Assembly (NCBI GenBank): GCA_019308685.1
Contig: JAFDHQ010000002.1
Span: 1-52,036, forward strand
Direction: 5' to 3'
Length of the DNA: 52,036 nt
Source: Deltaproteobacteria bacterium
GTDB lineage: Bacteria > Desulfobacterota > Desulfobacteria > Desulfobacterales > UBA11574
The position numbers were made by a program, and so were the translations under genes. The notes beneath the pieces were generated by a model, which did not search any database, had not been told where the DNA came from, and worked only from the letters and a program-made list of their open reading frames with translations. Each line of letters begins with the position of its first letter. Within the stretch, counting starts at the first letter, position 1. Positions 1 through 52,036 of the stretch are shown in pieces.

Positions 1-108
1 GAAAGACATGCTTCCAGAATCGTTGAAGATGCCCATCGAATCGCCCGTGAAAGGGGACGGAATGTCATATCAATCATAAAAGAAATGATTGCCGATTTAA
101 AGCCATAG
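1..108 (+). CDS. 3' end of an unidentified CDS entering from the left edge (...ERHASRIVEDAHRIARERGRNVISIIKEMIADLKP*)
   Basis: Frame 1 is open from base 1 to TAG at 106-108. No family recognised. Confidence 0.25.
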   Translation, partial: ERHASRIVEDAHRIARERGRNVISIIKEMIADLKP

Positions 109-152
109 GATATTTTGGAATCCAACCGTTCACGGATTTTTTGAAATTCCCG

Positions 153-174
153 AATCTCAAGCATCAAATCCCAA
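153..174. repeat. Copy of the 22-bp word AATCTCAAGCATCAAATCCCAA, also present at 2693-2714
   Basis: Exact 22/22 match read directly in both intergenic regions. Confidence 0.8.
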
Positions 175-179
175 ATAAA

Positions 180-1099
180 TCAGCCGTCGGTATTTTTTAG
201 ACTCCGGTAGAGATCTTTGGCACGATAAGAACTGCGCACCAGCGGCCCACTGGCAACTTGGGAAAACCCCATTTTAAGAGCGGCCTTTTTCCAGTCATCA
301 GAGCGGCCTTTTTCCAGTCATCAAATTCTTCGGGAGAAATAAAGCGTTCAACGTTCAGGTGCTCACTTGTGGGCTGAAGATATTGACCAAGTGTCAGGAT
401 GCTGCATTTCACGTCAAGAAGGTCCTGTAGTGTGTTTTCGACTTCCTCGGCAGACTCTCCGAGTCCGAGCATGAGGCCTGATTTAGTGGGAATGAATGAG
501 TCGGATTGCTTAACCCGACTGAGTAGTTCCAGCGAGCGACGATAGTCGGCCTTTGGCCGAACCAGAGGGTAAAGACGTGAAACCGTTTCGAGATTATGGT
601 TCAAAGCATGAGGGCGGGCCTCCAGAACCGTCCGAAGGGCATCTTCATTCCCTTGGAAATCTGGAATCAAAACTTCCACAAGTGTACCCGGCATCTTCGC
701 GCGGATTTTTTTAATGGTTTTTGCAAAAAGACCGGCCCCGCCGTCAGGAAGATCGTCCCGGGTGACGGACGTGATGACCACATAGCTTAATCCCAGGTTT
801 TTTACGGCTTGGGCCACCCTGCTCGGTTCTCCGGAATCGGGTGGTCCTGACGGACGTCCGTGGGTGACGTTGCAGAAACGGCAGTTCCTCGTGCAGCAGG
901 GCCCCAATATCAGAAAGGTTGCCGTCTGGCGGGAAAAGCATTCCCAGAGGTTGGGGCATCGGGCTTCCTGGCAAACGGTGTGAAGCCGGCTTTTACTCAG
1001 CAGAGTCCTTACTTCTTCATAGGTGGGTCCTGTGGGAAGCCGCCGTTTTAGCCAGGGGGGTTTTGCAATCCGCCGTTTATGTTTCTGATTATGATTCAT
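180..1099 (-). CDS. lipA: Lipoyl synthase LipA, with its 3' end frameshifted by a 23-bp tandem duplication (as-sequenced ORF is 197..1099)
   Basis: Auxiliary cluster [12 protein letters not shown] (Cx4Cx5C) and radical-SAM CTRNCRFC (Cx3Cx2C). The canonical C-terminus [23 protein letters not shown] is readable in the other frame down to the stop at 180-182. Confidence 0.9.
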
Positions 1100-1820
1100 C
1101 TATCTTCAATTTTTCAAGTTGCGTCATCATCAGTGAAACTCCGAAAACCGCTTTCAGATGGTGCTTTACCCTTTCGCGTACCCGCTTCATGGATACTTTG
1201 CGCGAAAGCTCACGCGCCATAGAGGTAATTCCCGTATCCTGAAGACCGCAGGGCGTTATCCACTCAAAAGGTTTCAATGAGATATTGACGTTAAATGCCA
1301 TGCCGTGGAAACAAATACCATGCCGAATAGCGATTCCGATGCTTCCCAGTTTTTGGTTGCCGACCCACACGCCTCTGTTAATGGGATTCCGTTTCGCTGT
1401 GATTCCCCAGTCTGCAGCCGTCCGAATCATAACTTCTTCGAGATTTTCAACATAGTTGACGACTCCCATCTGAGTCACTTGCAGATCAATAATGGGATAC
1501 ATGATCAGTTGACCGGGTCCGTGAAACGTAATATCCCCCCCCCGTTCCACTTGTATTACCGGAATGAGTGCTTTTTCAAGAAAAGTTTCGGACACTGACA
1601 AGTTGTTCAACCCACCCCGGCGACCCAGAGTGAAAACAGGAGGGTGTTCCAATAATAACACGACGTTTTTGTTGATCGTTTTCTGCTTTTTTGCAGCCAC
1701 AAGATGACTCTGAAGATGCCATGCCTCCCTGTATTCCGTGGCGGGGAGCTCGATACAGATCCATTTTCGATCTGAGGCCGTGTCTTGAGCGTTCTGCATT
1801 CGGTTTTGATAAATTAACAT
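1089..1820 (-). CDS. lipB: Octanoyltransferase LipB
   Basis: The ORF track product carries [35 protein letters not shown] and ITPCGL. The ORF's upstream extension overlaps the preceding gene, so the ATG at 1820 (1 nt after that gene's stop) or 1799 is the likelier start. The lipA start overlaps the lipB stop by 11 nt. Confidence 0.85.
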
Positions 1821-1821
1821 G

Positions 1822-2610
1822 TTATGTTCTATCCAAAAACTGCAATATCGTTTTATTAAATAACTCCGGGGCTTCAGCTGGAATAGAATGACCAATTCCC
1901 GTGAAGTGATCGTGCCGCCCATTACAAATCATCGCCAGTTGCCCGGCATCTGATTTCTTTACGAGCAGATCATCGGAGCCTGAAAGAACCAGGATGGGGC
2001 CATGGACATTTTGTGCGATTTGGGACAATGAAGGGTAAGCCGTCATTGCCTCAAGATGGGCGATGAGAGATTGTTTTTTGTTTCGCCGGACCATGGCTTT
2101 TACGATATTGCCCAGGATTTTTTGGTTTTGATGTAAAAAATTTTCCCCGAAAGCAACGGGAAGCGAAACCCATGCCAGAGTTTCAAGATCAGAACGCCTT
2201 AGTATTTCCAACCATGACTTCAAAATCAGCCTGGCGCGACAGGTCTGCCTTGCACCAACACTGCATAAGACGAGCCGGTCAACACATTCCGGTAGATAGA
2301 CGGCACAGGCGAATGCGACTTTCGCCCCATGGCTGAGCCCGATAAGATGTGTCTTTTCAACCCTTAAATGTTTGAGTAATTCGGAAAAATCCTCGGTGTG
2401 GCCCTCCAGCGACAATTCCCCTTTCCCCAAATCGCTTTTTCCCTGGGCTCTGGCATCGTACATTAGGACCCGGAAGCGGTCCTTAAGAGCCATGCCATGT
2501 GTTTTCCAATATACGGTGTTCTGCAGGGTTCCGTTCAGAAAAGCAACCACCGGCTTTGATGATTCAAATCCTTGCGTTTCATAGTAGATAGAACTACCGA
2601 AATATGGCAT
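1822..2610 (-). CDS. Alpha/beta-fold hydrolase
   Basis: GLSHGAKVA nucleophile elbow (GxSxG) and a C-terminal GHSIPAEAPELF histidine region. The TTG-extended N-terminus (to 2643) runs into the intergenic repeat array, so the ATG at 2610 is preferred. Confidence 0.7.
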   Translation of the reverse strand: MPYFGSSIYYETQGFESSKPVVAFLNGTLQNTVYWKTHGMALKDRFRVLMYDARAQGKSDLGKGELSLEGHTEDFSELLKHLRVEKTHLIGLSHGAKVAFACAVYLPECVDRLVLCSVGARQTCRARLILKSWLEILRRSDLETLAWVSLPVAFGENFLHQNQKILGNIVKAMVRRNKKQSLIAHLEAMTAYPSLSQIAQNVHGPILVLSGSDDLLVKKSDAGQLAMICNGRHDHFTGIGHSIPAEAPELFNKTILQFLDRT

Positions 2611-2624
2611 GTTAAGTAAAGAAT

Positions 2625-2890
2625 CCCAAATTCCAAGCGCCAAAAATCAATTAAATCACAAATTCCAAATCACAAATTCCAAATAAATTCCAAATCTCAA
2701 GCATCAAATCCCAATCAAATCACAAATTCCAAATACCAATGACCTTAACGATTCCGATTTTTCCAGTATTGATGAAAGTATCTTTTTCAATTCGTTTCCC
2801 TTTCTTGACGATTATAAAGTTTGAAATTTTGAATTTTGGTCATTGTTATTTATTTGTTTTTTGTAATTTGTTATTTGGAATTTCCACTAA
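2625..2890. repeat. Strand-asymmetric low-complexity repeat region. The A/C-rich arm has tandem ATCACAAATTCCAA units and the G/T-rich arm holds their complements.
   Basis: Left arm 2625-2751 contains CACAAATTCCAAAT at least 3 times plus the 22-bp word shared with 153-174. Right arm 2815-2885 contains ATTTGGAATTTCC, TTTGAATTTTGG and GGTCATTG, the last complementary to CAATGACC. Confidence 0.75.
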
Positions 2891-2959
2891 CTCAATTACT
2901 CTGTGAACGGATACAAGGATTTTAATGTTATGTTAAAAGGGCTAACGGATACTCGATTT

Positions 2960-4430
2960 TCATCCTGCCAGACAGGGCTTTCGAGCGGCGGTTACCTCAT
3001 CCAGTCTTTTTACTTTGCAGCTTTTTGGCGCATGATGCAGCAGGTCCGGATTTTCCTTAGCCTCATTCGCAAGCCTCATTCGCAATAGCCTTGAAGGTTT
3101 CGACAAATTGATCGATATCCTCTTTAGACTCCGTTTCCGTGGGTTCAACCATGATGGCACCGGGTACGACCAGCGGGAAATAGACCGTGGGCGGATGAAA
3201 CCCGTAATCCATCAATCGCTTGGCCATATCCAGAGTGGCTATTTTTTGAGCCGCTTGATGTTTATCGGAAAAAACACATTCATGCATGCACGGTCTATCG
3301 TAGGGGAGATGCAATGTTCCTTTTAGCATTTCCTTAATATAATTGGCATTCAACACAGCAAGCTGGCTGGCCTTTTTCAGATTTTCCGGTCCCATTCTGC
3401 GAATATAACTGTAGGCTTTTATGACAACACCCAAAGCGCCATGGAAGGCCGAAATTTTGCCGATGGAGTCCGGATAATCTTCAGCCAAGATATAGGCACC
3501 GTTTTCCTCGATCACGCGAGGAACAGGAAGAAAGGGTTCCAGATGCTTCGCAACACTCACGGGACCCGAACCGGGCCCTCCACCCCCATGGGGAGTTGAA
3601 AACGTCTTATGGAGGTTCAATTGCATTACGTCTATGCCAATGTCTCCCATTTTAACCATACCCATGACCGCATTCATATTTGCACCGTCACAATAGACCA
3701 GCCCGCCTTTGCCATGGACAATTTCGGCGATCTTTTGGATATTTTCTTCAAAAAGACCCAGCGTGTTGGGATTGGTGACCATGATGCCGGCAGTGTCCGG
3801 GTCCATGATTTCGGCGATGGACTCCACAGAAAGGATTCCCTGTTCATTCGAGGTTACGGATACCGGACGAAAGCCACACAGGGATACGCTGGCAGGATTT
3901 GTGCCGTGGGCGGTATCCGGGATAATGATCTTTGAACGCTGGTATCCCTGTTTTTTGTGAAAGGCGTTTATAATGAGCATTCCGGTAAGTTCTCCATGTG
4001 CTCCTGCCGCGGGTTGAAGGGTTGTCGCGTGCATACCGGTGATTTCGTTAAGATATTGCTCAAATTCAAACATCATCTTGAGCGACCCCTGGGACAGACC
4101 GGAAGGAAGGAGGGGATGCGCCCCGGTAAATCCTGGAAGGCTTGCCTGTTTTTCATTGGTCTTGGGACTGTACTTCATGGTGCATGAACCCAGCGGGTAC
4201 ATGCCGGTATCTACACCGAAATTCCACTGGGCCAGTCTGGTATAGTGGCGTACCACGTCCACCTCGCTCAAATCCGGAAAGTCTGGACCTTCACCGATGA
4301 GTTCTTGATCAAGGAAGGCGGGTTCAACGTCGCGACGAGGAAGAGAGAATCCGCATCTTCCCTTTTTCCCTTTTTCCCAAAGGAGCGGCTCATTAAGTAA
4401 CAGACCGGTAGTGCCTAAGGCTTCCTTCAT
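2960..4430 (-). CDS. gcvPB: Glycine dehydrogenase (decarboxylating) subunit 2, GcvPB. It is truncated as sequenced (ORF 3063..4430) by a 13-bp tandem duplication.
   Basis: PLP-lysine motif [16 protein letters not shown]. The expected C-terminus ...[36 protein letters not shown] is present in the shifted frame (ORF 2960..3160). Confidence 0.9.
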
Positions 4431-5758
4431 GATTTAACCTCTCTGACCAGGGCGTCCATGTCGTTTTTTGATTTGGTTTCCGTAACGCACAAAAGATAAT
4501 GATTGGCAAGTTCAGGATAGTATGGGGCCAGACAAAGGCCTGCTATTATTTTTTTTTCTAAAAGATGCTTGTAGGTGGTTTCAAAGCCGGAAGGGAATTC
4601 AACGACAAATTCATTGAAGGTAGGGGTGTCAAAGGTGATGGTGACTCCCGCCTTTTTCAGTTTTTTTTTGAGATATTCGGCCTTGTCATAGTTGAGTCGG
4701 GCCAGTTTCCGTATACCGGTACCCCCCACAGAAGCCAAATACATGGCGGCCGCCAGAGCACAGAGGCTGTTGTTGGTGCAAATATTGGACGTTGCTTTTT
4801 CCCGACGAATGTGCTGCTCCCGGGTCGCAAGGGTCAGCACAAAGCCTGTTTTTCCATCCAGGTCTTTGGTTTTACCGACCAACCGACCCGGCAAGCTGCG
4901 CATGTGCTTTTTGCCGCTTGCGAGTATTCCCAGGGCGGGTCCGCCAAAGGAACGAGGAATGCCCAGGCTCTGTCCTTCCCCGCCGACGATGTCTGCGCCT
5001 TGACTCCCGGGGTTTTTTAAAAGACCATACGCCAAAGCTTCCGTGAAAGAAGTGACAAAAAGGGCCTCTTTATTATGGGTCTTCTGTCCAAGGACTCGGA
5101 GATTTTCAATACATCCGAAAAAATTGGGTGACTGAATGGCAACGGCTGCAAGATCATTCATTTCATCAAGACCGGTCGCATCGGTAACACCGGTGTTTAA
5201 ATAAGGAAGTTCCTCAACCTCATAGCCCGTGGGCTCAAAATAGGTTTGAACCACGCGACGATATAAGGGGTGGATGAGACTTGAAACGACGACTTTATTT
5301 CGTTTGGTGATACGAACCGCCATAAGAAGTGCCTCGGCCAGGGCCGTGGCGCCATCATAATGGGATGCGGTTGCGACTTCCATACCCAGAAGCCGAGCGG
5401 CCAGTGTTTGATATTCATAAATCGCCTGGAGAGTTCCCTGGCTCATTTCCGGCTGGTAAGGGGTATATGATGTTACAAACTCGGAACGACTTAGCAGGTA
5501 AGATACCGACGCAGGGATAAAATGGTCATAACTGCCCGCTCCCAAGAACACTTTGTATTCCGGAGAAACTGCCATATTGCGAGAAAGCGTGGACATGTGA
5601 TCGTTTAGCTCCCATTCACTCAAGGCCTCCGGTAAATTTAAATCGCCGTTGAAACGGCAATCCTCAGGTAGTGTTGAGAAAAGATCGTCAAGGTTGTCAA
5701 TCCCCAAAACCTGAAGCATTGAAGAAATATCTTCATCGGTATGAGGCAAGTAAATCAT
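4427..5758 (-). CDS. gcvPA: Glycine dehydrogenase (decarboxylating) subunit 1, GcvPA
   Basis: 443-aa product of typical P-protein alpha-subunit length. Its stop overlaps the gcvPB start, and it sits between gcvH and gcvPB. Confidence 0.9.
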   Translation of the reverse strand: MIYLPHTDEDISSMLQVLGIDNLDDLFSTLPEDCRFNGDLNLPEALSEWELNDHMSTLSRNMAVSPEYKVFLGAGSYDHFIPASVSYLLSRSEFVTSYTPYQPEMSQGTLQAIYEYQTLAARLLGMEVATASHYDGATALAEALLMAVRITKRNKVVVSSLIHPLYRRVVQTYFEPTGYEVEELPYLNTGVTDATGLDEMNDLAAVAIQSPNFFGCIENLRVLGQKTHNKEALFVTSFTEALAYGLLKNPGSQGADIVGGEGQSLGIPRSFGGPALGILASGKKHMRSLPGRLVGKTKDLDGKTGFVLTLATREQHIRREKATSNICTNNSLCALAAAMYLASVGGTGIRKLARLNYDKAEYLKKKLKKAGVTITFDTPTFNEFVVEFPSGFETTYKHLLEKKIIAGLCLAPYYPELANHYLLCVTETKSKNDMDALVREVKS

Positions 5759-6163
5759 TTACTCTGCTCCTTTTAGCTTTTCCATACAGGCCACATGGGT
5801 CATCAGATTTTCCATTTCTGATAGATTGCCGGGATTGACCACAACAAACCAGCCATCGCCGTAGGGACTATTGTTTACCAATTCAGGCGATTCTTCAAGC
5901 GCCGTGTTTACAGCAATAATTTTTCCGCTGACCGGCAGGTAGCATTCGCAAACCGCCTTGACGGATTCCACGGTTGCAAATTCTTCTCCCTGTTTAAAAG
6001 TATCGCCTACCTGGGGTAGCTCCACAAAAACAATGTCTCCGAGCTGATCTTGGGCATAGTCATCGAGGCCGACTCGGATTTTGTTCCCCTCAAGCCTGGC
6101 CCATTCATGATCTTCTGCATAGCGAACGTCATCCGGTAAATGTATTTCACTGATTTCTTTCAT
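5759..6163 (-). CDS. gcvH: Glycine cleavage system H protein
   Basis: 134 aa with the lipoyl-lysine motif VESVKAV. It directly abuts gcvPA. Confidence 0.92.
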   Translation of the reverse strand: MKEISEIHLPDDVRYAEDHEWARLEGNKIRVGLDDYAQDQLGDIVFVELPQVGDTFKQGEEFATVESVKAVCECYLPVSGKIIAVNTALEESPELVNNSPYGDGWFVVVNPGNLSEMENLMTHVACMEKLKGAE

Positions 6164-6313
6164 GAATTTTACTCCTTTTTCTGTACTGAATTTTTAATCG
6201 ACTTAGGAATTTAGATGATTATCACATAATACGAATAATTGTAAATACCCGATTGCGATTTATCCAAATCAAGGTTCGGAGGTACGAGGTTCAGGATTCC
6301 AAGGTTCCAGGGC

Positions 6314-6576
6314 AAACGCATTTGAATGGTAATAGAGGGAGAACGCTCCACGACGGCGTATATCTCTTTCCAACCGACTGAAACTTGGGCTTAAGCACCC
6401 GTAAGCCCGAGCCGTGCCAAAATTATTAAGAAAATTCGTCGCTAAATGATCCCATTGATTTTTTAAGTCATCATTTCATTCGGCTCGGGCTAACGCTTGC
6501 TAACGCCCTTCAAACAGTCACTCGGTTTCCAAGAGAAACACGCCGTCGTTCCACTGCACCGAAATCGAATGCGTTT
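6314..6576. repeat. 263-bp imperfect inverted repeat (about 100-nt arms, 66-nt spacer) in the divergent gcvH / gcvT-fusion promoter region
   Basis: Complementary blocks read directly: AAACGCATT (6314-6322) with AATGCGTTT (6568-6576), and GCCCGAGCCG (6405-6414) with CGGCTCGGGC (6481-6490). Internal blocks ACGACGGCGT, TCTCTT and AACCGA also pair with their complements. Confidence 0.7.
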
Positions 6577-6688
6577 ACTCTATCAGAGCTTCAGCCTTTA
6601 GTTGACGAAACGTTTGAACCCTGATATTAAAAAAAAATTTTGTGGTTATACTTCAGGGTTCTTTTTTTCTAATGAAAGGAGATGATTA

Positions 6689-9340
6689 ATGACCGACCTT
6701 TTAAAAACCGTATTCTATGACCGGCACGTGGAATTGGGCGCTAAGATGGTGGAATTTTTTGGCTGGGAGATGCCCATGTTTTACCCCACCGGCATCGTTA
6801 AAGAACACCTGGCCACCCGTAAACATGCAGGACTTTTTGACGTTTCCCACATGGGACGATTCATTATTCGAGGTTCCGGGGCGTTGAAGTTTCTGCAACA
6901 CGTTTTGAGCAACAATGCTGAAGCACTCGATATCAGAGAGATAGGTGCTCAGTATACCTTTATTCCCAACAACACCGGCGGGGCTGTGGATGATGCGTAT
7001 CTCTATCGCTTTGTCGAAGACGAGTATCTGCTGGTAGTCAATGGTGTTAACCGGGAAAAGGACTGGAATCACTTCCAGGCGCTTTTAAAAGATTTCGATC
7101 ATGTAGAACTGACCGACCGCACCAAAGAGATTGCCATGCTATCGCTGCAAGGGCCCAAATCGCGCGAGATTCTCGAAGAAATTATCCAGTCCGGTCTGCT
7201 CCCGGAGCCAACGCGAAATGCCGTAAGCATTGTGACCATCTCCGGTGTCGCGGTCAAGGTTGCCCGCACCGGTTATACGGGTGAACCGGTCTGTTTTGAA
7301 CTCTTTGCCGATGGAGAGGACGGTCCCATGCTGTGGGACCGTATCGTGGAAAAAGGAGCAACCCCCATTGGTCTTGGTGCAAGGGATACCCTCCGGCTGG
7401 AAGCTGCCTTGCCACTGTATGGCCATGAGCTGGGCCAAGACCCCGAAGGTAAGGAAATTCCTGTATTTGCCTGTCCCCTGTCAAAATTCGCTGTAAGTTT
7501 TTCGCCGCTGAAAGGTGAATTCCTTGGCCGTGAGGCACTGGCCAGGCAGCACGAGGCATTTAAAAAAATCATCTCCCGCGATTATTCAATCATCCAGGAT
7601 TTGCCCCGGGTGAGCAAGCCCATTGCCGTTGCGGGTCGAGGCGTGGCCCGTGAAGGGGCAAAGGTGTTTAAAGGCGATAAACATGTGGGTTATGTTACCA
7701 GCGGCACCATGATTCCCATGTGGGCTGTCCAGGGAGAAGGTCTGGGTTCGGCACAGACCGAACAACATCAGTTGCGTTCAATCTGCCTGGGATACATCGA
7801 CAGTGACATTGTTGAGGACGAGAGACTCGCCATTGAAATTCGCGGCAAGTCGGTGGATGCTGTTGTGGTGCCGTTTCATCTACGTTCCGAGGCCCCGCCA
7901 TACTCACGCCCGATTATCTTCGATCAACAACTGCCGGATGAGGAACTTCCCACAGACGAGGCACCGATCAAGGTTCTCAGACTGCTTGAAAAGAGCATGG
8001 AGAACACGCAATGGCGGCAGCGAGAGTGTATCAACCTCATCCCTTCGGAGATGACAATTTCCCCCATGGCCCGGCTGTTGTCAGTGATGGACCCTGCCTT
8101 CCGATACGCCGAACACAAGAAGGTGAAGGCATTTTACGACGCCGATATATTTTACTATCAGGGCACCGAATTTATCTCCGAAGTCGAACAAATGCTGGAT
8201 GAGGAAATGCGAAAATTCATGGGGTGTAATAACGTAGAAACGCGTCTTGTCAGCGGTCAAATGGCCAATACCGCTGTTTTTAGCGCCATGGTCGACTACA
8301 TCAATCGCTCGGATCGTAAGATCGAGCCGCGCCGGATGCGCCGGGTGATGAACAACCACATCGGCAAGGGTGGACATCTCAGCGCCCAGCCCATGGGCGC
8401 GCTGAAAGACTACGTTGCACGGGACCCGCGCACGGAACGTCCGGCAGTGGTTAATTTTCCGGTACTGCCCGATAACCGTCATAAGATCGATGTTCCGACC
8501 ACGTTGAAATTGATTGATGAATATCGGCCGGAGTTGATCATTTTTGGCAAAAGCATGGTCATTCACAAGGAGCCGGTGGCGGAGATTCGACAGTTCCTGG
8601 ATGCCCAGGGGATCGACGCGGTGGTAATGTACGATATGGCCCACGTGCTGGGACTCATCGGCCCTCATTTTCAGGAGCCGTTTGTCGAAGGTGCTGATAT
8701 TGTTACCGGATCGACGCACAAAACGTACTTTGGCACACAGCGCGGTGTTGTGGGCAGCCGCTATCAGGAAGACGAAGAGCGCTATGAGCTTTGGGAGGCT
8801 CTGTTGCGGCGGACCTTCCCCGGGTCGGTTTCCAGCCATCATCCCGGCACATTGCTGGGGCTGCTTATGGCCGCTTACGAAATGAATCATTTCAAGGACG
8901 AATATCAGTCCAGAGTTGTGGCCAATGCCAAGGCATTTGCTCGGGGGTTGAAAGACTGTGGACTCGATGTGATCGGTGATCCGAGTATTGATTTCACCGA
9001 AACCCACCAGGTTTTGATAGATGTGGGTTACAGCCGTGGTCCGGAAATCGCCAGTCGGCTGGAAGCCAACAACATCATTTGTAATTTCCAGGCCAATACC
9101 GATGAAGAAGGGTTTACCGCCTCGGGCGCTCTTCGAACGGGTGTATCCGAGATGACTCGATTCGGCATGCAAGAAGAAGATTTCCATGACTTGGCCGTGT
9201 TGGTCCATGACGTGGTGAAGAAAAATAGCGATGTCAGTGATAAGGTCAAGAAACTTCGGGAACGGTTTGGCAAGTTGCAGTTTTGTTTTCGTGGCGACGA
9301 GTATAATGACGTGCTTCAGAAACTTCATGAACTGCTGTAA
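6689..9340 (+). CDS. gcvT: Fusion protein: aminomethyltransferase (GcvT) N-terminal half plus a serine hydroxymethyltransferase-like PLP domain in the C-terminal half
   Basis: The N-half has HAGLFDVSHMGRF, ISRTGYTGE-like ARTGYTGEP and ARDTLRLEAALPLYGHEL. The C-half has INLIPSEMTISP, VSGQMANTAV and GSTHKTYFGTQRG (compare SHMT TTTHKTLRGPRGG). RBS AAAGGAGA lies upstream of the ATG at 6689. Confidence 0.85.
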   Translation: MTDLLKTVFYDRHVELGAKMVEFFGWEMPMFYPTGIVKEHLATRKHAGLFDVSHMGRFIIRGSGALKFLQHVLSNNAEALDIREIGAQYTFIPNNTGGAVDDAYLYRFVEDEYLLVVNGVNREKDWNHFQALLKDFDHVELTDRTKEIAMLSLQGPKSREILEEIIQSGLLPEPTRNAVSIVTISGVAVKVARTGYTGEPVCFELFADGEDGPMLWDRIVEKGATPIGLGARDTLRLEAALPLYGHELGQDPEGKEIPVFACPLSKFAVSFSPLKGEFLGREALARQHEAFKKIISRDYSIIQDLPRVSKPIAVAGRGVAREGAKVFKGDKHVGYVTSGTMIPMWAVQGEGLGSAQTEQHQLRSICLGYIDSDIVEDERLAIEIRGKSVDAVVVPFHLRSEAPPYSRPIIFDQQLPDEELPTDEAPIKVLRLLEKSMENTQWRQRECINLIPSEMTISPMARLLSVMDPAFRYAEHKKVKAFYDADIFYYQGTEFISEVEQMLDEEMRKFMGCNNVETRLVSGQMANTAVFSAMVDYINRSDRKIEPRRMRRVMNNHIGKGGHLSAQPMGALKDYVARDPRTERPAVVNFPVLPDNRHKIDVPTTLKLIDEYRPELIIFGKSMVIHKEPVAEIRQFLDAQGIDAVVMYDMAHVLGLIGPHFQEPFVEGADIVTGSTHKTYFGTQRGVVGSRYQEDEERYELWEALLRRTFPGSVSSHHPGTLLGLLMAAYEMNHFKDEYQSRVVANAKAFARGLKDCGLDVIGDPSIDFTETHQVLIDVGYSRGPEIASRLEANNIICNFQANTDEEGFTASGALRTGVSEMTRFGMQEEDFHDLAVLVHDVVKKNSDVSDKVKKLRERFGKLQFCFRGDEYNDVLQKLHELL

Positions 9341-9405
9341 AGAAACCGAGGAATGAAAAGATACGTCAGATATTGTCATGTTACAGAACCGATAGAGGTG
9401 AATCA

Positions 9406-9747
9406 ATGAATGACAGCAAGTCTGTTGGGCCTATAAATGACCTTGAGTATCTGGAAGAATTGCTTGATCAGGGATATGTGATTAAGGGCCCTAGAAAAGA
9501 CCCCTCAAGAGATTTGATGTCATTCAAAGCATTTTTGAAAAAGGGAAAGGAATTTGCCCCCGAAGGCTGGCTGTCACATATGGGATATGAATTCGTAGAA
9601 CCGAGTATATTTACGAAAGGGCATAAAATTGCTTATAAAATAATTGATGAATTTCCAGATGAACGATTCAATTCAAATTATACGCTGGTCAAAGGGGAGA
9701 AAGAATTTCCTTTATATTTGAAAGTAGAAATATCCAATGCAAAATAA
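9406..9747 (+). CDS. Hypothetical protein (113 aa)
   Basis: ATG at 9406 is preceded by AGAGGTGA. No recognisable family. Confidence 0.45.
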   Translation: MNDSKSVGPINDLEYLEELLDQGYVIKGPRKDPSRDLMSFKAFLKKGKEFAPEGWLSHMGYEFVEPSIFTKGHKIAYKIIDEFPDERFNSNYTLVKGEKEFPLYLKVEISNAK

Positions 9748-9921
9748 AGCAGGTGTTTTGAATAGGAAAATCCGCGAAGAATATTTTGATCCGTCAAAGA
9801 AATATTGTTTTATTGAAAAAGCTACTCCTATGTGCTACTAAGCTGAATAAAATAGGCGAATCGAGACTCGTTATTTCTATTTAATTCAAAATGTTAATGA
9901 GATTAGAACAAGGAGGTAACC

Positions 9922-11094
9922 ATGCGGAAGGTTTTGTTGTTGTTGGTTTCATGTTTGGTGATCGGCTTAATCTTATCTCCATGTGTATGGAGTAAGACAA
10001 AGATAATCAAGGTTGGCATCAATGCTCCCCTGACCGGAGATATACCCAAGGTGGGTGAAGGAACAAAGTATGCGGCACAGATGTGGCTTGAAGACATTAA
10101 ATCTGCAGGCGGCCTTGAGGTCGGGGGAAAGAAGTACCCGGTAGAACTTGTCATTGAAGACAATGAATCCAAAGCGGAATCGGCAGTAAAGGTCAATACC
10201 AAAATGATTACCCAGGACGAAGTGATGGTCATTGTCGGGCCTCAGGCATCAAGCCAGGCCATACCTGCCGGTGAGGTGGCTAACAACTATAAAACGCCTA
10301 TGATTAGTCCATGGTCCACAAATCCAGATACCACCAAAAACCGCCCGTTTGTCTTTCGGGGTTGCTTCCTTGACCCCTTCCAGGGGCCGGTGGCGGCCAA
10401 TTTTATTAAAGAGGAGTTTGGATTTACCAAAGCCGCTGTTTTGTATGATGTCGCCAGTGACTACCCCAAGGGACTTGCCGAGTTTTTTAAAAAGGCCTGG
10501 GAAAAAGCAAACGGCGCCGGTTCCGTGGTGGCCTTTGAAAGCTTTACCACCAAAGACGTGGACTTCAGCTCTCAGTTGACGAAAATCATCAAATCAGGTG
10601 CCGAGGTTTTATTTACCCCCCAGTACTATAACGAGGTGGCCTTAATCGTGCAACAGGCCCATGAATTAGGATGGAACAAACCTATTACGGGTAGCGACAG
10701 CTGGGGTTCTGCAGAGACGGTAGAGCTTTGCGGTAAAGACTGTTACGGGCTCTTCTTCAGTACACACTACGCCGCTGCCGGGGCTAAGGGCGCAACCAAG
10801 GCCTTTATTGATCGATACAATAAAAAGTATGGTTACGTGCCAGACGATGTGGGCGCCTTGACATGGGATGCCCTGCAAATCGTTCAAAAAGCCATTCAAT
10901 CTTACGGCAAAATTACCGGGAATGTAGAGAAAGACCGTAAGGGTATCCGCGATGCACTGGCCAACATTAAGGAATTTGACGGTATCACGGGTAAGATGAC
11001 CTTTACAGAGGACGGCGATCCCATTAAATGTGCCGTTATCGTTAGGATCAGCGAAAAAGGCGAGTACGAATTTTATAAATCCGTTTGTCCGTAA
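9922..11094 (+). CDS. Branched-chain/hydrophobic amino-acid ABC transporter substrate-binding protein (LivJ/K family)
   Basis: N-terminal signal peptide (LLLLVSCLVIGLILSPCVWS), INAPLTGD and typical type-I PBP length. It is followed by livHMGF-type genes. RBS AAGGAGG. Confidence 0.85.
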   Translation: MRKVLLLLVSCLVIGLILSPCVWSKTKIIKVGINAPLTGDIPKVGEGTKYAAQMWLEDIKSAGGLEVGGKKYPVELVIEDNESKAESAVKVNTKMITQDEVMVIVGPQASSQAIPAGEVANNYKTPMISPWSTNPDTTKNRPFVFRGCFLDPFQGPVAANFIKEEFGFTKAAVLYDVASDYPKGLAEFFKKAWEKANGAGSVVAFESFTTKDVDFSSQLTKIIKSGAEVLFTPQYYNEVALIVQQAHELGWNKPITGSDSWGSAETVELCGKDCYGLFFSTHYAAAGAKGATKAFIDRYNKKYGYVPDDVGALTWDALQIVQKAIQSYGKITGNVEKDRKGIRDALANIKEFDGITGKMTFTEDGDPIKCAVIVRISEKGEYEFYKSVCP

Positions 11095-11182
11095 GAATAA
11101 AGGATTGGATGCATTGTATTATATCCAAACGGTTGCAGTCCGCTAAAACGTTAGTTCATTTAAAATGAGAAACCGTACAAAT

Positions 11183-11221
11183 AAGGCGGGCCAGGGCTTT
11201 TAGCTCTGCGCCCGCCTTTTT
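11183..11221 (+). terminator. Rho-independent terminator or attenuator after the binding-protein gene
   Basis: AAGGCGGGC (11183-11191) pairs with GCCCGCCTT (11209-11217) and is followed by a T run. Confidence 0.65.
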
Positions 11222-11243
11222 GAGTGACTTGGGATCGAATTAA

Positions 11244-12167
11244 ATGGTATTTTTCTTTCAAAACCTGATAAACGCATTGCAATGGGGCAGCTTTTACGCA
11301 TTGATAGCGCTGGGGTACTCCATGGTCTACGGTATCCTGATGCTTTTTAACTTTGCTCACGGCGATATTTTCATGGTCGGAGCTTATATCGGTTTTGGTG
11401 TTGCAACCGGAATAGCAGCGCTGGCTTCATTGGGTGCTATTGTTCTCCCTAACTGGTTGATCTTGGTTTTGACTATTATTATCTCCATGTTCTTGACATC
11501 CTTTGTTGGCATACTGGTAGAAAGACTTGGCTATCGGCCCTTGCGGGAAGCACCACGAGCTTCGGCGGCAATAACCGGTTTGATGATCGGTATTATACTG
11601 GAGACGGGGAACCTGGCTCTTCTTGGTGCAAGAAGGGTAAGATTTCCGTCATTAATCGAATCTGCGACTTATAACATTGGCGGGGTTTATGTTACCAACA
11701 AGAAAATCATGATCGTTGGGGTTTCCTTGATGCTTATGCTTGCCTTGCACCAGTTTGTACGCAGGAGCAAGTATGGGATGGCCATGCGGGCCATGGCCTT
11801 TGACTATGTTGTGGTGCCGTTAATGGGCGTGCCGATTAACACCATTGCTGCCATGACTTTTGCTATCGGTTCGGCTCTGGCTGCCGCTGCCGGTATACTC
11901 TTTGGTATTGCTTATCCCGTTTTGGATCCTTACATGGGTATTGTATTCGGCTGGAAGGCTTTCGTAGCAGCGATTCTTGGGGGAAGGGGTTCTATTCTGG
12001 GGGCTACGCTTGCGGGCTTTCTGCTGGGCTTTATAGAGATATTCGTAGCGATGATATTTCCTTCGACGCTACGCGATTTTATCGCATATTCAATCATTTT
12101 GCTTATATTGACTTTCAGACCACACGGATTTTTCGGCGAACCTTACAGCGCACGTTTAAGACTTTAA
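11244..12167 (+). CDS. livH: Branched-chain amino-acid ABC transporter permease (LivH type)
   Basis: 307-aa polytopic membrane protein beginning FFQNLINALQWGSFYALIALGYSMVYG, the typical LivH N-terminus. Confidence 0.85.
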   Translation: MVFFFQNLINALQWGSFYALIALGYSMVYGILMLFNFAHGDIFMVGAYIGFGVATGIAALASLGAIVLPNWLILVLTIIISMFLTSFVGILVERLGYRPLREAPRASAAITGLMIGIILETGNLALLGARRVRFPSLIESATYNIGGVYVTNKKIMIVGVSLMLMLALHQFVRRSKYGMAMRAMAFDYVVVPLMGVPINTIAAMTFAIGSALAAAAGILFGIAYPVLDPYMGIVFGWKAFVAAILGGRGSILGATLAGFLLGFIEIFVAMIFPSTLRDFIAYSIILLILTFRPHGFFGEPYSARLRL

Positions 12168-12268
12168 CCTTAGTTAAACTAGAGGGTGAAAGAACAGGCG
12201 GCTAAATGTGTTGCTGATTACAATCTCGCCAAGAGCGGGATAGAATTTCCGAGACATAAAATAACGAC

Positions 12269-13558
12269 ATGAGTGAAGAAAACGGCAAATTATCTGGATT
12301 CATGAGGATGTTGAGTCGAAGAATATGGGATTCATTTTTTCGGGTCCCCCTACTCGGATGGCTTATTGGCATTCTGATTGCTGTGATGCTTGAACACCTT
12401 TTGGGTGATTCGCTGGTCGATGTGTTAGGTCTTTCTAAAATACCAGCTCTTTTTGGTTTTGTTATAATACTTAAAAACCCCATTCTGATGCCCGGTGCAA
12501 CCCTTTACGTGCTGCTGATATATATAATACCCGTAAGCGCCGTTGCACGGATAAGCTCTTGGCCGGCAAACAAACTGGCAGCCAGGCTTCTCGATTTTCC
12601 AATATGGTTCAGTGTTGTAATACATCTTGGTCTATTTTATGCCGCATTGCATATGTGGTCCGAAATCAGTGCCTACCGTCTTCTTACGCTTAAGCTGACC
12701 TTGATTGCCATTATGGTTACCCTGAGCTTGAACGTCGTTAACGGTTACATGGGAGAGTTCTCCTGTTCGCACCCCGGATTCATGGCCCTGGGCGCCTATG
12801 CGGCTTCGGTAGTTACCGTCGTTCTTTTCGTTAATGATAGACTCTTTGGGCCCGCTCTACTTGCTCCGGCGTTTGGACCGTTTATATTCCCTGTTGCATT
12901 AGTAACAGGAGGTATGGTGGCTGCACTTGGAGCCCTGGCCATCGCTATTCCTTCTTTCAGGACACGAGGGGACTATCTGGCCATCATTTCCCTGGCATTT
13001 ATGTTTATCATTAAAAGTATGATCGAAAACCTGGAAGTTGTTGGAGGTCCTCGTGGGTTAAGCAGTCAGCCGGATTATGCCAACCTACCCATCGTTTTTT
13101 TTTGGACCATCGCCTGTATATGGATGACAAATAATTTTGTGCGATCAATTTTGGGAAAGGCCCTGAATGCGGTACGTGACGATGAGATGGCTGCAAATGC
13201 AATGACCGTAAACACCCGGCGCACAAAAATCATCGCCTTTCTATTCGCCGCTTTCTGGGCTGGCGTGGCCGGCGGACTTTTTGCTCATGTGCTCAGATAC
13301 GTTAATCCCGCAACTTTCGGGCTTCAAAAACTAGCTGAAGTCTTGGCAATGGTGTACTTTGGAGGGCTGAACTCTGTTTACGGATCGATTGTCGGCGCCG
13401 TGAGTCTAAGTCTTCTGGGAGAAGCGTTGCGGCCCCTGGAAATTTTTAAGTGGATTATTATTCCCCTTTTGCTTATTTTGGTGATGATTTATCGCCCAAC
13501 AGGACTTGTAGCATTTAAAGAGTTGAATGTCAGGAATCTCGTGAAACCGAAACAGTAA
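12269..13558 (+). CDS. livM: Branched-chain amino-acid ABC transporter permease (LivM type, extended N-terminus)
   Basis: Polytopic protein with LNVVNGYMGEFSCSHPGFMALGAY, GDYLAIISLAF and YRPTGL motifs. Confidence 0.85.
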   Translation: MSEENGKLSGFMRMLSRRIWDSFFRVPLLGWLIGILIAVMLEHLLGDSLVDVLGLSKIPALFGFVIILKNPILMPGATLYVLLIYIIPVSAVARISSWPANKLAARLLDFPIWFSVVIHLGLFYAALHMWSEISAYRLLTLKLTLIAIMVTLSLNVVNGYMGEFSCSHPGFMALGAYAASVVTVVLFVNDRLFGPALLAPAFGPFIFPVALVTGGMVAALGALAIAIPSFRTRGDYLAIISLAFMFIIKSMIENLEVVGGPRGLSSQPDYANLPIVFFWTIACIWMTNNFVRSILGKALNAVRDDEMAANAMTVNTRRTKIIAFLFAAFWAGVAGGLFAHVLRYVNPATFGLQKLAEVLAMVYFGGLNSVYGSIVGAVSLSLLGEALRPLEIFKWIIIPLLLILVMIYRPTGLVAFKELNVRNLVKPKQ

Positions 13559-13706
13559 ACCCTAACCCGGACACGCCCTGCCTTTTTTCGAACCGAGTGA
13601 GGCGGACAGTCCGGAAAAAATTACCACAAAGCCACAAAAAAACATTTTTTATAATTACATCTTCGTGTCTTGGCTGGCTTAGAAAGAAGAGGTTTAAAAA
13701 AGGATT

Positions 13707-14483
13707 GTGGCAATGCCTTTGCTTCAAGTTGAAAAAATGAGTCACGAGTTTGGCGGTTTGCGTGCGGTCAACAGTTATAATCTGGAAATCGAAGCAGGCC
13801 AGATCAGAGGTCTGATCGGGCCAAACGGAGCAGGCAAAACAACGATCTTTAATCTCATTACCGGTATATACAAACCTACCGAAGGTGATATCATCCTGGA
13901 CGGCAAAAAAATAACAGGGCTTCAACCCCACAGGATCGCCGCTTTTGGAATTGGCAGGACCTTTCAGAATCTTCAGTTGTGGCGGCATATGACCGTGGTT
14001 GAACATGTGAAACTGGCCCGTTATTCAAGGGTGGGCTATGGATTGATCGGGGCTTTTTTCGGTACGATGAAACGACAAAAACAAGAAGCAGATATAGAAG
14101 AGATGGCTCATAACCTTCTTAAGATGGTTGGCATCGATCATCTTTCGGATCAGGTGGTTACCAACTTGCCTTACGGCGATCAGAGAAGAGTGGAGATGGC
14201 GAGAGCCTTGTCCATGGAACCCAAGATATTGCTCCTGGATGAACCCACTGCCGGTATGAACCCGGAAGAACTGATACAGATGATGGAGATTATCCGTCGC
14301 GTTCATAAGGAGCTGGGTATGGCCATTTTTCTGATCGAGCACCGGTTGAAAGTGGTTATGGATCTGTGTCAGATGATTCAGACTTTGAATTTCGGGCATG
14401 TTATCGCCGAGGGAACGCCGGAAGAAATCCAGAATAACCCCAAAGTTATTGATGCATATCTGGGAAGGGAGTCGTTGGTTTGA
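13707..14483 (+). CDS. livG: ABC transporter ATP-binding protein (LivG type)
   Basis: Walker A GPNGAGKTT, signature LPYGDQRRVEMARAL and Walker B LLLDEP. Confidence 0.9.
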   Translation: MAMPLLQVEKMSHEFGGLRAVNSYNLEIEAGQIRGLIGPNGAGKTTIFNLITGIYKPTEGDIILDGKKITGLQPHRIAAFGIGRTFQNLQLWRHMTVVEHVKLARYSRVGYGLIGAFFGTMKRQKQEADIEEMAHNLLKMVGIDHLSDQVVTNLPYGDQRRVEMARALSMEPKILLLDEPTAGMNPEELIQMMEIIRRVHKELGMAIFLIEHRLKVVMDLCQMIQTLNFGHVIAEGTPEEIQNNPKVIDAYLGRESLV

Positions 14484-15196
14484 TGCTGTTATCCGTGGAA
14501 AATCTGCGAGTTTCCTATGACAAAATTAGAGCCCTTCACAACATAGGCTTTAATATTAACGAAGGGGAAATCGTTTGTATTATCGGCGCCAATGGGGCCG
14601 GGAAGAGCACAACCCTGCGAGCCATTTCCCGGTTGGTTCCGGTTGAGGCCGGAACCAAAATGACCTTTATGGGGAAAGATTTGCTGCAATATCCCGCTGA
14701 CAAGGTGGTCAGCAAGCTTGGCATTTCCCATGTACCTGAGGGAAGACGGTTGTTCGGCAACCTGACAATCATGGAGAATCTCAGGTTAGCCTGTTTTGCA
14801 AGAAGTGACAGAGATAAAATCGAAGAGGACCTTAACCGGATTTTCATGATTTTCCCGCGCCTTGAAGAGCGAAAATTACAGAAAGCCGGAACCTTGAGCG
14901 GCGGTGAACAGCAGATGCTTGCCATCGGCAGGGCCTTTATGAGCGGAAGGAAGATTATGCTCTTAGACGAACCCTCCATGGGACTGGCCCCTTTGTTGAT
15001 GCTAAGCATGTTCGATGCACTTAAGGAACTAAATCAGGAAGGAACGACCATTCTTCTCGTCGAACAGAATGCCCGTATGGCGCTTCAATTTGCTCAACGA
15101 GGCTATGTTCTGGAGAGCGGAAATCTTGTGCTGGAAGGAAGTTCTGAAGCGCTTCTCGACAATCCGGAAGTCAAAAATGCCTATTTGGGCGGATGA
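14480..15196 (+). CDS. livF: ABC transporter ATP-binding protein (LivF type)
   Basis: Walker A GANGAGKST, signature LSGGEQQMLAIGRA and MLLDEPS. 4-nt overlap with livG. Confidence 0.9.
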   Translation: MMLLSVENLRVSYDKIRALHNIGFNINEGEIVCIIGANGAGKSTTLRAISRLVPVEAGTKMTFMGKDLLQYPADKVVSKLGISHVPEGRRLFGNLTIMENLRLACFARSDRDKIEEDLNRIFMIFPRLEERKLQKAGTLSGGEQQMLAIGRAFMSGRKIMLLDEPSMGLAPLLMLSMFDALKELNQEGTTILLVEQNARMALQFAQRGYVLESGNLVLEGSSEALLDNPEVKNAYLGG

Positions 15197-15250
15197 TTTG
15201 CCCTAAAAAATTTAGTGCGTTGGACAAGGTCAAAGATAGATGGCTTTGCT

Positions 15251-15330
15251 TTTGGGTTTTGTGTCTAAAATCACAAATTCCAAGCACCCCGCCAAAAGAA
15301 CGGCGGGCAGGCAAATTACAAATTAAAGAA
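15251..15330. repeat. Another copy of the CACAAATTCCAA-type intergenic repeat, with an embedded GC hairpin
   Basis: AAATCACAAATTCCAAGCA (15268-15286) is followed by the hairpin CCCGCC/GGCGGG (15288-15307) and CAAATTACAAATT. Confidence 0.6.
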
Positions 15331-15379
15331 TATTATATGATTCCGGTTTGTCCGGGTTAAGTAACTATAAGGGGGCTTT

Positions 15380-16417
15380 ATGATACGAGTCGGTGTGATT
15401 GGTGCAACCGGATACGCCGGTGCCGAGCTTGTGCGGATACTCTGCGGTCATCCAAATATTGAGTTAACCATCCTGACTTCCCGCCAGTACGCCGGCGTCA
15501 AGTTTGACACGGTCTATCCGTCAATGAGAGGGGCTACCGGCCTTATTTGCGAAGAACTGTCTGTGGATACGGTTTGTGACAAGGCCGATGTTGTATTTAC
15601 GGCACTTCCACACAAACTTCCCATGAAGTTTGTGCCCGAACTTATTGGGCGGGGAAAGAAGGTCATTGACCTTTCCGCTGATTTCAGATTCAAGGATCAG
15701 GCAACATATGAGTCTTTCTACCAACCCCATACTGCCGGAGATTTAATTGAAAAATCGGTTTACGGACTTTGTGAAATCTATTTTGACACCATAAAAAATG
15801 CAGTTCTGATCGGTTCCCCGGGCTGTTATCCCACCGGTGTGCTTTTGCCCCTGGTGCCGTTATTGAAGAGAAAGTTAATCGATATCGACACCATTATTGC
15901 AGATTCAAAATCAGGGGTCAGCGGCGCCGGCCGAGGACTGTCGCTGGCCACGCATTTTTGCGAAGTCAACGAGTCGTTCAGGGCTTACAAGATTGCAGAG
16001 CACAGACATAATCCGGAGATGGAAGAAGTGCTGAGCCGGGAAGCAGGATCCCCGGTTAAAATTTCATTTGTTCCACATCTTGTTCCCATGACCCGTGGCA
16101 TACTGACGACGATATATGCCAACCCGGTTAAGAAGATACGTTCAGAAGAGATTCAAAATTGTTTGGCCTCTTTTTATTCCAGCTGTCCTTTTATCCGAAT
16201 ATGTCCTGACAACCGGCCGCCGGATGTATTGCATGTTCGTGGAACCAATTATTGCGATCTGGGTTTTAAGCTGGATGAGCGTAATAATCGTCTTATCCTG
16301 ATTTCCGCCATTGATAACCTGGTGAAGGGTGCATCAGGACAGGCGGTTCAGAATATGAACATTATGCTCGGACTGGATGAAACCGCCGGCCTTATGATGG
16401 TTCCTTTTCCGCTGTAA
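15380..16417 (+). CDS. argC: N-acetyl-gamma-glutamyl-phosphate reductase
   Basis: N-terminal VGVIGATGYAGAEL, active-site PGCYPTG and C-terminal DNLVKGASGQAVQNMN. Confidence 0.93.
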   Translation: MIRVGVIGATGYAGAELVRILCGHPNIELTILTSRQYAGVKFDTVYPSMRGATGLICEELSVDTVCDKADVVFTALPHKLPMKFVPELIGRGKKVIDLSADFRFKDQATYESFYQPHTAGDLIEKSVYGLCEIYFDTIKNAVLIGSPGCYPTGVLLPLVPLLKRKLIDIDTIIADSKSGVSGAGRGLSLATHFCEVNESFRAYKIAEHRHNPEMEEVLSREAGSPVKISFVPHLVPMTRGILTTIYANPVKKIRSEEIQNCLASFYSSCPFIRICPDNRPPDVLHVRGTNYCDLGFKLDERNNRLILISAIDNLVKGASGQAVQNMNIMLGLDETAGLMMVPFPL

Positions 16418-16795
16418 GGGCCGAGATCTTAGAAGCTATCTCAAAAAAGTCTTTTTCCGCTGGTGCGTCTGGTTTTTGATCATGCATGTCAATAATTTGA
16501 CGGTTAACCTCTTCTCTCGATTTCCCCGCAGTTCCCGATCAAACCCTCCAAGTTTTGGTTCCTTATTAAAAAGGTTATATCTTATTGATATGATTTTGCT
16601 TAGTGATTTTCCAGGTTGAATTTACAAAAATTATTTCCAAATGGCATATATCATGCAGAGAACAGATGTTGAAGGCTCAAAAAGAAACCATTTTTACAAA
16701 ACATGTCATTTTATGGCTTGAAAACATTGATCCGTTTTACTCGTTTTCACTAGTACTCTATGAGAATAAACAGCCTGAAAAAAATAACTGCCAGA

Positions 16796-17155
16796 ATGTT
16801 TAATTTGAGTCGAAGGAAAGATAGGCGATTCAAGGTAGATGACCGTGCATTTGTTGTGTTTGGACCTCATCTTCACAAAAGGAAGGCAATTATCGATATA
16901 AGTATGGGTGGGCTGAGTTATGTTGATGGAGAAAATCAGCTGACAAAATCACTTAGATTAAATTTAATAGCCGATAATTCTTTGTATTTTGATGATAAGG
17001 TTTTATTTATGCCCATTTTGCAGGCAGAAACGGTCTATTCCCTTGACGATGCCATAAAAACAAATCGACAAGCCGTACAATTTATAGGACTGACCACAAG
17101 TCAGAGATCTCAATTGAAAAATTTCATCCAGAGCCACGCTACAGATAGTGTTTAA
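16796..17155 (+). CDS. PilZ domain protein
   Basis: RRKDRRF (RxxxR) followed by DISMGGLS (D/NxSxxG). Start is taken at MFNLSRRKDRRF, but the ORF is open from 16760. Confidence 0.6.
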   Translation: MFNLSRRKDRRFKVDDRAFVVFGPHLHKRKAIIDISMGGLSYVDGENQLTKSLRLNLIADNSLYFDDKVLFMPILQAETVYSLDDAIKTNRQAVQFIGLTTSQRSQLKNFIQSHATDSV

Positions 17156-17190
17156 AAGCAGTATGAGCGAAGAAGTGAACTATGTTTGCT

Positions 17191-18492
17191 TCAGTTCATC
17201 AGATGAGGTAGAAACAGAGCGATCTGAGGAAATATGAGAAGAATCAGATTGCAGAGAAGCAAGGCCGCAAGCATGGGTAAAACCCCCCTGAAAATATTTT
17301 CCAGAGGAACATCTTTGGCAACTCCATAGACCACATAAACATTGACCCCTACAGGCGGGGTGATTACCCCCATCTCTGTAACCAATACAATCACCACTCC
17401 AAACCAGATGGGATCAAACCCAAGGGTCTGAACCACCGGGTAAAATATGGGGATGGTCAGCATAATCATGGCCAGAGCGTCCATAAAACATCCACCGAAC
17501 AAATAGACCAAAATGATCACGCCCATAACGGCATGGGGGGGGATGGGAAGAGAACTCACCCATTCGGCCAGTTCATAAGGCACCCGGGTAATGGCCATAA
17601 AATGCCCGAATATTACGGCACCGGTTACGATGACCATTATCATACAGCTTATTTTGGTGGTATCTTCCAGGGATTGAACAAACGCATGCCATGTGAGTTG
17701 CTTTCTGAACACCGCGATCAGAATGGTTAAGAACGCGCCGATAGCCGCTGCTTCGGTGGGTGTAAAAATGCCGAAAAAAATACCTCCCATGACCAGTGAA
17801 AACAGTATCAAAGTTTCAACCACACCGGTAAAGGATCTGAATTTTTCCCTGAAACTGGTCTTGGGGCCGGGAGGAGCGAGTGAGGGATTTTTCATGACCC
17901 TGATGTGAATCGTCATCAAGAAAAGAAAGCAGAGCAGAATACCCGGTAGAATTCCGGCAGCAAAAAGTTTACCGATGGACTGCTCGGTCATAATTCCATA
18001 TACAATGAAAATCACGCTGGGGGGTACGAGAATACCGAGGCTTCCTGCTGCAGCCACGGTACCTGTAGCCAGGCCCATATCATATCCGTACCGTTTCATT
18101 TCAGGAAGCGTAACGGTTGCCATGGTGGCTGCCGTGGCGTTAGTCGAGCCGCATATGGCCGAAAATCCGGCACAAGCACCGACGGTTGTCATGGCAAGAC
18201 CCCCCCGGCGGTGGCCGAATAATACATAGGCAGAATCATAGAGCCTTCGGCTGATACCGGCATGAAAGGCAATCTGCCCCATAAATATAAATAGGGGAAT
18301 AACGGTTAAATTATAGGAAGAAAAAACATCCCAGACATCACGTGCCAAAAGATTAAAGCCTGCGTTTAGGTTCACCACGTAACTGAACCCGATCAATCCT
18401 ATAAAACCCATAGCAAAGCCCACAGGCATTTTAGAATAGAGAAGGAGAACCAGTATGATAATACCTATAATTCCTGTGGTTGTCAGACTCAT
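17191..18492 (-). CDS. dctM: TRAP transporter large permease subunit
   Basis: 433-aa polytopic protein of DctM-type length. 4-nt overlap with the small-subunit gene. Confidence 0.85.
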   Translation of the reverse strand: MSLTTTGIIGIIILVLLLYSKMPVGFAMGFIGLIGFSYVVNLNAGFNLLARDVWDVFSSYNLTVIPLFIFMGQIAFHAGISRRLYDSAYVLFGHRRGGLAMTTVGACAGFSAICGSTNATAATMATVTLPEMKRYGYDMGLATGTVAAAGSLGILVPPSVIFIVYGIMTEQSIGKLFAAGILPGILLCFLFLMTIHIRVMKNPSLAPPGPKTSFREKFRSFTGVVETLILFSLVMGGIFFGIFTPTEAAAIGAFLTILIAVFRKQLTWHAFVQSLEDTTKISCMIMVIVTGAVIFGHFMAITRVPYELAEWVSSLPIPPHAVMGVIILVYLFGGCFMDALAMIMLTIPIFYPVVQTLGFDPIWFGVVIVLVTEMGVITPPVGVNVYVVYGVAKDVPLENIFRGVLPMLAALLLCNLILLIFPQIALFLPHLMN

Positions 18493-18974
18493 TTACCAAA
18501 CATCTTCGACAAATTTTTAAACAGATCTGACAGCAATATGAGGCAAACGATTGCTGCCGAAAAACTAATCCCGTATATAAATGGATAAAAAGGGAGTTCC
18601 AGGGTCAACGAGACCTCGCCGGAAAGACGAAGATCATTCGCATAAATTACGGACTGCCATGAAATTAATGTAAAAAAGAACAGCCCAAAGCATATGGTGA
18701 TGCTTTCAATCAAACCCTGAATTCTTCGCGGGAAAAGGCTGACCACAAAGGTTACCGCCACATGACCTCTTTCCACCGACGTATGGGCCATGGCGAATGC
18801 AACTGCCGCAGCACCTAAAAAACAGACCAACTCGTAGGTGCCGGGGATGGGCTTCCGAAAATAGCGCAGGATCACATCTGCACAGGTAAGAAGCATCATG
18901 ACAACAATGGCAACCCCTGCAACCCAGTATAGTTTCCGTGCCATAACGTGAGATATTTTCTCAAAGGGGTCCAT
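18489..18974 (-). CDS. dctQ: TRAP transporter small permease subunit
   Basis: 161 aa with 4 predicted TM segments, located between dctP and dctM. Confidence 0.8.
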   Translation of the reverse strand: MDPFEKISHVMARKLYWVAGVAIVVMMLLTCADVILRYFRKPIPGTYELVCFLGAAAVAFAMAHTSVERGHVAVTFVVSLFPRRIQGLIESITICFGLFFFTLISWQSVIYANDLRLSGEVSLTLELPFYPFIYGISFSAAIVCLILLSDLFKNLSKMFGK

Positions 18975-19004
18975 TTTTACAATCGGTTATGCGCCATAAA
19001 ATTC

Positions 19005-19045
19005 GGGGTTGCCTTAAAATCTCCTGTTGGATGAAAGGCAACCCC
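19005..19045 (-). terminator. Intercistronic hairpin or attenuator between dctP and dctQ
   Basis: GGGGTTGCC (19005-19013) pairs with GGCAACCCC (19037-19045). On the minus strand it is followed by GAATTTT. Confidence 0.45.
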
Positions 19046-19121
19046 TTTAAATAAAATAATTTTAATATGTTTAATGTAAAAACAAGGCAATAAATTTTAA
19101 AAGTTAAATTAAAACATTAAA

Positions 19122-20120
19122 TTATTGGGACATCAATTCTTTTATTTTTTTAACGTATTTGTCCCCGTTGGGATTATTGGTGATATAATCGTTAATAACC
19201 GGTTCGACAGCCTTGCGCCATCTGGCACTTTCTTTATCAGACAGGGGTATAATCTTATTGCCCAGGCTTTGTGTATATTTTCTGCCTTCTTTATCGGTGC
19301 TGTCCCATACCTTTCCGTGAACATCTACATATTTTTCACTCACCGTTTCAAAGACCTTCTGTATATCAGGCGGAAGGGACTTCCACTTGTCAAGATTCAT
19401 TACAACGAAAAAGGTGGTCGTGTAACCGACGCTGTAACATTCGGTAGTGTATTTAATAACTTCGGCCTGTTTCCACCCTTTCAGAACCTCGATGGGGCCA
19501 AATGTTCCTTCGACAACCCCTTTTTTCAAAGATTCGTAGGTGCTGCCCTGGGGCATTGCCACCGGAACACCGCCGAGAGCTTTAACCACCTTGGCGCTTA
19601 GACCGGTCGCTCTGATTTTCATGCCTTTGAGATCTTCAAGTTTTCTCACCGGTTTTTTTGTGTGAAGAAGGCCCGGTCCATGTGCATGAAGATAAAGGAC
19701 TTTTACATCCTTTAACTCTTCAGGTTTGAAGGTCTTTGCAAATTCTTGAGCGACCTTGCTGGCCACTTTGCCATTCGGATAACCCATGGGGAGATCAACT
19801 GCGGCCATAACCGGAAACCGTCCTCGGGTATAGGCGAACAGACTGAATCCCAAATCTGAAATTCCCTCGACCACGCCACTGTAACATTGGGGAGCTTTTG
19901 TCAAAGTTCCGCCGGGAAAAACGGTGATCTGAACTTTATTGTCGGTGAGCGTTTCAATTTCTTTGGCCCAGTCCATTGCAGCTTTTGTCTGACCGTGGGT
20001 CGGCGGAAAGAAGATGCTGAATGTCAGCTTGATGGGTGCAGATTGGGCTGCCAAGGCACCTGTTGATAATAACGCGACGCACAGGGTTACTTCCAGGAAA
20101 AATTGAAAAAATTTTTTCAT
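19122..20120 (-). CDS. dctP: TRAP transporter substrate-binding protein (DctP family)
   Basis: Signal peptide (LCVALLSTGALAAQSA), 332 aa, upstream of dctQM. RBS GGAGG. Confidence 0.85.
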   Translation of the reverse strand: MKKFFQFFLEVTLCVALLSTGALAAQSAPIKLTFSIFFPPTHGQTKAAMDWAKEIETLTDNKVQITVFPGGTLTKAPQCYSGVVEGISDLGFSLFAYTRGRFPVMAAVDLPMGYPNGKVASKVAQEFAKTFKPEELKDVKVLYLHAHGPGLLHTKKPVRKLEDLKGMKIRATGLSAKVVKALGGVPVAMPQGSTYESLKKGVVEGTFGPIEVLKGWKQAEVIKYTTECYSVGYTTTFFVVMNLDKWKSLPPDIQKVFETVSEKYVDVHGKVWDSTDKEGRKYTQSLGNKIIPLSDKESARWRKAVEPVINDYITNNPNGDKYVKKIKELMSQ

Positions 20121-20405
20121 AAATAAGACCTCCTTCTGAATAAATGTTATACTTGAATTTCAAAACTTTAGATCATTGTCATAGTTATCAACGTCCCGAT
20201 ATAACAAAATCAAAAGGAAGACAATAAAAATATTATTTTATTCATGGTTTTTGCTGAACGTTTATGGACCCATCCGCCAAATCAAATTACGAGTCTTCTT
20301 GACATTGAGATTTTATTAGTCTAAAAGATTTTTGATATAAAATAACGGGATAGTAAATAGTAATTTATAACAAAATCTAAAACTATTTATGAAAGGAGAT
20401 TAAAA

Positions 20406-21314
20406 ATGGCAGCTAAACTAATTAAAGGAACTGAAATCCGGGAACAGATTCTTGAAGAAATAACAGCTGAAGTTGCGGAAATTAAAGAAAAACATGGGGT
20501 TGTTCCGGGCCTTGTAACCATTTTGGTTGGTGAAAATCCTGCTTCAATTTCTTACGTGACGCTCAAAATTAAAACGGCTCACCGGGTCGGATTCAATGAA
20601 ATACAGGATAGCCAGTCCGAAGACCTTTCCGAAGAGGCACTTTTGGGTCTGATTGATAAATACAACAACGATGATGCCATTAATGGCATCCTTGTTCAAT
20701 TACCTCTTCCAAAACATATTGATGACAAAAAAGTATTGAACGCAATTGATCCTGACAAGGATGTGGACGGATTTCATCCGGTTAATGTGGGGCGTCTGAT
20801 GATCGGCGGTGATGAAGTCAAGTTTCCCCCCTGCACCCCGGCAGGTATACAGGAAATGATTGTTCGAGCCGGTGTCGAGACAAGCGGAGCCGAGGTAGTG
20901 GTTGTGGGCCGTTCCAATATCGTCGGTAAACCCATAGCCAATATGATGCTCCAAAAGGGTCCGGGCGCCAATTCAACAGTGACAATTGTGCATACCCGAA
21001 CACAAGATCTGGCCGCGCATTGCAAGCGAGCGGACATCCTGATTGTGGCCGCTGGCGTTCCAGGATTGGTAAAACCCGAGTGGATCAAACCGGGTTCATG
21101 CGTGATTGACGTGGGTGTCAACAGGGTCGGTGAGAAAATCAGTGAAAAAACCGGGAAGAAGATTGCCATTTTAAGCGGAGATGTTGATTTTGATGCGGCC
21201 AAGGAAATTGCAGGCTATATTACACCGGTGCCTGGGGGTGTCGGGCCCATGACCATCACCATGCTTATGAAAAACACACTTAAATCCCTCAAATTTAAAC
21301 TGGGGATTGCCTAA
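20406..21314 (+). CDS. folD: Bifunctional methylenetetrahydrofolate dehydrogenase / methenyl-THF cyclohydrolase
   Basis: LVQLPLPKHID, GFHPVNVGRL, VVVGRSNIVGKP and PGGVGPMT motifs. RBS AAAGGAGA. Confidence 0.93.
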   Translation: MAAKLIKGTEIREQILEEITAEVAEIKEKHGVVPGLVTILVGENPASISYVTLKIKTAHRVGFNEIQDSQSEDLSEEALLGLIDKYNNDDAINGILVQLPLPKHIDDKKVLNAIDPDKDVDGFHPVNVGRLMIGGDEVKFPPCTPAGIQEMIVRAGVETSGAEVVVVGRSNIVGKPIANMMLQKGPGANSTVTIVHTRTQDLAAHCKRADILIVAAGVPGLVKPEWIKPGSCVIDVGVNRVGEKISEKTGKKIAILSGDVDFDAAKEIAGYITPVPGGVGPMTITMLMKNTLKSLKFKLGIA

Positions 21315-21343
21315 TAATATATTGTGCTTAGAAGCAGCCTGAA

Positions 21344-21405
21344 TGACGCCGAAAATCCGGGAAATTAACGCCTGAATTTTTCAGGGCAACGGGTTTTCGG
21401 CGTCA
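21344..21405 (+). terminator. Strong hairpin downstream of folD (possible terminator, lacks a clear U tract)
   Basis: TGACGCCGAAAA (21344-21355) pairs perfectly with TTTTCGGCGTCA (21394-21405). Confidence 0.4.
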
Positions 21406-21420
21406 ATGCTATCCAAAATC

Positions 21421-21580
21421 AAATTGAGCGATTTTTTACTCGATTTACACCGATCTCTTTCGCATCAGGGTCCGCGTCAAATTCTCGACATATCCATCCC
21501 GATGTCTTTTCGGGACGGTTTTCGCGAACCTTTAAACATTACAATCTGAAAACATCTCTGCGTAAAAAATTGCTCAACTT
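21421..21580. ncRNA. Candidate structured ncRNA with 6S-RNA-like topology (closing stem, asymmetric central bubble, inner stem, terminal hairpin)
   Basis: AAATTGAGCGATTTTTTAC (21421-21439) pairs with GTAAAAAATTGCTCAACTT (21562-21580). GGTCCGCG (21469-21476) pairs with CGCGAACC (21523-21530). TCCCG (21497-21501) pairs with CGGGA (21511-21515). Both sides of the roughly 30-nt bubble carry ATCTCT. The strand is ambiguous. Confidence 0.3.
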
Positions 21581-21972
21581 AGGTTATAATTTGTTTCAGA
21601 ATCCCGTTTCTCATTTGGATTCTGATTCTTTACTAAAGTTTTTTCAAAAACTGGCGAAAGATATTGTTAGAAATAGATCGCGAAAACAATAAACAATAAA
21701 AAAGATGTTTTTGCATTGGATCATCGGTGGGCGGGTCAATATCATCAATTACACGTCAATTGTTGAGAACTTACCGAAATTATTGACAAGCCTATGTTAT
21801 TAATGATAAATTATTATGATTAATAACCCAATTTAAATTTGCAAAAACCATTTCTTTAACATAAGTTTAAAAAAAAACAGTAAGATATTACAATTTTTGA
21901 CATTTTGACCGTCACCGATTCTTGGTGGTTAAAATTACTTTTAGCATTCAAAATTTATAAAATGAGCATATA

Positions 21973-22968
21973 GTGAGTCAGAACCGATTAATATTGCTTT
22001 TCGATCGAGTAAAACAGACGCTGTATCAGTGTAAAAAGCTTATTGGGCACAGGGGAATCTCGTTTTTTATTTTAAGTTATACCGGTTCTACAGTGAAGCA
22101 GTTAACCGTTTCCAGACGCCTTTTAGGCATTATCAGCGCCGGTTTTACTATTTTTGTCATATTGTCCGCCTATGTTATTTATGATTATTATACGATCAAG
22201 ACCACATTCAACAAACAGGAATTCGAGAACAAGATTGTCAAACAAAATGATGAGATCGTCACCCAGCGCCGGCAAATTCAAAACTTTGCCGATGAGATCA
22301 ATACGTTAAAGTCAACACTGGTTAAATTAAATAATTTTGAAAAGAAAATACGAATTATTGCCAACATTGAAGAACCTGCCGATCATGACAGCCTTTTTGG
22401 AGTGGGCGGTTCAATTCCTGAAGATCTCGATTCACAAGTTCCCTTAGAAGAAAAGCATTACAGTCTGATGCGCGAAATGCATTCGCAGACCCGGCAGCTA
22501 AACCTAGCATCAATCAATCAACAAAAAGAGCTTGAATCCCTTTATAACTCTCTTGAATACCAAAGAAATCTTTTGTCATCTACCCCCGCGATCCGTCCAA
22601 CAAAAGGGTGGATATCTTCGGGGTTTGGATACCGGAAATCCCCTTTCACAGGTCTTCGAGAATTCCATAAAGGATTGGACATCGCCAATCACAAGGGCAC
22701 ACCGATTATAGCTACCGGAGATGGCATTGTCACATTTGTTGGAGCCAAAGGATTGTTGGGCAAAGTAATTGTCATCGATCACGGCCATGGAATGGTTACC
22801 CGTTACGGGCATTTACAGGAGATATTAGCAAAACGGAAACAAGCGGTAAAAAGAGGTGATACGATTGCCCTTATGGGTAATTCAGGACGCGGAACAGGCC
22901 CCCATCTCCATTATGAGGTTTTATTAAACGGAATTCCGGTTAATCCAAAAAAATACATTCTGAATTAA
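21973..22968 (+). CDS. M23 family (LytM-domain) metallopeptidase with an N-terminal TM anchor and coiled coil
   Basis: HKGLDIA (HxxxD) and GPHLHYEV (HxH). The GTG start comes from the ORF track and the exact start is uncertain. Confidence 0.85.
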   Translation: MSQNRLILLFDRVKQTLYQCKKLIGHRGISFFILSYTGSTVKQLTVSRRLLGIISAGFTIFVILSAYVIYDYYTIKTTFNKQEFENKIVKQNDEIVTQRRQIQNFADEINTLKSTLVKLNNFEKKIRIIANIEEPADHDSLFGVGGSIPEDLDSQVPLEEKHYSLMREMHSQTRQLNLASINQQKELESLYNSLEYQRNLLSSTPAIRPTKGWISSGFGYRKSPFTGLREFHKGLDIANHKGTPIIATGDGIVTFVGAKGLLGKVIVIDHGHGMVTRYGHLQEILAKRKQAVKRGDTIALMGNSGRGTGPHLHYEVLLNGIPVNPKKYILN

Positions 22969-23117
22969 ATGTCTCGTAACTTTTAAAGCCTCAATCGATT
23001 GAGATAAAACTCAAGGTAATCAACCAACATTCTTTACAATCTATCCTTGGATTTTTTTACTTTTCTTCCCTTTCATTTCATTTTATGATTGTTAAATTAA
23101 GATTGCCACAACCGGTT

Positions 23118-23146
23118 TTGCAAAACCGATGGATTAGTGGTATACT
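23118..23146 (+). promoter_or_regulatory. Sigma70-type promoter (TTGCAA-N17-TATACT) for the secA leader. The -35 lies inside the 16-bp perfect palindrome CGGTTTTGCAAAACCG.
   Basis: Read directly: TTGCAA at 23118-23123, TATACT at 23141-23146, palindrome at 23113-23128. Confidence 0.55.
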
Positions 23147-23169
23147 TTGAATCGGAATAATCGCCTACC

Positions 23170-23339
23170 AGTGTCCATCCAGAAATGGCAGATTTTGTTT
23201 TCCGGCAGGGCCCGAGCGAGTTTTCAACCGCCCCGAAAACATCACGGGATCTCCGACAGGCATAGCGTGCTGTTTCGAGGATTGAAAACGAGCGAGAATG
23301 CCGTCGGGGGCCGAAAAATGCTGTTTATGGATGGATACT
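23170..23339 (+). ncRNA. Structured 5' leader RNA of secA (about 170 nt, long closing helix with internal hairpins)
   Basis: The 5' arm 23170-23206 pairs with the 3' arm 23310-23339. At least 3 G-U pairs are possible only on the + strand. Internal stem CCGACAGGCAT / ATGCCGTCGG. The element ends just before the secA RBS AGGAGG. Confidence 0.45.
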
Positions 23340-23365
23340 AACTATTCAGGAGGAATATCGATCAT

Positions 23366-25891
23366 ATGTTCTTAAATTTTTTAACTAGAGTATTTGGCAG
23401 CAAAAATGAACGGGAGTTAAAAAAGATACAACCTGTTGTAGAAAAGATCAATGCCATAGAGCCTCAAATCCAGTCAATGAATGATGAGACGCTGAAAACA
23501 CAGACAGCGTTGTTTAAAGAGCGCTTGAAAAATGGTGAATCGCTTGATGATATTCTTCCGGAGGCTTTTGCAACCGTAAGAGAAGCATCGGTCCGCACCC
23601 TGAAGATGCGGCATTTTGATGTACAGCTCATCGGCGGAATTGTTCTTCACCAGGGGAAAATTGCTGAAATGAAGACCGGTGAAGGTAAGACTCTGGCAGC
23701 CACTCTTCCCGCTTATCTGAACGCACTTACCGGCAGGGGGGTTCATGTTATTACGGTGAACGATTACCTGGCGAGGCGTGATACAGAATGGATGGGTCAT
23801 ATTTATAATTTTCTCGGTCTTTCCGTTGGATGTATACTACACGGTTTAGATGATGAAGAGCGAAAAGCCGCCTACCATTCAGATATTACCTACGGAACGA
23901 ACAATGAGTTCGGTTTTGACTACTTGAGGGACAATATGAAGTTTGACAAGGACTCCATTGTCCAGGGAGAACTCAATTTTGCCATTGTTGATGAGGTGGA
24001 CAGTATATTGATTGACGAGGCCCGAACCCCGTTGATTATTTCCGGTCCGGCTGAAAAATCGACGGAACTATATCATCTGGTCAATGGTGTTATTCCCCGT
24101 CTGGTATCAGAACAAGACTACACCGTGGACGAAAAAGCCCGGTCGGCGGTTATGACCGAAGAAGGGGTCGCAAAAGCGGAAAAAATACTCAAAGTCGATA
24201 ATTTGTATGACCCGAAATATATTGAACTTCTGCATCATATCAACCAGGCACTGAAAGCCTACACTCTCTTCAAACGCGATGTCGACTATATTGTCAAAAA
24301 CGGGGAGGTTATCATTGTAGATGAATTTACAGGCCGCCTCATGCCCGGACGTCGCTACTCTGAAGGATTGCATCAGGCACTTGAAGCCAAAGAAAACGTC
24401 AAGATCGAAAACGAAAACCAGACCCTGGCTACCGTTACCTTTCAGAACTATTTTAGGATGTATAATAAGCTTGCCGGTATGACCGGTACCGCCGATACAG
24501 AGGCTGCTGAATTCAAAAAAATATATAATCTGGACGTGTCGGTTATTCCTACAAATCAACCCATGATCCGGAACGATTTCCCGGATGTAATTTATAAAAC
24601 CCGCCGGGAGAAATTTGATGCGGCCATGGATGAAATCATCGAACTTCATGAAAAAGGGCAACCGGTTCTGGTGGGAACCATTTCAATTGATGTTTCGGAA
24701 AGTTTTTCAAAAAAATTAAAAAAAAGAGGCATTAAACATTCGGTCCTGAATGCAAAAAACCATGAGAAGGAAGCCGAGATCATCGCAATGGCGGGTCAGA
24801 AAGGGGCGGTTACGATTTCAACAAATATGGCCGGCCGTGGAACCGACATTGTATTGGGCCAAGGCGTCACTGATCTTGGAGGGCTTCATATTTTAGGAAC
24901 TGAAAGACATGAAAGTCGGCGAATCGATAATCAGCTCAGGGGACGTTCGGGTAGACAGGGCGATCCCGGTTCATCTCGTTTCTACCTATCCCTGGAAGAT
25001 GACCTACTCCGGATATTCGGCGGGGAACGGATTACCGGAATTATGGAGAAGCTGGGAATGGAAGAGGGTGAGCCCATCGAACACAATCTCATCAGCAGGG
25101 CCATTGAAAATGCTCAGGCAAAGGTTGAGGCACACAATTTTGATATCAGAAAGCAATTATTAGAATATGATGATGTAATGAATCAACAAAGGGAGGTCAT
25201 TTACAAACAGCGCCGGGAAGCTCTGAATGGTAAAAGCTTAAAACCGGCCATTGAGGATATGATTCGCGATCGGTCTAAGGAGATAACCTATAGCTGCATA
25301 AATGAAAGAGCGCTTCCCGAAGAGTGGGACTGGAAAGGGCTGAATGAAGCGGTGTTCAAACAATTTCACTTCCGCTTGGGCAAGTTGGACAATGATACGC
25401 TGGACGGACTCACACCCGATGGACTGGCCGAGTTGATTTCTGACGGTGGTTTAAGTCTTTATAATGAAAAAGAGGCTTCCATAGGCACAGAAGAATTCAG
25501 GAACCTTGAACGAATTATCATGCTCCAGACCGTGGACAATTTGTGGAAAGATCATTTGTTAAGCATGGACCACCTGAAAGAAGGGATCGGTTTGCGAGGA
25601 TATGCTCAGCAGGATCCCCTAATCATATACAAAAAAGAAGGGTTCGAACTGTTTCAGGACATGATTTCCAGGATCAAAGAAGAAACTTTGGGTATTTTGT
25701 TCAGAATCCAGATATCCGAACCCAAAAAAATTTCTGATTTGCAACAGCCCAAGGAACAGAAAATGATATTTTCCAGTGGTGATGAAGCCGAAAAGAAAAA
25801 ACCGGTCAAACGGACCCAAAAAAAGGTGGGTCGGAATGCACCCTGTCCTTGCGGGAGCGGGAAAAAATATAAAAAATGCTGCGGAAGATAG
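23366..25891 (+). CDS. secA: Preprotein translocase ATPase SecA
   Basis: MKTGEGKTL Walker [21 protein letters not shown] and C-terminal zinc motif [14 protein letters not shown]. Confidence 0.97.
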
Positions 25892-25924
25892 TTAAACCAG
25901 GGAAATTTTTTTCGGTTTACCCTC

Positions 25925-25954
25925 TTTACAAGCCCGAGGTAAAATGATTATAAT
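25925..25954 (+). promoter_or_regulatory. Sigma70-type promoter candidate for clpS-clpA (TTTACA-N18-TATAAT)
   Basis: TTTACA at 25925-25930 and TATAAT at 25949-25954. Confidence 0.45.
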
Positions 25955-26017
25955 TTGAAAAACACCATTTTTTGCAAAAGTCTCACTTTGGGCATCTAAA
26001 TTGTGGTAAATAGTGCC

Positions 26018-26332
26018 ATGAGCGAATATAGCCCTGAAACAGAAGAAGAAGTCATTTCAGAAACCAGGGACGAGATTGATGAACCTCCCATGTACAAGGT
26101 ATTGCTTCACAATGATGATTATACCACCATGGAGTTTGTCGTCGAGATCCTGATGCTTGTGTTTAATAAAACACCGGAAGAGGCGGTAGAAATTATGCTG
26201 AATGTCCATCAAAAAGGCATCGGTATTTGCGGTATTTATACCTATGAAGTATCTGAAACAAAAGTGAACACCGTTCACGATTTAGCCCGTCAAAACGGGT
26301 TTCCTCTTAAATGTACCATGGAGGAAGAATAG
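26018..26332 (+). CDS. clpS: ATP-dependent Clp protease adaptor ClpS
   Basis: [23 protein letters not shown] core motif. The ATG at 26018 is preferred to the upstream GTG at 26003. Confidence 0.92.
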
Positions 26333-26335
26333 ACC

Positions 26336-28597
26336 ATGATCAGTAAAGAACTCAGCGAAACGCTCGGCTTTGCGGTAAGAGAAGCGAGGAAAAGGCGACA
26401 TGAGTATGTTTGTATAGAACATCTGCTTTTTGCCATTCTGTACGACAAAAACGGTATAGAAATCATTGAAAGTTGCGGGGGTAACATCCTGAACCTTAGA
26501 AACGCCCTTGAATTATTTTTCAGTCAGCGGATGGTAAGTATTCCCGAAGGGAATGAATATGTTCTACAGCAGACAGTGGGCTTTCAAAGAGTGCTTCAGC
26601 GGGCGATTAATCATGTCCGTTCCGCCGAAAAACATGAAGTGGCCGTCAGTGATATACTGGCATCCATTTTTCAGGAAAAGGACTCTCATGCCGAATATTT
26701 TCTGAACGCCGAAGGTATAACCCGTCTTGATGTTTTAAATTATATTTCCCATGATGTTTCCAAGTCCCCTTATAAAGATGAATCAGATGAACTGGTGAAA
26801 ACAGACAGAAAGGGAAAAAAGAAGAAGGGTGATCCCCTCGAGGATTTCACGATCGATCTTGTTAAAAGCGCATCCCAGGGGAAATTGGATCCGTTAATCG
26901 GCAGGGAACATGAAATGGAACGAACCATTCAGGTGCTCTGCAGGAGACGGAAGAACAATCCGGTTTTTGTGGGAGACCCGGGTGTGGGAAAAACGGCAAT
27001 GGCCGAAGGTTTGGCGATTAAGATACATAATAAATCCATTCCCGACCTGCTTAAAGGTGTTCGAATATATTCCCTGGATCTCGGGGGGTTGCTGGCAGGG
27101 ACAAAATTTCGCGGTGATTTTGAGCAGAGATTAAAAGGGGTACTGGCTGCTCTGAAAAAGAAAAAAGATGCCATCCTGTTTGTTGATGAAATTCATACCA
27201 TGGTGGGTGCCGGCGCTACCAGTAGAGGATCCATGGATGCGTCGAATATCCTGAAACCGGTACTGGCAACCGGTGATCTGCGGTGTATCGGCTCAACCAC
27301 TTATGAGGATTATAAGAATTTCTTTGAAAAGGATCGTGCCCTGTCCCGCCGTTTTGAAAAGATCGAAATTTTGGAACCTCCGATTAAGGAAAACATTCAA
27401 ATTTTAAAAGGGTTGCGATCCCGTTATGAGGACCATCACGGTATTATTTATACCGATCCCGCATTGAAAGCAGCTGTTGAACTCTCCGCAAAATATATCA
27501 ATGATCGTTATCTGCCGGACAAAGCCATAGATGTGATCGATGAAGCCGGAGCGTTTGTCAGACTTTCGGGGCCTTCAAGCAGAAAGAAGATCCATCCCAA
27601 AGATATTGAAAAAATTGTGGCCAAGATGGCAAGAATACCGACCATCAGCGTTTCGACGCCTGACAAAACAAAATTGGAGAATCTTGAAGGAAAACTCAAG
27701 CAGTTTGTTTTCGGGCAGGATGATGCCATAACATCGCTTGTCACGTCGATAAAGCGCTCCCGGGCAGGCCTGGGAACACCCGAGAGACCCATCGGTTCAT
27801 TCCTGTTTGCCGGTCCCACCGGTGTTGGAAAGACGGAGGTGGCACTACAAGTTTCCAGGAATCTCGGGGTTCAGTTTTTACGATTCGATATGAGCGAATA
27901 CATGGAAAAACATGCCGTGGCACGTCTTATCGGTGCACCTCCGGGGTATATCGGCTTTGACCAGGGAGGACTTTTGACGGACAGTATCCGTAAACATCCC
28001 CACAGCGTCCTGTTATTTGATGAAATAGAGAAGGCCCATCCGGATATGTTTAACATTTTACTTCAGGTTTTGGATCATGCCACCCTAACCGATAACAATG
28101 GCAAAAAGGCTGATTTCAGAAATGTAATCATTATGATGACTTCGAATGCCGGTGCCCGGGAAATGAGCAGTCAGACCATTGGTTTCGGTGATAAAAAATA
28201 TGATACCGAGGACAAAGGGAAAAAAGCGGTTGAAAAGTTTTTTAGCCCGGAATTCAGAAACCGCCTTGACGGCATTATTCACTTTAATGCGCTGAATGAG
28301 GAGATCATGGAAAAGGTGGTGGATAAGTTCATGAAAGAGCTTAAAGAACAGCTTGCCATTAAAAAGATATCCATCACTCTTTCTTCCGATGCACGAACAT
28401 GGCTGGCAAGAAACGGGCATGATCCCCGTTACGGAGCCAGGCCTCTGACCCGCTTGATTCAGACCGAAATCAAAGATATGCTCTCGGATGAGATTCTGTT
28501 CGGGCAGCTTGAAAAAGGCGGCGAGGTTTTTATTAATACGAAGAACGACAAGTTGACCTTTGATGTTAAGCACCGGAAATTCAGCAATTCCAACTAG
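26336..28597 (+). CDS. clpA: ATP-dependent Clp protease ATP-binding subunit ClpA
   Basis: Two AAA+ modules, GDPGVGKTA and GPTGVGKTE. 753 aa, directly after clpS. Confidence 0.95.
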   Translation: MISKELSETLGFAVREARKRRHEYVCIEHLLFAILYDKNGIEIIESCGGNILNLRNALELFFSQRMVSIPEGNEYVLQQTVGFQRVLQRAINHVRSAEKHEVAVSDILASIFQEKDSHAEYFLNAEGITRLDVLNYISHDVSKSPYKDESDELVKTDRKGKKKKGDPLEDFTIDLVKSASQGKLDPLIGREHEMERTIQVLCRRRKNNPVFVGDPGVGKTAMAEGLAIKIHNKSIPDLLKGVRIYSLDLGGLLAGTKFRGDFEQRLKGVLAALKKKKDAILFVDEIHTMVGAGATSRGSMDASNILKPVLATGDLRCIGSTTYEDYKNFFEKDRALSRRFEKIEILEPPIKENIQILKGLRSRYEDHHGIIYTDPALKAAVELSAKYINDRYLPDKAIDVIDEAGAFVRLSGPSSRKKIHPKDIEKIVAKMARIPTISVSTPDKTKLENLEGKLKQFVFGQDDAITSLVTSIKRSRAGLGTPERPIGSFLFAGPTGVGKTEVALQVSRNLGVQFLRFDMSEYMEKHAVARLIGAPPGYIGFDQGGLLTDSIRKHPHSVLLFDEIEKAHPDMFNILLQVLDHATLTDNNGKKADFRNVIIMMTSNAGAREMSSQTIGFGDKKYDTEDKGKKAVEKFFSPEFRNRLDGIIHFNALNEEIMEKVVDKFMKELKEQLAIKKISITLSSDARTWLARNGHDPRYGARPLTRLIQTEIKDMLSDEILFGQLEKGGEVFINTKNDKLTFDVKHRKFSNSN

Positions 28598-28618
28598 GGC
28601 GAAGCCCCTAGATTTATT
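28594..28618 (+). terminator. Weak hairpin with T-rich tail overlapping the clpA stop
   Basis: CTAGGG (28594-28599) pairs with CCCTAG (28606-28611), followed by ATTTATT. Confidence 0.3.
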
Positions 28619-28636
28619 CAGTCGTTGAGTAATTGA

Positions 28637-29329
28637 GTGACTGTTTTTCTTTTAACGGATAAAATAGCATTCCCCCCTCCACATTTTGCCTCCAAAGAAG
28701 GGTTGCTGGCTGTTGGTGGTGATTTAAGCCGGAAGCGTCTTCTCCTTGCTTACCGTATGGGCATTTTTCCGTGGTTTTCAGATGATGAACCCATTTTGTG
28801 GTGGTCACCGGATCCTCGTCTTGTGTTGTATCCTCATGAAATCAAGGTCTCAAAAACGTTGTCTAAAATTATAAAAAAAGAGGTTTTCAAGGTGACCATG
28901 GATACCGCATTTGTTCAGGTGATAAACCAGTGTGCCCAAATTCGACTGGAAAATAATCAAGGAACCTGGATCGTTAAAGATATGATCGATGCCTACTGCA
29001 CGCTCCATGAATCCGGTTTTGCACATTCGGTGGAAGCCTGGTATCAAGGAGAGCTGGCCGGAGGTTTATACGGCGTTTCCCTGGGAAGATGTTTCTTCGG
29101 GGAATCCATGTTCACCCGAATCAGCAATGCTTCAAACGTAGCCCTTGTAAAACTTGTTGAATATCTTAAGGCATTATCCTTTGATATGATAGACTGCCAG
29201 CTGACAACCCAACACCTTCTCCGTTTCGGTGCAAGGGAGATACCAAGGGCTAAGTTTTTAACACAGCTTGAAGAATCCCTTAAGGCATCGACGAAAAAAG
29301 GGAAGTGGTCTTTGGAACAAAACCTTTAA
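28637..29329 (+). CDS. aat: Leucyl/phenylalanyl-tRNA--protein transferase
   Basis: LLLAYRMGIFPWF, PILWWSPDPR and GESMF motifs. GTG start from the ORF track. Confidence 0.9.
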   Translation: MTVFLLTDKIAFPPPHFASKEGLLAVGGDLSRKRLLLAYRMGIFPWFSDDEPILWWSPDPRLVLYPHEIKVSKTLSKIIKKEVFKVTMDTAFVQVINQCAQIRLENNQGTWIVKDMIDAYCTLHESGFAHSVEAWYQGELAGGLYGVSLGRCFFGESMFTRISNASNVALVKLVEYLKALSFDMIDCQLTTQHLLRFGAREIPRAKFLTQLEESLKASTKKGKWSLEQNL

Positions 29330-29539
29330 AAAGGCCTCTCAAAAATTTTCATAACACATTCGGGATAATGATGTTATGCAAGTCCTTTAAGGTTGCAATA
29401 AAAGCCGCGTATTTCCCTTCTATCCCTATATGACAAATTTTTGACGCTTTATGGGTAAATTTTCCGCCGCTTTTTTAAAAACCCCATTTATACAAACTAA
29501 CTACCTGATTTCAATGGAATACCTTCCACCTATCCCTTC

Positions 29540-29555
29540 TGGCCTGAAAATTGCT
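29540..29555 (+). promoter_or_regulatory. Sigma54 (-24/-12) promoter candidate upstream of the first pilin gene
   Basis: TGGCCTGAAAATTGCT has exact TGGC-N7-TTGC spacing relative to the consensus TGGCACG-N4-TTGCW. It lies 88 nt upstream of the ATG at 29643. Confidence 0.55.
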
Positions 29556-29642
29556 TACAGCTTATAAAGGTGAAGATTGTTGATTTTACAAAATAGGTCA
29601 AAAATCACAAACCATTCGTTTACAAAAAGGGGGATCCACAGC

Positions 29643-30317
29643 ATGATCATCACCATGAGGAAAAGGGTAACATATTTCCCGGACAATCGAGGGTTTACAT
29701 TGATAGAGATGGCCATTGTGCTGATCATTATCGGTATTATCATCGGGGCGGTGGTTAAGGGCAAAGACCTGATACGAAGCGCGGAACAGAAGAAGATTTA
29801 TACGAAATATCTGAATGGGTGGCGGACGGGTTATGCCAACTTCTATGACCGAACCGGAAAACGTCTGGGTGATTTTTATGATGAATTGGCTTCAGCAGAA
29901 GGACAGGATGGAAAAGCGGACACCGATAATGGCCATGACGGAAATGTCAGCGATATCGAACGAAAATATCTGAAGACAGGGGATCCGCTGGGAACCGATT
30001 TCAGAGGGTTGGACGATGTCGGCCTTTCGGCACCTTCAACCAACAGCGGTAATTGTTTTGAATACACATACACGGATAAAGATGGCAGCGGTCACACCCT
30101 GTCTGTTGCATTTAAATATGACCGAAAGGACAAATACAATTACATGTGGATTGACGGGGTTCCCAATGAATTGGGGATGGCCCTGGATACCATGATTGAC
30201 AACGAAGCGGATGGAACTTCCGGTGATTTTTTATGTTATAGCGAATCAGATACGGAAAATCAAGACTGGGGCAAGCCATCGACTGAGGTCAGCGCGCGCT
30301 GGAAAATGGATTTTTAA
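29643..30317 (+). CDS. Type IV prepilin / pseudopilin (224 aa, 17-residue leader)
   Basis: Class III signal MIITMRKRVTYFPDNRG|FTLIEMAIVLIIIGIIIGAVV (G-1, F+1, E+5). Two C-terminal Cys (GNCFEY, DFLCYS) are compatible with a D-region disulfide. RBS AAGGGGG precedes the ATG at 29643. Confidence 0.85.
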   Translation: MIITMRKRVTYFPDNRGFTLIEMAIVLIIIGIIIGAVVKGKDLIRSAEQKKIYTKYLNGWRTGYANFYDRTGKRLGDFYDELASAEGQDGKADTDNGHDGNVSDIERKYLKTGDPLGTDFRGLDDVGLSAPSTNSGNCFEYTYTDKDGSGHTLSVAFKYDRKDKYNYMWIDGVPNELGMALDTMIDNEADGTSGDFLCYSESDTENQDWGKPSTEVSARWKMDF

Positions 30318-30322
30318 AAGAT

Positions 30323-30841
30323 ATGTCGGCGATAAAAATTTTTAGATCATGTGTGATGACCGGCGTCCTTGTGATGTTGTTATTGATCGGTGGGCGTTTT
30401 TTTCTAACCGGTTACAAACGCTATGTTGTTAATCAGAACAAAAAGGCGGTATTGACCCGTCGTGCAAATCTTCTGAATCAACAGCAAAGTGAAAGAAAAC
30501 AAAAAATGCATCATATTTTTAGAGTTAACCGTTTTGTAAATAATGCAAAATTGTTGGGATTGGAAAAAAGGAGATGGGCGGTTTACCATGTCGACATACA
30601 GGATGCGGTAACCTTCACGGAGATGAAAAGAAATTTAATGCAGTGTACCAATAGTGCCTCCCGTTATTTCAGGCCGGTCTCTTTTCATATTAAATCGTTA
30701 AAAGCGACCCATAATAATGCAGGAATTGGCAATAAGAATGAGACATCTGAAATGCTTTTTAAAAATAAGACAGGGGATATTTTAATGACTCTCAAAGGCG
30801 CATTTGTCGTCAGGGAAGAGCCAATAACCAATGATAACTGA
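30323..30841 (+). CDS. Bitopic membrane protein of unknown family (possible PilO/GspM/MshJ-like assembly component)
   Basis: One N-terminal TM (VMTGVLVMLLLIGGRFFL), then a basic coiled segment and a roughly 90-aa domain. The call rests on position in the cluster only. Confidence 0.4.
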   Translation: MSAIKIFRSCVMTGVLVMLLLIGGRFFLTGYKRYVVNQNKKAVLTRRANLLNQQQSERKQKMHHIFRVNRFVNNAKLLGLEKRRWAVYHVDIQDAVTFTEMKRNLMQCTNSASRYFRPVSFHIKSLKATHNNAGIGNKNETSEMLFKNKTGDILMTLKGAFVVREEPITNDN

Positions 30842-30865
30842 TTAATAATGGATGATAATCAATAA

Positions 30866-32161
30866 ATGATAAATGATAAAAGACAATTTGCTATTGAGCT
30901 GGATGGGGTTTTATATCACTTATCGGAAAGTCGGCTTAAACAGATTGATGACCTGAATAAAATAAAAGGTGAATTTCGGTTTGTCTCTGATATGCAGGAG
31001 GTTGTTTCCAGAACCATGACCGTTGAAGCACCGGCTAAATATGCGGAATTTGTGGTTCGCAAACGACTTCAAGAATCGGGTGATTTTGATGAGCCGGTAA
31101 CGGTACTTACACACTGGAAAAAGAAGAGAGAAAAGAACACTTGCGATATATTTTTCACTGCGCTCCCTACCCGACGATATCACGCCTACCTCGAGAAGAT
31201 CCGGGGAAATGAAGACGGAGTCATGGCGGTTCCTCTATATTCATTTCTTTATAACATTCTTAAACAAATTCGTACAGAAGATCCGGTTGCAGTCGTATTC
31301 CAGCATGGTAGATTTGCTGACTTGATTATTGGCAAAAAAAAGCAGGTCTACTATTCCAATCGATGCGTAGCATTCGACATGAGTCGTGAGCAGATAGCGA
31401 CACTTTGGGATGCCGTTCGTGCGGACATACAGACCGCTCAGACAGAAAACGGAATAAAGATTAACAAGGTGTTTCAGCTAAACTGGATCGACAGTGGAGA
31501 TTGTTCGGACTGGGCTGAAAAAGGGGAATATGAATCCTACCATTTGGAAGAAGAATCCATATCTTTTAACAATGAAACCTATCATAATTCCTTTTCAAAC
31601 GCCATAAAAAGTCGATCTGGAAACCACGGGATTTCACCGGTAATAGAGAAAATCTGTTTTTTCACACAGAAATGGGCGATGTCGTTGAATATTCTGCTTT
31701 TTGTCTTCTTGCTGGCGGTTTTGGGCGGATATTTAATATGCCAGAAAAAATCAGAACTGCTTGAGAAAGAATTAAAGCAGCTGAATCAGCAAATAGCGGG
31801 ATTTCAGACCGAGTCGTCTTTGGCCACCATTCCCATAAAAAAGTATAAAGAGACCGTCGGCTTTATAAAAGACCTGGCATATTGCAAAAATTCACCTTCA
31901 TATCTAACTGTCGTGAGCGACGTTACGAATGGTCTTTCACCGGACATGGAAACAGAAATCTTTAAAATTGATTATTCACCTGGCAGCATGACGTTAGAAA
32001 TATTCGGACGGATCACATCGACTTTTGACTTTGCACATAAAGGATATCAGCAATTTGTCTCTTTTATGAAATCCAAGGGATATGCCGTGGTGGAAAATAG
32101 ATTTGATACGGATATCGACAACTCAAAATTTCTTGTCAGATTCACGAAGAGGATCGGATGA
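30866..32161 (+). CDS. GspL / MshI (PilM-PilN fusion)-like assembly protein
   Basis: About 270-aa cytoplasmic domain, a single TM (WAMSLNILLFVFLLAVLGGYLIC), a coiled coil (ELLEKELKQLNQQIAGFQ) and a roughly 100-aa periplasmic domain. The topology matches GspL/MshI. Sequence similarity was judged by eye only. Confidence 0.5.
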   Translation: MINDKRQFAIELDGVLYHLSESRLKQIDDLNKIKGEFRFVSDMQEVVSRTMTVEAPAKYAEFVVRKRLQESGDFDEPVTVLTHWKKKREKNTCDIFFTALPTRRYHAYLEKIRGNEDGVMAVPLYSFLYNILKQIRTEDPVAVVFQHGRFADLIIGKKKQVYYSNRCVAFDMSREQIATLWDAVRADIQTAQTENGIKINKVFQLNWIDSGDCSDWAEKGEYESYHLEEESISFNNETYHNSFSNAIKSRSGNHGISPVIEKICFFTQKWAMSLNILLFVFLLAVLGGYLICQKKSELLEKELKQLNQQIAGFQTESSLATIPIKKYKETVGFIKDLAYCKNSPSYLTVVSDVTNGLSPDMETEIFKIDYSPGSMTLEIFGRITSTFDFAHKGYQQFVSFMKSKGYAVVENRFDTDIDNSKFLVRFTKRIG

Positions 32162-32685
32162 AAAGAAAATATCATGGGCTGATATCAATCGTTATTATCG
32201 CTATCCTACTGGTTCCAACGGCGATTTACGCGGTTTATTTTTCTCAGGTTTCCGTGGGCATAGATACCATCGGTTTAACGAAAAATTCACCTGAATTCAC
32301 CGTTCCCGATCAGGCCGTTATTAAAGAGATCTCCCATCTCGAGAAAGAGATGATTCATCTTGTCAACCCCGTAGAATCGGAATCGATAACAGATCGGAAA
32401 ATTCGTTTCTGGCAGTATTCGGATCAATATTATGGTCAGCATACAACAACCGATCGGGGAAATGAAAATGTTAATTCTAAAACAGCATACGCCTTAACCT
32501 TTACATTTGCGTCAGGTGAAAAAAAGTTTTGTATCATAGATGGATCTTTTTATACTCAAAGCGCCGATCTTCCTGACGGCGGAAAAATAATAAAAATAGA
32601 ACCGGGCAGGGTATGGGTGAAAAAAGGAGACGTAACGAAATGGATATTGCTCCCTGAAACTACGAAATGGGGAGAAATGCGATAA
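32158..32685 (+). CDS. PilP / MshK / GspC-like periplasmic protein
   Basis: N-terminal TM. The C-terminal FCIIDGSFYTQSADLPDGGKIIKIEPGRVWVKKGD resembles the PilP/GspC HR-domain pattern. ATGA overlap with the upstream gene. Confidence 0.45.
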   Translation: MKRKYHGLISIVIIAILLVPTAIYAVYFSQVSVGIDTIGLTKNSPEFTVPDQAVIKEISHLEKEMIHLVNPVESESITDRKIRFWQYSDQYYGQHTTTDRGNENVNSKTAYALTFTFASGEKKFCIIDGSFYTQSADLPDGGKIIKIEPGRVWVKKGDVTKWILLPETTKWGEMR

Positions 32686-32812
32686 TTATACCATGACTTC
32701 ACGATTTTATACATCGATTCCAAACCAGCGATAACATTTTCAAAAAGCTAAAGGGTTACGAAAACCCCTATTCTATTTGGTGAGTAAAACAATACATAAT
32801 GCGGGAGTACAT

Positions 32813-34312
32813 ATGAAAAAATTGAATATTATATTAGGGATTGTTTTCTCGATCATTATTTTCGGCTGTGCGGAGAGAGCTCCTAACCTCAAAACATTAT
32901 CACTTCAGACAACTCAAGATCATATTAAGTCCGAATCTGAACAACTGGATGCGGCACAGAAAGAATTTATTCCCAGCTTGGAAAGGGTTTCGCCTCGTGT
33001 GATTCATGAAAAACCCGTTATGCCGCTTTACGACCCTTTGGAAGACCATACCGTTTCCTTTTCTATGATCAATGAAGATCTCAAAGTGATTCTTTACTCC
33101 CTGTCTCAGTCCGTAGGCATGAACCTTATCATTGATCCTGTCATCACTCTTGAGGAAAAACAGCTTACCCTTAATTTTCAAAACGTCTCGGCATCCACCG
33201 TTTTGAGAGAGATACTCAACACCTATGATCTTTATTATGAAATACATGGGAATATTATCCGCATCCGTCCGTTTAAAGAACAGATGTTCAGTCTCGATTT
33301 TCTGGATACCAGAATTAATACCAATTTTAATGTGGGCGGAGACGTGCTCGGTGCGTCCGAGGAAACCACCAGCGGGTTAAAAGGTAAATTTGAACTTTCC
33401 GGTCAGGCAGCCAAACAGGGCAATGACTATGATGTGATCGAGCAAATGATAACTCGGATCATTTCAAAAGACGGAAAATATTCTCTGAACCGGCTGTCCG
33501 GAAGTCTATATGTAAAGGATACACCGGCGATTATCCGATCCATTTCCAAACTCATCAATCATTTTAAAAGGATGTTGTCCAGACAGATACTTATTGAAGC
33601 CAGAATTATCGAGGTCGGACTCTCGGACAAATATGAATATGGTATCGACTGGAGTGTACTGAGAGACGAGGCGGCGTCATTAACAACAAAAACCAACGTT
33701 GCATGGTCATTGGGTTCCGGACTGGTCTTAAGTCATGAAAATAATGAGGTGTCCATTGATTCGGCCATGGATGCGCTGGAGACGTTTGGAAAAGCAAAGG
33801 TTGTGTCTAACCCGAGTATACGCGTCAAACATGGAAAACCGGCACTAATCAGTGTTGGGACCTCCTTTACATACAAAAAAACTGTGGAGACGACGCGCGA
33901 AGTCACTTCGGGTACTGACAGAGAAATTACAGATGTTGAAGTGTCAACCGTATTTGACGGGCTTATTTTGGGGGTTATTCCCTTTATCGGAGAAAATCAA
34001 AGAATTTCCCTGCTGATTAATCCCATTAACAGTTCCGTGAATCGAGAAAGTCTTGAACCGAAAAGTGTCGGAGGAGGGAGTCAGGAGATATCCTTGCCTG
34101 AAGTTAGAATTAAAGAGATGAGCACGACCATTGAGCTTGAGGATGGAGATGTCGTGGTGCTGGGGGGTCTGATCGACGACATTCAAACGACGCAGGAAGC
34201 CGGGGTGCCCATTTTGTCAAGACTGCCGATTCTCGGCTATCTTTTTAAAAATGAATTAAAAAGCGTGGAGTCAAAGGAACTGGTTATTATTTTAAGTGTA
34301 AAATTGGTATGA
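32813..34312 (+). CDS. Secretin (MshL/PilQ/GspD family), predicted lipoprotein
   Basis: Lipobox SIIIFGC after MKKLNIILGIVF. Secretin core RQILIEARIIEV, AKVVSNPSIRVKHGKPALISVG and VVVLGGLI...GVPILSRLPILGYLF. RBS GGGAG precedes the ATG at 32813. Confidence 0.88.
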   Translation: MKKLNIILGIVFSIIIFGCAERAPNLKTLSLQTTQDHIKSESEQLDAAQKEFIPSLERVSPRVIHEKPVMPLYDPLEDHTVSFSMINEDLKVILYSLSQSVGMNLIIDPVITLEEKQLTLNFQNVSASTVLREILNTYDLYYEIHGNIIRIRPFKEQMFSLDFLDTRINTNFNVGGDVLGASEETTSGLKGKFELSGQAAKQGNDYDVIEQMITRIISKDGKYSLNRLSGSLYVKDTPAIIRSISKLINHFKRMLSRQILIEARIIEVGLSDKYEYGIDWSVLRDEAASLTTKTNVAWSLGSGLVLSHENNEVSIDSAMDALETFGKAKVVSNPSIRVKHGKPALISVGTSFTYKKTVETTREVTSGTDREITDVEVSTVFDGLILGVIPFIGENQRISLLINPINSSVNRESLEPKSVGGGSQEISLPEVRIKEMSTTIELEDGDVVVLGGLIDDIQTTQEAGVPILSRLPILGYLFKNELKSVESKELVIILSVKLV

Positions 34313-35286
34313 GCGTCATATTTAAGACATTAAAAAAGCTTAAAACCGAATCTGCAGATCGGGGAAAAAGCAGAAAAAAACCAGTGCATAGAAAAAGAGT
34401 CTACTCTTTTAAAACCGTACTCAATTCTCCTTTGTCTGTCCTTTTGTTGCTTTCCGGTTTTATGGTTATTGGAGCAGGAACTCTTTACGGATATTTTCAG
34501 TTTCGTGATGCAACGGGGAAAACGGTCAAAGGTTTTTCCATATCAAACACAGAAATTCATCGGTCAACGGATGTCCGTCTTGACAGAAGCATCGAGAATA
34601 GAGGGACAGAAAGTCTGAATGGGGCGAAGCATTCCGACTCGATTCAAATTGAATATCAGCCTTCGGAGGGACAGGATCACAGCATTAAGACATTCAAAAT
34701 AAGTAAACCCGACAATGTCCAGACACCGCTCATAGTGACAAAGGAAAAAATTTCAGACGCAAAGGAATCATTTAAAAAGGATGCTTTTGCTGAAATCCAA
34801 ACCCAGAAGACAGGCAAACTTTTATCAGCAGAAGTTTTACCGGTTTCCGGCGTAGAAAAGATTTTTCTCGCAAATGCAAAGAAAAACGCAAAAATCGCTC
34901 GGCTGGTAGCGGATATCCGCTGGGAGATGCGCCACGGAAATAAAAAGCGCACCGAAAAACTTCTTGATGAACTGGCGTTGAACAAGGGTCAAAACAACAG
35001 CTATGTACTCAAGTTAAAAGCCGTCTACCATATACGCAACCAAGAATATGAACGCGCTGCAGATTTACTGAAAACAATCCTTACCAAAAATGAAAGTGAT
35101 TTAGAAGCCGGAATCAATATGGCAATTGTGGAGATCAATACCCAACAGGAGAAAGAGGCCTATCGGCGATTGGAAAAACTTCAAACCATTTATCCGGAAC
35201 ATATACGTTTGGCTGAAATAATGCAAAATTTAAGATTATTGTTCAACAAAGATCAAATCCGACGTTTCGGTCGGCATGATGGGTAA
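34309..35286 (+). CDS. TM-anchored TPR-repeat protein (MshN-like)
   Basis: Basic N-terminus with one TM. The C-terminal roughly 120 aa shows a TPR-like pattern (YVLKLKAVYHIRNQEYERAADLLKTIL...). ATGA overlap with the secretin stop. Confidence 0.55.
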   Translation: MSVIFKTLKKLKTESADRGKSRKKPVHRKRVYSFKTVLNSPLSVLLLLSGFMVIGAGTLYGYFQFRDATGKTVKGFSISNTEIHRSTDVRLDRSIENRGTESLNGAKHSDSIQIEYQPSEGQDHSIKTFKISKPDNVQTPLIVTKEKISDAKESFKKDAFAEIQTQKTGKLLSAEVLPVSGVEKIFLANAKKNAKIARLVADIRWEMRHGNKKRTEKLLDELALNKGQNNSYVLKLKAVYHIRNQEYERAADLLKTILTKNESDLEAGINMAIVEINTQQEKEAYRRLEKLQTIYPEHIRLAEIMQNLRLLFNKDQIRRFGRHDG

Positions 35287-35288
35287 GG

Positions 35289-36860
35289 GTGATGCATATG
35301 ACTACTGCTTTGGCAAAAGAAGAACAAGGCTGTCTCGATTTTTTAGGGTTATATCACAATCCTTTTCCGGTAGTTCCGGAGGAGGAAAACTTTTATTTTT
35401 CCGAACATATCCAGAAAATCCTAACTGAAATCATCTTCGGGGTTCACGCGAGAAAAGGATTCATGGTTCTAACCGGAGAAGTGGGCCTTGGCAAAACCAC
35501 CATCAGCCGAAGGATAATAAACCTTATCGAAGAAAAAGGGGTTGAGACCTCACTGGTATTTTATACCGGTTTTAAAGACGTCGAACTGATACGGGGAATA
35601 AACCGGGATTTCGGACTGACCGCAGACAGCCTCCTTTTTAGCGATCAAATGCAACTGTTATATGATTTTTTGGTTGAGAAAAATCGTTGTGGAAAAAATT
35701 GTACCATCATTATTGATGATGCACAGAATCTCGATTTTAAAAGTCTTGAACTTATCCGAATGATTTCAAACCTTGAAACCAGTGGGGAAAAACTGGTTCA
35801 AATTTTACTGGTGGGTCAACCGGAACTCATTCATTTGTTGGATTCTAAAGAACTGAGACAGCTCAGGAGTCGAATTGTTATCCAACAAGAGGTGAAAGCA
35901 CTGACACCGGAAGAACTAAAGGACTATCTTTATTTTAAACTGAATCTGGCCGGAAACAGAGGACATATCCGAATTCAAAAGACGGCTTTGAATAAAATCT
36001 ATAAACTGACCCAAGGGAATTTCAGACAGGTTAATCTGTTGATGGACAGGTGTTTGTATGTTGCGTTTCTTCACAACACATTAGAAATTAACAGAAAGAT
36101 TGTTGTCGAAGCCTTTGTTGATCTTCATCCTAAAAAACTGAAACTTCTGAAAAAGCCTCTAACCTTAATGGCATCCATTTTCATTGTGCTGTCCTTATTT
36201 GGCGGAATGGTTTACTCCGGTTTTAGCCGGGATATTTCTTCTACGTCTTCGAACATTAAAACTTATGCCACACCAAAGGATAATAGCGATCGACTGGAAT
36301 TGGGCCCCGCCAAACAAGCTTTGCAAATAACAGATCTCAATCTGGATAAAGAACCGAATGACTTGGGACAACATTCCGTTATTCCCGAGTCTGTGATTAA
36401 TTTTTTGGATGAATATAAACTTTCTAATTATCGAGACCCTTTTTTTGAAGCTTTAGAAACGGGACGGTTTCAAGAGTTAACGGAAGAGATATTCGAAAAA
36501 ACAGGATATATGTTGGTCCGACTGGATCATGTTTCAGATCACATTCAGAACGCATATGGGACCCTCAGGTATGTTTCGAACCTCATAGGCCATCAACAAT
36601 TCTATCTGTTCTGGCGTCCTCCGCTAATATTCACAAAATTTTATTATTATTATCAAGGAGAAGAGATTTTAAAACTCCAAAAGATGATGGCAAAAATTAA
36701 TCTGTATTCCGGTCTTCTCGATGGAATCGTCGGTAAAAAGCTGATGCTGGCGGTCGTGAACTATCAGGAACAGGCGGGACTTTCTGTGACCGGATATCCG
36801 GATGAAAAAACCATTTTCCTTTTATGCCATGAGCTGGAAAATCTAAAAAATGAAACATGA
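35289..36860 (+). CDS. ExeA/GspA/MshM-like AAA ATPase with a C-terminal peptidoglycan-binding domain
   Basis: Walker A GEVGLGKTT and Walker B IIIDDAQ, a central TM (LMASIFIVLSLFGGMVY), and a C-terminal PG_binding_1-like LYSGLLDGIVGKKLMLAVVNYQEQAGLSVTGYPDEKT. Confidence 0.8.
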   Translation: MMHMTTALAKEEQGCLDFLGLYHNPFPVVPEEENFYFSEHIQKILTEIIFGVHARKGFMVLTGEVGLGKTTISRRIINLIEEKGVETSLVFYTGFKDVELIRGINRDFGLTADSLLFSDQMQLLYDFLVEKNRCGKNCTIIIDDAQNLDFKSLELIRMISNLETSGEKLVQILLVGQPELIHLLDSKELRQLRSRIVIQQEVKALTPEELKDYLYFKLNLAGNRGHIRIQKTALNKIYKLTQGNFRQVNLLMDRCLYVAFLHNTLEINRKIVVEAFVDLHPKKLKLLKKPLTLMASIFIVLSLFGGMVYSGFSRDISSTSSNIKTYATPKDNSDRLELGPAKQALQITDLNLDKEPNDLGQHSVIPESVINFLDEYKLSNYRDPFFEALETGRFQELTEEIFEKTGYMLVRLDHVSDHIQNAYGTLRYVSNLIGHQQFYLFWRPPLIFTKFYYYYQGEEILKLQKMMAKINLYSGLLDGIVGKKLMLAVVNYQEQAGLSVTGYPDEKTIFLLCHELENLKNET

Positions 36861-38511
36861 TAAAAAATTAAAGCCCTTGGGTGTGGTTTTAAAGGAAAAG
36901 GGGCTTATTACAGAAGAGTATATCGGGTATGCGTTACAAGAGCAGAAGATCACCCGGGAGAAAATCGGAGAAATATTAGAGCGGCTTGGATTCGTTACCG
37001 AAAACGATATTGTTGTTGCTTTATCTGAACAGAGTGGCGTTCCCTATATTGATGTGGACACCCTTTTGCCCGAAGAAAATATTCTGAAACTTTTCAATAA
37101 AAAAATGTGTCTCAACAATATTTTTCTTCCATTTCGCAAAACAGACAATTTCCTGGAGATCGCAGCACATAATTTGATCGATGAAAAACTCGGGCAGATC
37201 ATTTCAAGACAGACAGGGCTATTACCGAAAATTTATATTTCGGAACGCAGAAAAATTATTCAAGCCATCAACAAATTTTATTATTTTCTTGAAAATCCGG
37301 TTGAAAAACTCATTGAGAAAGAAGTCTACCTTCTTTCCCAGAACGAGGAAATGGCCAGAGGGTTTGATAGTTTAATTAAACATATCTTGCATCTTGCAGT
37401 AAAGATGCGGGCCACGGATATCCATATCAAACCGATGAAACTGTCTACCAATATTGCCTTTAGAGTAGACGGCGTTATAACATCGGTCTTATCCCTGCCG
37501 GTTGCACTGAACAGAATTGTCTCCAGCCTCAAAATGAAAGCAGACATGGATATCGCCGAACAGAGACTGCCACAGGACGGTCGATTTTCGGAAATCATTT
37601 TGAACAATAATTATGATTTCAGGGTGTCCACGATTGTTTCGCCCCTGGGGGAGAGCATGGTTCTTCGCGTCCTTGCCATGGAAAGTTCTGTTATGGGATT
37701 GGAACAGCTCGGCTTCTTTAAAGAACATATCCAAACCATAGAAAAAATGTTCAATGAACCTTTCGGAATAATTTTACTCACCGGGCCCACCGGCTCCGGA
37801 AAGTCGACAACGCTCTTTTCCGGTATCAGAAGACTCAATCTTCTCCAGAAGAATACCATTACCGTTGAGGAGCCCATTGAATTCGATATCCCTTTGCTGC
37901 GGCAAACTCAAGTCAACGAAAAGGCCGGTTACACCTTTGCCAACGCTATCCGTTATTTTTTGCGCCATGATCCGGATGTCATTCTGGTGGGTGAAATACG
38001 GGATTCCGAGACGGCCGCCACTGCTGTTACCGCAGCAATCACAGGCCATCTGGTCCTTTCCACCATGCACACAAACAGTGCGGTTGGAACCATTCCCAGA
38101 TTGATGGATTTAGGTATTCGTCCTTTTTTAATTGCCGACTCCCTTGTCGGGGTGGTGAGCCAGCGACTTGTTCGCAAAATATGCGAGAACTGCAAAACTG
38201 TCTACGCTCCCTCTGAAAATGAGAAGACATATTTAAAAGATCCTGATATTAAAGAACTTTATCAAGGGAAAGGATGTGAATTATGCAGTGGATCAGGTTA
38301 TTTTGGAAGGACTTTGGTGTATGAACTCCTTACCATAGATCAGAAGCTGTCCCAGCTGATTGAGAAGGGAGCTGATTTGAGTGTTGTTTCGCAGTCGGCA
38401 AAAGAATTGGGTTTTGATGATGTTTTTGAAATCACGCGAAATAAAGTGAAACAGGGGGTAACCACAACAGAAGAAGCAACGCGCGCCTTGGGTCACATCA
38501 GACAAATTTAG
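36850..38511 (+). CDS. Type IV filament assembly ATPase (GspE/PilB/MshE family) with an N-terminal MshEN domain
   Basis: Walker A GPTGSGKST, Walker B ILVGEIRD and tetracysteine CENC...CELC. Two tandem 24-residue MshEN motifs at residues 9-32 and 38-61. Confidence 0.93.
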   Translation: MKHDKKLKPLGVVLKEKGLITEEYIGYALQEQKITREKIGEILERLGFVTENDIVVALSEQSGVPYIDVDTLLPEENILKLFNKKMCLNNIFLPFRKTDNFLEIAAHNLIDEKLGQIISRQTGLLPKIYISERRKIIQAINKFYYFLENPVEKLIEKEVYLLSQNEEMARGFDSLIKHILHLAVKMRATDIHIKPMKLSTNIAFRVDGVITSVLSLPVALNRIVSSLKMKADMDIAEQRLPQDGRFSEIILNNNYDFRVSTIVSPLGESMVLRVLAMESSVMGLEQLGFFKEHIQTIEKMFNEPFGIILLTGPTGSGKSTTLFSGIRRLNLLQKNTITVEEPIEFDIPLLRQTQVNEKAGYTFANAIRYFLRHDPDVILVGEIRDSETAATAVTAAITGHLVLSTMHTNSAVGTIPRLMDLGIRPFLIADSLVGVVSQRLVRKICENCKTVYAPSENEKTYLKDPDIKELYQGKGCELCSGSGYFGRTLVYELLTIDQKLSQLIEKGADLSVVSQSAKELGFDDVFEITRNKVKQGVTTTEEATRALGHIRQI

Positions 38512-38517
38512 ATTGGC

Positions 38518-39756
38518 ATGATGAATTACTTCAGATATAAATTGATCGCTCCCAACGGAAAGCCTTCCTCGGGCCTCATTAAACTCCCCTACCAGGATGA
38601 AATTTCTACGGCGTTATATCTGGAAAGAAACGGCAGTATGGCGATCCATGTATCCAAACTGGGGAAGCTTGCATCGCTCTTTTCGAAGTTAAGTTCGTTT
38701 AGACTCTTTAAACGACTGAAGCGCACGGATCAGGTAGAACTGCTCAATAATCTTTCTCTTCTCCTCCGATCCGGCATGCCCTTGACGACCTCACTTGAAG
38801 AAGCTGCACAAGCCACGGAACATCCCGGGCTTGCAAGCAAGGTCCAGGATATTGTGGCCGCTATCCAGGGCGGCATGTCATTTTCAGAAGCAGCAACCAA
38901 ATTCAGCGATATTTTCACGGAAACGGTGATCTGTCTTATCCGAATCGGAGAAGAGACCGGCAGACTCGATGAGATGTTAAAAGATGCATCAGATCATGTT
39001 AACCGCGTTCACACGATTATCAGTGACACCAAAAGAGCGCTTTTGTATCCGGTTTTTGTGTTTGTTTCAATAGGGTTCGGCCTGGCTTTTTGGCTTTACT
39101 ATGTGGTGCCGAAGATTCTTGAGCTTTTTAAAGAAATGAATGTTGCTCTGCCTACAATTACAGTTTATCTTTTAAAAGTATCTGATTTTTTTCAAGACTA
39201 TTTTGTTGGCTTGTTCATGGGATTTTTCCTGACCCTTGTCGGCCTGTTCGCTGCCCGAAAAGGAAGCCGGCAGTTCAGAAAAATCATCGATTGGATAATG
39301 ATCAAGCTTCCTGTCGTCGGAGCTATTGTTACGGCTTCAAATCTTGCCCATATTACAGAATACTTTTCTCTGTTAATGAAAGCCGGAATTAATATCCTGC
39401 AAGCCATAAAAATTTTAAGTGAAAGCGTTAGGAATGAAATATATCGAGACAAGCTCAGCCAAGTCCGGAAAGCCTTAAAAAAAGGGAGTAGTATTTCAGA
39501 AGCCTTTGGGGAGGCCATTGTTTTTCCGACCTTTGTTATACGGATGATAAGTGTCGGCGAAGTCAGTGGAACACTTGAAGATCAGTTGGGCCACATCTCG
39601 GGGGAATACAGTAAACGGCTGTCAAATTTAGTATCAATGATCGGAAAAATGATCGAACCCATCGTCTTGGTAGTGGCCGGTGCAATCTTTGCCGTTATTT
39701 TTTTGGCGCTGCTTCTTCCGGTTTACGATATGGTCAGTCAGGTTGGCGGCATGTAA
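38518..39756 (+). CDS. Type IV filament platform protein (GspF/PilC/MshG family)
   Basis: 412 aa with two GspF repeats (LLRSGMPLTTSLEEAA / LMKAGINILQAIKIL) and 3 TM segments. Confidence 0.9.
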   Translation: MMNYFRYKLIAPNGKPSSGLIKLPYQDEISTALYLERNGSMAIHVSKLGKLASLFSKLSSFRLFKRLKRTDQVELLNNLSLLLRSGMPLTTSLEEAAQATEHPGLASKVQDIVAAIQGGMSFSEAATKFSDIFTETVICLIRIGEETGRLDEMLKDASDHVNRVHTIISDTKRALLYPVFVFVSIGFGLAFWLYYVVPKILELFKEMNVALPTITVYLLKVSDFFQDYFVGLFMGFFLTLVGLFAARKGSRQFRKIIDWIMIKLPVVGAIVTASNLAHITEYFSLLMKAGINILQAIKILSESVRNEIYRDKLSQVRKALKKGSSISEAFGEAIVFPTFVIRMISVGEVSGTLEDQLGHISGEYSKRLSNLVSMIGKMIEPIVLVVAGAIFAVIFLALLLPVYDMVSQVGGM

Positions 39757-39842
39757 GGGGATATTTAATACCATTTGAAATGTTTATGTTTTTAATAACA
39801 AAAGTATTACAAATTATGAAAAACACATTTCATTTTTATAAA

Positions 39843-42545
39843 ATGAGTAAAAATTCAAACCCGAAAGGATTTACTCTCATTGAAATGGCGGTGGTACTGG
39901 TAATCGTGGGAATTATTATATCCATCGTGGCGACGGTTTTGCCTTCTTTGATTAAGTCTTCCAAGATCAAGAAAGCACGGTCCGTATTGGAACAAGTCGA
40001 TTATGCGATCCAGGGATATGTGGCGGCCAATGGGCGACTGCCTTTTGCGGATAAAGGAATCTCCGGGGAAGAAGATTCTGAGACACCCACGTATTTCGGG
40101 AATCTTCCTTTCATTACACTGGGTCTTTCCTCAGGCGATGATGCATGGGGTAACCGATTGAAATATGGTGTGAACGAAGATTTGACAACCACGAACGCTG
40201 GAAACCTGGGGGATGCATTAAAAACAGCATGTTCGGATGATCCGGTGAATCCTGGAAAACTTCACGTAAATATCAACGGCACATTGACACATATGGCGTA
40301 TATTATGGTCAGCGGCGGCTCCAAAGATGAGGATGGCGTCGGCGGGTTTTTCGATGGATTAAACCGGTTTGACGATGCGATTTATGATGATCCAAACCGG
40401 ATCATTGAATCCGGTACTTATGATGACCTGATTATTGCGAAAGCATGCACCGTATTGGCCGGGAGCCAAGGCTACGGTTCAGGAGACGGTAACGGTGATG
40501 ATAACAGCGATGGAACGTCGGAAATCTGTGATACCGATGAAGATGACGATGGTGACGGATATGTTAACTGTGAGGATCAGGATTGTTTCAATGACCCCAT
40601 ATGCGGATCAGGGGAGAATGTTCGGATTATGACCACTTCTATTCCGTCCGGCCATGTAAACAGCAGCTATTCAACGACGATCCATGCAACCGGAGGTACC
40701 ACACCCTATGAATGGACCTTGACCGACGACGGTAATTTTTCCAACCTGTTTCTTCACACCTATCTCGGCCAATTGTCGGGAACACTCGATCAGTGTCCCG
40801 GCACGTATACCATTTCGGTCCAGGTGCAAGACTCTGATACAGACAATGATCCGGATCCTGATCCCAGCAATTTCACCCTACAGGTAACCAGCAACCTGTT
40901 CGTGTCGCGAACCAGCGGGTCCAGCGTAGACATTACATGGAACAGCCCAACCCAGCAGGAAACCTTCCAGGCCAACGGCGGGCATCTTGGAGATATTCAA
41001 TGGACCCTGGATACCGGCGGCGCCACCGGTTTTACGGTATCTTCCACAGGCAGTAATACGTGTACCATCAAAAAAAGCGGCACCACTGATGAGGGGACGT
41101 ATACTTTTACACTAACCGCCACAGATTCCAGCTGTTCAAGCAATACGGCCCAGATAATCCTGAGCATAACCGTGTTGTCCAGCGCCGGTGGTGCACCCTA
41201 TACGGTGGATTTGTCTGCCGAATGGCACATGGACGAATGCAGCTGGGACGGCACATCCGGAGAGGTTCAGGACTCCGGGGGAGAAGGCCTTGATGGGACG
41301 GCGAAAAATGGTGCAACACCCGTGGGTTCCGGACAAATTTGTAATGCAGGATATTTTGACGGGACCAATGATTATTTGGACATGGGCGACATCTTGAACA
41401 ATGTTTTCGGCACCGGCAGTAATTCGTTTACTGTGGCTGCATGGATCCGGCCCTTTTCCTTAAGCGGCTCTCAAACAAATCATAGGACCCAAAACTGTTT
41501 CGTGGCCAAAGCCTCAGACTCCGATAACGACAATTTTGAAATGGGTGTCAACACCAATGGCACCATTCATGTGTATATTGATACCTCAGGACAGGACAAG
41601 TACGCTGACTTTGGTGTGGCCGACAGTATCGGTGTGGGGGTCTGGAGTTTTGTGGTTGTGACGTATGACAGTGGTGTTGTGGCTGTGACCATTAACGGCA
41701 GTCGATACGAAAACACAAGCACCTGGAGTGGCGGAGGGAATCTGGATACCGCTTCAGGCAGCCTGTTTAGCATTGGCAGTTCCCAGCATATCGACAACTA
41801 CTTTTTCGGTAAGATCGATGAAGTCATGGTCTATTCCAAGGCGTTGACCGATGCAGAGATAACCAGCCTCTACACCTTGACCCACACCTGTTCAGGATCG
41901 TGCTACACCGGGCCAACGGCCGTTTATTACATGGACGAGAGCATCTGGAACGCGGGGACGCCTGGTGACGTCAAGGATTCATCCGGTAATGGCTATCATG
42001 GTACACCCTATGGAAGTGCGGCGATCAATACCGCTGACAGCCATATCGGGAATTCCGGGGAATTTACCAGCAGCAACGGCACCATCGATATCACAGGTCT
42101 TCCGGTCTCAACCGCTTCCGGAGATCAAACCACGGTGACGTTTTGGATGAAATGGCTGGGCGGTAACAGCCAGATGCCCATCGGGTGGACCTCCTATGAT
42201 CTCTGGTTCGAAGGTGACCGTTTTGGTTTTAATACCGCGGGGGGAGATATATACGGATTTACCGGAGCATCTGCAAAGCTTGCAAATAACTGGCACCATA
42301 TTGCTGCGATATTTACCAACAGCGGCACAACCCAAAACAGTCTTTTCATCGACGGTGTGGAACAGTCCCTGAGCACGGTTCGAGGATCGGGTCATGGAAA
42401 CCGGACGGTGGGTTCAAGTTTCAGGATCAGCGGATGGATGAATAATTCAAGTTATAAGTTAAACGGCCTGATCGATGAACTCAGAATATACAACAGAGGT
42501 CTGTCTGCCAGCGAAGTTTCGGACGACAAGGATTTAACCCATTAA
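39843..42545 (+). CDS. Giant prepilin-adhesin fusion: class III signal and pilin head, Cys/Asp-rich module, Ig-like repeats and two LamG (concanavalin-like) domains
   Basis: MSKNSNPKG|FTLIEMAVVLVIVGIIISIV. CDTDEDDDGDGYVNCEDQDCFNDPIC at about 40470-40615. He_PIG-like IPSGHVNSSYSTTIHATGGTTPYEWTL. LamG-like blocks at about 41195-41900 and 41915-42545 (FDGTNDYLDMG ... GKIDEVMVYSKALTDAEI; NGLIDELRIYNRGLSASEV). The start is ambiguous among 39780, 39816 and 39843. Confidence 0.85.
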   Translation: MSKNSNPKGFTLIEMAVVLVIVGIIISIVATVLPSLIKSSKIKKARSVLEQVDYAIQGYVAANGRLPFADKGISGEEDSETPTYFGNLPFITLGLSSGDDAWGNRLKYGVNEDLTTTNAGNLGDALKTACSDDPVNPGKLHVNINGTLTHMAYIMVSGGSKDEDGVGGFFDGLNRFDDAIYDDPNRIIESGTYDDLIIAKACTVLAGSQGYGSGDGNGDDNSDGTSEICDTDEDDDGDGYVNCEDQDCFNDPICGSGENVRIMTTSIPSGHVNSSYSTTIHATGGTTPYEWTLTDDGNFSNLFLHTYLGQLSGTLDQCPGTYTISVQVQDSDTDNDPDPDPSNFTLQVTSNLFVSRTSGSSVDITWNSPTQQETFQANGGHLGDIQWTLDTGGATGFTVSSTGSNTCTIKKSGTTDEGTYTFTLTATDSSCSSNTAQIILSITVLSSAGGAPYTVDLSAEWHMDECSWDGTSGEVQDSGGEGLDGTAKNGATPVGSGQICNAGYFDGTNDYLDMGDILNNVFGTGSNSFTVAAWIRPFSLSGSQTNHRTQNCFVAKASDSDNDNFEMGVNTNGTIHVYIDTSGQDKYADFGVADSIGVGVWSFVVVTYDSGVVAVTINGSRYENTSTWSGGGNLDTASGSLFSIGSSQHIDNYFFGKIDEVMVYSKALTDAEITSLYTLTHTCSGSCYTGPTAVYYMDESIWNAGTPGDVKDSSGNGYHGTPYGSAAINTADSHIGNSGEFTSSNGTIDITGLPVSTASGDQTTVTFWMKWLGGNSQMPIGWTSYDLWFEGDRFGFNTAGGDIYGFTGASAKLANNWHHIAAIFTNSGTTQNSLFIDGVEQSLSTVRGSGHGNRTVGSSFRISGWMNNSSYKLNGLIDELRIYNRGLSASEVSDDKDLTH

Positions 42546-42614
42546 ACACGGAAATCATCTTGGCCTGCTTTTTCTTGACACATAACAAAATTTCTCATAG
42601 AGGGAGAGTGTGAT

Positions 42615-42928
42615 ATGAAGGTGCATTTAAAATTTGATAAATCGGATCCTAAGGACACACGTTTTACAGTGGTTATTGATGACGCGCCTTGTGGACGGCT
42701 GTCCATGACGACCGAAGATGCCGTTAGAGTGGCTGATATCGTCAAATCAGGGTGCTCACAGTATCAATGCGATTTTGAATCTTCCGGCAAGTTATACAGA
42801 TCCGAAAGTTTTGTGGTCTGGCATAAAGTTTTGTGGTCTGGCATAAAAGGAGTGGTAAGGAAAGAAGGAGCGGACAGGATCGAAGGAAGAGCCAAGATCG
42901 AAGAAGCGGTAAAGACAGGAGAAATTAA
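42615..42928 (+). CDS. Small protein with a C-terminal DRR-repeat tail. Its reading frame is broken by a 20-bp tandem duplication, so as sequenced it reads through into the next gene.
   Basis: RBS GGGAGAG precedes the ATG at 42615. Removing one 20-bp copy gives ...VVWHKRSGKERRSGQDRRKSQDRRSGKDRRN* with the stop at 42926-42928. Confidence 0.5.
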
Positions 42929-42938
42929 CGGAGGGCTT

Positions 42939-43426
42939 ATGGAAATCAAGACGGTCAAGATTGAAAAAACTGATGATTTGAATATGATCTTAGGACATTC
43001 TCACTTTATCAAGACGGTCGAAGATGTCTATGAGGCCATTGTCAATACCGTGCCGGGAGCGAAATTCGGTCTGGCATTTTGTGAAGCTTCGGGTCCGTGT
43101 CTGGTGAGATATACCGGCACAGATAATGATTTGATTGAATTGGCAAAAAAAAATGCCTATAACCTTTCGGCCGGTCACAGTTTTATCATTTTTATGAAAG
43201 ACATGTTATGTTTCCCGTAAATGTTTTGAATACGATCAAGAACGTTCCGGAAGTCTGCAGAATTATTTGCGCCACGGCCAATCCTGTGGAAGTCTTGCTT
43301 GTAGAAACAGAGCTGGGACGAGGAATCGTGGGTGTTATTGACGGATTTCGCTCAGAAGGAATTGAAACCGAAGAGGATATTACGGAACGAAAGGAGTTTT
43401 TGCGGACCATCGGGTATAAGCAGTAA
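42939..43426 (+). CDS. Adenosine-specific kinase family protein (PF04008-like), frameshifted by a 5-bp tandem duplication
   Basis: [57 protein letters not shown]...[11 protein letters not shown] continues as [29 protein letters not shown]...GVIDGF in the other frame. RBS GGAGGG precedes the ATG at 42939. Confidence 0.8.
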
Positions 43427-43478
43427 ACCGACAAAAGTGCCTAAAGTTTGAAGTGAGCTAAAGTAAACTAAAATTGAG

Positions 43479-43505
43479 GACTGCGCTTTCAGCGCAGTAA
43501 TTTTA
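43479..43505. terminator. Bidirectional terminator hairpin between convergent genes
   Basis: ACTGCGCT-TTC-AGCGCAGT is a perfect 8-bp stem flanked by A/T runs. Confidence 0.6.
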
Positions 43506-43549
43506 AAAATGGCACTTTAGCTCATTTTAGCTCACTTCAAACTTCTTTA

Positions 43550-44221
43550 TCATATGTACATGAGATTGGCTTCCAACTCATCTCCTTTCAGCCGGATCAG
43601 CACATACCCCCCCATACATAACATACCCGGATTCAACACCTTTGTTTTACCGATAAAATCTTCGGACTCCGCTTCATGAATATGACCCGTTAGACAGATA
43701 TCCGGCTGGACACGCCGGATAAATTCCAGCACGGACCGGTTACCCACATTTTCTCCGGAAGGAAGATCGGCTGCTTTTGATCCAAAGGGCGGATCATGGG
43801 CCACGAGAATCAGTTTCGGCAGATGTTTAATGTGTTCATACCCCTGGTTTAACCACTGTGCCAGCTTGGCGTCGGGGACTTCGGAAGGGGTCATAAAAGG
43901 AGTGGGTGTAGAATATCCCACCCCCATAATACCGATATCCTCGGTGAGTTGTTTCCCCTTTGCATGGATATTCCATCCCTTTTCATCTAAATAAGAAGTG
44001 ATCTCAGCATGATCCATATTGCCTATCTGGGCATAAATATTTGGATTAATCCTAAAAACCACCTCGAGCAGCTTACTTGCCCTGGGTATGCCACCTCTGT
44101 TGGTTATGTCACCGCTGATGATCACACCGTCTGCATCGGCAAGATCGGGTATTTCATCAACCAGTGAAAGATCTTCATGAATATCACCGAATCCTATCCA
44201 GAATTTTTCGTTTGCGCTCAT
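43550..44221 (-). CDS. Calcineurin-like metallophosphoesterase
   Basis: GDIHE, GDITNRG, GNMD, HDPP and GHIHE motifs. The ATG at 44221 is preferred because the longer ORF overlaps the larB 3' end. Confidence 0.8.
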   Translation of the reverse strand: MSANEKFWIGFGDIHEDLSLVDEIPDLADADGVIISGDITNRGGIPRASKLLEVVFRINPNIYAQIGNMDHAEITSYLDEKGWNIHAKGKQLTEDIGIMGVGYSTPTPFMTPSEVPDAKLAQWLNQGYEHIKHLPKLILVAHDPPFGSKAADLPSGENVGNRSVLEFIRRVQPDICLTGHIHEAESEDFIGKTKVLNPGMLCMGGYVLIRLKGDELEANLMYI

Positions 44222-44237
44222 GGAACAATCCCTTTTC

Positions 44238-44987
44238 TTATATTCTATTGATGATAGCGGCCATATACCCGGCCCCAAATCCATTATCGATATTTACAAC
44301 AGCAACATTTGAACTGCAGCTGTTTAACATGGAAAAAAGAGCGGTTAAACCACCCAGGCTGGTGCCATAGCCTACGCTTGTCGGAACGGCTATCACCGGT
44401 CGGCTGACCATTCCTGCAACCACGCTGGGAAGCGCACCTTCCATTCCTGCTACCACAACAAGGACGGAAGCCCGATCGATTAATTTTTTATGGTTGAACA
44501 ACCGGTGAATACCGGCAACCCCCACATCAAAAACAGATTCTACCGGGTTTCCCATAGCCTGCGCCGTAAGAAATGCCTCTTTGGCAACCGGTATGTCTGA
44601 TGTCCCGGCTGAAATGACAACTATGGTTCCTTTGCTCTGTATGGGGATTTCATGTTTTCTCCAGACAACCATCTTTGCATCTTTATGATATTCTGCCTCG
44701 GGAAAACGTGAAACCACTTGATCCGCCTGATGGGCATCTATGCGAGTAACCAAAACGACTTTTTCCTGGACCAGCATTTTTTCCATGATACCGATAATCT
44801 GTTCGGCCGTCTTTTTCTGCCCAAAGATAACTTCAGGAAATCCCTTTCGCAGTGAGCGGTGATGGTCTATATGTGCATAGTCAAGATCCTCAAATGACAG
44901 GTGCTTGAGTTTTCGGGCGGCATTTTGGACAGATATTTTGCCTGAGGCAACATTACCGAGGATCTGATTTAAGGATTCAATATCCAT
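44238..44987 (-). CDS. larB: LarB-type (PurE-like) nickel-pincer cofactor biosynthesis carboxylase/hydrolase
   Basis: N-terminal extension plus a PurE-like core: VVISAGTSDIPVAKEA, VGVAGIHRL and VVVAGMEGALPSVVAGMV...VIAVPTSVGYG. Confidence 0.75.
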   Translation of the reverse strand: MDIESLNQILGNVASGKISVQNAARKLKHLSFEDLDYAHIDHHRSLRKGFPEVIFGQKKTAEQIIGIMEKMLVQEKVVLVTRIDAHQADQVVSRFPEAEYHKDAKMVVWRKHEIPIQSKGTIVVISAGTSDIPVAKEAFLTAQAMGNPVESVFDVGVAGIHRLFNHKKLIDRASVLVVVAGMEGALPSVVAGMVSRPVIAVPTSVGYGTSLGGLTALFSMLNSCSSNVAVVNIDNGFGAGYMAAIINRI

Positions 44988-45010
44988 GATATAATTTCCT
45001 TTTTAAAAAC

Positions 45011-45190
45011 CTAACGTGTCACCTTTTTTCTTGGTTTTTTTTCTTTATATAAAAGGCACTCACGATGAGAATTGACGCGCACTTCTATTGAAGGAAGTCG
45101 TTTGGATTTAAATTTCATGGCCCTACAGCCATGAGGAAAGTTCTTGTCCCAGGTAACATAGTAGTGTTCACATTTATGACAGTCTATCAT
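45011..45190 (-). CDS. Small Cys-rich protein (59 aa), just below the ORF-track length cutoff
   Basis: Hand translation: MIDCHKCEHYYVTWDKNFPHGCRAMKFKSKRLPSIEVRVNSHRECLLYKEKKPRKKVTR*. It ends 23 nt upstream of larB on the same strand. Confidence 0.45.
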   Translation of the reverse strand: MIDCHKCEHYYVTWDKNFPHGCRAMKFKSKRLPSIEVRVNSHRECLLYKEKKPRKKVTR

Positions 45191-45282
45191 TTGCTGAACT
45201 CGGAGCCCACTAAAAAATGTTGATTTTTACAACATATAATAATAAGCATAAGAAATCAAATGATAATCATAGAGGTGATTCA

Positions 45283-45666
45283 ATGGACGATAGAAGAAAA
45301 TTTATACGTTTTCCGGTAAGGCTCAGTGCTCGGTATTCAAAAGAGAACCAAGATAAATGGAATCAGTGTTCCATCATAAATATCAGCCGGGAGGGTATGG
45401 GGGTTGTTGCATTCTTGAAGGAGAAAATCCGTTCGGGTTCTATTCTAAATTTAATGATAGATGTTCCGGGAAAAAAGGCATCGGTTTTTGTATCCGGGAC
45501 TCTGACTTGGATTAAAGCGCTTGAGGGAGATCCGGAGTTTAGTTATAAAAGCGGCATTCAAATTATCACCATAGATTCTGAAGACAAGTGGATACTGCTT
45601 GATTATTCTTATGAGGCATGGAAAGAGGGTAGGGAGGGGGATAAGACTTGCGATACCGTTAAGTAG
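45283..45666 (+). CDS. PilZ domain protein
   Basis: RRKFIRF (RxxxR) and NISREGMG (NxSxxG). RBS AGAGGTGA precedes the ATG at 45283. Confidence 0.7.
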   Translation: MDDRRKFIRFPVRLSARYSKENQDKWNQCSIINISREGMGVVAFLKEKIRSGSILNLMIDVPGKKASVFVSGTLTWIKALEGDPEFSYKSGIQIITIDSEDKWILLDYSYEAWKEGREGDKTCDTVK

Positions 45667-45679
45667 CCCAAGAGCTTCT

Positions 45680-45889
45680 TTACGGATCAGCCTTTCTTCT
45701 ATCAGGAATCACTCTCCGATCATTTTTAATAGAAAGACTTACAAAAACACCATCCCTGACACTTTGCCGGCGGTCACGTTTGTTTTTACGTTTTTCCTTG
45801 AAACGAACATTTCTTCTACGTGAAAAAACAGTATCTTTGTTTGATCCGCCCTTTTTAGTCGGATGAATTTTCCCAACGACGATATCCAC
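45680..45889 (-). CDS. Small highly basic protein with DRR repeats
   Basis: GTG start preceded by AGGAGA at 7 nt. The sequence ...KNKRDRRQSVRDG...NDRRVIPDRRKADP* shows no recognised family. Confidence 0.45.
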   Translation of the reverse strand: MDIVVGKIHPTKKGGSNKDTVFSRRRNVRFKEKRKNKRDRRQSVRDGVFVSLSIKNDRRVIPDRRKADP

Positions 45890-46142
45890 AACTATTTCTC
45901 CTATTGTTTTAATACCTTATTTATATTTTCGGCACATACCGTCAAATACTTTAGGCGTTTATTCCCTGAATCTTTCGTGCAAGATTCGGGGAATAAAACA
46001 AAATCTTGTGGATATTACATGAGTTTTTACGATGTCGTTGCGGATCATTCATGGAGCGGTTAAATTAAAAAAGCTTCTCGACCCCTGATCTATTTAAATC
46101 GAGCGATAATATTTTCGAAAATATAGCATGTTGCCATTAAAC

Positions 46143-46607
46143 TTATTCCTTCTCTAAACATACGGTAATTGTAAAGCTCCCGGCGTCGGTTTTGAAAGGG
46201 ATGGCTATCCTGGGGCCTTTTGTCAACGATTCGAGCTTATGGTTTTTTCCGGTAATTACCGAGGGGATGGCGCCATGAAACAGTTTGCCCATTTCCTCCA
46301 ATTCTTTTCTTGCCTGTCCGGATATCATGTTGGTTATTTCACCCACAGCATCTGAAACCTCATCGTTTAATTCATTGATTTCCTCTCCGAACATGCTTGA
46401 AACAATTTTCAATATGCATAATTCATCAAAGGTAACGGAAACCGTCCCATTTGTTTCGCCGGTAAACCCGATAACCCCGGAAACATCACCTTTCGCAACA
46501 TTATCTTTTTTAAGGTAAGGCTTTCCTGCTTCGGATTTGGTAAATGCCATTGTTTCAAGAACATTCATGGTCGCATTGATAAATGGATTAACCATTTTTA
46601 CATCCAT
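46143..46607 (-). CDS. cheX: CheX/CheC-family chemotaxis phosphatase-like protein
   Basis: 154 aa. DAVGEITNMISGQARKELEEMGKLFHGAIP approximates the D/S-x3-E-x2-N-x22-P motif (21 residues counted by hand). N-terminal VNPFINATMNVLETM. Confidence 0.7.
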   Translation of the reverse strand: MDVKMVNPFINATMNVLETMAFTKSEAGKPYLKKDNVAKGDVSGVIGFTGETNGTVSVTFDELCILKIVSSMFGEEINELNDEVSDAVGEITNMISGQARKELEEMGKLFHGAIPSVITGKNHKLESLTKGPRIAIPFKTDAGSFTITVCLEKE

Positions 46608-46658
46608 TCTTTATCTCCCTTTTTGATTTATAAAAGCAAGTCATCTATTTCCGGATCT

Positions 46659-47355
46659 TTACTGAACGTCCTTTTCAATAATTTTTTCGGGGTTGGGTTT
46701 TAAATTCCCCATACCCTTTGCCTGGTTGTTTAACTTTTTTTCAACAGATTCTATTTTATCTTCAAGATTACTTGTTATTTTACGTAAAGCAAGCTGGTAC
46801 GCTTCCTGCTGGTTCTTCAGCAAGATATCAACAGCTTTTCGGTCAACCTTGACCGATTTAAGAACGTCGATATCGGTCTTCCAAACCTCCGGGCAGCGGA
46901 GATAATTTTTTTTCGATGGTTGCTATGGCGGCCCCCATTTTTTTATTGTCTGCTTTTCTGGCGGACCTAATGTATTTTATAGCGGTCGTGGCTTTGTTCA
47001 GGTTTGCCTGTATAGAAGCGGCACTCTTTTCAATGGCCTCAATTTTTTTACTAAGGGTATCTTCAAGATTGGCTTGTCGAAGGGAAAGAGATGAGAATTT
47101 TGATTGGAGTTCTTTAGAAAGGGCCTTAACCCCCATGCTTCCGGTACTGTCCGTTCTGGAGATACTTTTTTTTAAATCCAAATAACCAGCAATAGCTATT
47201 AAAAATATCAAACATGGGATGAGAATCGAAATACGGTTGATACGCTTGCTTAGCTTTTCGACCCGAAGATCGTGGATGTCTTCTTGAGACTTGAAATCCT
47301 CCGGTTCATCATCATCGATACGCATTTTGAATTTGGAATCTTCATTGGTTGTCAT
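46659..47355 (-). CDS. TM-anchored coiled-coil protein, interrupted by a +1 frameshift in an A8/T8 run (as-sequenced ORF 46858..47355)
   Basis: After the T8 run at 46906-46913 an 82-codon stop-free extension (...NYLRCPEVWKTDIDVLKSVKVDRKAVDILLKNQQEAYQLALRKITSNLEDKIESVEKKLNNQAKG...DVQ*) continues in the -1 frame to the stop at 46659-46661. Confidence 0.55.
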
Positions 47356-47361
47356 CTTTAT

Positions 47362-48891
47362 TTATTCCCACTCGATTGTACTCGGCGGTTTAGAACTGAT
47401 ATCATAAACGACTCTGTTAACGCCAACAACTTCATTGATGATTCGGTTTGATATGTGACCAAGAAATTTGTGAGGCAGCCTGGCCCAATCCGCCGTCATT
47501 GCGTCTTTGCTGGTTACCGCCCGAATAGCCACAATGTTTTCATAGGTTCGACTGTCTCCCATAACACCCACGCTTTTTATGGGCAGGAGCACGGCGAAAG
47601 ATTGCCATAATTTTTTATAATATCCACTAGTCCTAATTTCTTCAAGCAAAATTTCATCCACATCTCTTAATATTGAAAGGCGTCTTTTTTTAATTTCTCC
47701 GATAATTCTTATTGCAAGACCCGGTCCTGGAAACGGTTGACGCCATATCAGGTTTTCATCAAGTCCCAGTTCCTTGCCCAGGATGCGCACTTCATCCTTA
47801 AATAAATACTTTAAAGGTTCAACAAGTTTCAATTTCATATTTTTTGGAAGGCCGCCGACATTGTGATGTGATTTGATGACCGATGTGGGACCGCCAAAGG
47901 CAGATTGAGACTCAATGATATCCGGGTAGAGGGTCCCCTGGGCCAAAAATTCGGCGCCTTTTATCTTTCTGGCTTCGGCTTCAAAGACATTCATAAAGAT
48001 TTTACCGATAATTTTCCTCTTTTTTTCCGGATCGGTTACTTTAGAGAGTGCTTTTAAAAATTGGATTTTGGCGCTTACAAACCGGATATTGATGTTAAGA
48101 TGTTGTTTAAACGTTTTTTTGAGTTTTTCGGCTTCATCTTTTCTAAGCAGCCCGTTATCCACGAATATGCACGTAAGATTTTTTCCCACAGCCTTGTGAA
48201 TCAATATCGCTGTAACAGAAGAGTCAACCCCGCCGCTTAAACCCAGAATGACTTTTTTATCTCCAATGGTTTCCCTTATTTGAGCAATCGAATCTTTGGC
48301 AAAGGACTTCATCGTCCACGTACGTTTGCAGCCGCACACGTCAAAAAGAAAGTTGCGAAGCATTGCTTTGCCCTTGGGCGTATGATGGACTTCAGGGTGA
48401 AACTGGAAACCGTAGAGATTTTTTTTGACATGGGCTGTTGCAGCTATTTTCGTATTTTTAGTGGAAGCGGTTATTCTAAAACCGCGCGGCAGCTTTTCTA
48501 TTGAATCCCCATGGCTCATCCAGGTCTTTGTTGTTTCATCCACACCTTTAAACAGGCCTGTCTGTGTTTTTACTTTAAGCGCTGCAAAGCCGTATTCACG
48601 CTTTCGGGCTCTTTTAACCGTTCCACCGAGAGCGTTAATCATAAACTGCATACCATAACAGATTCCAAGAACCGGAATGCCGAGATTAAAAATCGATTCA
48701 TCGCATTTTGGGCTGTTTTTTTCATAAATGCTTGAAGGTCCTCCGGAGAGAATAATCCCTTTGGGTTTCAGGCTGTTGATATGGGCAATGTCAATATCCG
48801 GCGGATCAATCTGACAGTATACATGAAACTCTCGAACCCGGCGGGCGATAAGCTGGTTATATTGTGAACCAAAATCTATTATGAGTATCAT
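47362..48891 (-). CDS. guaA: GMP synthase (glutamine-hydrolysing)
   Basis: GATase GICYGMQ and HPEV, PP-loop SGGVDSS, and C-terminal SKPPSTIEWE. Confidence 0.96.
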   Translation of the reverse strand: MILIIDFGSQYNQLIARRVREFHVYCQIDPPDIDIAHINSLKPKGIILSGGPSSIYEKNSPKCDESIFNLGIPVLGICYGMQFMINALGGTVKRARKREYGFAALKVKTQTGLFKGVDETTKTWMSHGDSIEKLPRGFRITASTKNTKIAATAHVKKNLYGFQFHPEVHHTPKGKAMLRNFLFDVCGCKRTWTMKSFAKDSIAQIRETIGDKKVILGLSGGVDSSVTAILIHKAVGKNLTCIFVDNGLLRKDEAEKLKKTFKQHLNINIRFVSAKIQFLKALSKVTDPEKKRKIIGKIFMNVFEAEARKIKGAEFLAQGTLYPDIIESQSAFGGPTSVIKSHHNVGGLPKNMKLKLVEPLKYLFKDEVRILGKELGLDENLIWRQPFPGPGLAIRIIGEIKKRRLSILRDVDEILLEEIRTSGYYKKLWQSFAVLLPIKSVGVMGDSRTYENIVAIRAVTSKDAMTADWARLPHKFLGHISNRIINEVVGVNRVVYDISSKPPSTIEWE

Positions 48892-48983
48892 AAGTTTGAT
48901 CTCTTAAACAATTTGCGAAAACATATTGAATATGTTAGAAGCGGTCGAAAAAGTCAACTCATATAGTTAAATTTTTAAAACAG

Positions 48984-49781
48984 ATGAACAAAATTATTAC
49001 CCAAATTTATGAGGTGCAGACACCTTCCGAGGCTGAAAAGCTGGTATCGCTCGGAGTGGATCATATGGGCAGTGTTATTGTTTCTATCGAGGAATGGAAA
49101 GTTCCTTTGATAAAGAATGCCATCGATACGATTAATGGCTCAGGTACCCTGAGCAGCTTGATACCGCTGTTTAGCGACATCAATACAATACTCTCTGTAA
49201 TTGATTATTATACCCCTGACATTGTCCATTTTTGTGAAGCATTAACCTTTCAAGATGATGTTTCCGGAACATATAATGGACTTTTATTATTACAGGAGAA
49301 TGTTAAAAAAAGATTCCCCGAGATTAAAATTATGCGGTCCATTCCCATACCGCAATGCGGGCTGGCTGACCCTACGGATACTATTGAACTGGCAAGGCTG
49401 TTCGAGCCGGTAAGCGATTATTTTTTAACAGACACCTTAATTGTAGAAAAATCCGGATCTCTTTCCGAACATCAGCCGGTCAGGGGTTTTGTCGGAATAA
49501 CCGGCCGGACCTGCGATTGGGATGTGGCTGCAAAGCTGGTTAAGTCGAGCGGTATTCCTGTGATATTGGCAGGGGGTATTACGCCCGATAATGTGTTTGA
49601 TGGAATTATGAGCGTTCGTCCAGCAGGAGTTGACAGTTGTACCGGGACCAATGCTGTGGATTCGAAAGGGAATTTAATCAGATTCAAAAAGGACTTTGGC
49701 AAAGTAAAAAGATTTGTTGATGAAACCCGTAAGGCGGAAAGGGCTATTGGACGCAGACCCACACGGCAGGCGGATTTGTGA
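48984..49781 (+). CDS. Phosphoribosylanthranilate isomerase (TrpF)-like TIM-barrel protein
   Basis: The N-terminal ITQIYEVQTPSEAEKLVSLGVDHMG and C-terminal GITGRTCDWDV...ILAGGITPDNV...PAGVDSCTGTN follow the TrpF pattern. It is longer than typical TrpF. Confidence 0.5.
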   Translation: MNKIITQIYEVQTPSEAEKLVSLGVDHMGSVIVSIEEWKVPLIKNAIDTINGSGTLSSLIPLFSDINTILSVIDYYTPDIVHFCEALTFQDDVSGTYNGLLLLQENVKKRFPEIKIMRSIPIPQCGLADPTDTIELARLFEPVSDYFLTDTLIVEKSGSLSEHQPVRGFVGITGRTCDWDVAAKLVKSSGIPVILAGGITPDNVFDGIMSVRPAGVDSCTGTNAVDSKGNLIRFKKDFGKVKRFVDETRKAERAIGRRPTRQADL

Positions 49782-49823
49782 AAACCTGTGGCCCCAATGA
49801 TTAAATTAAAGGAGTTGTAATTT

Positions 49824-50309
49824 ATGTATGAAAGCAGCGATTTGAGAAAAGGTCTTAAAATCGAGATTGATGGAGATCCATATGTTGTTGTACAATTTGA
49901 ATTCGTCAAACCGGGCAATAAATTTAACCCGGCAAACCTTGAAGAACTTGAATTGCAATATCTTTACACAGACGGTTTTCAATACTGTTTTATGAATACG
50001 TCAACTTATGTCCAGGACTACCTCACCAAAGATCAGTTGGGCGATTCCATAAATTTTTTAAAGGAAAACACGGTTTGCAATGTTCTTTTTTTCCAGGAAA
50101 GGCCTATCGGTATTACATTGCCCAATTTTGTCAATTTAAGAATTGCCCAGGCAGAGGTTTGGGCAAAAGGGGATACCGCTACCGGTAGCACAAAGCCGGC
50201 AACACTTGAGACGGGTTACGTGGTTCAGGTTCCTCCATTTGTTGAGGAAGGTGAACTTGTTCGGATCGATACCAGAACCGGAGAGTATGTGGAGCGTGTA
50301 AAAGAATAA
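49824..50309 (+). CDS. efp: Elongation factor P, 161 aa, apparently lacking about 26 residues of domain I
   Basis: SDLRKGLKIEIDGDPYVVVQFEFVKPG... and ...KGDTATGSTKPATLETGYVVQVPPFV...RIDTRTGEYVERV are canonical. KPG is followed directly by NKFNPANLEELELQYLY. Confidence 0.85.
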   Translation: MYESSDLRKGLKIEIDGDPYVVVQFEFVKPGNKFNPANLEELELQYLYTDGFQYCFMNTSTYVQDYLTKDQLGDSINFLKENTVCNVLFFQERPIGITLPNFVNLRIAQAEVWAKGDTATGSTKPATLETGYVVQVPPFVEEGELVRIDTRTGEYVERVKE

Positions 50310-50551
50310 AAAATTAATACCTCAACTGAGCGAAAATCAAGGAGGTCTCATATTCACCTGATAACTGGATCTTCGCTTCACCAAGAGCGGCATCCCATAT
50401 ACCATTTGGGTAAAACTTAACATGATATGATGTTATATAAACCGGTTTAAATAACTCACCTAAAGATTCTCATTAATTTTATGATATATGTTTAAAACAA
50501 TGATTGGTTTCAGGTTTTGCTCATGGTAAGAGATAACAAGGAGTCTATCTG

Positions 50552-51403
50552 ATGGAGAATTTTGAATATTCTGTGTTGCATCCCACCGATTTCTCAGAAG
50601 CCAGTGAACTTGCTTTCGCACACGCGCTGAGGTTAGCACTTTTGCTCGGAACAAAATTTACAATTTTTCACAGTAGGGACCGAAAGGACACAGCAAATAA
50701 CTGGCATTTATTTCCGGCCGTGCGTGCCACTCTTGAGCGGTGGGGCTTCCTTAAGGAAGGAATGTCGCGATCAGAAGCTTTTCATGAGTTGGGAATAGAA
50801 ATTCAAAAAGTGGACGTGTCCGGTCTGAGTCCAATGGCTGAGATCTTCAATTACACAGATAGTCATCCTGTTGATCTAATCGTGCTTGCCACGCACGCTC
50901 ACGAATGTCTTGATTGGTGTATACAGGGAAATGACATTGAAAAGCTGGTGAGGCAACTGGCAAAGGACACTTTATTTGTTCCTGAGGGAGTACAGGGCTT
51001 CGTGTCTCCAAAAGATGGAAATGTATCTCTCAAAAACATCCTGATTCCGGTGGATAGAGAACCCCATCCGGAATCAGCAATAAAGGACGGGGCGGCGTTA
51101 GCCAAAGCAATTGGAGAAGATTTGATAAACCTTTCGCTCATCCATGTCGGAAATTCTGAAAAAATGCCGGTGTTTAATTTGCCTGAGGATCCTCGGTTTA
51201 GATGGAATCAGGTTTATCGCAAGGGTCAAGTGGCTGATGAAATTATCGCTGTTGCAAATGAGGTACATGCTGACCTGATTGTTTTGCCTATCCATGGTCG
51301 CCAAGGATTTCTAGATGTGCTCCGTGGCAGTATTACGAAACAAGTTTTACAAAACACTCCGTGCCCGGTTTTAGCCATTGCTGATTCTTCAGAAGATGGA
51401 TAG
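50552..51403 (+). CDS. Tandem universal stress protein (UspA) domain protein
   Basis: Two USP-like halves, VLHPTDFSEASELAFAHAL...DLIVLATH and ILIPVDREP...DLIVLPIHGRQGFLDVLRGSITKQVLQNTPCPVLAI. Confidence 0.75.
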   Translation: MENFEYSVLHPTDFSEASELAFAHALRLALLLGTKFTIFHSRDRKDTANNWHLFPAVRATLERWGFLKEGMSRSEAFHELGIEIQKVDVSGLSPMAEIFNYTDSHPVDLIVLATHAHECLDWCIQGNDIEKLVRQLAKDTLFVPEGVQGFVSPKDGNVSLKNILIPVDREPHPESAIKDGAALAKAIGEDLINLSLIHVGNSEKMPVFNLPEDPRFRWNQVYRKGQVADEIIAVANEVHADLIVLPIHGRQGFLDVLRGSITKQVLQNTPCPVLAIADSSEDG

Positions 51404-51785
51404 GGGGAAAGCGCTCATTCAGAAGTTGATCGAACCCACACTGTTTTTTGATATGACTACTGACCGCTATTAAAGAAGTGTGCACTCCTTTATCATTCAA
51501 GAACCTGTAAGCATCATGAAACCAAAAACCTTGCCATACAGAGCCGTTACTGACATTGTTCGCGTAACATTTCGTTTTTGCACATTTAAATAGGCATCCC
51601 CCATTATTTTTAAAAATAATAAATAATTGGCTTGCTTTCTTTCTAAATAAAGATTATCATAAACGCAATCAATTGAGTCCTGTTTCATCTGTGGGACGGT
51701 TTCTTTCTGAAGGAAAAATCCATATGTCAAAGTGGCACCCTCCAGTTTGCGACGTTGAAAATTTTTAAGAAAGGAGGATGTTATC

Positions 51786-51986
51786 ATGGCCAATGGAACT
51801 GTTAAGTGGTTTAATGACCATAAAGGGTTCGGATTCATTGAGCAGGAAGATGGGCCGGATGTGTTTGTTCATCATTCAGGAATCAATGCAGACGGTTTTA
51901 AATCCCTCAATGAAGGTGACCGGGTTTCCTTTGACATAGAGCAAGGACAAAAAGGTCCTGCCGCTGCAAATGTAACCGTGATTTAA
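51786..51986 (+). CDS. cspA: Cold-shock protein (CspA family)
   Basis: [15 protein letters not shown] (RNP1) and DVFVHH (RNP2). RBS AAGGAGG. The long upstream untranslated region is typical of csp genes. Confidence 0.95.
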
Positions 51987-52036
51987 CCTTATGTTCTGAA
52001 TAAAAAGGGCATTCCTTCTAATATTGAGGGGATGCC

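Follow-up and report, generated by a model that had tools for sequence, protein, structure and literature searches.

The MSHA pilus of Vibrio cholerae is encoded by one locus (mshHIJKLMNEGF-BACDOPQ) with seven pilin or pilin-associated genes and without a prepilin peptidase or retraction ATPase; MSH loci in general lack pilD (PMC6668835). The c-di-GMP-type MshEN motif has been defined, and Arg9 matters to c-di-GMP binding in V. cholerae MshE (PMC5013675). In type II secretion systems (T2SS) with GspAB/ExeAB, such as E. coli Gsp and Aeromonas Exe, an AAA ATPase is combined with a TM segment and a PG_binding_1 domain. The Pul system of Geobacter/Pelobacter (pulF-E-M-N-O-P, the liposecretin PulQ, PulG and OxpG) secretes OmpB (PMC3543383). 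In type IVb pili with one minor pilin, an ordinary pilin is accompanied by a larger one (TcpB of V. cholerae TCP, CofB of ETEC CFA/III) to which beta-rich or lectin-like domains are added at the C-terminus. This single minor pilin is thought to make the tip and prime assembly, and in TCP and CFA/III it forms a homotrimeric tip (PMC13533445). [quoted passage not shown] PF13385 (ConA-like/LamG) and PF05345 are frequent among their architectures (Raynaud et al. 2021, PMC8179133); LamG-bearing prepilins are among the commonest described, and PilC has a ConA-like lectin module (PMC8179133).

Here we describe a ten-gene cluster that, judged from sequence, is an uncharacterised type IV filament lineage mixing parts of the MSHA pilus and of type II secretion.

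Results

Ten intact ORFs in the same orientation (+) occupy positions 29643-42545 of the window, that is, the whole 52,036-nucleotide stretch analysed (Table 1). They are joined by overlaps (-4, -4 and -11 nt) or spacers of 2-24 nt, and the only larger gap (91-127 nt) precedes the secretin gene. The first-pass annotation had described such a tightly packed block, and domain searches upheld nearly all of its gene calls. It had also taken the cluster to be more A/T-rich than its flanks, but the GC content is 43.1% against 44.2% for the window and 43.3% upstream, and is lower still downstream (41.8%); within the cluster it peaks in the gene for the giant pilin (48.9%). Thus, there is no compositional island. 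As first reported, no prepilin peptidase or PilT is found among the ORFs of the window, and only two pilin-type genes are present, since scanning the full window in six frames yields just two class-III signal motifs. The absence of pilD had been listed as a peculiarity; it is shared with MSH loci generally (PMC6668835), for which missing pilD/pilT is normal.

Table 1. Features of the filament cluster (window coordinates).
Feature	Position	Strand	Description
Sigma-54-type -24/-12 promoter element	29540..29555	+	TGGCCTGAAAATTGCT, read directly; ~100 nt upstream of pilin 1; function predicted
Pilin 1 prepilin	29643..30317	+	17-residue leader MIITMRKRVTYFPDNRG, then FTLIEM; mature protein 207 aa
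g02, bitopic inner-membrane protein	30323..30841	+	172 aa; TM, long coiled coil, small beta-alpha-beta-beta domain
g03, GspL/MshI-type assembly protein	30866..32161	+	431 aa; AF2 pLDDT 82.9
g04, bitopic protein	32158..32685	+	175 aa; C-terminal GspB/GspC-HR/PilP/MshK-like domain
MshL-type lipoprotein secretin	32813..34312	+	ORF opens at TTG 32777; likely start ATG 32813; lipobox IIFGC
TPR protein, MshN/TadD-like, membrane-anchored	34309..35286	+	TPR_19 and other TPR matches, residues 220-307
ExeA/GspA-architecture ATPase	35289..36860	+	MshM-like AAA, TM segment, periplasmic peptidoglycan-binding domain
Assembly ATPase	36850..38511	+	MshEN c-di-GMP-type N-domain; GspE/PilB-type core, Walker boxes, tetracysteine motif
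Inner-membrane platform, GspF/MshG/PilC family	38518..39756	+	T2SSF 172 bits, two repeats
Pilin 2, giant modular prepilin	39780..42545	+	N_methyl, two Laminin_G_3 stretches, He_PIG, PKD
Pilin 2 Ig-like domains (x2)	~40635-41156	+	
Pilin 2 LamG/ConA-like lectin domains	~41358-41861 and ~42111-42524	+	

Pilin 1 matches N_methyl (32.6 bits) and TIGR02532. Its long leader, noticed at first pass, holds when ATG 29643 is taken as the start, a codon with a GGGGGA Shine-Dalgarno before it. The sigma-54-type element suggested upstream is present, and of 31 related loci, 15 have the pattern TGG[CT]-N8-TGC before pilin 1 (background, 0.09 per 500 nt). Pilin 1 orthologues, of constant size, were found in 31-33 loci, and Marichromatium has a pilin-1-type gene (x227).

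None of the three accessory proteins (g02, g03 and g04) belongs to a Pfam family, and every homologue is annotated 'hypothetical' (214 for g03 alone). The g03 model comprises a cytoplasmic actin-like domain, a TM/coiled coil and a periplasmic ferredoxin-like domain of PilN/PilO/GspL type. Foldseek matched it to the EpsL cytoplasmic domain (1yf5, E 3.8e-7, TMt 0.54), and further to PilM (5eou), FtsA, PilO (2rjz/5uvr) and the XcpY periplasmic domain (5n7l). By its modelled fold g03 is GspL/MshI-like, in agreement with the initial call. The second protein, g02, is kept in 30+ loci and is topologically PilO/GspM/MshJ-like, with no family assignment: it has no match in Pfam or NCBIfam, its AF2 model (pLDDT 72.7) has no significant Foldseek match, and its link to a Desulfovibrionales protein (D153) is weak (P=75). 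Among 24 orthologues of g04, 17 matched Y4YQ_C (best 1e-5), 10 matched T2SSB (best 4.7e-6) and 5 matched T2SSC; a match to GspC (7oio) was weak, and the homologue from a sister system, D163, connects both to g04 (P=89) and to MshK (P=77). These family-level matches are consistent with the earlier 'PilP/MshK-like' label but weak, and we propose g04 as the secretin connector.

The secretin contains Secretin (123 bits) and STN (30 bits) domains, passes the MshL equivalog TIGR02519 (258.1 bits against a cutoff of 250.2) and aligns with MshL (hhalign P=100); the PilQ, GspD, SctC and T4b models all scored far under their cutoffs. A Cys after the signal peptide is shared by every readable orthologue and by Vibrio MshL, as expected of the lipoprotein that had been called. 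The TPR protein aligns with MshN (hhalign P=68) and is homologous to those of L225 (P=95) and Marichromatium. The adjacent ATPase has the AAA_22 (76.5 bits) and PG_binding_1 (39.6 bits) domains described for it at first pass. It is nearest to MshM (hhalign P=100; blastp 103 bits versus 37 bits for E. coli GspA), with a GspA-type peptidoglycan-binding tail; MshM of V. cholerae has just 281 aa.

The assembly ATPase and platform carry the domains expected from their MshE-like and GspF-like calls (T2SSE 381 bits and MshEN 43 bits; T2SSF). The ATPase exceeds the cutoff of the c-di-GMP motif model NF053729 (55.9 bits against 38), matches the MshE N-domain (5htl, E 5.5e-7), and its MshEN motif is strongly conserved in ~45 orthologues. 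Because Pro or Lys replaces Arg at the first position of each motif, c-di-GMP binding is not assured. By blastp, the platform scored 142 bits with MshG, 125 with HofC and 121 with GspF.

Pilin 2 consists of a GspG-like pilin module, an acidic Cys-rich linker, two Ig-like domains and two LamG/ConA-like lectin domains, bearing out the giant LamG prepilin first seen by eye. Residues 29-129 match TIGR01710 GspG (42.6 bits; model cutoff 89), and the N-terminus of the module resembles E. coli GspG (P=96). Across orthologues the N-terminal module is conserved and the C-terminus variable, so that the proteins measure between 227 and 1833 aa and hold 0-5 LamG domains. The family differs from other modular pilins, such as those of S. 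sanguinis, in its up to five LamG copies, Ig-like spacers and length of up to 1833 aa, and also in its diderm host, its MSH/T2SS-like machine and its position as the only non-major pilin. LamG modular pilins as such are an already known class (PMC8179133). Since it combines a class III signal with a pilin module, pilin 2 should enter the fibre; its secretion, also suggested, is unlikely.

The gene order is kept in >60 species-level genomes; the whole order was seen in ~40 loci, to which further loci add, among them that of the isolate Desulfatitalea alkaliphila. Desulfovibrionales and Marichromatium hold rearranged relatives. In neighbour-joining trees with a small reference set, lacking T4bP, Com and Tad outgroups, the ATPase core formed its own clade (100% bootstrap) away from Vibrio MshE, GspE and PilB/PilF/HofB. 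Among 1.84 billion proteins, only one 50%-identity cluster representative was >50% identical to the ATPase. These data agree with the first-pass view of a compact, unusual MSHA/T2SS-like cluster from an uncharacterised branch. Its attribution to sulfate reducers stands in part: the lineage is found mainly in sulfate-reducing Desulfobacterales but is not exclusive to them, since Marichromatium has a relative and the ATPase clade also contains Rhodanobacteraceae and Dissulfuribacterales sequences.

Discussion

The core set of an envelope-spanning type IV filament machine is complete and intact. There are two prepilins; an assembly ATPase and its platform; a GspL/MshI-type protein, accompanied by two small bitopic ones; and, completing the set, the MshL-type liposecretin, the TPR protein and the ExeA-type ATPase with its peptidoglycan-binding domain. 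What does this machine build? We think it somewhat probable that it makes a c-di-GMP-gated adhesive pilus, with pilin 1 as the shaft and the modular pilin 2 priming assembly and occupying the tip.

Alternatively, the cluster could encode a divergent canonical MSHA pilus, with MshB/C/D/O/P/Q equivalents supplied in trans by a second MSH-like cluster or T4aP genes. Several host genomes do hold a canonical MSH-like cluster, which encodes MshA-like pilins along with three or four minor ones. Moreover, the MshL-type lipoprotein secretin, MshM-like AAA, MshN-like TPR protein, MshEN ATPase, MshG-like platform and MshI-like PilM-PilN/GspL-type fusion are shared with V. cholerae MSHA, as is a single locus in which no peptidase is encoded. 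The order I..K-L-(M,N)-E-G is similar too; the resemblance to Vibrio mshIJKLMNEG pointed out initially is approximate, with M and N swapped and a small TM protein before, rather than after, the I-like gene. However, the cluster has two pilins instead of seven and no equivalents of MshD/O/P (PilIJK-type) or MshQ; its MshM homologue has a TM segment and a peptidoglycan-binding domain, both absent from V. cholerae MshM; and g02 and g04 have no detectable relation to Vibrio MshJ and MshK by hhalign. The ATPase core is no member of the Vibrio MshE clade, grouping with it in 0/300 replicates, and 100% bootstrap separates it from the MSH-like ATPases encoded in the same genomes. Two complete machineries in one genome, a coexistence unlike V. 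cholerae MSHA, argue for separate functions, and a dedicated pilin 2 adjoins gspF in essentially every locus reaching that far. We therefore regard the cluster as a distinct paralogous system, given the second, canonical MSH-like cluster in several of the same genomes, and a canonical MSHA pilus as rather doubtful.

A T2SS-type machine, in which a short pseudopilus (the GspG-like pilin 2 and/or pilin 1) drives folded periplasmic proteins through the secretin, is unlikely. It would parallel the reduced Pul system, which has a precedent cargo in OmpB (PMC3543383) and is likewise compact and deltaproteobacterial, having just two or three (pseudo)pilins and a secretin that is a lipoprotein. By description, though, Pul differs in gene order, has separate PilM/N/O/P-like genes and not a GspL-like fusion, and has no ExeA-like or TPR genes listed and no modular pilin. 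The pilin-2 module is GspG-like, the platform's top NCBIfam model is GspF, g03 and g04 are GspL- and GspB/GspC-HR-like, the AAA-TM-PG_binding_1 architecture is that of GspA, and a first, smaller tree placed the ATPase with GspE (65% bootstrap). This grouping vanished once taxa were added, and all Gsp equivalogs scored under their cutoffs (GspE 445/630, GspF 259/424, GspD 103/351, GspG 43/89). The cluster also lacks a GspC with PDZ, GspM and GspHIJK; its secretin is short, MshL-type and without N2/N3 domains; and the ATPase N-domain is MshEN, not the GspL-binding N1E. A lectin-bearing pilin of 921-1833 aa fits an exposed fibre better than a periplasmic piston.

A further reading, in which pilin 2 serves as the main structural subunit with pilin 1 in a minor or regulatory role, or in which both co-polymerise, is improbable. 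In its favour, only the pilin-2 module is like a major (pseudo)pilin (GspG) past the N-terminal helix, pilin 2 is an ordinary pilin of 227-248 aa in Desulfobacula-type loci, and heteropolymeric T4P are known (PMC10628169). Against it, 900-1800 aa subunits are hard to fit into a helical fibre, the size and module content of pilin 2 vary extremely, its gene lies on either strand beside gspF depending on species, and Marichromatium has three pilin-2-type paralogues but only one pilin-1-type gene, the pattern expected if the former belong to a tip complex and the latter to the shaft.

The arrangement of the cluster also recalls type IVb single-minor-pilin systems, with an ordinary and a larger pilin, a long leader, a mature pilin of ~200 aa, one operon and no PilT. 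The machinery is not T4b (ATPase versus BfpD 134 bits, against 330-390 bits for GspE/PilB; T4b secretin model 91 against a cutoff of 288), and the mature pilin begins with Phe, unlike type IVb. We infer that this likeness would be a functional analogy.

Under the favoured adhesive-pilus reading, transcription would start from the sigma-54 promoter before pilin 1, and both prepilins would be cut by a peptidase whose gene lies elsewhere, which holds for every MSH locus. The peptidoglycan-binding ExeA-like protein, the TPR protein and GspB-like g04 may help the liposecretin to cross the peptidoglycan and assemble, and g03, g02 and g04 would form the alignment complex joining ATPase and platform to the secretin. 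c-di-GMP could turn the ATPase on through its MshEN domain. We propose pilin 2 as tip initiator and adhesin: it would prime assembly, probably as a homo-oligomer like TcpB and CofB, and hence sit at the tip. Pilin 1 is the proposed major subunit because its gene comes first, behind a conserved sigma-54 element, and its size is constant; we infer this identity, and it is the pilin-2 module, not pilin 1, that resembles the major pseudopilin GspG. Two pilins may suffice, although in several host genomes minor pilins of the canonical MSH-like cluster could act in trans. The lectin domains of pilin 2 probably make the fibre sticky: carried on an Ig-like stalk, the two LamG domains would bind carbohydrate or other surface ligands and so may give these bacteria c-di-GMP-controlled attachment.

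Locus organization and genomic context

Positions 29577-42545 carry ten plus-strand ORFs, and the opposite strand holds no competing long ORFs. Searches with Pfam and NCBIfam identified two prepilins, a secretin, a TPR protein, a protein with AAA_22 and PG_binding_1 domains (ExeA-like), an ATPase with T2SSE and MshEN domains and a T2SSF platform protein, upholding most component calls of the first-pass annotation, its giant prepilin included. The generic model of the type IV filament (T4F) superfamily (Denise et al. 2019) describes a co-localised GspE/PilB-family ATPase, a GspF/PilC-family platform and at least one pilin with a class III signal, plus a secretin in diderms; the cluster fits this model, Pfam returning T2SSE at 381 bits, T2SSF at 172 bits, Secretin at 123 bits and N_methyl in two ORFs. 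Every building block of the cluster comes from a known family, and the general function can be predicted.

Coordinates and gene junctions of the filament cluster, its surroundings and loci fetched from other genomes (L-numbers)
Feature	Coordinates	Strand	Junction with next cluster gene
-24/-12 element	29540-29555		
Pilin 1	29643-30317	+	5 nt
g02	30323-30841	+	24 nt
g03	30866-32161	+	4-nt overlap
g04	32158-32685	+	91-127 nt, varies with start chosen
Secretin		+	4-nt overlap
TPR protein		+	2 nt
ExeA-like protein		+	11-nt overlap
ATPase		+	6 nt
Platform		+	23 nt
Pilin 2	39780-42545	+	
GCV_T + SHMT ORF	6689-9340	+	
Adenosine-specific-kinase-like gene, first ORF	42615-43220		
Adenosine-specific-kinase-like gene, second ORF	43208-43426		
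PilZ-domain protein	45217-45666	+	
CheX phosphatase	46143-46607	-	
Extra 165-aa gene	L013:7933-8430		
Extra 165-aa gene	L016:8042-8545		
Extra 165-aa gene	L022:8036-8533		
Extra 165-aa gene	L023:7753-8247		
Desulfovibrionales locus (REDL01000058.1)	L225:225-9941		
Marichromatium sp. locus (JAGGNG010000001.1)	L305:1-11713		

The flanks are housekeeping genes, with FolD, an M23 peptidase, SecA, ClpA and Aat upstream and a frameshifted adenosine-kinase-like gene, a PilZ protein, CheX and GuaA downstream. The block had been judged by eye to be richer in A/T than these flanks, and the measured GC profile contradicts this: the cluster has 43.1% GC against 44.2% for the window, 43.3% for the upstream flank and 41.8% for the downstream flank, and the highest value within it is that of the pilin 2 gene (48.9%). 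An A/T-rich, horizontally acquired island is ruled out by GC and GC3. Pilin genes are commonly preceded by sigma-54 promoters. The sigma54-type promoter proposed 5' of pilin 1 stands as a pattern: a -24/-12 element lies there, and the same pattern recurs at this place in 15 of 31 loci, where 0.09 per 500 nt would be expected. No noteworthy internal terminator emerged from the promoter and terminator scan.

Three neighbouring features deserve mention. The adenosine-specific-kinase-like gene is split into two overlapping ORFs in different frames, matching PF04008 positions 1-84 and 84-154, and this frameshift marks either a pseudogene or a sequencing error. The stand-alone PilZ-domain protein and the CheX phosphatase are encoded 2.7-4 kb 3' of the cluster; a link with its c-di-GMP-type ATPase is possible, and this neighbourhood is not kept in distant loci. 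Farther away, an 883-aa ORF adjoining gcvH and gcvP1/P2 carries GCV_T (glycine-cleavage T-protein) and SHMT (serine hydroxymethyltransferase) domains and looks like a fusion.

Resemblance to MSHA-type pili and type II secretion systems

To which filament family does the machine belong? We compared it with msh of V. cholerae (locus L081) and with gsp and hof of E. coli, using 65-79 Vibrionaceae sequences per family for the profile comparison. The secretin passed the MshL equivalog TIGR02519 (258.1 bits, cutoff 250.2) and scored far under the cutoffs of the PilQ, GspD, SctC and T4b-secretin models of NCBIfam; its signal peptide ends in a Cys that is kept in Vibrio MshL and in all orthologues with a readable N-terminus. 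The profiles matched at P=100 for secretin and MshL, ExeA-like protein and MshM, ATPase and MshE, and platform and MshG, and at P=68 for the TPR protein and MshN; the platform scored about equally against MshG, HofC and GspF. MshM is a mandatory component in the TXSScan model of the MSHA-type (MSH) family, and the ExeA-like protein is its homologue (hhalign P=100, blastp 103 bits). V. cholerae MshM has only 281 aa, whereas the ExeA-like protein (AAA_22 at residues 55-184, hydrophobic segment at ~291-312, PG_binding_1 at 456-509) adds a transmembrane segment and a PG-binding tail as in GspA/ExeA. It has the cytoplasmic AAA, transmembrane and periplasmic PG-binding architecture of those proteins and is nearer in sequence to MshM than to E. 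coli GspA, so that its likeness to GspA/ExeA lies at the level of architecture.

The cluster shares with MSH systems the MshL-type secretin and the MshM homologue but differs in the clade of its ATPase and in its minor pilins. In place of the MshB/C/D/O/P and MshQ set, a six-frame scan of the 52-kb window found two prepilin motifs (class III signals), as the first count of only two pilin-type genes had it. From type IVa pili, which have PilB and PilQ equivalogs, separate PilM/N/O/P and PilT, it differs in that no PilT is present in the window and the PilB and PilQ equivalogs scored under cutoff (449 vs 676 and 132 vs 284, respectively).

[quoted passage not shown] Reduced pseudopilin sets with a liposecretin are known from the Geobacter/Pelobacter Pul system (PMC3543383), to which the cluster is similar in this respect. 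It departs from T2SS, however, in that Pfam and NCBIfam detected no GspC (HR + PDZ), GspM or GspH/I/J/K domains among its products, its prepilins number two, and the Gsp equivalogs all failed (GspD 103 vs cutoff 351, GspE 445 vs 630, GspF 259 vs 424, GspG 42.6 vs 88.9). Because the similarities of its parts are mixed, the system is a mosaic of MSH-like and T2SS-like characters. The cluster is neither a canonical MSH nor a canonical T2SS. No studied identical cluster was found, and a search for literature on MSHA-type pili of Desulfobacterales turned up nothing relevant. The first-pass annotation was largely correct in what it observed, and its interpretation is supported in part, for the non-canonical character of the cluster though not for its A/T richness.

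The assembly ATPase lies on a separate branch

The ATPase core is 37% identical to MshE and 45% to EpsE. In the initial neighbour-joining tree, built on 376 core columns with 300 bootstrap replicates, the Desulfobacterales ATPases were monophyletic (100%); none of the 300 replicates placed them with Vibrio MshE, and their grouping with GspE had 65% support. Among 1.84 billion cluster representatives, HMMER found a single one more than 50% identical to the ATPase, the next best being 48% and 47%, and the nearest neighbours are annotated merely as 'GspE/PulE family'. When these neighbours and the second ATPase of the same genomes were added, the sister relation to GspE dissolved. The ATPase now belonged to a clade of Desulfobacterales, Desulfovibrionales, Dissulfuribacterales, Marichromatium, Rhodanobacteraceae and another gammaproteobacterium, and this clade was set apart at 100% bootstrap from GspE, Vibrio MshE, PilB, PilF, HofB and the second Desulfobacterales ATPases. 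In these distance trees with few references, the ATPase falls outside the MshE clade that characterizes MSH systems, consistent with the distinct branch first suggested.

The MshEN domain has two 24-residue motifs in tandem, RLGxx(L/V/I)(L/V/I)xxG(L/V/I)(L/V/I)xxxxLxxxLxxQ, with a relaxed form beginning [RKPN]hG... (PMC5013675). The ATPase passed the c-di-GMP-motif model NF053729 (55.9 bits, cutoff 38), and both of its motifs, PLGVVLKEKGLITEEYIGYALQEQ and KIGEILERLGFVTENDIVVALSEQ, are readable and fit the relaxed consensus of that study, the first Arg being replaced by Pro/Lys. By motif, this domain is predicted to bind c-di-GMP.

Three diverged accessory proteins

The accessory products g02, g03 and g04, encoded between pilin 1 and the secretin, had been described as too diverged to assign by eye. 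Indeed, none has a Pfam or NCBIfam match, their database homologues are annotated 'hypothetical' throughout, and profile searches of PDB sequences with the three families gave nothing significant. We obtained an AlphaFold2 model of g03 (431 aa; 56-sequence alignment, pLDDT 82.9) and compared it with the PDB using Foldseek. The N-terminal domain matched the EpsL/GspL cytoplasmic domain 1yf5 (E 3.8e-7, TM 0.54 on target), PilM and FtsA; for the C-terminal domain, the matches were PilO and XcpY/GspL (periplasmic domain). Given these matches in both domains, the model identifies g03 as a probable GspL/MshI-type protein, a PilM-PilN-like fusion, as first proposed; profile comparison with MshI gave P=21, and the fold combines PilM/GspL with PilN/O.

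For g04 (175 aa), a scan of 24 orthologues gave weak but consistent matches to Y4YQ_C (17/24), T2SSB (GspB; 10/24, best 4.7e-6) and T2SSC (5/24), and a homologue from the Desulfovibrionales sister system (D163) bridges g04 (P=89) and MshK (P=77). These family-wide matches and the D163 link tentatively place g04 among the PilP/GspC-HR/GspB secretin-binding domains. Profile-profile comparison of g02 and g04 with Vibrio MshJ/MshK and E. coli GspB/C/L/M and HofM-P gave no match; support for the PilP/MshK-like call for g04 comes from T2SSB, T2SSC and D163. The g02 model (172 aa, pLDDT 72.7) shows a long transmembrane/coiled-coil helix and a small beta-alpha-beta-beta domain, with no credible Foldseek match and no significant sequence relative; topology and position would make it a PilO/GspM/MshJ analogue.

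Pilin 1 and the modular pilin 2

Starting from the ATG at 29643, which has a Shine-Dalgarno sequence, pilin 1 has the 17-residue leader originally read from the sequence and a 207-aa mature part. Pilin 2 (921 aa) combines N_methyl with two Ig-like domains (He_PIG, PKD) and two Laminin_G_3 domains (PF13385). It is a modular type IV pilin by definition, joining a class III signal/pilin module to domains that are not T4P-specific. Pilins of this kind are widespread, and the modules often grafted onto them include PF13385 (LamG/ConA-like) and PF05345 (PMC8179133; Raynaud et al. 2021). Across loci, pilin 2 always adjoins the platform gene, on varying strands. Its N-terminal module is conserved and GspG-like over ~65 residues (P=96; TIGR01710 42.6 bits), and its C-terminus ranges from none (227-248 aa, Desulfobacula-type) to five LamG plus pentaxin and Ig-like domains (1833 aa).

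Most of the more distant relatives (37 loci) have an additional 165-aa gene, placed between those for the TPR and ExeA-like proteins; the window's subclade lacks it. Its product has an N-terminal hydrophobic helix, lacks the GFTLIE cleavage motif and is a paralogue of the pilin 1 globular domain (hhalign P=96.9); related loci go no further than this third, uncleaved pilin-like gene. We set aside electron transfer (e-pilin) and competence on the admittedly weak argument that pilin 1 is a 207-aa globular protein and that no DNA-uptake genes are linked.

Distribution and a second, canonical cluster

The survey of the whole cluster showed its order to be widely kept. Searches via the ATPase recovered ~40 loci with the order pilin 1-g02-g03-g04-secretin-TPR-ExeA-like-ATPase-platform, and searches via g03 added further loci from 62 species representatives, mostly Desulfobacterales MAGs and including Syntrophales and Desulfosarcinaceae MAGs and an isolate with the full set, Desulfatitalea alkaliphila M08but. 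The genomic neighbourhood varies among subclades, and no linked conserved regulator, pilD or pilT was found in 22 loci that extend 9 kb upstream. The cluster is also present in Eth-SRB2 (Desulfobacteraceae bacterium, RPGQ01000036.1), the partner in an ethane-oxidising consortium, where many genes appear broken into short ORFs that may reflect assembly frameshifts or real decay.

Two rearranged relatives were found outside this group. In a Desulfovibrionales MAG, genes for the ExeA-like protein, the ATPase and the platform come first, then three accessory genes with homology to g02/g03/g04, and last the secretin and TPR genes, with no pilin visible within the 13-kb contig piece. In Marichromatium sp., the secretin, TPR, ExeA(PG-binding) and platform genes are followed by three prepilins of pilin-2 type (858, 405 and 398 aa), a single pilin-1-type prepilin of 227 aa and the ATPase. 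As in the window, SecA and an M23 peptidase are encoded close by in this purple sulfur bacterium.

Five loci (L238, L252, L253, L265, L244; ~6.5-21 kb in each) contain a second, canonical MSH-like cluster with a secretin, MshM-like, MshE-like and MshG-like proteins, an MshA-like pilin and 3-4 minor pilins; a prepilin of ~1060-1090 aa is among them. Four of the five come from genomes carrying the system studied here (the MAGs of L026/L191, L212, L194 and L015) and the fifth from a Desulfatitalea sp. MAG. Since the two clusters coexist, the studied system is a separate paralogous machine. The same coexistence gives substance to another main alternative, a divergent MSH that borrows its minor pilins: such borrowing from the second cluster could in principle occur.

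Proposed mechanism and implications

The cluster encodes a complete, conserved T4F machine. How might it work? A c-di-GMP-activated pilus with pilin 1 as shaft and pilin 2 as tip initiator and adhesin is, in our judgement, slightly favoured. Expression would depend on sigma-54, and the prepilins would be processed by a peptidase acting in trans. Assembly of the liposecretin may be helped by the ExeA-like PG-binding ATPase, the TPR protein and the GspB-like g04, and an alignment complex of g03, g02 and g04 would join the inner-membrane motor to the secretin. Activated by c-di-GMP through MshEN, the ATPase would then build a shaft of pilin 1 beneath a pilin 2 tip. The tip and adhesin role is suggested by how much pilin 2 varies in size and modules, by the presence in Marichromatium of three pilin-2-type genes to one of pilin-1 type, by the argument that modular pilins are tip-exposed (PMC8179133) and by the precedent of TcpB and CofB, single minor pilins that act as homotrimeric tips (PMC13533445). 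The remaining main alternative reverses the major and minor assignments of the two pilins.

A bolder proposal, which we consider rather doubtful, is that the cluster and its Desulfovibrionales and Chromatiaceae relatives form a separate T4F family of the rank of MSH or T2SS. In it, one class of modular pilin derived from GspG would take the place of the PilIJK/GspIJK-type heterotrimeric tip complex, priming assembly and bearing exchangeable lectin modules, convergent with one-minor-pilin type IVb pili; the machine would be c-di-GMP-gated, and any retraction would proceed without a dedicated PilT.

Only a handful of type IV filament families are distinguished, most of them from proteobacterial pathogens. 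The present lineage recombines MSH-type and T2SS-type parts in a stable, widespread form that uses a minimal pilin set, and it contributes three accessory families (g02, g03, g04) without a Pfam model at present. It is a candidate device for c-di-GMP-controlled attachment in sulfate reducers of sediments, some of them related to syntrophic partners such as Eth-SRB2, and the cultured host D. alkaliphila makes it testable. The most interesting point is whether a T4a/T2SS/MSH-related machine can run on one major and one modular minor pilin. If two pilins suffice, the system would offer a simple natural case of assembly priming without a PilIJK/GspIJK complex and would also show the swapping of adhesive modules on a pilin scaffold.

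Follow-up and report, generated by a model that had tools for sequence, protein, structure and literature searches.

A giant modular type IV pilin with two C-terminal LamG modules in an MSHA-type gene cluster of Desulfobacterales

Modular pilins, in which the N-terminal IPR012902 motif is joined to one or more additional domains not tied to type IV pilus biology, have been catalogued across genomes and are considered "likely tip exposed" (Raynaud et al., 2021; PMC8179133). In Dataset S1 of this catalogue IPR012902-PF13385, with 229 proteins, leads the modular-pilin architectures in number, IPR012902-PF13385-PF13385 accounts for 9 proteins and ranks in the top 15 of the dataset, and one of the representatives listed in Fig. 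8 for the 15 most widespread architectures is a protein of a Desulfobacterales bacterium (Raynaud et al., 2021; PMC8179133). For PilC of S. sanguinis, composed of pilin, Ig-like and ConA-like lectin modules, the structure was solved, glycan binding was found and the location at the tip was modelled (Shahin et al., 2023; PMC9934059). TcpB of V. cholerae and CofB of ETEC, each the one large minor pilin of its system, combine Glu5 with flexible linkers and start assembly at the filament tip (PMC5207764). MshQ of V. cholerae, with about 1200 residues, is predicted to dock with a C-terminal β-strand on MshP within the MshD/O/P complex (PMC13533445).

How does a prepilin of some 900 residues from an uncultured member of the Desulfobacterales compare with these systems? 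The gene lies within a stretch of 52,036 nucleotides of contig JAFDHQ010000002.1, all of which was analysed and is called the window in the following. Its product is probably a giant modular type IV pilin in which two C-terminal LamG modules are presented by a conserved carrier, as a low-abundance adhesin at the filament tip. The carrier is made up of a class III signal, an α1 helix with Glu5, a GspG-like head, a Gly-rich linker, a Cys-rich knot of the Ca-binding type and two Ig-like spacers. A preliminary description of this DNA had the anatomy essentially right, from the prepilin signal and head over the acidic Cys-rich motif to the Ig-like spacers and the twin LamG domains. The novelty it implied largely falls away, as the architecture is common and already characterised (Raynaud et al., 2021; PilC). 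Pilins of such a design have been catalogued since 2021, and the giant pilin extends the catalogued architecture without a new principle; the one point that may go beyond it is the presence of just two pilins in the cluster.

Reading frame and domain anatomy

The giant pilin is encoded by an uninterrupted open reading frame on the plus strand (39780..42545) with in-frame ATGs at 39780, 39816 and 39843. Translation from 39843 yields 900 amino acids, and cleavage at G/FTLIEM (the slash marks the cleavage site) a mature protein of 891 amino acids and a 94-kDa subunit. The proposed prepilin of roughly this length is real: the frame has 196 homologues with 35–89% identity and dN/dS values of 0.04–0.26, every domain being under purifying selection, and it is therefore not a chance frame. 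Judging from the sequence, ATG 39816 is the likely start, giving an 18-residue leader, MKNTFHFYKMSKNSNPKG, with 39780 and 39843 as alternatives. The product called for P0001, the closest homologue, starts with MKNTFHFF, equivalent to a start at 39816, which is the choice of a gene caller and not proof of the start site; leaders in other relatives comprise 8–20 residues. Direct reading confirmed the earlier remark on three in-frame ATGs without clear Shine-Dalgarno sequence, a good one being absent before each of them. A search of the 70-nt gap 3' of the gene revealed no intrinsic terminator. The G+C content of the gene is 50% as compared to about 41–43% in the adjoining 2-kb windows, which mostly reflects amino-acid composition (GC2 0.47), GC3 being modestly raised in the cargo domains. 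From N- to C-terminus the order is α1 with Glu5, head, Gly-rich linker, four-Cys acidic motif, two Ig-like domains and two Laminin_G_3 domains:

39816..39869, plus strand: class III leader peptide with Gly at its end (direct reading of the sequence)
39870..40031, plus strand: α1 helix of the mature pilin, filament-assembly interface (N_methyl, TIGR02532, AF2)
39882-39884, plus strand: codon of Glu5, within α1
40032..40469, plus strand: globular head, residues 64-209, GspG-like (AF2, weak TIGR01710 match)
40470..40526, plus strand: disordered Gly/Ser/Asp-rich linker, residues 210-228 (AF2 pLDDT below 50)
40527..40604, plus strand: acidic four-Cys motif CxxDxDDDGDGxxxCxDxDCxxxxxC, putative Ca2+-binding mini-domain
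40626..40892, plus strand: Ig-like domain 1, residues 262-350, He_PIG type (AF2 β-sandwich, pLDDT ~85-92)
40899..41174, plus strand: Ig-like domain 2, residues 353-444, PKD/K319L-like (AF2 β-sandwich, pLDDT >90)
41211..41882, plus strand: LamG domain 1, residues 457-680 (Laminin_G_3 over 506-673)
41910..42545, plus strand: LamG domain 2, residues 690-900, plus stop codon (Laminin_G_3, AF2 jelly roll)

The class III signal reads KG/FTLIEMAVVLVIVGIIISIV, with predicted cleavage between G9 and F10 of the F10-TLIEM segment (numbering from 39843). Signal and hydrophobic helix hold up in both models applied, with 30.2 bits for Pfam N_methyl (PF07963; cutoff 21.2) and 30.1 bits for TIGR02532 (cutoff 16.3). 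Glu5 of the mature protein is present (F1-T-L-I-E5, corresponding to E14) and conserved to at least 90% among 36 homologues, and pairwise identity over residues 10-37 is 79% among the 36 aligned members of the family. AF2 predicts the α1 helix over residues 12-63 (52 residues), followed by strands that complete an α/β head, with pLDDT values of 73-82 for the pilin module; in the full-length model, scored in blocks of 10 residues, most values lie at about 76-90 from residue 41 to 160 and at 64-84 beyond. The head carries a conserved SGGxKDxDG..FFDG loop and a Cys130/Cys202 pair. Its proposed likeness to GspG is weakly supported: TIGR01710 (GspG) aligns with residues 8-108 at 42.6 bits and E 5.5e-11, below its cutoff of 88.85, and the best Foldseek matches are the GspG-type pseudopilins EpsG, PulG and XcpT, with CofA and PilE also among the matches, none of them significant (E of 0.45 or higher throughout). 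Stand-alone versions of the pilin module of about 220 amino acids also occur. Combining N_methyl with He_PIG/PKD-like and two Laminin_G_3 domains, the protein is a modular pilin in the sense of the published definition.

Between head and cargo, the 19-residue linker (residues 210-228) is the least conserved of all segments and variable in length; Glu5 and a long flexible linker of this kind would also permit incorporation along a filament shaft. The acidic Cys-rich motif that follows, CDTDEDDDGDGYVNCEDQDCFNDPIC (residues 229-254), is modelled by AF2 with low confidence (about 55), and all 36 sequences compared retain C229, D234, D236, D238, C243, D245, D247, C248 and C254. It aligns Cys-for-Cys with the C-rich region of teneurin-4 (7plp_A; E 5e-4 for the single sequence, 1.6e-5 for the profile). 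The stretch had been likened to MopE repeats, a label that was dropped because PF11617 gave no match at relaxed thresholds in hmmscan, neither with the whole protein at E<=1 nor with the isolated motif at E<=10; a teneurin-type C-rich motif describes it instead. Of the two or three Ig-like modules expected, AF2 models two, as sandwiches at 262-350 and 353-444, and no third. The He_PIG assignment of the first, which contains the segment ATGGTTPYEWTL (residues 282-293), exceeds the PF05345 cutoff of 24 in a scan of the isolated domain (27.2 bits) and falls below it within the whole protein (18.4). The second matches K319L-like_PKD at the borderline (25.8, cutoff 27).

Laminin_G_3 (PF13385) covers two stretches with E 7.1e-40 and 137.1 bits (cutoff 27.6) and the AF2 models of the twin domains reach a pLDDT of 82; both characteristic tails, IDEVMVYSKALTDAEI (658-673) and IDELRIYNRGLSASEV (877-892), are in place as first described. 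In Foldseek searches LamG1 resembles domain 4 of AbnA (5hon_A, TMt 0.78), laminin LG4-5, neurexin LNS and TeNT/BoNT Hc domains, the laminin LG and neurexin matches having E values of about 1e-11. Pentraxin profile matches fall on profile positions 773-931, corresponding to LamG2, for which dN/dS is 0.07-0.13, and further LamG matches are CBM-like N-domains of sialidases. The ligand-contacting loops of the LamG domains vary within the family. Besides glycans, the ligands of LamG domains include proteins, lipids and steroids. TafC, a subunit of haloarchaeal Tat-fimbriae, came up for LamG1 in NCBIfam and was set aside (40.7 bits against a cutoff of 410, only residues 527-685); it is irrelevant to membership.

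The MSHA-type cluster and a second, small pilin

The giant pilin gene is the last of a cluster that begins with a small pilin, followed by three unknown genes, MshL, a TPR protein, an MshM-like protein, MshE and GspF/MshG:

29540..29555, plus strand: σ54-type -24/-12 element TGGCCTGAAAATTGCT, some 90 nt ahead of the gene for the small pilin
29643..30317, plus strand: small prepilin, first gene of the cluster (G/FTLIEM, N_methyl 32.6 bits)
30323..32685, plus strand: three conserved genes of 172, 431 and 175 amino acids, TM segments in all, syntenic with the secretin
32777..34312, plus strand: MshL-type secretin (TIGR02519 pilus_MshL 258.1, cutoff 250.2; Secretin and STN domains)
34309..36860, plus strand: TPR protein (MshN-like position), then an ATPase with AAA_22 and peptidoglycan-binding domains (MshM/ExeA-like; Pfam)
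36850..38511, plus strand: MshE-type assembly ATPase with predicted N-terminal c-di-GMP-binding domain (T2SSE E 5e-114)
38518..39756, plus strand: GspF/MshG-type platform protein (T2SSF E 4.9e-51)

An MshL secretin and an MshE ATPase with MshEN/c-di-GMP domain thus share one cluster, which marks it as MSHA-type; the ATPase scores 43.1 for MshEN (PF05157; cutoff 23.1) and 55.9 for the c-di-GMP motif family NF053729 (cutoff 38). Pfam further identifies TPR_19 in the TPR protein and AAA_22 (E 3e-21) and PG_binding_1 in the MshM/ExeA-like ATPase. The genes of 172, 431 and 175 amino acids are without Pfam or NCBIfam match and syntenic with the secretin in all loci reaching that far; from their position they are presumed to encode components of the inner-membrane assembly platform, equivalent to MshI/J/K. 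The stop codon of the GspF/MshG gene ends 23 nt before ATG 39780.

Co-occurrence of pilin-LamG fusions with MshE-type ATPases, earlier proposed as a check, is seen as linkage in more than 15 loci of metagenome-assembled genomes labelled Desulfobacterales or "delta proteobacterium", including loci with inverted giant pilin gene. mshG adjoins the giant pilin gene in each locus with sufficient flank, and mshE, mshM and mshL are nearby. The giant pilin gene is co-directional with the cluster in L001-L007, L014 and L015 and convergent in L011-L013, L018-L020 and L026.

The small pilin (mature form 207 amino acids, 23 kDa) is a candidate for the major pilin. Its gene is preceded by a good Shine-Dalgarno sequence (AGGGGG) 8 nt upstream, and at 11 loci, with identities as low as 50%, it opens the order pilS-g172-g431-g175-mshL. 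The σ54-like site upstream of it is a lead only; the pattern has 3 matches in the window with 0.87 expected and 6 of 100 shuffled sequences reach 3; the remaining two matches lie inside open reading frames (12269-13558 and 13707-14483). σ70-like promoter matches across the cluster are not enriched over shuffled sequences. A σ54-like site and a strong Shine-Dalgarno sequence for the small pilin and no Shine-Dalgarno sequence for the giant pilin would fit a split into major and minor subunit. As regards common descent of the two pilins, BLASTP finds nothing shared between the head of the giant pilin and the small pilin beyond the GFTLIEM signal, and a paralogous relation was rejected.

Only two class III signals, those of the small and the giant pilin, are present in the window, and searches of all six frames with strict and relaxed class III regexes found no further pilin there. 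In 26 related loci, with flanks of up to 10 kb, such signals are limited to the giant pilin or its tandem paralogue (L008 and L009). Neither a prepilin peptidase (peptidase A24) nor a retraction ATPase is encoded within the 52-kb window, and the set of MshB/A/C/D and MshO/P and a non-pilin MshQ were not found in the cluster; they may lie elsewhere in the genome.

Carrier, cargo and position in the filament

Among 36 aligned members, identity over all pairs is 79% for α1N, 53-56% for the Ig-like domains and 39-43% for the LamG domains: the carrier is more conserved than the cargo. In three close relatives (L004, L005 and L007) the core of LamG1 is just 10-32% identical while the flanks mostly retain 70-94%, a pattern in the alignments that indicates cassette-like swapping of LamG1. 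Two proteins (P0110 and P0113) combine the same carrier with a different, non-lectin repeat cargo, forms of 1550-1830 amino acids have the Ig-Ig-LamG-LamG unit duplicated, and L008 and L009 contain the giant pilin gene in two tandem copies.

How could such a subunit act? The giant pilin gene would close an MSHA-type type-IV-filament operon and be transcribed together with it, and a prepilin peptidase encoded elsewhere would cut at G/F and methylate F1. The MshE/MshG/MshL machine, probably activated by c-di-GMP, would take in the bulky subunit first, which for this reason is proposed to sit at the filament tip, where it would prime polymerisation of the small 23-kDa pilin from the head of the operon. 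Stalk and lectin part, about 680 residues, would jut from the tip and bind a ligand, with glycans or polysaccharides of particles, matrix or partner cells as the probable targets, and specificity would be varied through exchange of LamG1 or of whole cargo modules. If minor pilins of the I/J/K type lie elsewhere in the genome, the giant pilin would be one member of a larger tip complex and not the primer. It is conceivable, but on balance doubtful, that these Desulfobacterales operate true two-pilin machines in which one giant pilin replaces both the MshD/O/P initiation complex and the MshQ adhesin. If true, the giant pilin would both prime assembly and be the adhesin, with Glu5 kept and no PilT nearby it might also trigger retraction as TcpB does, and the LamG1 cassette and swappable cargo would constitute an exchangeable specificity module.

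The preliminary description had placed the adhesin in the tip or shaft of the filament. Covalent attachment of lectin-type modules to a pilin remains the best-supported reading, and the shaft is less likely than display at the tip. As a shaft subunit, the giant pilin would form the main block or be interspersed with the small pilin, and LamG domains would coat the filament along its length. Retention of a nearly invariant Glu5, the extreme conservation of α1N, the 19 disordered residues between head and cargo and the two tandem copies at L008 and L009 could be read in this way, and a location in the filament body is allowed for modular pilins with a flexible linker (Raynaud et al., 2021; PMC8179133). 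However, about 680 residues of cargo per subunit would be hard to pack given an axial rise per subunit of about 8.4 Å in TCP (PMC5207764), the giant pilin gene is last in the operon and lacks a Shine-Dalgarno sequence whereas the small pilin gene has a strong one and the σ54-like site, and the known large modular pilins PilB, PilC, TcpB and CofB are low-abundance tip subunits (PMC8179133; PMC9934059; PMC5207764), all of which makes a shaft location very unlikely. The machine itself could also be read as a type II secretion or pseudopilus-like apparatus, with the giant protein remaining an inner-membrane protein or part of a short pseudopilus and the LamG and Ig-like domains acting in the periplasm or at the secretin, in capture of polysaccharide or substrate or in plugging or opening of the channel, or with the C-terminal part being released. 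The head is indeed closer to GspG than to type IVa pilins (TIGR01710 E 5.5e-11; Foldseek matches EpsG and PulG), the cluster includes a GspF-like protein and an ExeA/GspA-like ATPase with peptidoglycan-binding domain, and the window is without retraction ATPase. Yet the secretin passes the MshL equivalog cutoff and fails that of GspD (103 vs 351), the assembly ATPase bears the MshEN domain and c-di-GMP motif typical of MSHA pili, homologues of GspC, I, J, K, L and M were not found in the cluster and every GspG score stays below the family cutoff, so that we consider a secretion machine quite unlikely.

Even with the same architecture and location, the LamG modules need not be lectins and might recognise a protein, a lipid or a mineral surface, for instance a receptor on a syntrophic partner or on kin, in which case LamG1 exchange would set partner or kin specificity rather than glycan specificity. 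Consistent with this are structural neighbours that bind proteins and gangliosides (neurexin LNS, pentraxins, clostridial neurotoxin Hc), the allele-like replacement of LamG1 among close relatives and the non-lectin repeat cargo that some relatives carry instead. Against it stand the best sequence and structure matches, which are carbohydrate-associated (AbnA domain 4 with ligand, CBM-like N-domains of sialidases), and the sole characterised pilin with a ConA-like module, which binds glycans (PilC; PMC9934059). A non-glycan ligand therefore appears unlikely, and a glycan-binding tip adhesin is the reading preferred here.

Relation to known pilins and MSHA systems

Like the proteins in the catalogue of Raynaud et al., the giant pilin begins with a class III signal and pilin module, to which Laminin_G_3 domains are added. 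That catalogue is purely bioinformatic and offers neither genomic context nor structure or function for the Desulfobacterales lineage; it does not describe cassette exchange, the Cys-rich knot and Ig spacers or the association with an MSHA-type machine. A literature search combining LamG, type IV pili, Desulfo and adhesin returned zero papers. Functional work on modular pilins was found for the Gram-positive pathogen S. sanguinis and for the T4b pili of enteric pathogens, to which the giant pilin family would add a diderm, environmental, MSHA-type example. It may account for the attachment of uncultured relatives of sulfate reducers to particles, polymers or partner cells. The clear division into carrier and cargo and the natural cargo swaps could make the family a model of how type IV filaments gain binding specificities, and two-pilin operation, if true, would offer a simple system for filament priming in the T4a/MSHA/T2SS branch.

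PilC shares the pilin-Ig-lectin design and a retained Glu5 and is a minor pilin. It differs in belonging to a monoderm T4aP with five pilins, in requiring PilA for stability, in having one lectin module and in its size (52.8 kDa). PilC is missing from the best 50 Foldseek matches and from the 60 PDB profile matches listed of 65, and the relation is therefore one of analogy within a fold superfamily rather than demonstrated orthology. TcpB and CofB systems likewise pair one large pilin with one major pilin and have flexibly linked β-domains, Glu5 and no retraction ATPase, but they are of the T4b class, with a C-terminal β-repeat and β-sandwich and without LamG, whereas the Desulfobacterales machine is MshL/MshE-type. 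With GspG, the N-terminal 100 residues align (E 5.5e-11) and the pseudopilins EpsG, PulG and XcpT are the neighbours of the head; in contrast, the score remains at 42.6 vs 88.85, the giant head is about 70 residues longer, and 680 residues of cargo are added.

The MSHA system of V. cholerae has a machine of the same type, with MshL, MshE with c-di-GMP domain, MshG, an MshM-like protein, a TPR protein and a large, tip-associated protein of adhesin type at the end of the locus, although equivalents of its MshB/C/D/O/P are missing from the Desulfobacterales cluster. A Psychromonas locus (L023) considered as comparator for MshQ is uninformative on the idea of an MshQ fusion because its LamG match sits in a frameshifted gene, convergent to four MSHA-like pilin genes, and its only NCBIfam match is a weak one to TafC. 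The contrast drawn earlier with MshQ as a separate, non-pilin protein is fair in view of its predicted docking on MshP (PMC13533445): MshQ is without pilin signal, whereas the giant protein is itself a pilin, with a class III signal and a pilin module of its own.

Domain anatomy and conservation of the giant pilin

The ORF that encodes the giant pilin, the large modular prepilin at the end of an MSHA-type gene cluster, runs unbroken on the + strand from 39780 to 42545 and offers three in-frame ATGs (39780, 39816 and 39843). A convincing Shine-Dalgarno sequence is absent upstream of all three, the sole AGGGGA lying 17-18 nt 5' of the first ATG, which bears out what the preliminary description had said of the translation start. 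The called start of the closest homologue is equivalent to 39816 and gives an 18-residue leader, and leaders of 8-20 residues are found in other relatives; the mature protein is the same whichever ATG is used. Counted from ATG 39843 the protein has 900 residues, and its predicted cleaved form is a Gly/Ser/Thr/Asp-rich polypeptide of 891 aa (94.2 kDa, pI 4.2). All motifs quoted in the preliminary description are present in the sequence. They are listed here with the parts of an AlphaFold2 model built from a 36-sequence alignment (mean pLDDT 82).

Features of the giant pilin (+ strand, residues counted from ATG 39843)
Residues 9-10 on: class III cleavage signal G9|F10TLIEM, then hydrophobic helix (sequence)
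Residues 12-63: alpha1 helix (AlphaFold2)
Up to about residue 209: alpha/beta head (AlphaFold2)
Residues 210-228: disordered Gly-rich linker (AlphaFold2)
Residues 229-254: acidic Cys-rich stretch (sequence)
Residues 229-256: Cys-rich knot, low confidence (AlphaFold2)
Residues 262-350 and 353-444: two Ig-like sandwiches (AlphaFold2)
Residues 282-293: ATGGTTPYEWTL (sequence)
Residues 457-680 and 690-900: two LamG jelly rolls (AlphaFold2)
Residues 658-673 and 877-892: two LamG tails, IDEV/L...Y(S/N)..L(T/S)..E (sequence)

The proposed class III signal is confirmed by Pfam N_methyl (30.2 bits vs a cutoff of 21.2), and the twin LamG domains by two Laminin_G_3 stretches (E 7.1e-40) that coincide with two jelly rolls in the model. 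Foldseek matched the LamG parts in the PDB to domain 4 of the arabinanase AbnA (5hon_A, TMt 0.78), laminin LG4-5, neurexin LNS and clostridial neurotoxin Hc, in agreement with a PDB-sequence profile search. Two or three Ig-like modules with a He_PIG match had been suggested, and of these two are modelled and a third is not. Scanning the whole protein against Pfam yielded sub-threshold Ig-type matches at residues 265-438 (He_PIG, K319L-like PKD, Y_Y_Y), and when scanned alone Ig1 exceeds the He_PIG gathering score (27.2 vs 24) and Ig2 is borderline PKD-like (25.8 vs 27). The head, which gives a weak T2SSG match in Pfam, aligns with the GspG model (residues 8-108, E 5.5e-11) at a score far under the family cutoff, and when residues 1-212 are modelled separately (pLDDT 73) the nearest solved structures, namely EpsG, PulG, XcpT, CofA and PilE, all have E>0.4; 'GspG-like' therefore denotes resemblance, not membership.

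Four Cys and five Asp of the Cys-rich stretch are invariant across the family. The stretch had been likened to MopE-type repeats, but PF11617 is undetected even at E<=10, and it is the C-rich region of teneurin-4 that aligns instead, Cys for Cys (E 5e-4 with the single sequence, 1.6e-5 with the profile). Since the C-rich region of teneurins is a Ca2+-binding element, it is reasonable to regard the stretch as a putative structural Ca2+ knot.

A search of ~5.8 billion proteins found 196 relatives, many of them full-length with 35-89% identity, which come in two size forms of roughly 900 and roughly 1550 aa and which their sources name only 'prepilin-type N-terminal cleavage/methylation domain-containing protein' or 'LamG domain-containing protein'. 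Genome matches are nearly all MAGs of Desulfobacterales, Desulfobacteraceae or 'delta proteobacterium', the nearest (93% identity) having a fully syntenic neighbourhood. Pairwise dN/dS, computed with six relatives, lies between 0.04 and 0.26 for each domain; by these sequence comparisons the gene is conserved and under selection. Its G+C content (39843-42545) is 50% vs ~41-43% in the 2-kb windows on either side; GC2 (0.47) is an amino-acid composition effect, and GC3 is raised to 0.55-0.58 only in the Ig domains and LamG cargo, with 0.47 in the pilin module.

The MSHA-type cluster and its linkage to the giant pilin

The giant pilin gene, the last of a co-directional cluster, starts 23 nt downstream of the stop codon of the preceding GspF/MshG-type gene.

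Genes of the cluster, in order (+ strand)
29643-30317: small prepilin (pilS), G|FTLIEM, mature form 207 aa
Second to fourth: three conserved membrane proteins without family matches (172, 431 and 175 aa; g172, g431 and g175)
Next: secretin, over the MshL equivalog cutoff (258.1 vs 250.2)
Next: TPR protein
Next: AAA_22 and peptidoglycan-binding protein, MshM/ExeA-like
Next: MshE-type ATPase with MshEN and c-di-GMP-binding motif (55.9 vs 38)
Next: GspF/MshG-type platform protein
Last: giant pilin

The small pilin gene has a strong Shine-Dalgarno sequence and, ~90 nt upstream, a candidate sigma54-type -24/-12 element (TGGC-N7-TTGC; TGGCCTGAAAATTGCT, 29540-29555). This pattern has three matches in the window vs 0.87 expected, a number reached in 6 of 100 shuffles, and the other two lie inside ORFs as judged by coordinates. 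Strict and relaxed six-frame searches of the 52-kb window found only two class III signals, those of the giant and the small pilin. Prepilin peptidase, PilT and further pilins are absent from the rest of the window, where the remaining genes are housekeeping genes (glycine cleavage, ABC and TRAP transporters, FolD, SecA, ClpA, GuaA). A few kb downstream of the cluster with its MshEN c-di-GMP-binding ATPase lie a stand-alone PilZ-domain protein (45217-45666, +) and a CheX phosphatase (46143-46607, -); a PilZ gene is also found near the cluster in the related locus L026. Just 3' of the giant pilin, an adenosine-specific kinase gene is split into ORFs 42615-43220 and 43208-43426 by a 5-bp insertion at 43195-43215 relative to an intact, 95%-identical gene in locus L001, apparently a tandem ATGTT duplication (GACATGTTATGTT vs GA-----TATGTT); the alternatives are a pseudogene created by frameshift and an error in the assembly. 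Elsewhere, a single ORF of 883 aa (6689-9340, +), opposite gcvH and gcvP, joins an aminomethyltransferase (GCV_T, residues 9-251) to a serine hydroxymethyltransferase (SHMT, 436-837), a fusion that appears unusual.

In every related locus with sufficient flank the giant pilin gene is the neighbour of mshG and of the other machine genes. The gene is co-directional with the machine in L001-L007, L014 and L015 and convergent to it in L011-L013, L018-L020 and L026, where protein identity is 38-40%. Since adjacency outlasts inversion, gene order argues for functional coupling of giant pilin and machine. In the order pilS-g172-g431-g175-mshL the small pilin is always first, down to 50% identity. Other pilin genes are lacking in the related loci except for a tandem second giant pilin in two Desulfobacterales MAGs (L008, 4326-6965 and 7033-locus end; L009, 273-2909 and 2984-locus end). 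The alpha1 helices of these tandem pilins are near-identical, and the pairs suggest a repertoire of alternative tip adhesins.

Exchange of cargo on a conserved carrier

In the family, the N-terminal part of alpha1 (alpha1N) has an all-pairs identity of 79%, the Cys-rich knot 64%, the Ig domains 53-56% and the head 49%; the LamG domains reach only 39-43%. A profile search of 1.84 billion proteins with the pilin module gave 81 representative clusters at E<=1e-30, with lengths from ~200 to 1829 aa, including complete stand-alone modules of ~220 aa that end exactly at the start of the Gly-rich linker. Relatives of 1550-1830 aa repeat the Ig-Ig-LamG-LamG block. In two further relatives, P0110 and P0113, the pilin, the knot and both Ig domains are followed not by LamG but by an array (residues ~470-800) in which a ~46-residue repeat (FDTSxGYEPxIIHVDGxVYAIAYRG..DGFLKTVEIAxDGQIT) occurs 7-8 times; the repeat is without Pfam annotation and may form a beta-propeller. 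The LamG1 core (residues ~510-660; window 41350-41830) shares only 10-32% identity with its counterparts in the close relatives of L004, L005 and L007, against mostly 70-94% in the segments on either side, and dN is 0.64-0.71 in the core vs 0.07-0.15 in the flanks. This divergence indicates a cassette-like replacement of LamG1. Such a module pattern is as expected of an adhesin-presentation platform with exchanged specificity modules.

Proposed role and known systems

Judged by anatomy and linkage, by expression signals, strong for the small and poor for the giant pilin, and by published precedent, the giant pilin is most likely a low-abundance modular pilin at the filament tip. Its processing, location, ligand and c-di-GMP control we infer: the prepilin would be cut at G|F and would be the first subunit that the MshE/MshG/MshL machine loads, to be borne at the distal end of a filament built of the 23-kDa small pilin, with the Ca-knot and two Ig domains as stalk and the two LamG domains as binding head. 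Modular pilins as a class are described as likely to be exposed at the tip (Raynaud et al. 2021, PMC8179133). TcpB and CofB are precedents for such a position, being single large minor pilins, flexibly linked and Glu5-bearing, that start assembly at the tip; TcpB is the retraction trigger too (PMC5207764).

Given the disparity in expression signals between the two pilins, we consider a shaft-decorating subunit unlikely. A T2SS-like role, periplasmic or on a short pseudopilus, would suit the resemblance of the head to GspG and is improbable beside the MshL-type secretin and MshE-type ATPase. Within the tip reading, a non-glycan ligand of the LamG domains, whose structural matches include neurexin LNS as well as an arabinanase domain, seems unlikely. 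The PilC protein of S. sanguinis, which combines a pilin with Ig-like and ConA-like lectin modules, is a glycan binder and forms the pilus cap with PilA and PilB (PMC9934059).

The contrast drawn with MshQ is a fair one, as MshQ of V. cholerae (~1200 residues) is not a pilin and its predicted docking partner is MshP (PMC13533445). The pilin-LamG design itself is already known: Raynaud et al. 2021 list IPR012902-PF13385 in their Dataset S1 as the most frequent modular-pilin architecture (229 proteins), IPR012902-PF13385-PF13385 is inside the top 15 with 9 proteins, and the representatives of the 15 most widespread architectures in their Fig. 8 include Desulfobacterales bacterium A0A1V1WSE4 (PMC8179133), possibly the twin-PF13385 entry, with which order and architecture are consistent. 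Moreover, PilC has established the functional paradigm of pilin, Ig-like and lectin modules experimentally. To this the present work adds the MSHA-type genomic setting, the presence of only two pilins in the cluster, signs that cargo and LamG1 are exchanged, and the conservation of the Cys-rich knot. A bolder and less likely reading is of an MSHA-type machine that truly runs on two pilins, the giant pilin standing in for the MshD/O/P/Q tip complex.
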